From a virus (Duplodnaviria > Caudoviricetes): a stretch of DNA of 33,570 nucleotides. The translations under genes were made by a program, and so were the position numbers. The stretch lies in the IMG/VR virus record IMGVR_UViG_3300043447_000083, positions 1 through 33,570 of that record; one strand, 5' to 3'. The notes under the pieces are model-generated. The model did not search any database, was not told the DNA's origin, and saw only the letters and a program-made list of their open reading frames with translations. Positions 1 to 33,570 of the stretch are shown one piece after another; position 1 is the first letter of the stretch; each line of letters starts with the position of its first letter.

Positions 1-703
1 TTTCGCTATTCTTTAGCCATAAGAATGCTCTAGTAAATCTAGTATCGCTTAAAAAGCTACCTTGAAATGTTACTCCTAGACTCGAGGCAATCGCATCAAA
101 TAACTTACTAACTCTAATAGCAGGGAATAAATCATTATAATAAATAGGATGAGAATTTTGAGCAATGTTATAAGCTCCACTTCCATACTCCCAAACGTTT
201 TTAGAAGATATTAAAGGAAACATTACATTGTTACCAGCACCTCCGATAACTCGGTTTTTAACTACAGTTCCGGTATAGCTAAAATTATATGCACTAAGAT
301 TTAAGTCTTTTAGGAACTTACCTGCAAACGTATCCTTTAACGAAACTAAAGAACCAAAGAAAGTAATTTGGTAGTTATCTATTACCCCATTCTTATAGCT
401 AGCTTTCTCTAGTTGAATCTTACCTTTTCTAAATGGCGAATAGTCTAGCTCTATGTACGCATCTTTTCTTGTACGTGCATCAAATCCATTATCGATAGCA
501 TTCTCATACCAATGTTTAAATATCTTGTTATTATAAGGAGTAGCCGGAACCGTGAACGATTGGCTAAAGTCGGTAAAAACTTTAGATATGTCATTTACGT
601 TTTGAATGTTACTCGTTACGCTTATGCGTTCGTCATCGAAAAGCTCTATACGTTGTGGCTCTCCGGTAACATCGTCATAAATATAAAGTAAGACGTTTAT
701 CAT
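1..703 (-). CDS. Tail tip/hub-like virion protein, 5' part only (runs off window); diverged copy of 28434-30434
   Basis: ATG at 703 overlaps the upstream stop (TAATG). The frame is open to position 1 and the translation (...EPQRIELFDDERISVTSNIQNVNDISKVFTDFSQSF...) aligns with the 666-aa ORF. Not in the supplied ORF track. Confidence 0.8.
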   Translation of the reverse strand, partial: MINVLLYIYDDVTGEPQRIELFDDERISVTSNIQNVNDISKVFTDFSQSFTVPATPYNNKIFKHWYENAIDNGFDARTRKDAYIELDYSPFRKGKIQLEKASYKNGVIDNYQITFFGSLVSLKDTFAGKFLKDLNLSAYNFSYTGTVVKNRVIGGAGNNVMFPLISSKNVWEYGSGAYNIAQNSHPIYYNDLFPAIRVSKLFDAIASSLGVTFQGSFLSDTRFTRAFLWLKNSE

Positions 704-1779
704 TAGACTACGTTGTTAATAAGATTAAATCCGTAAGTAAACTCTATTTCGTAATTGATATTTCTATCTTTTAACGAGGTCTTTAAATCGGTAGCGGTAG
801 TCTTAACTTCTACCGGCACTCCATCTAAAAGAATCGTCTCGGATAGAAGTAAGTCTTGAATAAGCTCCGAGTAATTCTCTGGAACCCACCCCGTATTTAA
901 ACGGATATTTTTTGAGCCATTAATATTGAAGCTCTTTGTTTGTGCTCTTGAAGTATTATAATCTACTGCATCTGGAAGCAAGTTATATGTAGTCCCTTGC
1001 GTTTGAATGTTAGTTGTTTGTGCCTTATAAAACGTTAGAAATTGCCATCCTCCAAAACGATTGATATACTGGCATTGAATAGGGTTCCATTTAGGCTCGC
1101 AAATAGGCATTATTGTAAATATCCTAGAAGCGTCTACATATTCTCCAGTAGGTCTGTATTTTATTTCTACCGTATTGCCTTTGTCGAATTTTATAAAATC
1201 CGTTCTAAAAGGAATTTTTAACATTGTTTTGCCTAAATCCTCATAGGTAACTATTAATTCATTTCTGCCCCTTAAATCTTTGTATGAAACAATAACATCT
1301 GCAGGAGAAGTGATATCGGTAACTACGTTGATAAATGGGTAGGAATCTGAAATAATACCTTCCTCATAAGTATAAACTAAACCCTCTCTAACTAAAATAT
1401 TAAAATCTGGTTCGGTTTCTTCGGCACTATTCATACCGTTAGAATATAACGTATATCCTCCAGTAGCGTAACCAGTATCCGTATCTAATAAAATATAAGT
1501 ACCTAAAGTCGCTTCTTTATATCGCTTAACTTTTACGTTACACCACATTGAATTTGTATTATCACTTGGAGTAATAGCCTCAATATACTCCTTAACATAT
1601 GGAGCAATATTATAAACGTTCTTTCTATTGGTAGCTGAAGCAATAGACTTAGTAAAAGTATAGGTAGGAGTAGATGGTTCACTATCTGGATTATTCCAAA
1701 TAAACAATTCTACCCTAGAGCCAAGTTGCGAAGCTTCGTTTATTTCAATAAAGTAAGGACTTCTTGCGTAAATTATCAT
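703..1779 (-). CDS. Virion tail protein (distal-tail/Dit-like candidate), copy A
   Basis: 358 aa, beta-rich, in the tail module; homologue at 30434-31501. The Dit call rests on position and size only. Confidence 0.55.
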   Translation of the reverse strand: MIIYARSPYFIEINEASQLGSRVELFIWNNPDSEPSTPTYTFTKSIASATNRKNVYNIAPYVKEYIEAITPSDNTNSMWCNVKVKRYKEATLGTYILLDTDTGYATGGYTLYSNGMNSAEETEPDFNILVREGLVYTYEEGIISDSYPFINVVTDITSPADVIVSYKDLRGRNELIVTYEDLGKTMLKIPFRTDFIKFDKGNTVEIKYRPTGEYVDASRIFTIMPICEPKWNPIQCQYINRFGGWQFLTFYKAQTTNIQTQGTTYNLLPDAVDYNTSRAQTKSFNINGSKNIRLNTGWVPENYSELIQDLLLSETILLDGVPVEVKTTATDLKTSLKDRNINYEIEFTYGFNLINNVV

Positions 1780-2309
1780 TTTATCTTTAAATTATAATCT
1801 ATAATTGTATCAATATCTTGCCCAAAGGCTTTTAGTAAATCAATATCTATGTACTTAGAATATCCTTTCTCAAATGGCTTAGTAAAAAATAAACTTGGCT
1901 TTAATCCTTTTGCAAAAATGCTTCTAGTAATTATAAAAGCAGTTGATTGATAACTTAAAAACTTACCAGTATCCTTGTCTTTAAATTGTATTCTCTTTTG
2001 TTTAACCCACTTCTCAATGCCATTGGTTAAACCTCCAGACTTACCGCTTCCGCTGCCAAATTTAAAAGGACTATTAGGAGCTTTAGCGTTACTAAACTTA
2101 CCTCTAACCCCTTGGTCTTGGTAAGCTCCGTGTTCGTCCATTATAAAGCCTACAATAGAGTAATTTGCTTCGCTTACTATTTCTCCTTTAATACTATTGT
2201 AAAGTGATTTACTTACATTTTTCCCTTGCCTTGTTAAATTTGCTTTAGCTTGAGAAACTACATAATCTCTAAATCTCTTTATAGTAGCTTGAGTTTCTTT
2301 TAATTCCAT
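1776..2309 (-). CDS. Neck/tail-completion-like protein, copy A
   Basis: 177 aa, basic, with SLYNSIK...YQDQGVRG...GLKPSLFF, reminiscent of HK97 gp10-like tail completion proteins; homologue at 31498-32034. Confidence 0.5.
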   Translation of the reverse strand: MELKETQATIKRFRDYVVSQAKANLTRQGKNVSKSLYNSIKGEIVSEANYSIVGFIMDEHGAYQDQGVRGKFSNAKAPNSPFKFGSGSGKSGGLTNGIEKWVKQKRIQFKDKDTGKFLSYQSTAFIITRSIFAKGLKPSLFFTKPFEKGYSKYIDIDLLKAFGQDIDTIIDYNLKIK

Positions 2310-2765
2310 TTAGCAAATTGTCATATCATTAGGAATAATAACGTCAAACGTTAATGTCCATCCAGCTACCTTGTTCTCGAATCTATCCATAAATGGCTCA
2401 GCACTTGGAGCAGAAGCAATCTGGATTAAATTAGAAAATAATGTACCTCGCATTAAATCGCTAGTCAATCTTTGTGCTAAAGCTAACTGAGTATTTAAAA
2501 CGTCTTGCTCATTGTCATTACTATCCCAAATGTCTGTAACAAGTTGCTTACTATCGTCCACTAAATCCATAAATAATATGGAAATATTAAGGGACGTAGT
2601 ATTTTCGGCTAATTGTGCATTATTAACAATAATATGCGACAAAGGGAAAATTGTTTGTTTGTTTAAGTCTACCTTAAATATGTCTCCAATAGTTACCGTA
2701 TTAATAAAGTTGGTAGCTTTTAGGTAATCTTTAATCGCATTTACTACGTAATAATATCCGTTCAT
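2310..2765 (-). CDS. Tail terminator/completion-like protein, copy A
   Basis: 151 aa, acidic alpha/beta protein next to the neck gene; homologue at 32034-32489. Confidence 0.5.
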   Translation of the reverse strand: MNGYYYVVNAIKDYLKATNFINTVTIGDIFKVDLNKQTIFPLSHIIVNNAQLAENTTSLNISILFMDLVDDSKQLVTDIWDSNDNEQDVLNTQLALAQRLTSDLMRGTLFSNLIQIASAPSAEPFMDRFENKVAGWTLTFDVIIPNDMTIC

Positions 2766-3507
2766 TTGTTAGCCTTTTTAATTAACTTAATCTCTAAGTC
2801 CGCTTTTTGTTTTTCAAATACTAAATATGTCAAGCATTTCCGTAAAGGAAGTTTGGTAACTTCATCAAATCTTCTAACGTCTCCTTTAGCGAGAGCATAG
2901 ATTGATGAATACCATCCCCACCGCTTTCCGAATTGTGCTTGTTCATCAAATCCTTCATCTGCGGATTCTCCTCCAAATAAGTCAGGGTACTCCGAAGTAA
3001 TTCGTTCCCTAAATGATAAAAAAAAACCACCGCACCTAACACAACATCTAAAGGAGCGTGCCTCATTACATCCGCATAAGTTATAGAGCCATTATAATCC
3101 TCTATACTATATTTGTCTTGCACCTTGTTTTTAATGGGTCTAAATAAGACTGCCATCGCTTTGTGCATTTCTTGCCAATCGGTAATATATGTATCTAAAT
3201 CCATATACTCACCTTGTGTCATTTCATCCAAATTAGGTATGAACCCAAACTCTACTCCACCCATTTTAAAACGTGGTATAAATGGATGTTTAATTCCAAA
3301 CATTTTGGCAATAGATGCAGTAATTTCTTTTACATCTTTATGCTTAATATTTGCAATGTCTTTTAAATCAACACCGCAAAAGTATTGCACCATCTTTTGA
3401 TGCAAGAACTCTGAATCTTCATTACTCTCTGCAATCTTTAGAAATCTTTGGTATTGAGCCAATTTAATTTCTCCTAGATGCGTAGGAATATTTAATTCTA
3501 GCTTCAT
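2762..3507 (-). CDS. Predicted -1 frameshift product (GT-type tail assembly chaperone, ~248 aa), copy A
   Basis: Slippery GTT TTT TTT TAT (T9 at 3018-3026). The -1 frame reads FLSFRERITSEYPDLFGG...FGKRWGWYSSIYALAKGDVRRFDEV...KKANK and stops at 2762-2764, overlapping the next ATG (ATGA). Confidence 0.75.
2830..3507 (-). CDS. Tail assembly chaperone-like protein (G form, 225 aa), copy A
   Basis: ORF track; contains the slippery T9 run; homologue at 32554-33231. Confidence 0.65.
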   Translation of the reverse strand: MKLELNIPTHLGEIKLAQYQRFLKIAESNEDSEFLHQKMVQYFCGVDLKDIANIKHKDVKEITASIAKMFGIKHPFIPRFKMGGVEFGFIPNLDEMTQGEYMDLDTYITDWQEMHKAMAVLFRPIKNKVQDKYSIEDYNGSITYADVMRHAPLDVVLGAVVFFYHLGNELLRSTLTYLEENPQMKDLMNKHNSESGGDGIHQSMLSLKETLEDLMKLPNFLYGNA

Positions 3508-3511
3508 AATG

Positions 3512-3538
3512 TATAAACGTTATTTGTTGTTTTTTGTA
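3512..3538 (-). promoter_or_regulatory. Candidate ECF-type late promoter
   Basis: TACAAAA...AACGTTTATA (TAC-N16-CGT). The same motif occurs at 16676, 23248, 26302 and 33236, always intergenic and in front of late genes. Confidence 0.7.
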
Positions 3539-4750
3539 TTAGTACACGAAATACTTCCCCGAGTTGGGATTAGATAACTGATAGAAGACGTTGTAACGTA
3601 TGGCATCGATGGCGTGGTTAAAGTTATCGACCACAAGTCCAGACTTCTTGTCAGAGTATATGTAGTTATTAAGTTCTTTTCCAATGTTCTGAGAGTTAGG
3701 TTCTATTACTAATTCATAATCTTGCATAAGTGCTAGACCAGCGGTAATACTACCCGCTCCTTTTTCAGTAGGCACTATATTACATCCTTGCGATTGAAGC
3801 TCGGCTATAAGTCTTGGCTCTGCACTATCTGCTACTATCAAACTTTTACCGCATACTCGCTTGTTTATTTGTGCTATTTCGCTTGTAGTTAGCTTTGGTT
3901 TGTACAAATGCTCCTTAATATAAATTTTATGCTTATTCTTGTCTATCGCTACCTCTACTAGCGTAGTCGGGTCTATCGAGAATCCAAAGTCTTGACCAAA
4001 TGAGGTTTGTAAATTATCTGGATTAAATTGACCATAAGACCAATTAGTAAATACTACACCTTCGGCTTTGTCTAACCATCCTCCAAGAATCGTATGCTCG
4101 TACTTGCGTTTATTTGTACGTTCTAAGGCTTCGATTTGATTTAGGAATGATTCACTTAGGTAATCAATATTATCCTTGTACGTGGTATGTATGTAAGTCG
4201 TATCGCCCTTAGTTAATGATTCTCCAGATTGAACTCCTTTCTCTTCGAAAAAACGATTGTAAATAAAGTGTTCTTTTGTTGTTGGGTTTAAAATTAGGAT
4301 TACTCGGTTTTGTCTTTGGCTATTACGAATGGAGAAATCTATTTTATCAAAGATATCTTCATCTGTTAGCTCTTCCGCTTCATCTAATATCCAAGTCGTA
4401 ACACCTTGTAACGATTTAAGATTAGCGGTTTGAGTTCCGCTCGATGTCTTAATACCTCTAAATAAAATCTTTGAATTGGTACGAGTATTTATAATCTCGT
4501 CTTTGGTAATGTAGAAATCGGATTCTAATCCAGCCATCTCTATCTTCTCTACAAACTCTGGTATAATTGATATATGAGCCGAAGTTAGAGTATAACGAGT
4601 AAATAGTATTACGTGACCTACTTCGTACGTTAGAAGCAAAAGAAAGGAGTTCAAAGCAAATGATTTACCCGAACCCCTTCCTCCAGTTACAACAAAGTAC
4701 CGGCTTGCGCTTTCAAATAACGGTACATATTTTTTATTTAACTCTATCAC
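3539..4750 (-). CDS. terL: Terminase large subunit (PBSX-like)
   Basis: Walker A GGRGSGKS, Walker B WILDEAEE, motif III LNP, nuclease motifs QDFGF and NHAIDAIRY. Confidence 0.95.
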   Translation of the reverse strand: MIELNKKYVPLFESASRYFVVTGGRGSGKSFALNSFLLLLTYEVGHVILFTRYTLTSAHISIIPEFVEKIEMAGLESDFYITKDEIINTRTNSKILFRGIKTSSGTQTANLKSLQGVTTWILDEAEELTDEDIFDKIDFSIRNSQRQNRVILILNPTTKEHFIYNRFFEEKGVQSGESLTKGDTTYIHTTYKDNIDYLSESFLNQIEALERTNKRKYEHTILGGWLDKAEGVVFTNWSYGQFNPDNLQTSFGQDFGFSIDPTTLVEVAIDKNKHKIYIKEHLYKPKLTTSEIAQINKRVCGKSLIVADSAEPRLIAELQSQGCNIVPTEKGAGSITAGLALMQDYELVIEPNSQNIGKELNNYIYSDKKSGLVVDNFNHAIDAIRYNVFYQLSNPNSGKYFVY

Positions 4751-5010
4751 TTAAATTTTACAATGTCCTTTATATCAAAGTCATTAATTGTATGCGTAGT
4801 GTTTTGGTCTACCACTTGCTTAGGCATACCGAATTGATATTGGAAGAATAACTTAACCGCCCAGTCTTTGTGGTCTTCTAATGCTTGAGCAAGAACCGCA
4901 AAAGCTTTAGGCTCTAATGGTGTTAGCTTTTCTACTAACGATTGTTCTTCTGCCTTAGATTTTCTACCAGCTCCTTCTCTTGCTCCTCCTCGTTTATCTA
5001 TCTTTTCCAT
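4747..5010 (-). CDS. terS: Terminase small subunit (putative)
   Basis: 87 aa directly upstream of terL with a 4-nt overlap; N-terminal GGAREGAGRK motif common in small terminases. Confidence 0.7.
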   Translation of the reverse strand: MEKIDKRGGAREGAGRKSKAEEQSLVEKLTPLEPKAFAVLAQALEDHKDWAVKLFFQYQFGMPKQVVDQNTTHTINDFDIKDIVKFK

Positions 5011-5011
5011 A

Positions 5012-5443
5012 TTAAAATTTTATTGCTTTAGCATCCGTATTCTCTCGAATCTTATCTACCTCGTTTTGATTGTTATCGTAATGAGTTCCAATCTCTAAAC
5101 GCTTTACGGTTTCCCATTTCAAAGCTCCATTTGTAAAGTAAACTCTTGAATGCGGAATCCCTAACTCATCTGCTACTTTATAAACTTCTTCGCTTGCGGT
5201 TTCTTGTCTTCTAGTAATGATGTAAACGGTCTTGCCTTCATCCATTAAACGCTTTGCTATGTCTTGCCCTCTTTGAGTGCTTAACGTGTCGTCAAAGTCA
5301 AAAGAAACCTTGTTTCCTTGAGCAGCAAGACTACCACTAGAGATAATAGCTACATAAACTTCTTGAGCTTTCTCCTTAGTGTCGTACTGGCATAGACCAG
5401 AGCCTATTCGCCATTTCCCATTTGAGCACTTAATTACCGGCAT
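5012..5443 (-). CDS. HAD-superfamily phosphatase-like protein with small N-terminal domain
   Basis: HAD motif I SFDFDDTL, motif II IITRR, motif IV HYDNN. Likely start is MPVIKC at 5443. Confidence 0.7.
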   Translation of the reverse strand: MPVIKCSNGKWRIGSGLCQYDTKEKAQEVYVAIISSGSLAAQGNKVSFDFDDTLSTQRGQDIAKRLMDEGKTVYIITRRQETASEEVYKVADELGIPHSRVYFTNGALKWETVKRLEIGTHYDNNQNEVDKIRENTDAKAIKF

Positions 5444-5864
5444 TGTCTTCTTCGAATACGTTATAAACTTGTCTAATTTGTCCAATATAATCTCTCCAAC
5501 ACGAAGCACAAGATGAAGCTTCTAATTTAATGTCAAAGATTCGGTAATATATATCTGTTAATTCCCATTGTACTTTCGGAGTAATGCTATTCTGAGGCTT
5601 AGAGAAAAACTCTTTTAAGTATTCATAATCCTCTTGAACTAAGCATTTAGGTTTACGATACGACCATAGCTTATTTAGCTTCTCTTTGCGTTCATCGCAT
5701 CCACAATCCCAGTCTAATGCTTTAGATAAAAGCTCTACACCTTTCTTAATTCCGGTAACGGTAGTGAATGCTTCAATAGTATCGCCCAATCCTTGAGCGT
5801 TAGCAAACGTAGCCTCCTCTTTAGGTTCTACGATAATTCTTTTTTTAATTGGTCTTTTTCCCAT
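5430..5864 (-). CDS. Cys-containing hypothetical protein
   Basis: 144 aa with GLGDTIE, DCGCDERKEKLN and SSCASC motifs; possibly metal-binding. Confidence 0.6.
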   Translation of the reverse strand: MGKRPIKKRIIVEPKEEATFANAQGLGDTIEAFTTVTGIKKGVELLSKALDWDCGCDERKEKLNKLWSYRKPKCLVQEDYEYLKEFFSKPQNSITPKVQWELTDIYYRIFDIKLEASSCASCWRDYIGQIRQVYNVFEEDNAGN

Positions 5865-6289
5865 TCTTTTAAACGTTGTTTACATTTCTTAATTGTGTTG
5901 TACACACTTGTAAAATTAATCTTAGTCTCTCTAGCTATTTTACGCATAGATATTTTATTATTTACCCAAAGCATAAATAGCATTTTATCGTACCAATGCC
6001 AAGTATCTATAAACTCTAAATAAGGCTGAGCTAGTTCCTCTGCTATGTCATTACTCTCATCCTCTCGTAAGCTATACTCTATGTCCCTTGTGATTTCTAC
6101 CTTAGTTACTTTCTTAGAGTGCAAGTCCATCGTAAGACTTCTTAGCGTGTAGTAGAAATAAGCCTCGTTTATCTCTTTGCCGTGAACTTTGATATAAGCC
6201 TCTTGAACTACGTCTTCGGCATAATTGACCTCGCCAAACTTTTTAACGATAGAAACCCAATGCTTATGCCTAGAATAAATATGCTCCAT
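5828..6289 (-). CDS. Phage RNA polymerase sigma factor, ECF-like
   Basis: Region-2-like AEDVVQEAYIK and region-4 HTH ISMRKIARETKINFTSVYNTIKKCKQRLK; 153 aa. Confidence 0.8.
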   Translation of the reverse strand: MEHIYSRHKHWVSIVKKFGEVNYAEDVVQEAYIKVHGKEINEAYFYYTLRSLTMDLHSKKVTKVEITRDIEYSLREDESNDIAEELAQPYLEFIDTWHWYDKMLFMLWVNNKISMRKIARETKINFTSVYNTIKKCKQRLKEWEKDQLKKELS

Positions 6290-6465
6290 TAGAGTAGGTA
6301 AATATTTTCGGCTACTAATTTCCAGTAAATCTTATCGTCAATCTTTGGCTTTGTTTCTCCGATTAATTCGCATATCCAAAGTGCAAGCTCTTTAGCTAGA
6401 TTCTTATTACCAGTAAAGTAATAAGCATTGTTCAAAATTGACTTGGCTCTTTCGTATGGCTTCAT
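6289..6465 (-). CDS. Small hypothetical protein (58 aa), MTPKEKA...YW family paralogue
   Basis: Start MKPYERAK at 6465 is coupled to the upstream stop (ATGA); ends YWKLVAENI. Confidence 0.6.
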   Translation of the reverse strand: MKPYERAKSILNNAYYFTGNKNLAKELALWICELIGETKPKIDDKIYWKLVAENIYLL

Positions 6466-6563
6466 CGCTTCTTTGATTCTTGAACTATCATATAGCTCAT
6501 ATAAATAATAAAAGCTATCTCGGCAATTCCTACCCAAATAGCTTGTAAGACTAGTCTATCCAT
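6462..6563 (-). CDS. 33-aa membrane peptide
   Basis: MDRLVLQAIWVGIAEIAFIIYMSYMIVQESKKR; fills the gap and overlaps both neighbours. Confidence 0.55.
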   Translation of the reverse strand: MDRLVLQAIWVGIAEIAFIIYMSYMIVQESKKR

Positions 6564-6786
6564 TGAACTTTTTTAATTCTCTATTTAAATACCATATAGC
6601 TTTTTCTATATCTTGTTTTTTATTTCCTTTAATTTCACACCTAAGAATATATTTAACTGAATTAGCTAAATTAAAATTAAGGTCAAAGGATTCGATTATA
6701 TCAATGGCTTCTAATCCATTTGCTCCTTTATAATGTAAAGGATTATTTACTAGGTCAATTTTTTCGTGAGGTTCTACGTAGTTCAT
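6556..6786 (-). CDS. DUF3310 (SaV-like) protein
   Basis: VNNPLHY...EAIDII...NSVKYILR...KG...QDIEKAIWYL is the family signature. Confidence 0.85.
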   Translation of the reverse strand: MNYVEPHEKIDLVNNPLHYKGANGLEAIDIIESFDLNFNLANSVKYILRCEIKGNKKQDIEKAIWYLNRELKKFNG

Positions 6787-6866
6787 TATGATGTTGTTTA
6801 AAGTTTGCCGTCTTTCCGAGCTGTCAAAAAGAAAATCAAAGTTTGCTCGCTACGATTATTTTTTTG

Positions 6867-6972
6867 TAGTCAGGACAGGATTCGAACCTGTAATTAGCTT
6901 TATCATACTGAGTGCCATTAGCTGTTATCTCAACCTTGGAGGGTGCTGCGTCTACCATTCCGCCACCTGACT
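6867..6972 (-). ncRNA. tRNA-like RNA with atypical, enlarged anticodon/variable region
   Basis: Acceptor stem AGTCAGG/CCTGACT, Leu-type D arm GCGGAATGGTAGACGC, T arm ACAGG-TTCGAAT-CCTGT. The 56-nt middle has no proper anticodon stem, and the 3' end reads ACAA. Confidence 0.75.
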
Positions 6973-6982
6973 AATTTCTTCG

Positions 6983-7014
6983 CAAAGTTTAATGAAAAAA
7001 AATGATTAAACAAA
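6983..7014 (-). promoter_or_regulatory. Bacteroidota-type promoter upstream of the tRNA-like RNA
   Basis: TTTG-N19-TAAACTTTG, near the consensus TTTG...TAnnTTTG, ending 10 nt before the RNA. Confidence 0.55.
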
Positions 7015-7018
7015 ATTT

Positions 7019-7366
7019 TTAAGCATTTATTTCATAGGATTTTAGCAAAATGTTCATCTGAGTATTCAAAGTTTCTCTCTTAGTGTCATCTAGTCGAGAC
7101 ATTTGCACTCCGATTTTATAAAAGAATAACATCGCCTCCGCTGCTTCGATGAATTGCTCGGTAACTTTCATCCCTTGCTCTGAGTAATCTCCTCTAGGTA
7201 AAAGAATCTCTACTACTTTTTCAAGCTCTTTAAGTTGCTGATTTGTTATCGATTTTACCCTTTGCTTATTCGCTGGGTTTCCTTTCCAGTCATCTTCAAT
7301 AATATGGATTAATGCTTGGCACATTGTAAAATACGTTAGTGCCTTGTCTTTGTCTTCTTGTGTCAT
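7019..7366 (-). CDS. Hypothetical protein
   Basis: 115-aa helical ORF, translationally coupled. Confidence 0.6.
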   Translation of the reverse strand: MTQEDKDKALTYFTMCQALIHIIEDDWKGNPANKQRVKSITNQQLKELEKVVEILLPRGDYSEQGMKVTEQFIEAAEAMLFFYKIGVQMSRLDDTKRETLNTQMNILLKSYEINA

Positions 7367-7521
7367 TTGTTTATATTTTTGCCATTAAAAAAATCTGTCC
7401 ACCATTTATCGTCTTTAAGTGAATGGTAAATAGTAATAGCGTTATCTTTTTCAAATTGTTTTCTCCTTTGTTCGTCAGCCTTTTGCTTTCTTACAATTTT
7501 CCTAAGCTTTATGTGTTTCAT
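7363..7521 (-). CDS. 52-aa basic hypothetical protein
   Basis: MKHIKLRKIVRKQKADEQRRKQFEK...; ATGA overlaps at both ends; below the ORF-track cutoff. Confidence 0.6.
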   Translation of the reverse strand: MKHIKLRKIVRKQKADEQRRKQFEKDNAITIYHSLKDDKWWTDFFNGKNINK

Positions 7522-7739
7522 TTGTATCTCTTATTTAAATAGTCCTTTATTTCCCTTACTCTTAAAAATGCTAATTTTCTTAATGGGTCTATCCCAAATA
7601 AGATACGTTCCTTTTGAGCTCTAAGGCACAAATGTAAGTCATCTATATGAATACCATCCTTAAGTATAAATCGCTCGTTAGGTTTAAGCAATTGGGCATC
7701 TATCCACTCGATAGCTTTGGTTTGGTTAGTTGTTAGCAT
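7518..7739 (-). CDS. Hypothetical protein
   Basis: 73-aa ORF overlapping both neighbours. Confidence 0.6.
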   Translation of the reverse strand: MLTTNQTKAIEWIDAQLLKPNERFILKDGIHIDDLHLCLRAQKERILFGIDPLRKLAFLRVREIKDYLNKRYK

Positions 7740-8095
7740 ATTAAATCTTTTAGTTTACATAAAATCCCTCTACTTGTGTTATTATCTCCACCTTTAACAT
7801 CCATTCTAGCCTTGCCTTGTTCCACTAATTGCTTAATCTTTTTTCTTAACTGGTCTGTCGATATTATTATAGCCTCATCTTCTGCTACTTTGTAAACGTA
7901 ATAGTCGCTTTGGCTTGTTGATATTCCGCTTGGTTTACCTCTTGACCAGTATTCGATATAAACGTTTCCAGTTTCTTGCGTTCTTCTATCGCTTTTAACC
8001 TCTATTTTTTTACCGCTTACTAACTCGTGAAACCAAGTCTCGCCATTTAAAACACCAAACTCTAAATCGAATTTAAAATCGTTGTTATAAGTCAT
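7733..8095 (-). CDS. PD-(D/E)XK-like nuclease-fold protein
   Basis: IEVKSD...TGNVYIEY...PSGISTSQSDYY motif. Confidence 0.55.
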   Translation of the reverse strand: MTYNNDFKFDLEFGVLNGETWFHELVSGKKIEVKSDRRTQETGNVYIEYWSRGKPSGISTSQSDYYVYKVAEDEAIIISTDQLRKKIKQLVEQGKARMDVKGGDNNTSRGILCKLKDLIC

Positions 8096-8439
8096 AGCTT
8101 TGTTATTTCAAATTCTATTCTAGGATTCTCTTTGTCTATGAATTTATACATTAGCAAGCGATGGCATAGCCTATCATTTTCTATTACGTTACAATTTTGT
8201 AAACAATCAAGAATAATCTTTGCAGAATTGTCAAGGTCAGAGCGATTTGATTGAAAATAAACAAAAATTTCAATCGAAAATTTATCTTTAATAGGCTCGC
8301 TTGGTTTTCCTTTTGCTAAAGATAGTAACCATTTAAACTTATTCTCGTACTCTATCAGCTCTTTAGATTTATAAAGTCTATTATTAGCTATTTTATATCC
8401 ATTAGATTTACTTGGGACTTGTCCTTGAATTATTATCAT
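8092..8439 (-). CDS. rusA: RusA-like Holliday junction resolvase
   Basis: VPSKSN, DLDNSAKIILDCLQ, IENDR and NPRIEFEI motifs. Confidence 0.85.
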   Translation of the reverse strand: MIIIQGQVPSKSNGYKIANNRLYKSKELIEYENKFKWLLSLAKGKPSEPIKDKFSIEIFVYFQSNRSDLDNSAKIILDCLQNCNVIENDRLCHRLLMYKFIDKENPRIEFEITKL

Positions 8440-9101
8440 CAGAATAAAGTTAGCTGGTCTGTGTGTTGTTTAAATCGTTTTTCGCTTGCTTTAAAGTAAT
8501 CCTCATCTAATTCAAATCCAGTAAACTCAAAACCTAAATCGTAAGCGGCTATTCTAGAGCTTCCGCTACCTAAATGCGTATCTAGGATTTTATCCCCTTG
8601 TTTTGCGTAGTTAGTCAATATCCACTTATAAAGTTTGACTGGCTTTTGTGTTGGATGTATTCTATTCTCCTTGTTTTTCATATCTCCTTGAAGCATTCCA
8701 GACCACATAAATTTATACTTTCTTACCGCTGATTTAAAAGATGTCCAAGCAAGTTCGCAATCAGCAAAATCTGTTTCTCCGTTGTCTTTATCCCACACTA
8801 TCCAACAAGAAGAATCAAATGGAATTTTTGAAATAAAATGATTTGCCCCCCAAATTATTTGGTTTTTACTTATTCTTTTAAGTTCATTAAAGTATTCTAT
8901 TTCTGGAGAATTTTTATCATTTCCAGCAAATGCTTTATAATCTTTTGGTTTAGCTAAGCCTCCGGTTCTTGTTTTATTTTTTGAACCATCCTCCCCTATC
9001 CCGTAAGGTGGGTCTACAATTGCTAACTCAAAATAATTATCTGGGTATTGTTTCATACCTTCTATGCAATCCATGTTAAAAACTTCTGATTTTGCTTTCA
9101 T
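8439..9101 (-). CDS. DNA N4/N6 methyltransferase (beta-type order), orphan
   Basis: Catalytic DPPY precedes HPTQKP and SAM-binding DTHLGSGS. Confidence 0.9.
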   Translation of the reverse strand: MKAKSEVFNMDCIEGMKQYPDNYFELAIVDPPYGIGEDGSKNKTRTGGLAKPKDYKAFAGNDKNSPEIEYFNELKRISKNQIIWGANHFISKIPFDSSCWIVWDKDNGETDFADCELAWTSFKSAVRKYKFMWSGMLQGDMKNKENRIHPTQKPVKLYKWILTNYAKQGDKILDTHLGSGSSRIAAYDLGFEFTGFELDEDYFKASEKRFKQHTDQLTLF

Positions 9102-9862
9102 TATTCAATAGGTTTAATTTCTCCTTCTTCTGTAAGATATGCTTTAAAGTCTGCTAAGTTTTCTACAAACTCCTTATAACATTGAGCTTTACAAGCCATA
9201 ATAAGTTCATCCTTATCAACAAATTTGTTTACATTACTTGCGTAAATTCTTTGTTTATCCTCTAGGCTAGCCTCATATATGCCAAATTTTACGATGTAAT
9301 CGTATAGAACGTGTAAACCTCCAGCTATCCATTTCATTTTAATATTACGCTCGTGGCATCTAATCATTTCTTGAGAGTACATATTAGCCGAGTTAATCGC
9401 TGCCATCTTTAAATCTGCATCGCTTGGAATTTCTTTAGGTGCTTCTATCTCTTTTACTACCGTTATAGTCTCTTGTCTAGCGTAATCGATGTAAGCTTTC
9501 ATGATTCGACCAAAGTATTCACAAGAAAAGTTCTCATAGCATTTAGCATCGATTTCTAATTTACCACTTACCGCTAATTCAAAGGCTAGTTTTATCTCTT
9601 CTGGTGTTTGGTTTCCAAAATTTGAACGAATGAAATTTAGTAAGACAAACTTTTCTTCTTCGGTAGGCATATTATTTCCTCTAAGACCCACTAAAACCAT
9701 TGAATAGCGTAACACTTGCTTTAAGTCCTCTTCGTGTCTTAAACGTAAGCTTTGGGTACTCTGTGCTTGCAAGATGATATTAGCGGAAGCGTTACCAGTT
9801 TTTAATGGCTTCCATTCTTGCGGCAGATGTTCCAAGTTTTGGTTCGTTGTTTGAATTTCCAT
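9101..9862 (-). CDS. Putative replication accessory (helicase-loader-position) protein
   Basis: 253 aa directly after the initiator, overlapping it by 71 nt; function inferred from position only. Confidence 0.45.
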   Translation of the reverse strand: MEIQTTNQNLEHLPQEWKPLKTGNASANIILQAQSTQSLRLRHEEDLKQVLRYSMVLVGLRGNNMPTEEEKFVLLNFIRSNFGNQTPEEIKLAFELAVSGKLEIDAKCYENFSCEYFGRIMKAYIDYARQETITVVKEIEAPKEIPSDADLKMAAINSANMYSQEMIRCHERNIKMKWIAGGLHVLYDYIVKFGIYEASLEDKQRIYASNVNKFVDKDELIMACKAQCYKEFVENLADFKAYLTEEGEIKPIE

Positions 9863-10484
9863 TAGTATTAAATTTAGATTTGTTACTCATCCAGGTCTTT
9901 ACTCTTCTGCTAATATCGAAAAACTTTTCGCATTCCCATCGTTCTTTTCCCTTGCTATTTTTTTCTGTCCAATAGAAATAAAATTTTTCATATTCACCTT
10001 CTAACTCTTTAGAGTATGGGTGAAGCATTTCACCAAATGTTATCTTTACTTTACTTTCATTTACTTTACTTTCTTTTTCTTTACTTTCCTTTCCTTTACT
10101 TTGTTGAACGGTCGTTGAACGGTCGTTGAGCAATCGTTTCTCGGCTGATGCTTTGCCTGCCAATTTACGTTGTTCTTTCATCCTAAAATAAGGCTCTAAG
10201 TAAACTAGCATCTTAGGAGAAAAGAATTTTTGTTCTTCATCTATCTCAAATAACTGATAGTTGCATACTGCTACTCTTACCTTTGCTTCTGATACCCCAA
10301 ACTCTTCCGCTAAGAGGTCTAAATCCTCTAATGGGTACATTAAGTCTTGTTGTTCCCTTAATGTCTCTAATAGCATAAAATAAATGCCATAACCTTCTGT
10401 TCCAAGTTCTTTGCGTAACCGCCTAATTTTGCGGTCGTGCCTTGCATTACAAAAATGCGGGAAATAAAATGCTTCTTTTTCCAT
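9792..10484 (-). CDS. Putative replication initiator, Lin1244/Lin1753-like (DUF4373) N-terminus
   Basis: YFPHFCNARHDRKIRRLRKELGTEGYGIYFMLLETL; internal iterons and a low-complexity KESK linker. Confidence 0.7.
   Translation of the reverse strand: MEKEAFYFPHFCNARHDRKIRRLRKELGTEGYGIYFMLLETLREQQDLMYPLEDLDLLAEEFGVSEAKVRVAVCNYQLFEIDEEQKFFSPKMLVYLEPYFRMKEQRKLAGKASAEKRLLNDRSTTVQQSKGKESKEKESKVNESKVKITFGEMLHPYSKELEGEYEKFYFYWTEKNSKGKERWECEKFFDISRRVKTWMSNKSKFNTNGNSNNEPKLGTSAARMEAIKNW
10043..10138. repeat. Iteron-like repeats plus purine/pyrimidine tract (candidate origin)
   Basis: gttgaacggtc x2 plus gttgagcaatc (10103-10135), next to a tttact/tttc-rich tract (10043-10102), inside the initiator gene. 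Confidence 0.65.
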
Positions 10485-10493
10485 TTTTAAAAT

Positions 10494-10582
10494 AAAAAAA
10501 GCCAGTCTGCGTAGGAGTGCAAAGCTGGCTTCGGTTTTTTAACCTTTAAATAACCCAAGAACTCCTACCCTCTTGGCTTATT
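10494..10582 (-). promoter_or_regulatory. Two-hairpin kissing-loop leader; the second hairpin is terminator-like
   Basis: Loops GUAGGAGU (10561-10568) and ACUCCUAC (10511-10518) are exact complements. The second hairpin ends in a U7 run 9 nt before the ATG. Confidence 0.75.
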
Positions 10583-10598
10583 GTTTTGCAATTTAAAA

Positions 10599-10733
10599 CT
10601 AATTTCTAGATAGTAAAACTTTTTTTACTTCTTTTTTATTAGAATACTTAGCCGAATAGTAAAGCTTCTTATAATCCTTACTTAGCTCTTTTGCTATGTG
10701 TTCTTGCCATTGATTAAATTTATGCTTTTCCAT
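10599..10733 (-). CDS. 44-aa basic hypothetical protein
   Basis: MEKHKFNQWQEHIAKELSKDYKK...; tiles the gap. Confidence 0.5.
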   Translation of the reverse strand: MEKHKFNQWQEHIAKELSKDYKKLYYSAKYSNKKEVKKVLLSRN

Positions 10734-10734
10734 T

Positions 10735-10884
10735 TTAAGTGTTAAATAAATTTAAAAATTCTCTAAAAAATGGATTATCTTTCATTTCAAATAATTGACA
10801 TTCGTGATATTTACCCTGAAATAAAACATTTCCTTTATTATCAATAACTTGATAAGTTTCATTTATTAAATGTATAATTTTCAT
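10735..10884 (-). CDS. 49-aa hypothetical protein
   Basis: MKIIHLINETYQVIDNKGNVLFQGKYHEC...; 1-nt gaps to both neighbours. Confidence 0.55.
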   Translation of the reverse strand: MKIIHLINETYQVIDNKGNVLFQGKYHECQLFEMKDNPFFREFLNLFNT

Positions 10885-10885
10885 T

Positions 10886-11074
10886 TTAGTTAGTGTTTAT
10901 AAGTGCATCTTGCACCGCTTCCCAGTAATCTATGTTATCGCCTAATGTAACTGCTACAAGTAAATCAATGTGTAGAATTGCGGAGGCTATTGCCTCTTCT
11001 TTGCTTTTCTTAGTTCTTACTTGAGAGTTCATAAAATGCTTAATAAGCTCGGTGGATTTTTGCTTTGGTGTCAT
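10886..11074 (-). CDS. Small protein, MTPKEKA...YW family paralogue
   Basis: MTPKQKSTELI...AIASAILHID...DYWEAV. Confidence 0.65.
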   Translation of the reverse strand: MTPKQKSTELIKHFMNSQVRTKKSKEEAIASAILHIDLLVAVTLGDNIDYWEAVQDALINTN

Positions 11075-11077
11075 GGC

Positions 11078-11308
11078 TTATAAGTCTAAGTTAAATTTAT
11101 CAGCTCTTGCTTCGTGATTTCCTGTGCGCATATAAGCTAACTCCATGCGTACTTCTTGCCAGTAAGCTGAATCAAGTTCGCCATCAGTTCTATCTTGGAT
11201 TATTTCATAAACGCAGATTAAAGCGGCTTGTCTGCTTAAATCAAAATCCATTGTAAAATCTAGCGTATATCTTCTTATTAGCTGGTCTGCTTTTTCTTTC
11301 GGTGTCAT
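11078..11308 (-). CDS. Small protein, MTPKEKA...YW family paralogue (76 aa)
   Basis: MTPKEKADQLI...QAALICVYEII...YWQEV; start moved to 11308 to remove the overlap. Confidence 0.65.
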   Translation of the reverse strand: MTPKEKADQLIRRYTLDFTMDFDLSRQAALICVYEIIQDRTDGELDSAYWQEVRMELAYMRTGNHEARADKFNLDL

Positions 11309-11330
11309 ATTTTTAAGTTTAGTTCTATAA

Positions 11331-11570
11331 TTAAATTTGTTCTGGTCTTTCAAGACTAAATCCAATGTAGCTATATTCGGTAAATGATAAAACCAAAGGC
11401 ATTCCGGGAGCAGTTCTGCCATCTTCTGTAAATAGTTCGCAGTCCCAGTTTAAAAATTCTACTTCTACTGGTAGTTCCCTATTGTAATCGTTAGTAATAC
11501 CCATTACTTTACCCCAGCCATACGCTGAATGAAACACGTGGTCTCCTTTTTTAAATGTTTGCTTGTTCAT
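11331..11570 (-). CDS. Small SH3/Tudor-like barrel protein
   Basis: FKKGDHVFHSAYGWGKV...PVEVEF. Confidence 0.55.
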   Translation of the reverse strand: MNKQTFKKGDHVFHSAYGWGKVMGITNDYNRELPVEVEFLNWDCELFTEDGRTAPGMPLVLSFTEYSYIGFSLERPEQI

Positions 11571-11758
11571 TATTTTATGTTTAATTCTTCCATTATTAGT
11601 TTAATTTCTTCCATTACTTCAGGGTAGTTTACTTTGCCATAAACCGTTTGCTGGATTATAGGTAAGTTCCATTCCCTTGCGCTAAAGGGTTTTATCCCCT
11701 TAGCGTTTAAACGGTCAGCGCATAGCTGATATAAATTCATTTTCTTAATACGTTGCAT
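11570..11758 (-). CDS. Small putative DNA-binding protein
   Basis: ADRLNAKGIKP...W...V resembles the recombinase DNA-binding domain helix motif. Confidence 0.5.
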   Translation of the reverse strand: MQRIKKMNLYQLCADRLNAKGIKPFSAREWNLPIIQQTVYGKVNYPEVMEEIKLIMEELNIK

Positions 11759-12083
11759 CTTCTAATTCTTTTAAATATGGCTCTGAGCCTATTACTTTAT
11801 ATCCTTGCCTTAATTTATCATCACAATATTTTATATATTCTTGATGAGATGAAAATCTTTCAATTACGCTATGATATCCACCTAAACTATACTTTAAATC
11901 TAATCGTAATACTTGAGGATAAATCTCAACTTCTTTAGATTTTTCGCATATAAAAACTAAGCCTTCTGCTAGTCTGTCGCTCATCCAATTATTAAACTTT
12001 GATTCTGTTTGGAAGTCATTGTAATAAGTAACCGACCAGTTAGAAGAGTTTTTAAACATGAAATATTTATCTTGCTTATACAT
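11745..12083 (-). CDS. Hypothetical protein with an internal two-fold repeat
   Basis: FQTESKFNNWMSDRLAEGLVFI vs FSSHQEYIKYCDDKLRQGYKVI; likely start MYKQD at 12083. Confidence 0.55.
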   Translation of the reverse strand: MYKQDKYFMFKNSSNWSVTYYNDFQTESKFNNWMSDRLAEGLVFICEKSKEVEIYPQVLRLDLKYSLGGYHSVIERFSSHQEYIKYCDDKLRQGYKVIGSEPYLKELEDATY

Positions 12084-12084
12084 A

Positions 12085-12600
12085 TCAGTCTTCTTTAGTT
12101 TGAATACAATTATAGATAAAATCAAAATGCCTTGTTTTGGTATCTAGTAATTCATTTGTATCGTACCTTCTATACATAAATCTTTCTCTATCATAAATAA
12201 TAAAACGATGAGCTTTCATATGTTCTTTTTTTGTTAGGTAAATAATATCTAGTAAATCTTCTTCATTGTAAGACCAGTGGTGTTTTTCTTGATTTTCAAT
12301 ACTTTTAATTTTCCAAGAAACATTTCTAGCTTTAGCTTTTTCTGGATATAGCAAGTTATAGTTTATAATTCTTTGTTTACTTGCTTTTCCAGTTCCTAAA
12401 TAAAGTCTACGATATTTATCTCTATTTCTTTTTCTTTCTAATTCGACATATTCAAAATCATTTCTTTTTTCAATTTGATTTATCTTTATGTCATTTTTAG
12501 CACAAGATTTACATTTATTTAAATGCCCATCTTTCATTTGATTGTGTGTATAAAAATTCGATAACTCCTTTTCAATACCACATTTAAAACATTTTTTCAT
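12085..12600 (-). CDS. Zn-finger/HNH-like endonuclease
   Basis: CxxC...CxxC N-terminus and HHWSY...LTKKEHMKAH; very AT-rich; has its own promoter. Confidence 0.65.
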   Translation of the reverse strand: MKKCFKCGIEKELSNFYTHNQMKDGHLNKCKSCAKNDIKINQIEKRNDFEYVELERKRNRDKYRRLYLGTGKASKQRIINYNLLYPEKAKARNVSWKIKSIENQEKHHWSYNEEDLLDIIYLTKKEHMKAHRFIIYDRERFMYRRYDTNELLDTKTRHFDFIYNCIQTKED

Positions 12601-12613
12601 ATATCTTTTTTTA

Positions 12614-12621
12614 CAAAGGTA
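12614..12621 (-). promoter_or_regulatory. Bacteroidota -7 promoter element
   Basis: TACCTTTG matches TAnnTTTG, 13 nt upstream of the ATG at 12600. Confidence 0.6.
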
Positions 12622-12648
12622 AATAAAATATTTTAATAAACTACCTTT

Positions 12649-12927
12649 TTAGAATGGGAGGTCACTTGGAATTTCTGGAGCATTTTGTCTAGGCATATCC
12701 GAATCATAAATAACTTTACCATTACCTAGATAAACTTTCGGAGCTTTCGCATCACGTTCTTCTTTGGTTTGTGATACCCAGATAGAGGCATTGTTTCCGT
12801 ACTGGTCTGGTACATCGTTTAACGAGATAGTAATATTTACCGATTCTTCGTTAGTACGTTTGTTTGTGTAGTGAACTAAGCCTTGTAATTTAGACTTGTT
12901 AATTTGAGCATTGATTAATTTTCCCAT
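12649..12927 (-). CDS. Single-stranded DNA-binding protein-like
   Basis: Follows ERF; DQYGN...YLGNGK core and an SSB-type acidic tail ending SDLPF. Confidence 0.7.
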   Translation of the reverse strand: MGKLINAQINKSKLQGLVHYTNKRTNEESVNITISLNDVPDQYGNNASIWVSQTKEERDAKAPKVYLGNGKVIYDSDMPRQNAPEIPSDLPF

Positions 12928-12929
12928 TG

Positions 12930-13481
12930 TTATGATAATTGAAGTTTACGTTTTGTTAATAAATTAAGTATGTCTTGGTTGCTACTCATTTTACTTTCGT
13001 TAGCAATGAATAGACTAGATAACTCGGATAATGATTTACAATCGTTAATAATAGATTCCCAATCTGTTTGACCATTTTTTTCTGGATATGATTTAGCAAC
13101 TTTTAAAGGTTGTGATATTGGAATAGAAGCATCCGTATCCTTGTCAGTTACTAAACCAAGCATCGAGCTTAAAGCATAACGTCTAAAATAAGTAACTCCC
13201 GACCCATAGCTTTGATATTCGTTCATAGCACCTAACTTTACTAAAGGTATCGGTGTATGGCTCTCGATTTGTTCTCCGCTCTCTACGTGGAAAAGAATAG
13301 TCCTAATGCCATCGTTCTCTAGTAGCTGAGTAAAGCAAAGTTTATGCTTTTTAAGTAGCGGATTAATCACGCTAAAGATTTGAGGTAAATCGGCATAAGT
13401 GTAGTTATGTCCTTTTGTGTCCTTGTGGATAATCGGGCATTCGTTTTGGAACTCCGATAGTGCTTTAATTAAATTTTTCAT
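12930..13481 (-). CDS. erf: ERF-family ssDNA annealing protein
   Basis: YTYADL...PLLKKHKL...GSGVTYFRRYALSSMLGL. Confidence 0.9.
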   Translation of the reverse strand: MKNLIKALSEFQNECPIIHKDTKGHNYTYADLPQIFSVINPLLKKHKLCFTQLLENDGIRTILFHVESGEQIESHTPIPLVKLGAMNEYQSYGSGVTYFRRYALSSMLGLVTDKDTDASIPISQPLKVAKSYPEKNGQTDWESIINDCKSLSELSSLFIANESKMSSNQDILNLLTKRKLQLS

Positions 13482-13626
13482 TTGAGATAATATTTACAAG
13501 TTTAGAATTTGATTTATGGCATTCATTAGATATAATATCTCTTGCTTGCCAAAGCTCTGGATTGTATGACCAAGTCATAGTATAAGTTCCGGACGAGTCT
13601 TGGAATTGTGCTTTTAAGATGCTCAT
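13465..13626 (-). CDS. 53-aa hypothetical protein
   Basis: MSILKAQFQDSSGTYTMTWSYNPELW...; tiles the gap. Confidence 0.5.
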   Translation of the reverse strand: MSILKAQFQDSSGTYTMTWSYNPELWQARDIISNECHKSNSKLVNIISNEKFN

Positions 13627-13630
13627 TGGT

Positions 13631-13741
13631 TTAGATGTTTTGAATAAAGTAAATGATATAAAATACTAGGTAAACGAACGTGGAGATTAGAATAGCCTCA
13701 GCTATATCGTTCTTGTCGATTTGTTTAAGATGCTCTCTCAT
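13631..13741 (-). CDS. 36-aa membrane peptide
   Basis: MREHLKQIDKNDIAEAILISTFVYLVFYIIYFIQNI. Confidence 0.5.
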   Translation of the reverse strand: MREHLKQIDKNDIAEAILISTFVYLVFYIIYFIQNI

Positions 13742-13760
13742 TTTGTAAGATTTTAAAGGT

Positions 13761-14021
13761 TTAAAATAAATTAGTATATCTTGATTCGTATTTTTTCTCT
13801 ATACTCTTCCAGTATGCTCTACCTTCTTTTGTATTATCAATAGTAATACAAGAAGAAATAACACACGTACTTGAGCAAGTTAATTGGTCGAAGTCTTTTT
13901 TGATTTGCTTAATACTTCTTCCAAATTGCTTTTGCTCTTTAGCATAATAAGATAAAATAATTTGATATAAATCTTTATCGTATCTGCTAATAGTCATCAA
14001 CATTGATAGGGGATATTTCAT
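13761..14021 (-). CDS. First early gene, hypothetical protein
   Basis: 86 aa with a TKEGRAYW motif, directly downstream of a consensus promoter. Confidence 0.65.
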   Translation of the reverse strand: MKYPLSMLMTISRYDKDLYQIILSYYAKEQKQFGRSIKQIKKDFDQLTCSSTCVISSCITIDNTKEGRAYWKSIEKKYESRYTNLF

Positions 14022-14060
14022 TTTGATTGTGTTTAGAATTGTTTTGCCTTATTGACACTT

Positions 14061-14068
14061 CAAAGATA
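14061..14068 (-). promoter_or_regulatory. Early promoter, Bacteroidota -7 element
   Basis: TATCTTTG matches TAnnTTTG, with a very AT-rich upstream region. Confidence 0.7.
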
Positions 14069-14124
14069 CGACTATATTTTAAATAAAAAAATCTTTTTTA
14101 AATTTTTTATTAATTATTTCTTTG

Positions 14125-14160
14125 AAACAAAAATGCCCCTAGATAATATCTAAGGGCATT
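14125..14160 (-). terminator. Intrinsic terminator ending the late region
   Basis: AATGCCCTTAGATA-T-TATCTAGGGGCATT followed by TTTGTTT. Confidence 0.8.
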
Positions 14161-14207
14161 CAATAAACAATTCTAAACCTATAAAAACTCTATTATGAAA
14201 ACAAATC
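14125..14207 (-). ncRNA. Candidate antisense small RNA (ends approximate)
   Basis: Bounded by TAGATTTG (14211-14218) and a terminator; carries a 14-nt perfect complement of the 14021 gene leader. Confidence 0.5.
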
Positions 14208-14215
14208 CTACAAAT

Positions 14216-15208
14216 CTAAACTATTTTTCCGTCTTTAATCATAATATTAGAGACTTTTGTTTTGCCTTCTACTATATCTACTAAAGCGAATCCTTGATTG
14301 TGCTGTGCAAAAGGATAGTATTTAGGGGATAACTGGGTTAAGCAACCTGTACTATACGTATGATAGAACTCCTTAAAACCATTCTTTTTAATAGTGCTAG
14401 TGGTTCTATGCACGTGACCTATAATCGTGTTACAAAACGTCTTGTTAAATGTGCTTTGTGATGGGTTCATTCCTCCCGCCATTATCTCGTGTCCGTGAAG
14501 TATGAGTAAATCTCCTAGCTCTATCCCTTGCCAATCGGGTACGTAAGTAATAGCTAGCTTATCTAGTCTAAAGAATTGCTCAAATTGCATCTCGTGTAAC
14601 TGGGCAAATTCTTCGGCTTGTTCGTTAAGGTATCTTTGCCAGCGATTCTCATGGTTACCCATTTTGTAGTATATAGGAATTAATGGGAATATGTCTCTTA
14701 TCTTTTGTAAGAAGTTTCGCCCCATCTCAATCTCTCTAGCAAAGTCACGTAAATCCTTTTCCTTTTCGTGTCTTGATATAGCGTAGAAGTCAAAAACATC
14801 GCCATTAAGAATGAGGCAATCTATTGCTTGCTCTCTTAGATGCTTAATAGCACAAGTTAAAGCCTCTAAAGAGTGATAAGGCACGTGTATATCTGATAGA
14901 ATACCCACCTTTTTAAAGTCTTCTGTAATACGAAAGCTAGTATATTCTTTGCCTAAGCTCTCTTCGATTCCAAAGTTATCAACCTCGTCTAGGTTAAAGG
15001 ATTCTATCTTGGCACTTGGTCTAGTTTGTTTCCAATATTCCGACCTTTTCTTAACTGAAATACCCATTCTAGTAAGTGCCTTGTGTAAATTTATTACGTC
15101 CTTGTATCCGTAGTTCTCCCAATTCTCACGCTCAAAGTCCGCTCTAGTCATATTAGTAGAATAGAAATGGTCTTTGATTGTCTTAGCTAATTCGCTATTT
15201 GATTGCAT
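14216..15208 (-). CDS. Calcineurin-like metallophosphoesterase
   Basis: DIH, GDVFD, GNHE, HGH and GHVH motifs. Confidence 0.9.
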   Translation of the reverse strand: MQSNSELAKTIKDHFYSTNMTRADFERENWENYGYKDVINLHKALTRMGISVKKRSEYWKQTRPSAKIESFNLDEVDNFGIEESLGKEYTSFRITEDFKKVGILSDIHVPYHSLEALTCAIKHLREQAIDCLILNGDVFDFYAISRHEKEKDLRDFAREIEMGRNFLQKIRDIFPLIPIYYKMGNHENRWQRYLNEQAEEFAQLHEMQFEQFFRLDKLAITYVPDWQGIELGDLLILHGHEIMAGGMNPSQSTFNKTFCNTIIGHVHRTTSTIKKNGFKEFYHTYSTGCLTQLSPKYYPFAQHNQGFALVDIVEGKTKVSNIMIKDGKIV

Positions 15209-15650
15209 TTAGTCCAAATTTAAGGTATATCCAAGCAACTAAAGCTAGAAACTCTATAAACAATAGAATAACAACCCAAGTAGGAACTCGGTATTTAATA
15301 ACTTCTTTGTCTCTATACTCAATCCATTTTACCTGAGAGTTACGATAGTTATTCTCTATCTCGTTTCTCATGGAGTCTATATCGATTTGAGCTTGAATAT
15401 TGCCACCTACCGAACGAATAATAACCTTGCCTTGTGGTAGTACCAATTTAGAATAAAAGTTGCTTAGAAGCCCACTAGAGTCGCAAGGGTTTACAATGGT
15501 TAGAGTATCGTGAATAGCCTTATACTTTTCTACTATTTTCACGCTTTGTATAGTATCGATTCTAACGAGTTCTTTATACTCGGTTAGGGTCTTGTTACCT
15601 TTACAAGATATAAACGTAACACAACACAAAAGAATAAGAAATTTGTGCAT
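15195..15650 (-). CDS. Lipoprotein with C-terminal TM; unimolecular spanin candidate
   Basis: Signal plus lipobox MHKFLILLCCVTFISC; C-terminal TM WVVILLFIEFLALVAWIYL; follows the endolysin. Confidence 0.7.
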   Translation of the reverse strand: MHKFLILLCCVTFISCKGNKTLTEYKELVRIDTIQSVKIVEKYKAIHDTLTIVNPCDSSGLLSNFYSKLVLPQGKVIIRSVGGNIQAQIDIDSMRNEIENNYRNSQVKWIEYRDKEVIKYRVPTWVVILLFIEFLALVAWIYLKFGLNAIK

Positions 15651-15651
15651 A

Positions 15652-16107
15652 TTATGAGAAGTAAAGGTTTGCCTCAGCTTGTCTACGTTTTGTAAGTCCT
15701 TTTAATACCGAGCCATTAGCTTTATTCCATTTAAGGAACTCATCCGCTATGGTCACGTCTTTAGGGTTAGCGTTTACTTTCTTAATTAATGTAGACTTTT
15801 GTAAAGCTCCATTGCCTAAATTATAAGCAAAAGAAGTGAGGGCATCGAAATTCCCTTGAGATATATCGTCACGGCAAAATGAATCAACCGCTTTTTCATA
15901 GGATACTAATAAGAATTTAAGGAGTTCTTCAGCTTTTTCTTGAGTAATAGCTGGGTCTGATAATTTAACTTTTTGTCCATTAGGGTAATACGTATTTCCG
16001 TAACCAATAGTAGGAATTGAAGCGGGACACAGATAAGGTTTAAGCTTTAATCCCTCAAAATGCTTTATTAGCTCTAGTCCTTTTTGGCTTAACTTCGTTA
16101 TTTTCAT
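15652..16107 (-). CDS. Endolysin, GH24 lysozyme
   Basis: FEG...YLCPA...TIGYG triad (E-x8-C-x5-T), FDALTSFAYNLG and GLTKRRQAEA. Confidence 0.93.
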   Translation of the reverse strand: MKITKLSQKGLELIKHFEGLKLKPYLCPASIPTIGYGNTYYPNGQKVKLSDPAITQEKAEELLKFLLVSYEKAVDSFCRDDISQGNFDALTSFAYNLGNGALQKSTLIKKVNANPKDVTIADEFLKWNKANGSVLKGLTKRRQAEANLYFS

Positions 16108-16381
16108 CTAATAAATTTAGTTTGGATTTAAGCGAAGAGTTCTCGCTTTTAAGACTATGTACTTCAGCGGTTAATATGTCAATCTTCTCAGATAGCTCTT
16201 TTACTTTGTCGGTCATATCTTGAGCTAATTCCCTCCAGATTTTAATCGCCTCGTTAGTATTAGACAACTCCCCCCCTTGTATTTCAATATTCTCTTTTTT
16301 GCGTGTGCTAAAGTACGTTGCTAAAGAAGCTACTAAAGCCGTTAAGATATTTGTGAACCAGTCAGGGAGGGAGTTTAACAC
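16055..16381 (-). CDS. Holin-like protein (1 TM plus coiled coil)
   Basis: Hydrophobic N-terminus followed by RKK and heptads; immediately upstream of the endolysin. Confidence 0.55.
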   Translation of the reverse strand: MLNSLPDWFTNILTALVASLATYFSTRKKENIEIQGGELSNTNEAIKIWRELAQDMTDKVKELSEKIDILTAEVHSLKSENSSLKSKLNLLDENNEVKPKRTRANKAF

Positions 16382-16384
16382 CGC

Positions 16385-16654
16385 TTAGTCTTTTTTAAGT
16401 TTATGTAAAATTTGAGCCTTTGCAATGATAGCGAAGTTCTCGTTATCCTTTACAAAGTTTTTAAATGTTTCTTGGTCACTAGAGTCTAAGTCTAGTACCT
16501 CGCCTTTGTTTAGTGCTACCGCCCAATCCCAAAACTTCAAGGCATCGCCTTTAGATTGTTGAACAAGTGAGTTAGCTACTAGCTTACCAGCGTTAGCGTT
16601 CTCGATGGCTTTACCATCTAAATCTACTAAGTTGAAGTTTAAATCAATTTTCAT
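16385..16654 (-). CDS. Hypothetical protein, first gene of the lysis-cassette transcript
   Basis: 89-aa ORF downstream of an ECF-type promoter. Confidence 0.65.
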   Translation of the reverse strand: MKIDLNFNLVDLDGKAIENANAGKLVANSLVQQSKGDALKFWDWAVALNKGEVLDLDSSDQETFKNFVKDNENFAIIAKAQILHKLKKD

Positions 16655-16675
16655 TCTTTTTGTTGTTTGTTTGCT

Positions 16676-16702
16676 TATAAACGTAATTTACTAAATTTTG
16701 TT
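16676..16702 (-). promoter_or_regulatory. Candidate ECF-type late promoter
   Basis: AACAAAA...TACGTTTATA (AAC-N16-CGT). Confidence 0.7.
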
Positions 16703-16707
16703 TCTAA

Positions 16708-17022
16708 TTAACTCCAAGGTAGCGCGTAAGCCACAATCGGGGGATTAAGAAAATTTTCTATTTGTGAATCAAGGTTTTTTTCAATTGCTTCACAATCCAA
16801 ACTTTTTTCTAGCCAAGACTCGACCATTTCTTTCGTCACTTCATCGTAAGGAGTGAAGCTCGCTTCGTGTGGTGCATCGACTGATAAAGCTCCGTAAGTG
16901 TCAGCCGTGAAGTCTGCATCTTGCTTCTGCGCTCTCCAATGAATTGTAGAAATTACTTTGTCCATTCCGTCAAGGGAAGGGATTGAGTCTAGTTGTGATA
17001 TGATAAATGAAAAGTTACGCAT
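16708..17022 (-). CDS. Tail-fibre-associated small protein
   Basis: IHWR...TYG...FTPYDEVTKEMVESW...NPP...LPW, an acidic type seen after tail fibre genes. Confidence 0.6.
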   Translation of the reverse strand: MRNFSFIISQLDSIPSLDGMDKVISTIHWRAQKQDADFTADTYGALSVDAPHEASFTPYDEVTKEMVESWLEKSLDCEAIEKNLDSQIENFLNPPIVAYALPWS

Positions 17023-17476
17023 AAATGTATCTAGTTATGTTCTTTTTAGTTCCGTTTAATCTACTTATTAATGTAGGTCTTTTTAATCCCATCAAATTAG
17101 CTAGCTCAGTTGCTGAATCGTAAAATACTCCAGTGTAAGTATCTAGTACAATTCGTTTAATATGATTGCTATTAGCTAGATTATTTTTGTGAGCGTGTAT
17201 TTGATTTTCTTGATTATTACACCACTCTAAATTCTCTAGTCTATTATCGTGCTTAATTCCGTTAATATGATTGACTTGATTCTTACCTTCTAATTTTGGC
17301 AAAAATGCAATAGCTACTAATCTGTGAACTCTATAATTAATGTATTTACCATCAAATAAAAGTCGAACTCTTAAATATCCTTTTTCGCCTTTATTAGGCT
17401 TTAAGAATTTATTTTTATTCAGCGAAAAAACCTTTCCGTCTGAATGAATAATATAGTTACCTATTTGTTTTTCCAT
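17015..17476 (-). CDS. HNH homing endonuclease
   Basis: VHRLVAIAF...VNHINGIKHDNRLENLEWC...N..H with a C-terminal NUMOD1-like HTH. Confidence 0.92.
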   Translation of the reverse strand: MEKQIGNYIIHSDGKVFSLNKNKFLKPNKGEKGYLRVRLLFDGKYINYRVHRLVAIAFLPKLEGKNQVNHINGIKHDNRLENLEWCNNQENQIHAHKNNLANSNHIKRIVLDTYTGVFYDSATELANLMGLKRPTLISRLNGTKKNITRYIYA

Positions 17477-17493
17477 ATACTAATATACGAAAT

Positions 17494-20259
17494 TTAGTCC
17501 GTATAAACTGCACAAATATTGTTTCCGCTATTTAAACCGTTAATAATTAAGTTACCACCAGATACCGAAAAGGTAGCAGTTTGATTATTGTAAACGTAAA
17601 TTTGTGTTGTATTAGTAACTGCGTCACCTTCATTACTAAGTAATACATTCCATTCACCGCCCCTTACTGCACCTCCAGCATCGTAGTTACTTGAAACCAT
17701 TACTTTATATAAAGTCCTACCAGTTGCTTTAGCTATTGAAGCACCATTACTTACACCTACTCCGCTCCTAATTGCACCGCTTACGTCTAATCTTTGAGAT
17801 GGATTTGTTTGGTTTACACCTAAGAAACCAGCGCTAGTAATCCGCATACGTTCGGTAAATGAGGCAGTAGCTCCAGCCGTTCCATTTGCAAAATTAGAAA
17901 ATTGAATAGCACCATCATCTTTTCTCAATAGAATTGCTGCACCATATCCATTATTTTTATACGTCCAATTATTAGAAGTTGAATAATATGTATTAACTCC
18001 CAAAAAAGTATAATCTGTATAATTAGCTATTGAAGCATTTGTACCTATATCTAACGCAGTAAAAGCATTCCAAGAGCTTCCAGTCGTTCCGATGCCTACG
18101 TTGCCAGATTGCGTAATTCTCATTCTTTCAGTATTATTTGTACCAAAAGAAATTCCACTAGCTGAGTAACCTTGCTTATTCATCAAGGTCATCATATCAG
18201 TATTTTGATTAAAATTTAAATAACCAATTTGATAAACATCTGATGTATCTCTTATAGATATTAAAGCCGTTGAGCCATCTACTGATGGATTTTTTATTGT
18301 AGTACCTACTGCCGTAACACTACTCGAAAACGTTGCTGCGCCTGTGTCTGCAATCTGTAAAACCGTTGCGCTATTAGCTGAATTTTGAAAGAAATAACCA
18401 CCAGTATCACCGCCAAAAAATACTCTATTTGCGTTTCTAAAAATAGAAGCTACTTGAAAACTATTAGCTGTTCCAGTTAAATTTATAGCCCCACTAAACG
18501 TAGCACTTGTGCCGCTTAAAGCTCCCGTAAGTGTGGCGCCAGTTGCGCTTAATGTACCAGTCGTAGAAAGATTTCCAGCTGAACTTAACTGCATAGTTAC
18601 ATTACCGCCATTAGTCTCGAAATCTAATCCACCTCCGACAGTATAGTTAGCTAAAACTACTTTGTCAGTATGTCCAAAGTATAAACCAGTATTTGGAGTG
18701 CCACCGCTTAAAATAATTCTTGTAGCCGTAATAGAACTAGATAAACTTACTGAAGTTCCGCTTAATGCTCCCGTTAAAGTTCCACCAGTTAAAGGAAGAT
18801 AAGAGCTTAATTGTGAAGTAAGAGCAAGCGTTCCATCTGAACTAGGTAAAGTTAAAAGTGGATTAAATCCAGTCGCGTATAAAAAGCTAAAACCTCTAGT
18901 TGTACTCGCAACAGTTCCTACTAATACATTGAAGGTATCATCCGACGTATAAATAGTTGTATTGCCTCCAAAACTAACAGAACCAGAACCAGTGTTTTTA
19001 ATAATAAAAGAACTATTAAATACTGGCTGATTGCTAAAAGTTTTTACTCCAGCTATCGTCTGCGTTCCAGTCAATTTAACTACCGCAGAATCTAGCGCAT
19101 AAGTGCTATTATCGTAGCTGATTGTACTTCCGCTAGCCTTAACAAATCCAGTTCCGTTTAATTGAGCTTGTGGAGTGTACCCTAAAACAGTTACAATGCT
19201 TTTATTTTTCCAAAGGCTAGTTGAAGATTCGTAAAACAAACCATCGTTATTAGCTTTTGAAGTAATTAAAACATCGTGAATTTCATCAAGTTCATAACCA
19301 TTTTGAATCTTAACCTCAATTTGTCCTTGAGTAGGATGTGAACGAGTTACAACTCCGATATAAACTAAGTGAGCTGGTGCAACTTGCTTTGTAGTCGTAT
19401 AAGTTCCTGCCGTTGTAGATGAAAGATATAATTGAACTCCTTCGCTAATTGCTGAAGTATCTAAACCTACAATATCGCCTGTACAAACGACATACCCATT
19501 AGCATTATTTGCAATATCAGCTTGACATAAACCAAATGTTTGAGCCGATGTAGAATCGCCCGTAGCTAATGCTTTTGAAACCGTTGGCTTATTCCCAGTC
19601 GCTCCCGAAATATAAACGATTGTTCCCTTTGTTAATGTAGCTCCCGTTGTATTTCTAACCTCACGGACTAAAGTACCAGCTTGTCCTGCAATTGGAAAAG
19701 TTACAGGAGTTCCTGCTCCATTAAGATATTGAGTAGAATCGCCAGTCGGATTATTAAACTTAGCATTTAAAGCATTTTGTAAATCAGTTTGTGAGCTTAA
19801 TGTACCTGTAATTGCTCCCCAAACTGCGCTTGAATCCTTTATTTCTATGTAAGCTGAACCAGACCATCTATAAATTAAATTTGTGTCTAAAACGACATAA
19901 ATCTTACCTGTTTCTCCAGTCGAAGGAAGTGCTGAATATGTAGCAACCTCCACTACATCATCAACATAGCTAGGTAGCTGACTAGATGGAACTTTACCAC
20001 CTACTAAATCAGCCTTTAAACCTAGAGCCGTGTTAAGGTCAGTTTGAGAAGAAAGAGTTCCACTAATCTCACCCCAATTAACTCCAAAGTTACCCGTTAA
20101 GGAATTGATATTAATCTCAACAACCGTAGGAGTGACATTCAATGTTATGTCCTCTCTATTGTCTATTATATTGACATCGATAATCTCGTCCGTAGGTTGA
20201 GACGTAATCTCGATTAAATTAGTAGTTTCTGTTACTATGATGTCTATAATATCTTCCAT
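17494..20259 (-). CDS. Tail fibre / receptor-binding protein
   Basis: 921 aa, Thr/Gly/Ser-rich. WG.I.GTLSSQTDL occurs twice; also YLPLTGGTLTG and ERMRIT..G.vG repeats. Confidence 0.85.
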   Translation of the reverse strand: MEDIIDIIVTETTNLIEITSQPTDEIIDVNIIDNREDITLNVTPTVVEININSLTGNFGVNWGEISGTLSSQTDLNTALGLKADLVGGKVPSSQLPSYVDDVVEVATYSALPSTGETGKIYVVLDTNLIYRWSGSAYIEIKDSSAVWGAITGTLSSQTDLQNALNAKFNNPTGDSTQYLNGAGTPVTFPIAGQAGTLVREVRNTTGATLTKGTIVYISGATGNKPTVSKALATGDSTSAQTFGLCQADIANNANGYVVCTGDIVGLDTSAISEGVQLYLSSTTAGTYTTTKQVAPAHLVYIGVVTRSHPTQGQIEVKIQNGYELDEIHDVLITSKANNDGLFYESSTSLWKNKSIVTVLGYTPQAQLNGTGFVKASGSTISYDNSTYALDSAVVKLTGTQTIAGVKTFSNQPVFNSSFIIKNTGSGSVSFGGNTTIYTSDDTFNVLVGTVASTTRGFSFLYATGFNPLLTLPSSDGTLALTSQLSSYLPLTGGTLTGALSGTSVSLSSSITATRIILSGGTPNTGLYFGHTDKVVLANYTVGGGLDFETNGGNVTMQLSSAGNLSTTGTLSATGATLTGALSGTSATFSGAINLTGTANSFQVASIFRNANRVFFGGDTGGYFFQNSANSATVLQIADTGAATFSSSVTAVGTTIKNPSVDGSTALISIRDTSDVYQIGYLNFNQNTDMMTLMNKQGYSASGISFGTNNTERMRITQSGNVGIGTTGSSWNAFTALDIGTNASIANYTDYTFLGVNTYYSTSNNWTYKNNGYGAAILLRKDDGAIQFSNFANGTAGATASFTERMRITSAGFLGVNQTNPSQRLDVSGAIRSGVGVSNGASIAKATGRTLYKVMVSSNYDAGGAVRGGEWNVLLSNEGDAVTNTTQIYVYNNQTATFSVSGGNLIINGLNSGNNICAVYTD

Positions 20260-20261
20260 TA

Positions 20262-20600
20262 TTAGCGAGTTACTTCTGGTGTTACATTAAATCCTCCTTT
20301 TACATACGTTCTTACTTCTCCACTAGCTAAAGTGAATTGAATGTCATAAACATAATTGTAAACTTCAATGTCAATAATCTGAGCATTAATCTTAAATTGC
20401 CCTAATGAAGCATTCGTAATTGTGATGCCTGCACTAGATACGGAAGTTAAAGTAAGAGCTGAACTTACATCTGAATAGCACTTTCTAAGTTGCATTTTGA
20501 TAACTGAACCGGTTAAGTTAATAGCTGTGCCATTCTTTTTAACCTCGAAAGCTACTTCACTAAATGTATCGCCTTTTGTGTGCGTGAAATTAAGAGCCAT
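20262..20600 (-). CDS. BppU-N-like fibre attachment protein
   Basis: KGDTF...INLTG..IKMQLR...YVYDIQ...G.F.V.PEVT; precedes the fibre gene. Confidence 0.55.
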   Translation of the reverse strand: MALNFTHTKGDTFSEVAFEVKKNGTAINLTGSVIKMQLRKCYSDVSSALTLTSVSSAGITITNASLGQFKINAQIIDIEVYNYVYDIQFTLASGEVRTYVKGGFNVTPEVTR

Positions 20601-20665
20601 TTTCTATTTTATTAAGGTAAACCTTTAGTTTTTTAATATTAGTCGCTTTAGGAGCATACTTGCCT

Positions 20666-21166
20666 CTACAAGTACCAGCCTGCACTAAAGGAGCTTTTGT
20701 CTGGGTACATATCCGCATTAGAATTTGTGTTATATTCGGGATAAGAAGATTGATTAAAACTCATGTAATCTACAAAACGTCTTGTGTAGTGTTCAGCTAT
20801 CGAACGTTCCTTTTCTACTAAGAAATCTACTTCGCTTTTATCTACGTTTGTGCTATTCTCACTATTGTGCTTAAATACTCCTTTATTAGCAATTGTGTAC
20901 GCTGCGAATGGTAAAAACTCTACCATAGACCAATGGATAACCATAGGCTTGATATACACGTTTAAAAGCATCATGTAAGAGCTATTTAAGTTAGCGTTTA
21001 CGATACCATCGTTAATCTTATTGAATAGTTTAGTTCCTAGATAACCTTGAATATGAGTATCTTGAGCAACTTTAACCCATTGAATAAACTTATCTACGTC
21101 TACATTACCATTTACGGCTGTAAATTTTACAATGTCATCCCTAGAAACAAAAAGAGCTTGAGCCAT
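20666..21166 (-). CDS. Head-tail adaptor-like protein
   Basis: 166 aa, helical, directly after the portal; positional inference. Confidence 0.55.
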   Translation of the reverse strand: MAQALFVSRDDIVKFTAVNGNVDVDKFIQWVKVAQDTHIQGYLGTKLFNKINDGIVNANLNSSYMMLLNVYIKPMVIHWSMVEFLPFAAYTIANKGVFKHNSENSTNVDKSEVDFLVEKERSIAEHYTRRFVDYMSFNQSSYPEYNTNSNADMYPDKSSFSAGWYL

Positions 21167-21183
21167 TTTTTTTAATTATTAAA

Positions 21184-22923
21184 TTACATATCATGAGGCG
21201 CAATGTACGCTCTCTTGTCTACCGTTGGTAATATTTCTCCCGCCTTACGTGCTTGAGCTGGTGTAATCTCTACCGCACCTTTTTTGCGTGGGTCTGTAAA
21301 TCTTCTATAAGTCTCTCTTGTCCAAAAATGTCTACAAGTACCAAACTTATAAGCATCGCTTAATTTACCGCCTCCCTTCCATAGGAAAATATCATATGGA
21401 GCATTAGGATTAGGGCTCATTCCGAAACCAGGATTAACGTTCTTTGAGCTCATTTTATCTATATCTTCTTTACGATATAGCTTATTCATTTGCATCATTT
21501 TTTTGCAAAATTCACGCTCAGGATTAGAATTGCCACTATAACGATAACGGCTCATAAATAACTTACCATCCATTGAAGATTTCAAATCTGGTCTAGCTAC
21601 ACCAGTTGAAACACTTGCGAAATTCCAAATTTTAGAAAATACTGATTTTTTAGGATTATTTAATAATTCTAATTCAGCATCTAACTTTTGTTCCTCTTCT
21701 AAGCTCTCAACTACTCTTGAATCAACTAACTCCCACTCTTCTAGGTCAATCTCCTCGCCAAACTCATCTAAACTATCTAAATGAGAAGATAGCTTTACCC
21801 CAGTCTCCTCCTCCATTGTGGCCGAATCCATTTTAGGGTTTTGGTCGATAAACTCTAAAGGCTGTAACGTTTTAAAGTAAAGGTTTAAGCTAATAGAGTT
21901 AAACGCTAAAATCTTATCGATAGAATCTAACACCGTACCTTGTTTAGGACGAATAACCATATTATCGAATAATATAGAGGCATTCTTTAACTCGTCTGCA
22001 TTAGAGCTAAATCCATTGTTAGATGGGATACCAAATAATAAACCACTTGTAATAGAGTGACCTAATAGAATTTTACCTCTAGCCTCCTCGCTTAAATATT
22101 GGTAGTGAGCCGGAGCATCGTTTAAAGGTACGCTATCAATTGTAGTCTTCTTAGTCTCATCGCTATTGAACGCTACAACTATTTTAGCTCCGTTTGAGCC
22201 ACTTAATTTACGTTTTACATCCGAAGCTATTAAACCTTGCTTTTCTTCGTCTGGTACTCCATTATTAAAGTTAATAACGCTAGTAGGCGAGAAGCCATTT
22301 TGTACGTCATTAATTAAGTAGTCCGCAATCTCTTCTTCTAAAGTCGCATAAGGTAAAGCACCGATATAATCAACATTAGAGTAATACTTTTGTCCTACGC
22401 TATAATCACGCACACAAAGAAGCTCTAAAGTCTTATCTCCGTATCCAAAAGCACCAATACGCTTAGGAGGATAATTCTTTGTATCGCTCCAATTGTCTGA
22501 GTAATAGTAACCAGTAATCTCTCCTTTCTCGTTGCACTTTTCCGTTCGGATTAATTGAGCTGGGACGTGTTCTACTCTTACTACCGCATTTTTAGCCTTG
22601 TTGTAAATTACTTGAAAATATCCTTGACCTAAAAGCTTGTAGTCCGTAATTACGCACTTCAAAACCTCCGGTCTGAATAACATCTTCATTTGAGCGTATT
22701 CGTTCGGCTTCTTATTTGAATCGGTAGCATCTAAACCCCTACCATAAATAAGCTTATTAATAGAATTAATAACCGAGTTATTAGTAGTCGAGTTATTATA
22801 TCTATCAATTAGGTATTTAAAGTATTCGTTGTCATCGCCAAAATTAACCCATGCTTCCTTATTAGACTCGATGGATTGAGGCGGTTTATGCGATTCAAAG
22901 TTAAAAACGTGAACGTTACTCAT
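21184..22923 (-). CDS. Portal protein with C-terminal Cys/His extension
   Basis: Portal-like core (DYKLLGQGYFQVI, NGFSPTSVI, GSNGAK, ILLGHSIT), then an acidic linker and an EFC...KGG...CRHFW domain. Confidence 0.8.
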   Translation of the reverse strand: MSNVHVFNFESHKPPQSIESNKEAWVNFGDDNEYFKYLIDRYNNSTTNNSVINSINKLIYGRGLDATDSNKKPNEYAQMKMLFRPEVLKCVITDYKLLGQGYFQVIYNKAKNAVVRVEHVPAQLIRTEKCNEKGEITGYYYSDNWSDTKNYPPKRIGAFGYGDKTLELLCVRDYSVGQKYYSNVDYIGALPYATLEEEIADYLINDVQNGFSPTSVINFNNGVPDEEKQGLIASDVKRKLSGSNGAKIVVAFNSDETKKTTIDSVPLNDAPAHYQYLSEEARGKILLGHSITSGLLFGIPSNNGFSSNADELKNASILFDNMVIRPKQGTVLDSIDKILAFNSISLNLYFKTLQPLEFIDQNPKMDSATMEEETGVKLSSHLDSLDEFGEEIDLEEWELVDSRVVESLEEEQKLDAELELLNNPKKSVFSKIWNFASVSTGVARPDLKSSMDGKLFMSRYRYSGNSNPEREFCKKMMQMNKLYRKEDIDKMSSKNVNPGFGMSPNPNAPYDIFLWKGGGKLSDAYKFGTCRHFWTRETYRRFTDPRKKGAVEITPAQARKAGEILPTVDKRAYIAPHDM

Positions 22924-23242
22924 AGAAAATTATATTTTGGTCGTTTTGTACGTATTCGTCTTTATTTACGCTATACGTTCCTATTGTTTGATTCGTGCAA
23001 AAAACTTTATCTCTAAATATTAACTCAGAATCTTGCTTAATGGTCATTGTATAAAAATGCCCTTCTTTTAAAGCTAATATTTTACTAAAGGTTAGATAGT
23101 AAGATGTTTGAGTACAAGTGATATCGTACTCTACTTCTACGTTGGTAGATTCATTGCGTAAATATAATTTATTCCCCGCATTTCTACGAGTTGGAACAAA
23201 TCTTACACTTTGAGCCGAATTGGTTTCTCTTAAAACTATCAT
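22916..23242 (-). CDS. Small beta-rich virion protein
   Basis: 108 aa overlapping the portal start; preceded by a late promoter. Confidence 0.55.
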   Translation of the reverse strand: MIVLRETNSAQSVRFVPTRRNAGNKLYLRNESTNVEVEYDITCTQTSYYLTFSKILALKEGHFYTMTIKQDSELIFRDKVFCTNQTIGTYSVNKDEYVQNDQNIIFYE

Positions 23243-23247
23243 TTTAT

Positions 23248-23274
23248 TATAAACGTTATTTTATACGTTTTGTT
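23248..23274 (-). promoter_or_regulatory. Candidate ECF-type late promoter
   Basis: AACAAAA...AACGTTTATA (AAC-N16-CGT), 5 nt from the ATG. Confidence 0.7.
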
Positions 23275-23283
23275 TTTTAAACG

Positions 23284-23309
23284 AAAAAGGGGAAGACATC
23301 TGCTCCCCC
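23284..23309 (-). terminator. Intrinsic terminator after the tail-tube gene
   Basis: GGGGGAG-CAGATGT-CTTCCCC-TTTTT. Confidence 0.8.
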
Positions 23310-23335
23310 AATTTCAAACCTCAAACAACAAAATC

Positions 23336-23863
23336 CTAAGACCCAGATGTAACCGTAAAACCGGCTGCAGTCAAAGTAGTAGTTAAGAAGTTAGCAGGTA
23401 CTGGCTCTTGTCCAGTAAGGACTAAAGTGTAACCGCTTAAATCTCCCATTGCAGCTCCAGTAACGATAGTACCGCCAGATACTTCCATACCGTGCTGAAG
23501 TCCGCAATAGAATAAGTTTCCATTGTTATCTTCTACGATAACTTGAGGACGTCCGTAAGACAAAAGCTTAATTTGCTTATGGTCTACAATAGACAATTTT
23601 TTTAACGTTAAGTTTAAAGTTTGCTCGAAGAATGTAGTACCATTCTCACGAGAAGAAGTAATAGTTTGCTCGAAAGAACTATTACCTTTTAAGTCGTACT
23701 TATATGCTACTGGTGTTCCAGCTACCGCTGAGATTGCATCCGTATTTGTAACATCGTAAGTAACTCCCGTAGCATCGCCCTCGTTAACGAAGTAAACGGC
23801 TTTTAATCCACCGTTACTCGTTTTGCAAGGCTCAATTCTGCCTAAAGAAATATCACAAGCCAT
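23336..23863 (-). CDS. Major tail (tube) protein, putative (175 aa)
   Basis: Beta-rich with high-expression context. Start is MACDIS at 23863, because the longer start lies inside the upstream terminator. Confidence 0.6.
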   Translation of the reverse strand: MACDISLGRIEPCKTSNGGLKAVYFVNEGDATGVTYDVTNTDAISAVAGTPVAYKYDLKGNSSFEQTITSSRENGTTFFEQTLNLTLKKLSIVDHKQIKLLSYGRPQVIVEDNNGNLFYCGLQHGMEVSGGTIVTGAAMGDLSGYTLVLTGQEPVPANFLTTTLTAAGFTVTSGS

Positions 23864-23884
23864 TTTGTATAATTTAAAAGATTG

Positions 23885-23915
23885 AAAAATAAGCACCCCG
23901 AATTAACGAGGTGCT
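23885..23915 (-). terminator. Intrinsic terminator after the major capsid gene
   Basis: AGCACCTCG-TTAATT-CGGGGTGCT-TATTTTT. Confidence 0.8.
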
Positions 23916-23926
23916 ATTGAAGCTAA

Positions 23927-24886
23927 TTAGTTAGCCGAGTTAGTGATTCCGTAAGTAACGATATCTTCTACCGCACCGTATTGAACACCAGCAGTTAAAC
24001 GCATAACTACTCTGACATTTTCACTTCCATCCACATCTGCCATGTCAATAACCTTAACAGAAGAAGAATCCATGTCAGCTAATAAGCCAGTTCCGAAGAA
24101 TAAGTTTTCTTTAGTAGTTGCAATCGCTGTGTTAGAAGCTAAACCATTAGCTACGAAAATCTTAACACCATCAAATGATAAAGAACCATTGTTGTACCAT
24201 TGAGTTCCCATTGCGTTAGTACCATTAGCACCTAAGCCAGAAGCAGCAAATCCACCCAAAGCACGAACGTAAGCACGAGCAATGTTTTGAGAAACGTAGA
24301 TATGTAAGCCATCTTGTCCGTAAAGAGCTGCAGGGATTGCATCAACAATCTTACCTAATTCAGCAACTACGTTAGAAGCCGTAACGGTTGTACCCGCAAC
24401 TTCTTGAGCCGTTGGCAATGAAGCATCTGCAGCTAACAATGTAGCGAAACCATTGAACTCGCCAGCGTTAGCCGTAACACCAGTCCAGATGTTTGTTTCG
24501 TTCTTAGCAGCAACCTTCGCAGCTACGTGAGCTACTAAGAAATCAGCGAAAGATTTAGGAAGTACATCGAATGCCGAGTATCCTTGTTCTGCAGAAAGCC
24601 AGTCCGAATGAAAGTCTTTTTTGCATAATTGAAGGTTAACTTGAAATTCTTCTGGTTGTAAGATACGCTCGGTTAAAGTAACCGTAGACGTTGCAGAGAA
24701 ATCACAAGTAGCATCTTTTAAGATAGCATCCGTAGATAATTTCTTAACCACTTCTTTGTATTTGATACCAGGTTTAACCGTGATACCACCCGCATCGATA
24801 GTAGGAGAAGATAAAAGGGCTGCAGAGATGATTTGATTTTTAAACTCACCTGCATAAGTTGTAGTAATACTGGTTGTAGTAGCCAT
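23927..24886 (-). CDS. Major capsid protein
   Basis: 319 aa, Ala/Gly-rich, after protease and scaffold, followed by a terminator. Confidence 0.8.
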   Translation of the reverse strand: MATTTSITTTYAGEFKNQIISAALLSSPTIDAGGITVKPGIKYKEVVKKLSTDAILKDATCDFSATSTVTLTERILQPEEFQVNLQLCKKDFHSDWLSAEQGYSAFDVLPKSFADFLVAHVAAKVAAKNETNIWTGVTANAGEFNGFATLLAADASLPTAQEVAGTTVTASNVVAELGKIVDAIPAALYGQDGLHIYVSQNIARAYVRALGGFAASGLGANGTNAMGTQWYNNGSLSFDGVKIFVANGLASNTAIATTKENLFFGTGLLADMDSSSVKVIDMADVDGSENVRVVMRLTAGVQYGAVEDIVTYGITNSAN

Positions 24887-24905
24887 TTTTTAATTTGTTA
24901 GTTAA

Positions 24906-25523
24906 TTATTTTGAAAAAATTCTGTTAAATACCGCATCTTCAATAGATGAAGTTCTGTTTTTACCTATTTTAAACATTTGCTTTGGAGCGTTTGCTTCCG
25001 GATTGTGTGCCAAAGGTTGAGCACCTTCTTCGATAGAAGACATTTCAACTTTTAAAGACTCATTTTCCGCTTTTAATGCTTCATTCTCTTGCTTGATTAA
25101 TGAGAACTCTTGACGTAATTTGTCAATCTCAGCAAAGAAAGTTTCCTTAGAAACTGATTCTACAATACGCTTAGCCTTTGGAGCTTCAGCTGACATTTCA
25201 GGAGCTACAACTTCTTGTGGCATAGGCTCACCAGCTTCCGCTTGAGGATGGTCTCCCTCTGGCATTACTTCTTCTTGAGCTTCTTCCATAATCTCTTTGA
25301 TTACACCTTCAACTTCTACCACTAGAATAGTTCCATCTTCTAACTTGTACTCGCCTACTGGCATCGGCACAATACCGTCCGCCGTTACGATTCCTACCGA
25401 GTAATCCGGCTCAAATGATTCTGCTTCAATAACGGTAATTCCGTCTTCTAGCTTCATTTGTGCAAGCTTAACCTCCATAGAAAGAACAGCTTTAATCTTG
25501 TTTAACTTGTTCTTGTATTCCAT
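24906..25523 (-). CDS. Scaffold-like protein
   Basis: Very acidic, with a coiled coil near the C-terminus, immediately upstream of the capsid gene. Confidence 0.6.
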   Translation of the reverse strand: MEYKNKLNKIKAVLSMEVKLAQMKLEDGITVIEAESFEPDYSVGIVTADGIVPMPVGEYKLEDGTILVVEVEGVIKEIMEEAQEEVMPEGDHPQAEAGEPMPQEVVAPEMSAEAPKAKRIVESVSKETFFAEIDKLRQEFSLIKQENEALKAENESLKVEMSSIEEGAQPLAHNPEANAPKQMFKIGKNRTSSIEDAVFNRIFSK

Positions 25524-25543
25524 ATATTTATTTATTTGATTAA

Positions 25544-25726
25544 TTAACTTTCTCTTGTAATTACTCTAGGCTCATTTGTATTAATAATTACAGATGAACC
25601 TTGTGAAACTAAAGCACCAATTCCTTGATTAATTTCTTCACCTTTACAACAATCTTTAGAGTATGTCCCATCTTCGCATAAGCAAGCTCTTGAAGAATCT
25701 TGTGGACTTGTTTTTTTATTCGCCAT
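25544..25726 (-). CDS. 60-aa Cys-rich protein
   Basis: RACLCEDGTYSKDCCKG...QGIG; overlaps the protease stop. Confidence 0.6.
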   Translation of the reverse strand: MANKKTSPQDSSRACLCEDGTYSKDCCKGEEINQGIGALVSQGSSVIINTNEPRVITRES

Positions 25727-26297
25727 CTTTTAAAATATTTATGATTTGATTAATTAACTCCTCCTCTTCTAGCTCTTGTAAAGACATCTCTAACTTATCG
25801 GCAAAGTATCCCTCGATAGAAAAACCTTTATACTTGCCATCTTTAACTTGCTTCCAAACGTTTTCGTCTTCTATCTTCATAGAAATCATCCAAGTACCTT
25901 TAGGTAGTGAGAATCCGTATTGCTTAGATTTGTCCATGTCAGGATTATCAATAATCCAAGACTCGACAACTGTAGCACCATCAAATTTAGCCTTATGCTC
26001 AAGCGTTGCGTTTGATTGATTACCATTCTTTAGGAATAATTCGCTCGCTTGCTTTACCGTAGCCTCGCTAAAGAATACGTAGAACTCATCTTTTCCATTC
26101 TTACGATAGATTTGCTTGTTAGGAATTAAAGCAGCACCCATAAGGATACGCTTATCTGAATCTACTTCGGCTAAATCCATTTTGTAAGCCTTATTCAATG
26201 CGATAAAATTCTCCTCGATAGCCGGTGCATCTACCAAGCTTACCGCATCAATCCCATCTAAATCTTTCTCGATAACTAATTCGACAATTCTAAGCAT
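25716..26297 (-). CDS. XkdF-like putative prohead serine protease
   Basis: ATLEH, VESWI, PKGTW and VKDGKYKGFSIEG motifs. Confidence 0.8.
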   Translation of the reverse strand: MLRIVELVIEKDLDGIDAVSLVDAPAIEENFIALNKAYKMDLAEVDSDKRILMGAALIPNKQIYRKNGKDEFYVFFSEATVKQASELFLKNGNQSNATLEHKAKFDGATVVESWIIDNPDMDKSKQYGFSLPKGTWMISMKIEDENVWKQVKDGKYKGFSIEGYFADKLEMSLQELEEEELINQIINILKDGE

Positions 26298-26301
26298 ATC
26301 G

Positions 26302-26327
26302 TATAAACGTTTATATTTATTTTTGTT
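26302..26327 (-). promoter_or_regulatory. Candidate ECF-type late promoter
   Basis: AACAAAA...AACGTTTATA (AAC-N15-CGT), 4 nt from the ATG. Confidence 0.7.
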
Positions 26328-26338
26328 ACATTTTCAAA

Positions 26339-28300
26339 TTATCCAAGACTAGCCGAAGTAACAATATTTCTATTTAGCGCTTGTTGAGTTGTTACATCAC
26401 TAGCAACTACATAAGCTTTTAATGGTGCTTTATCTCCCCCTAAAGTTTGAGCTAATTGGTTTCCAGTTGCACTTGAATTACCTAATACATTAAATGAAGG
26501 AGCTTGAGGAGTAGATGCCATTGATGCGGAAGGTGCTCCTCCTCCTCCACCTCCACCACCTGGTACTTGAACAGATAAAATATCTTGTACATTCTTATAA
26601 CCAGCTGCTAAAGCTAAACCTGCATTTACTGGAGCTAAAAATGGGCCTACAAAAGGAATTCCTACCGTAGATTCATAGGCTTTTTGAGCTGAATTAATAG
26701 TGGATATTGTAGCACTTGCCACAGCTAAAGCTTTTCCGGCACTTGTTTCTTTTCCCAATAAAGCAGCTACATTACCTAAAGTGTCAGCAACGGCTAAAGC
26801 AGCTTCTCGTTTTGCATTAGATTCATCTTTAGCAATTTTTTTTCTAGCTTCAGAATTTTGCTTTTCAAAAGCAGTTTTTTCCTCTTCGCTTTTAAAAATA
26901 ATTTCATTTACTAGATTTTCTCTTTCTGAAATTGCAGCATATCTTGCATCAAAAGACAATTTTTCATTAGTCGCTTTTTCTAAATCTTTATCAGTTATTT
27001 TTTTTATTTGACGATTAGATTCATCAATTAAACCTTGTGTTTCTGCTTGCAATGCTAAAAAGTCTTTTTGAGCTTTTTCTATTCTTAATTTTTCTGCTGC
27101 ATCATCATATTTTTTAACAATATAAGCCTTATCATTTAAATAGGCCGCATCAACTTTACTAAAATCTTTATATCCTGCTTTTTTTAATTTAGCTATATCC
27201 TCATTATATTTTACTTCTCTGTTTTTTAATTCTTTATTTTTTTCATCTAATAAAGAAATTTCTGCATCTCTATTAATTTTATCAGCCTCTAATCTTGCTG
27301 CTTCAGATTCTTTTTTTATTCTATCTCGTTCTACTTGTGCTTCTTTTGCATCAGCATTAGCTTGGCGATTAAGCATTTTTCTTTGTTTATTTAACTTAAT
27401 GCCATTTCTAGCACCTTCTGCTTCAGCTTCATTTAAGGCTATTTGAGCATCTCTAACATCTTGAGTTAATTTTTTACCAGCTTCTCCTCCTAAAGTTTTT
27501 TGTTTTTCAGTTATAATACGTAAATCTTCTTTAGCAATTCTTACTCGTTCTGCACTTGCATCGTTTTCAGATTTTGTAACCTCATCTAGTGCTTTCTTTT
27601 TTGCTTTAATAGAAGCTGTTTCATCTGTCAATATATCTCGAGATTGAACTAATAATTTATTATTTTTAGATTCTTCAACTGCTGCAATTTTTCGTGCTTT
27701 ATCATTCTTTTGTTGAGCCTTCTCTAATTCATAAAACTTTTTATATGTAGTCGATGTAGCATCACCTAATTGTTTCATAGAAGTTTTAGCTTCTTTTGTA
27801 GCATCACTAAAAGATTCCATTGCCCCTGAAAAATCAAGTGTAACAAATTTGTAACCAGCTGCTACTAAATCAATAAATGCGCGACCTAATCCAAAAACTG
27901 CATCTTTGGCTTGAGTCATTACTCCTTCTAATCCTGCAAAAATTGCTTTTAATTCTTTACCTCCAGCAACTGAAGATTGAAATGCTTCATATAAGAATTT
28001 AAGAGCTACTACTATACCAGTAATTACTAAACCAATTGGATTAGCTACTAACTGATACATTTTAATTAATAGGCCATTACTTGCTTCAGTAGCTCCTTTT
28101 AATCCAGGAATGAGCTCATTAGCACCTTTTTTAAGAGCATCTAGTGCGCTTGAATTTCCACCTACCTCAGATAATTTTTGCCCTAATCCTCCAGCTTCAT
28201 TTTTAGCATCTTTTAGACTATTTTTTAAATCTCCTAAAACTTTTTCAGTATTTCCAGGACTTGTTTTAAGTACAAGTTCAACTACTTTTTGTTCAGCCAT
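26339..28300 (-). CDS. Tape measure protein
   Basis: 653 aa with ANPIGLVITGIVVAL, a long Ala/Lys/Glu coiled coil, a C-terminal hydrophobic hairpin and a Gly-rich tail. Confidence 0.85.
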   Translation of the reverse strand: MAEQKVVELVLKTSPGNTEKVLGDLKNSLKDAKNEAGGLGQKLSEVGGNSSALDALKKGANELIPGLKGATEASNGLLIKMYQLVANPIGLVITGIVVALKFLYEAFQSSVAGGKELKAIFAGLEGVMTQAKDAVFGLGRAFIDLVAAGYKFVTLDFSGAMESFSDATKEAKTSMKQLGDATSTTYKKFYELEKAQQKNDKARKIAAVEESKNNKLLVQSRDILTDETASIKAKKKALDEVTKSENDASAERVRIAKEDLRIITEKQKTLGGEAGKKLTQDVRDAQIALNEAEAEGARNGIKLNKQRKMLNRQANADAKEAQVERDRIKKESEAARLEADKINRDAEISLLDEKNKELKNREVKYNEDIAKLKKAGYKDFSKVDAAYLNDKAYIVKKYDDAAEKLRIEKAQKDFLALQAETQGLIDESNRQIKKITDKDLEKATNEKLSFDARYAAISERENLVNEIIFKSEEEKTAFEKQNSEARKKIAKDESNAKREAALAVADTLGNVAALLGKETSAGKALAVASATISTINSAQKAYESTVGIPFVGPFLAPVNAGLALAAGYKNVQDILSVQVPGGGGGGGGAPSASMASTPQAPSFNVLGNSSATGNQLAQTLGGDKAPLKAYVVASDVTTQQALNRNIVTSASLG

Positions 28301-28437
28301 TTTATTACTCTTTTAATATGTTCAAATCCTGTTTTAAAATCTTTAGGTAATTCATTTTTACCTTTTGCTATTTCTATTAACTCATTTTGCCCATAATGGT
28401 CTAATGAGTTTAATAAATCTAATATTTGCTTTATCAT
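28282..28437 (-). CDS. 51-aa hypothetical protein
   Basis: MIKQILDLLNSLDHYGQNELIEIAKGKNELP...; ATGA-coupled to the upstream gene and overlaps the TMP start. Confidence 0.6.
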   Translation of the reverse strand: MIKQILDLLNSLDHYGQNELIEIAKGKNELPKDFKTGFEHIKRVIKWLNKK

Positions 28438-30434
28438 ATTGTTCTAAAATCGGTTAGTAATTCAAATTGAACCTCACCACTTGTTAAATCGGTAGTAAAT
28501 TGATTAATAGTATAACGCTTATCTCTTATAATTACCCTATCATTTACTTTTAAATTAGTTAATAGGCTAATTGGTAACATAGCTTTCACCTTCATAATCC
28601 TAGACTTTATGCCAAAAATATTATTAAGGTAATTAGAATAGTAATTATTAAATAATGATTGATTCTCTACGTTACCTGTGTATGTAGATTGTTCAGCTCC
28701 GAAGTTTAACGTATAATCTACTGAACTTATTGAAGTATCTTGTCCAAAGATATTAGCTAAAGTTTGTGTAGTCGTAGAAGTTCCATCGTTAAATTTATAA
28801 GATGATACAGTCTGAGTAGAGCCAAAATCGTAAAGAATAACTGGTTTAGGAATATAAGGTATAAAACTAGGCTTTAAAGAATATCCTACTTGTAAATTAG
28901 TCCCACTAAATTTATTATGAAGCATTGTTTCAAATGGCAATTCTACACTATATTCTTCTCCGTCGTTATTAAGTTCATAGTATAAATCACCATAAGGAAC
29001 TTTTGAACGTGACATAAATTCAACGTTTAAAAAAGAATCAGCTTGTTGATATTTAAAGTTTACTTTCTTATAAGCTTTTGAGCGTTCAATATCAAATACA
29101 TCGTTTATAATATATTGAGTTATATCTCGTGTAGTTCCATTTGCATACCATCCCTCTAATTGTTCTATTTTATAAATTCCTAGAGTATCAGAATAGCACG
29201 TTAAATTAAATATCTTTAAAATACCACTAAAAAATTCTTCAATGGTCATCTCTGGCATATACTGAGAAATACTCATTGTAGTAGTGGTAGTCTGCGTAGT
29301 ACTTTGAGTTACCGTTAAATCGGTCATTTTAGTATATGTAGAACCTACCGTTTTACCAGTCTCATAGTAATAAACTGAAGTAAAAGAAATAGCAGCTGTA
29401 GAGGCAATATAAAAAGTATAAGACCCAGATTCTCCTAAAGGTACTTCTAAATACATTGGTGAAGTTTGAGTTAAATAACTTTGTGTATTAACTACAACCC
29501 CATCTTTATAAACATAAAAGAAAAACTCTTGTGCATTTTGTCCAATACTAGGAACGCTAAAACTAATAGTAATATGTGATTGAGATAAATACTCAGGACT
29601 TGTAGGCTTTGTATAAGTAAGCGTATCACTATATATATTGAAAATACCTTGCGTTCCGGTAGTTGAAGTATTTGTTTGAAAGTTTAGCTTATTAGCTACG
29701 GTTTTCAATTCAAATAAATCACTATTTTTTAACCATAAGAATGCTCTAGTAAATCTTGAATCACTTAGGAAATCACCTTGAAAAGTTACTCCAAGAGTCG
29801 AGGCAATAGCATCAAAAACTTTCTTAATTCTTATAGCTGGGAATAAATCATTATAATATATTGGTGTAGCACTATTAGAGATGTCCCAATTATTAGTCGT
29901 TACTCCTCCTCCTCCATATTGCCATACATTCTTTGAAGAAATTAATGGAAACATAACGTCATTACCCGCACCTCCAATAACTCTATTTTTAACTACGTTA
30001 CCAGTATAGGTAAAATTTAAAGTTGATAAGTCTAAGTCCTTAAGAAATTTACCTCCAAACGAATCTTTTAAAGATACTAAAGCACCAAAGAAAGTAATTT
30101 GATAATTATCTATTTGCCCATTCTTATAACTTGCTTTCTCAAGTTGAACTTTACCTTTACGAAATGGAGAATAATCTAACTCTATGAACGCATCCTTTCT
30201 CGTTCTAGCATCGAATCCATTATCTACCGAGTTCTCATACCAATGCTTGAAAATTCGGTTGTTATATGGAGTTGCCGGAATAGTAAAAGACTGGCTAAAA
30301 TCCGTAAAGACTTTAGATATATCGTTTACATTTTGAACGCTTGATGTAACGCTAATAGTTTCATCCGAAAAGAGTTCTATTCTTTGAGGCTCACCACTAG
30401 CATCGTCATAAATATAAAGAAGTACGTTAATCAT
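28434..30434 (-). CDS. Tail tip/hub-like virion protein
   Basis: 666 aa, beta-rich (FSQSFTIPAT..NN.IF), with a Thr/Ser-rich central domain, in the tail module. Confidence 0.65.
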   Translation of the reverse strand: MINVLLYIYDDASGEPQRIELFSDETISVTSSVQNVNDISKVFTDFSQSFTIPATPYNNRIFKHWYENSVDNGFDARTRKDAFIELDYSPFRKGKVQLEKASYKNGQIDNYQITFFGALVSLKDSFGGKFLKDLDLSTLNFTYTGNVVKNRVIGGAGNDVMFPLISSKNVWQYGGGGVTTNNWDISNSATPIYYNDLFPAIRIKKVFDAIASTLGVTFQGDFLSDSRFTRAFLWLKNSDLFELKTVANKLNFQTNTSTTGTQGIFNIYSDTLTYTKPTSPEYLSQSHITISFSVPSIGQNAQEFFFYVYKDGVVVNTQSYLTQTSPMYLEVPLGESGSYTFYIASTAAISFTSVYYYETGKTVGSTYTKMTDLTVTQSTTQTTTTTMSISQYMPEMTIEEFFSGILKIFNLTCYSDTLGIYKIEQLEGWYANGTTRDITQYIINDVFDIERSKAYKKVNFKYQQADSFLNVEFMSRSKVPYGDLYYELNNDGEEYSVELPFETMLHNKFSGTNLQVGYSLKPSFIPYIPKPVILYDFGSTQTVSSYKFNDGTSTTTQTLANIFGQDTSISSVDYTLNFGAEQSTYTGNVENQSLFNNYYSNYLNNIFGIKSRIMKVKAMLPISLLTNLKVNDRVIIRDKRYTINQFTTDLTSGEVQFELLTDFRTI

Positions 30435-31501
30435 TAAACTACATTATTAATAAGTGAGAAAGCATAATCAAACGTAATTTCGTAATTAATGTTTCTATCC
30501 TTTAGGCTAGTCTTTAAATCGGTAGCCGTAGTTTTTACTTCCACCGGCACTCCATCTAAAAGAATCGTCTCGGCAAGAAGTAAGTCTTGAATCAATTCAT
30601 TATAATTCTCTGGAATCCAACCCGTGTTTAATCGGATGCTTTGGTTTCCGTTAATATTGAAAGATTTTGTTTCCGCTCTATTTACGTTGTAATCTACCGC
30701 ATCAGGTAATAGCTTAAACGTAGTTCCAATCGTTTGAATGCTATTCGTTTGTGCCTTAAAGAATGTCAAGAATTGCCATCCACCAAAACGATTAATAAAC
30801 TGGCATACGATAGGATTATACTTAGGCTCACAAATAGGCATAATGTTGATAGTAACGCTTTTGTCTATATATTCTCCGGTAGGCTTCCAATTAATGGTAC
30901 AAGTGTTACCCTTATCGTACTTAATTGAAGACGTTCTTAATGGCACTTTGTAAAGCTTCGCTCCATCTCTTGTGATAGTGTTTACAACCTCGTTACGACC
31001 TCTCAAATCTTTGTATGATATGGTAAGCGTAGCCGGGCTAGAATTATTTGCCCAAACATTAACGTAAGGATAGTCCGTAATTCCCTCCTCGTAGCGATAC
31101 TCTAGGCTAGTGTTTGCTAATACAAAAATATCGGCGGTAGAGCCTGATTGATTGTAACCACCCGAGTAGTTAGTATATCCTCCGGTTGAATAATAAGTAG
31201 TAGTGTCTAGTAAAGTATATGTGCCTAGAGTAGCCTCTTTGTATCGCTTAACTTCTACTAGCGCAAGCATTGAGTCTGTATTGTCGCTAGGTGTAATCGC
31301 CTCAATATATTCCTTTACGTAAGGCGCAATATTGTAGACATTCTTTCTATTTGTTGTAGAAGCAATAGATTTAGTAAAAGTATAGGTAGGGTTAGTCGGC
31401 TTAGTATCTGGATTATTCCAAATATGAAGCTCAATCTTTGAGCCTAACTGACTTGTCTCGTTTACCTCAATAAAGTAAGGACTTCTAGCGTAGATTATCA
31501 T
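30434..31501 (-). CDS. Virion tail protein (Dit-like candidate), copy B
   Basis: 355 aa; homologue of 703-1779. Confidence 0.55.
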   Translation of the reverse strand: MIIYARSPYFIEVNETSQLGSKIELHIWNNPDTKPTNPTYTFTKSIASTTNRKNVYNIAPYVKEYIEAITPSDNTDSMLALVEVKRYKEATLGTYTLLDTTTYYSTGGYTNYSGGYNQSGSTADIFVLANTSLEYRYEEGITDYPYVNVWANNSSPATLTISYKDLRGRNEVVNTITRDGAKLYKVPLRTSSIKYDKGNTCTINWKPTGEYIDKSVTINIMPICEPKYNPIVCQFINRFGGWQFLTFFKAQTNSIQTIGTTFKLLPDAVDYNVNRAETKSFNINGNQSIRLNTGWIPENYNELIQDLLLAETILLDGVPVEVKTTATDLKTSLKDRNINYEITFDYAFSLINNVV

Positions 31502-32034
31502 TTTCTATTTTCTAATTTATAACTAACAAGCGTGTCTATATCCGCTTTAAATGCTTTAATCAATTCCTTGCCTAAATACCTATCCTTTGCAACCTCAAAA
31601 GGTTTAGTAAAGAATAAGCTAGGTCGTATTCCGGTTTGGTAAATACTTCTAGTAATAATAAAAGCCGTAGATTGATAGCTCAAAAACTTACCGCTCTTTT
31701 TATCTCTAAATTGTATTCCTTTTTGTCTAACCCACTTGTCTATGCCTTCGGTTAATCCTCCCTTTCTGCCTTTACCACTACCAAATTTAAACGGACTATT
31801 AGGAGCTTTTGCACTCTTCGATTTACCTCTAACCCCTTGGTCTTGGTAAGCCCCATAGTCTTCCATAAAGAAGTTAATTAAGGAGTAGTTATCTTCCTTT
31901 AATACTTCGCTACTAATGCTATTGTAAAGCTTGCTAGAGACGTTCTTTCCGCCCTTAGTTAGGTTACTTCGTGATTGTTGAATAACGTAGCTCCTAAACT
32001 TTTTAATTAAATCGTCTACGTTCTTTAATTCCAT
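31498..32034 (-). CDS. Neck/tail-completion-like protein, copy B
   Basis: Homologue of 1776-2309; start MELK at 32034 (TAATG overlap). Confidence 0.5.
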   Translation of the reverse strand: MELKNVDDLIKKFRSYVIQQSRSNLTKGGKNVSSKLYNSISSEVLKEDNYSLINFFMEDYGAYQDQGVRGKSKSAKAPNSPFKFGSGKGRKGGLTEGIDKWVRQKGIQFRDKKSGKFLSYQSTAFIITRSIYQTGIRPSLFFTKPFEVAKDRYLGKELIKAFKADIDTLVSYKLENRK

Positions 32035-32489
32035 TAGCAAATAGTCATATCGTTTGGAGTTATAACGTCAAACGTTAATGTCCATCCAGCCACTTTGTTT
32101 TCAAATCTATCGGTAAACGGTTCCGCATTCGGTGCCGATTCGACTTGCACTAGATTAGTAAATAATGAGCCTCTCATTAAGTCGGAACTTAATTTAGAAG
32201 CTAAAGCTAGCTGCGTGTTTAAAACATCTTGTTCATTATCATTCCCTACCCATACATCGGTTACCGATTCCTTGCTCTCGTCCACTATATCCATGAATAG
32301 AATCGAGATATTTAAAGACGTAGTATTCTCCCCTAGTTGAGCATTGTTTATAATGATATGAGACAAAGGAAAAATCGTTTGTTTGTTCAAGTCCACTTTA
32401 AAGATATCCCCAATAGTTACCGTATTAATAAAATCGGTATTTTTTAGGTAATCCTTTATCGTATTTACTACGTAATAATATCCGTTCAT
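32034..32489 (-). CDS. Tail terminator/completion-like protein, copy B
   Basis: Homologue of 2310-2765. Confidence 0.5.
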   Translation of the reverse strand: MNGYYYVVNTIKDYLKNTDFINTVTIGDIFKVDLNKQTIFPLSHIIINNAQLGENTTSLNISILFMDIVDESKESVTDVWVGNDNEQDVLNTQLALASKLSSDLMRGSLFTNLVQVESAPNAEPFTDRFENKVAGWTLTFDVITPNDMTIC

Positions 32490-33231
32490 TATTTTTGATT
32501 TTTAATCATTCTCATTTCTAAATTATTCTTTTGCTTTTCAAAGGTTAAGAACATTAAGCATTGATGTAGGGTAAGTTTTGAAATTTCATCAAATCTTCTA
32601 ACATCTCCTTGAGAGAGAGCATAGAGAGAGCTATACCATCCCCACCTTTTTCCAAATTGTGCTTGTTCACTATATCCGTTATCTTCGGATTCTCCTCCAA
32701 ATAGGTCAGCGTACTTTTCAACAATTCGTTGCCTAAATGATAAAAAAAAACCATCGCTCCTAAAACTACATCAAGTGGTGCGTGTTTCATAACATCCGCA
32801 TAAGTTAGAGAACCTTTGTACTCCTCTATCGTGTATCTATCTCCCATCTTATTAGTAATCGGTCTAAATAACACCGCCATAGCTTTGTGCATCTCGTCCC
32901 AATCGGTAATATAGGTGTCTAAATCAACATACTCGCCTTGAGTCATATCGTCTAGGTTAGGAATAAATCCGAACTCCGCTCCCCCTAATTTAAAGCGTGG
33001 AATAAACTTATGATTTGTATTAAATAACGTACCTAAATTGCTAGTAATTTCATTTACGTCCTTACGTTTAATACTTGCTACGTCCTTCAAATCAATTCCA
33101 CAAAATATCTGCACCATCTTTTGATGCAAAAACTCGCTTTCTTCATTTTCCTTAGCAATCTTTAGAAATTTTTGATATTGAGATAGCTTAATTTCTTTGA
33201 GTTGCGTAGGAATATTTAATTCTAGCTTCAT
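32489..33231 (-). CDS. Predicted -1 frameshift product (~247 aa), copy B
   Basis: T9 at 32742-32750. The -1 frame FLSFRQRIVEKYADLFGG...FGKRWGWYSSLYALSQGDVRRFDEI...IKNQK stops at a TAATG overlap. Confidence 0.75.
32554..33231 (-). CDS. Tail assembly chaperone-like protein (G form), copy B
   Basis: Homologue of 2830-3507. Confidence 0.65.
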   Translation of the reverse strand: MKLELNIPTQLKEIKLSQYQKFLKIAKENEESEFLHQKMVQIFCGIDLKDVASIKRKDVNEITSNLGTLFNTNHKFIPRFKLGGAEFGFIPNLDDMTQGEYVDLDTYITDWDEMHKAMAVLFRPITNKMGDRYTIEEYKGSLTYADVMKHAPLDVVLGAMVFFYHLGNELLKSTLTYLEENPKITDIVNKHNLEKGGDGIALSMLSLKEMLEDLMKFQNLPYINA

Positions 33232-33235
33232 AATG

Positions 33236-33262
33236 TATAAACGTTATTTGTTGTTTTTTGTA
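33236..33262 (-). promoter_or_regulatory. Candidate ECF-type late promoter (identical to 3512-3538)
   Basis: The intergenic sequence is unchanged between copies although the flanking codons differ. Confidence 0.7.
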
Positions 33263-33570
33263 TTAGTAGACGAAATACTTTCCACTATTGGGATTTGAAA
33301 GTTGATAGAAGACGTTGTAACGTATGGCATCGATGGCATGGTTAAAGTTATCGACCACAAGTCCGGACTTTTTATCCGAGTAGATGTAGTTATTAAGTTC
33401 TTTTCCAATGTTTTGGGAGTTAGGTTCTATGATTAATTCGTAGTCTTGCATAAGTGCTAGACCAGCGGTAATACTACCCGCTCCTTTTTCAGTAGGCACT
33501 ATATTACATCCTTGCGATTGAAGCTCGGCTATAAGTCTTGGCTCTGCACTATCTGCTACTATCAAACTTT
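33263..33570 (-). CDS. terL: Terminase large subunit, 3' part (truncated by window end)
   Basis: Matches the C-terminus of 3539-4750 with one V/I change. Confidence 0.95.
   Translation of the reverse strand, partial: SLIVADSAEPRLIAELQSQGCNIVPTEKGAGSITAGLALMQDYELIIEPNSQNIGKELNNYIYSDKKSGLVVDNFNHAIDAIRYNVFYQLSNPNSGKYFVY

Follow-up and report, generated by a model that had tools for sequence, protein, structure and literature searches.

What is the function of the gene-free stretch that separates the late genes from the early genes in this phage? The window, the whole virus record of 33,570 nt, carries its main genes all on the minus strand. Matches to PHROGs were found for terminase, portal, tail, endolysin and metallophosphoesterase, the last late gene, and, 3' of the latter, for the early genes encoding Erf, a replication initiator, a methyltransferase and RusA. 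Among the 52 window proteins, PHROGs detected no integrase, CI or antirepressor, nor did Pfam among the 30 smaller ones; the remark of the first-pass annotation that the genome has no recognisable CI-type repressor held among these proteins. To our knowledge, early-gene shut-off in phages without a repressor or a polymerase of their own is little understood, and regulation in phages of Bacteroidota, hosts without Shine-Dalgarno pairing, is scarcely described. Judged by their sequence, the promoter boxes and the A-rich leaders of the window are of the Bacteroidota type. Our analysis indicates that the stretch quite probably produces a trans-acting RNA of about 60-80 nt, which would block ribosome loading on chosen early genes of the phage itself.

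Anatomy and predicted promoter of the unit

The stretch is a gene-free box-seed-terminator element that likely encodes a small RNA. Its parts and its neighbours are as follows.

14216..15208, minus strand: metallophosphoesterase gene, the final gene of the lysis operon (phrog_221)
14211..14218, minus strand: -7-type box TAGATTTG, overlapping the phosphoesterase stop codon, with the predicted RNA start at ~14206 (sequence; start spacing from PMC6847099)
14125..14206, minus strand: predicted 82-nt RNA with a weakly folded 5' half followed by the terminator hairpin (folding prediction)
14195..14201, minus strand: anti-start-codon box UUUUCAU, pairing with AUGAAAA and, via G.U, also with AUGAGAG and AUGGAAA (sequence)
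14165..14185, minus strand: anti-leader seed UUUAUAGGUUUAGAAUUGUUU (complementarity; cognate versus non-cognate tests)
14125..14161, minus strand: intrinsic terminator common to the unit and the late lysis operon (sequence; covariation in 24 loci)
14061..14068, minus strand: -7 box TATCTTTG of the early promoter, with the predicted start at ~14056 (sequence)
16676..16701, minus strand: predicted late promoter ACAAAA-N-ACGTTTATA, upstream of the lysis operon that ends at the unit terminator (sequence motif)
3512-3537, 16676-16701, 23248-23273, 26302-26326 and 33236-33261, minus strand: copies of the late-promoter-like motif (before five late gene starts)
5828..6289, minus strand: gene resembling ECF-type sigma factors, last in the early region (weak NCBIfam sigma matches below cut-off; Atlas neighbours with Sigma70_r2)

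The positions of the box, terminator, seed, leader match and erf leader in the first-pass annotation were all correct; absent from it was the point that the TAG within TAGATTTG is the stop codon of the metallophosphoesterase gene. The terminator stem (14131-14161) consisted of 14 pairs followed by a U tract, and the anti-AUG box and the seed were both located in the predicted unfolded half of the RNA. With Rfam, no C4 or CI match reached the gathering score over the window or an E value of up to 10 in 13400-14500, and the unit region gave sub-threshold matches only (trpB, 27.7 of 59 bits).

The RNA would be produced from its own weak promoter, read by the host sigma factor. The promoters of Flavobacterium johnsoniae are described in PMC6847099 as TAHHTTTG, with G almost never at -10/-9. 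Measured against this F. johnsoniae consensus, the window box fitted TAnnTTTG and, having a G, missed the refined TAHHTTTG. The G at -10/-9 occurred in 50 of 64 unit boxes compared with 8 of 85 early boxes, which counts against a strong promoter. A reading in which the box is not a working promoter and no separate small RNA exists, so that the seed serves solely as 3' UTR of the late lysis mRNA, or in cis in transcripts that read through, draws on this disfavoured G, on the over-use of TAG at the box (63 of 100, against 139 TAG and 548 TAA at other stops) and on the late promoter at 16676-16701, which leads into the unit terminator. We regard it as unlikely, since the box was conserved far beyond the stop codon: of 100 stop-anchored units, 74 had TAnnTTTG beginning at the stop, compared with 16 of 702 other TAA/TAG stops. 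The box was also retained with the unit behind inserted HNH genes; where the unit followed unrelated last genes, the box stood apart from the stop in 12 of 15 cases, 7 of them fully TAHHTTTG, and cultured phage 11b has a TATATTTG box. Such a reading would moreover alter the timing and not the antisense mechanism. The first-pass description of the unit as self-contained is therefore apt in that the box is conserved and travels with the unit, and too strong in that the window box fits TAHHTTTG poorly and the predicted late lysis mRNA has the unit as its 3' end.

Since the late promoter heads the lysis operon that ends at the unit terminator, late transcription is predicted to produce the seed as well, within a 3' UTR. 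Late in infection, the RNA would thus arise as the 3' end of the lysis mRNA as well, driven by the ECF-like sigma factor of the phage, and the gene at 5828-6289 likely encodes the reader of the late promoters. The motif ACAAAA-N-ACGTTTATA had five matches in the window, each before a late gene, and none in 100 shuffles. Among 70 relatives, only 9 had the exact pattern upstream, which points to a lineage-specific or diverged motif.

Some further features of the record were observed. A second host-type promoter, TACCTTTG, was located at 12614-12621 (minus strand), with very AT-rich sequence upstream, before the endonuclease gene 12085-12600. A tRNA-shaped element at 6867-6972 (minus strand) showed normal acceptor, D and T arms and an enlarged, odd anticodon region; the Rfam tRNA model scored it at 42.7 bits, and ARAGORN made no call. 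The same genes were repeated in 1-3846 and 29700-33570 at only ~77% nucleotide identity, so that the record looks like a genome of ~29.7 kb joined to part of a diverged relative, and its assembly may be chimeric.

Complementarity to early leaders in the window

Complementarity to the unit was found at the following start regions.

14031..14044, minus strand: target 1, first early gene (13761-14021), with 14 perfect pairs in its leader at -23 to -10 (helix score)
13757..13767, minus strand: target 2, 36-aa hydrophobic ORF (13631-13741), with 11 pairs in its leader; its family is conserved as a target (helix score, family test)
13628..13640, minus strand: weak target, leader of a 53-aa ORF (13465-13626), not conserved as a target (8 contiguous pairs)
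13475..13509, minus strand: target 3, leader of erf (ssDNA-annealing, PF04404), 17 pairs at 13493-13509 plus AUGAAAA at 13475-13481 (duplex ranking)
9856..9880, minus strand: target 4, start region of a 253-aa gene (9101-9862) adjoining the replication initiator; a conserved target family (family test)
9091..9116, minus strand: possible target 5, methyltransferase gene (8439-9101), at its start region (similar sites in the related loci L008, L048 and L119)

All 14 positions of GTTTAGAATTGTTT (14165-14178) paired with AAACAATTCTAAAC (14031-14044), which lies 10-23 nt before the ATG at 14021. The first-pass annotation had also proposed pairing at the erf leader, which was borne out by the 17 contiguous pairs and by UUUUCAU covering AUGAAAA, and pairing before the 13626 ORF, where a bulged match with 8 contiguous pairs was indeed present and the ORF family proved not to be a conserved target. 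It lacked the leader of the 36-aa ORF and the two targets in the replication region. A single 14-mer match is unexceptional by itself, because another perfect one lies at 1699-1712 on the non-transcribed strand. The two best contiguous helices of the entire minus strand both lay at early leaders, that of erf with 17 pairs and that of the first early gene with 14. When 46 start regions were ordered by the contiguous-helix score, the first four early genes had leaders in places 1, 2, 3 and 6; this score uses Turner-2004 stacking values, ignores bulges and accessibility and serves for ranks only. Dinucleotide shuffles reached the best start-region score of the window in 25 of 2000 cases and its top-three sum in 10 of 2000 (same 46 start regions). 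The erf start region also formed the best duplex among 56 start regions.

Conservation and seed-leader covariation in related phages

Relatives were collected from three IMG/VR scans, and 115 units were parsed, 88 of them non-redundant. Left out were contig ends (L010, L057, L070, L011, L054, L073), a locus of other arrangement in which no unit was recognised (L056), loci with a distant phosphoesterase and no unit behind it (L125, L128, L137, L186-L195), repeats of the contigs of L088 and L091 (L158, L176), a locus with a repeat after the stop (L182) and one in which HNH follows (L185); the L122-L146 group was judged by eye only. Each parsed unit had a box, a G/U-rich seed and a terminator, with TCAT in 110 of 115 and RNAs of ~57-82 nt or slightly more. 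In the consensus structure of 24 aligned loci, the terminator alone folded, with compensatory changes in 10 of its 12 pairs. A TAnnTTT[GA] box preceded the first early leader in 85 of 88 units.

HNH genes were inserted ~100 nt after the phosphoesterase stop and ahead of the unit in L005, L009, L011, L024, L069, L079 and L090. They had a conserved folded leader with CTGCAAC...GTTGCAG and GGCTCA...TGAGCC arms, ending at the ATG; a second type of HNH leader was seen in L076, L078 and L185. In L005 and L009, the anti-AUG box was separated from the seed by an inserted small hairpin with a GCCGAAAGGC tetraloop, which fits a flexible spacer between two pairing modules. Two tandem units with one terminator each were observed in a distant group (L122, L123, L127, L134-L137, L140-L143, L146), and both appeared complementary to AAACCAA-type leaders.

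Read on the plus strand, the unit resembles an early-type leader followed by ATGAAAACA, so it could be the leader and start of a small opposite-strand gene (14195-14284, 29 aa) whose complementarity to the early leaders is incidental. This is scarcely credible, as a reverse TAnnTTTG promoter was present in 1 of 88 units, hairpins with a reverse U tract stood in the way in 50 of 88, and no PHROG was matched. The peptide was rejected as a candidate; over 110 units, the ORF was 3 to 48 aa long and fell in each of the three frames.

The seeds differed by lineage together with the leaders, forming the classes GTTTAGATG/CATCTAAAC, GTTGTTG/CAACAAC, GTGGTTTAGAA/TTCTAAACCAC, GTATAGTTGTT/AACAACTATAC and TTGATAAGGTTTA/TAAACCTTATCAA. 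Over 72 units, the pairing with the own first early leader was -10.5 kcal/mol compared with -6.6 kcal/mol for the leaders of others, a difference reached in 0 of 20,000 permutations. Since relatedness inflates this result, de-replicated sets were drawn; with 24-30, 12-18 and 7-9 units, at most 0, 0 and 7 of 5000 permutations did as well. At the own first leader, 60 of the 72 units beat at least 95 of 100 shuffles and 12 failed to do so, L025 clearly. Many cognate helices consisted of only 7-10 A/U-rich pairs.

Because the first leader is closely linked to the unit, distant genes were tested by protein family. The leader of the ssDNA-annealing gene covaried with the seed (n=63, median 690 nt away, 0 of 5000 permutations; de-replicated median 15 of 2000), as did those of the 36-aa peptide (n=34, 0 of 5000; 1 of 2000), an 88-aa family (n=47, 0 of 5000; 26.5 of 2000) and the 253-aa gene (n=41, 3.6 kb away, 0 of 5000; 2.5 of 2000). 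The de-replicated tests of distant targets were weaker, with worst draws of 175, 48 and 197 of 2000. The median distances of these leaders from the unit were 0.4-3.6 kb, and targets up to 3.6 kb away argue against pairing in cis. No covariation was found in the families of the SSB-like gene, the initiator and two others, nor in that of the 13626 ORF (684 of 5000 permutations). Late leaders (n=287) equalled shuffles (-3.48 versus -3.41 for shuffled; 1716 of 5000 permutations).

The anti-AUG box also tracked its target. It formed 7 of 7 pairs with the start of the ssDNA-annealing gene in 56 of 60 units (0 of 5000 permutations), and of the 15 units with GATTCAT, 11 had an early gene that starts with ATGAATC, compared with 0 of the 73 other units; this switch is probably a single evolutionary event. 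The first-pass annotation had suggested shuffled controls and a search for seed/target covariation as checks. In both, the results were in its favour, since the matches of the window and of the relatives exceeded those of shuffled sequences, and the seeds and their own early leaders changed together. Its claim that the RNA silences several early genes was strengthened by the shuffles, the homologous loci and the covariation, except for the 13626 ORF. As in trans-acting anti-start-site sRNAs in general, complementarity to start regions was maintained by covariation.

A perfect 14-bp inverted repeat flanks the early promoter, so the element could instead work at the DNA level, as an inverted operator or a recombination repeat, for example with an invertible early promoter between the 14-bp arms. 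The test for RNA-level pairing did not favour RNA, with 43 G.U observed against 51 expected and 26 A.C against 24.5 expected, and given this flat result, the case for RNA over DNA rests on the anatomy, which appears to be that of a terminated, unfolded reverse complement of a leader plus AUG, tracking separate targets. An element of DNA is very unlikely in that the unit is the reverse complement of the whole start region, leader and AUG, with both parts following their targets; the arms are short, imperfect or bulged in many relatives, and no invertase or integrase was found. The invertible promoter was rejected; the leader had its normal orientation in 110 of 115 units, 4 of the other 5 end within 70 nt, and no inverted promoter segment was seen in any parsed locus.

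Proposed mechanism, known RNAs and range

In Bacteroidota, an A-rich enhancer zone at -14 to -11 takes the place of the Shine-Dalgarno sequence. In the mechanism that we favour, the RNA would pair in vivo and in trans over the early leaders and start codons and block ribosome loading, the seed covering the enhancer zone and the second box the AUG. A-12 and A-13 are reported to stimulate initiation in F. johnsoniae, and the pairing with target 1 at -23 to -10 includes both. As the RNA accumulates, it would turn off early functions in recombination and replication, standing in for an early-gene repressor in a phage that apparently does not integrate. Integrase was found in 0 of 42 related virus records and was also absent from 11b and P12024S, so early-gene shut-off in a lytic or carrier cycle is likelier than lysogeny. 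Among records of other groups reached by pattern, 2 of 6 had an integrase, and small HTH proteins were encoded in 7 of the 42 related records.

Among known RNAs, P4 CI RNA is a phage RNA acting in trans on phage mRNA, and C4 is characterized by two-box pairing and processing. The comparison with C4 and CI in the first-pass annotation was valid for a phage RNA acting in trans and fitted less well where it suggests lysogeny, given the lack of an integrase in the window and in the 42 related records. C4 of P1/P7 is described in PMC8198154 as acting in trans on phage mRNA with short complementary boxes that set specificity, as proposed for the unit, and as directed at one icd-ant operon, backing up a protein repressor in lysogeny. 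The unit differs from C4 and CI in addressing several separate early leaders and in having no antirepressor, repressor, integrase, folded body or Rfam match. P22 sar, lambda OOP and aQ, as presented in PMC12197685, are likewise antisense RNAs of phages, which influence development by blocking translation of a phage mRNA or making it less stable; each is encoded opposite a single target, whereas the unit precedes its targets on their own strand and is one-to-many.

FopS/GibS of Bacteroides thetaiotaomicron (RF04319) is a closer anatomical match than C4/CI. According to the accounts in PMC11697453 and PMC7366714, these RNAs resemble the predicted RNA of the unit in the 65-70-nt size class, a single-stranded 5' seed, a 3' intrinsic terminator and pairing with several targets at start regions without a Shine-Dalgarno sequence; their promoter is of the sigma-ABfr type, of which the window box shows TAnnTTTG and misses TAHHTTTG. 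Pairing of this kind is described there for GibS and FopS as repressing translation in Bacteroides; one FopS is derived from a 3' UTR, and a FopS sequence was noted in a phage. By the same accounts, FopS/GibS is a host-encoded, RbpB-bound multicopy family with a conserved seed directed at glycan-transporter (susC-type) mRNAs, whereas the unit is a single phage copy with a lineage-specific seed that co-evolves with its own early leaders, and its predicted targets are phage genes. The FopS covariance model (RF04319, 56-bit cut-off) was passed in 0 of 5 genomes; its best match in the window (12.3 bits) lay outside the unit, and the units of two relatives scored 19.2 and 23.8 bits. These weak hits, and the same 5' module in host sRNAs (Rfam BTnc231 begins GUUUUUUUCAUAG), are consistent with a generic FopS-like anti-start-site RNA acting mainly against host mRNAs, such as those of receptors or defence genes, with self-matches secondary. 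Such an RNA is highly improbable here, as the match of the seeds to the phage's own leaders holds for particular gene families and is missing in others; host-targeting and self-targeting roles could coexist.

With early-gene repression by the phage's own RNA as the preferred reading, the unit offers a concrete one-to-many RNA mechanism, for which the natural matched seed/leader pairs serve as ready-made compensatory mutants and Flavobacterium phage 11b as a cultured carrier. If right, it could yield small orthogonal translation repressors for Bacteroidota. Tentatively, and with rather less confidence than in the repression itself, these phages may represent a widespread class in Bacteroidota in which one small RNA replaces the protein repressor as master switch of the early regulon. 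Each lineage would then have its private tag in chosen early leaders and the matching seed in the RNA, and such seed-tag pairs would define immunity groups at the RNA level, setting the time of early shut-off and keeping out related superinfecting phages. No publication describing such a unit came up in a search of the open literature. In PMC10690425, neither two seed strings nor two contig ids occurred in the 6 supplementary files searched; the terminator may be listed as a candidate RNA elsewhere in its supplement (files 1, 2 and 4).

In phage 11b, the genes are arranged in the same order and the unit is present, with its TATATTTG box at 30326. Its seed matched its own first early leader over 10 nt (11 of 1000 shuffles; top three, 40 of 1000), and its best single seed match was not significant (150 of 1000). 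Of its 11 AAACCAAA sites, 6 precede annotated starts and 3 more precede unannotated ATGs. Some seed matches in 11b precede host-promoter genes among the structural genes; small genes there with host-type promoters carry the early-gene leader tag (L197, at 11242, 11642, 11885, 20433 and 28717). P12024S, the nearest phage by capsid protein and of the same gene order, is without the unit. A blastn search of the region against cultured phages gave no nucleotide relative. The GTDB scan found 11 loci and no integrated copy; a weak hint of the host comes from a single contig of 2.8 kb in a Sediminibacterium MAG.

A gene-blind pattern scan of IMG/VR found a terminator after 25 of 120 sampled matches compared with 26 of 600 random positions. 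With an estimated 4100 matching stretches in IMG/VR, this suggests that the unit is common. An early leader adjoined 9 of the 25 terminator-ended matches, 8 of them distinct (12 of 10,000 permutations), and at least 2 of the 9 lie on contigs used above; the flanks of the other 16 held no early leader. In other phage groups, the same UUUUCAUAG-seed-terminator anatomy with no adjoining early leader was also seen in L215, L221, L260, L270 and L304, and in L218, L233, L236 and L272; two of these leader-less UUUUCAUAG-type records encode an integrase.
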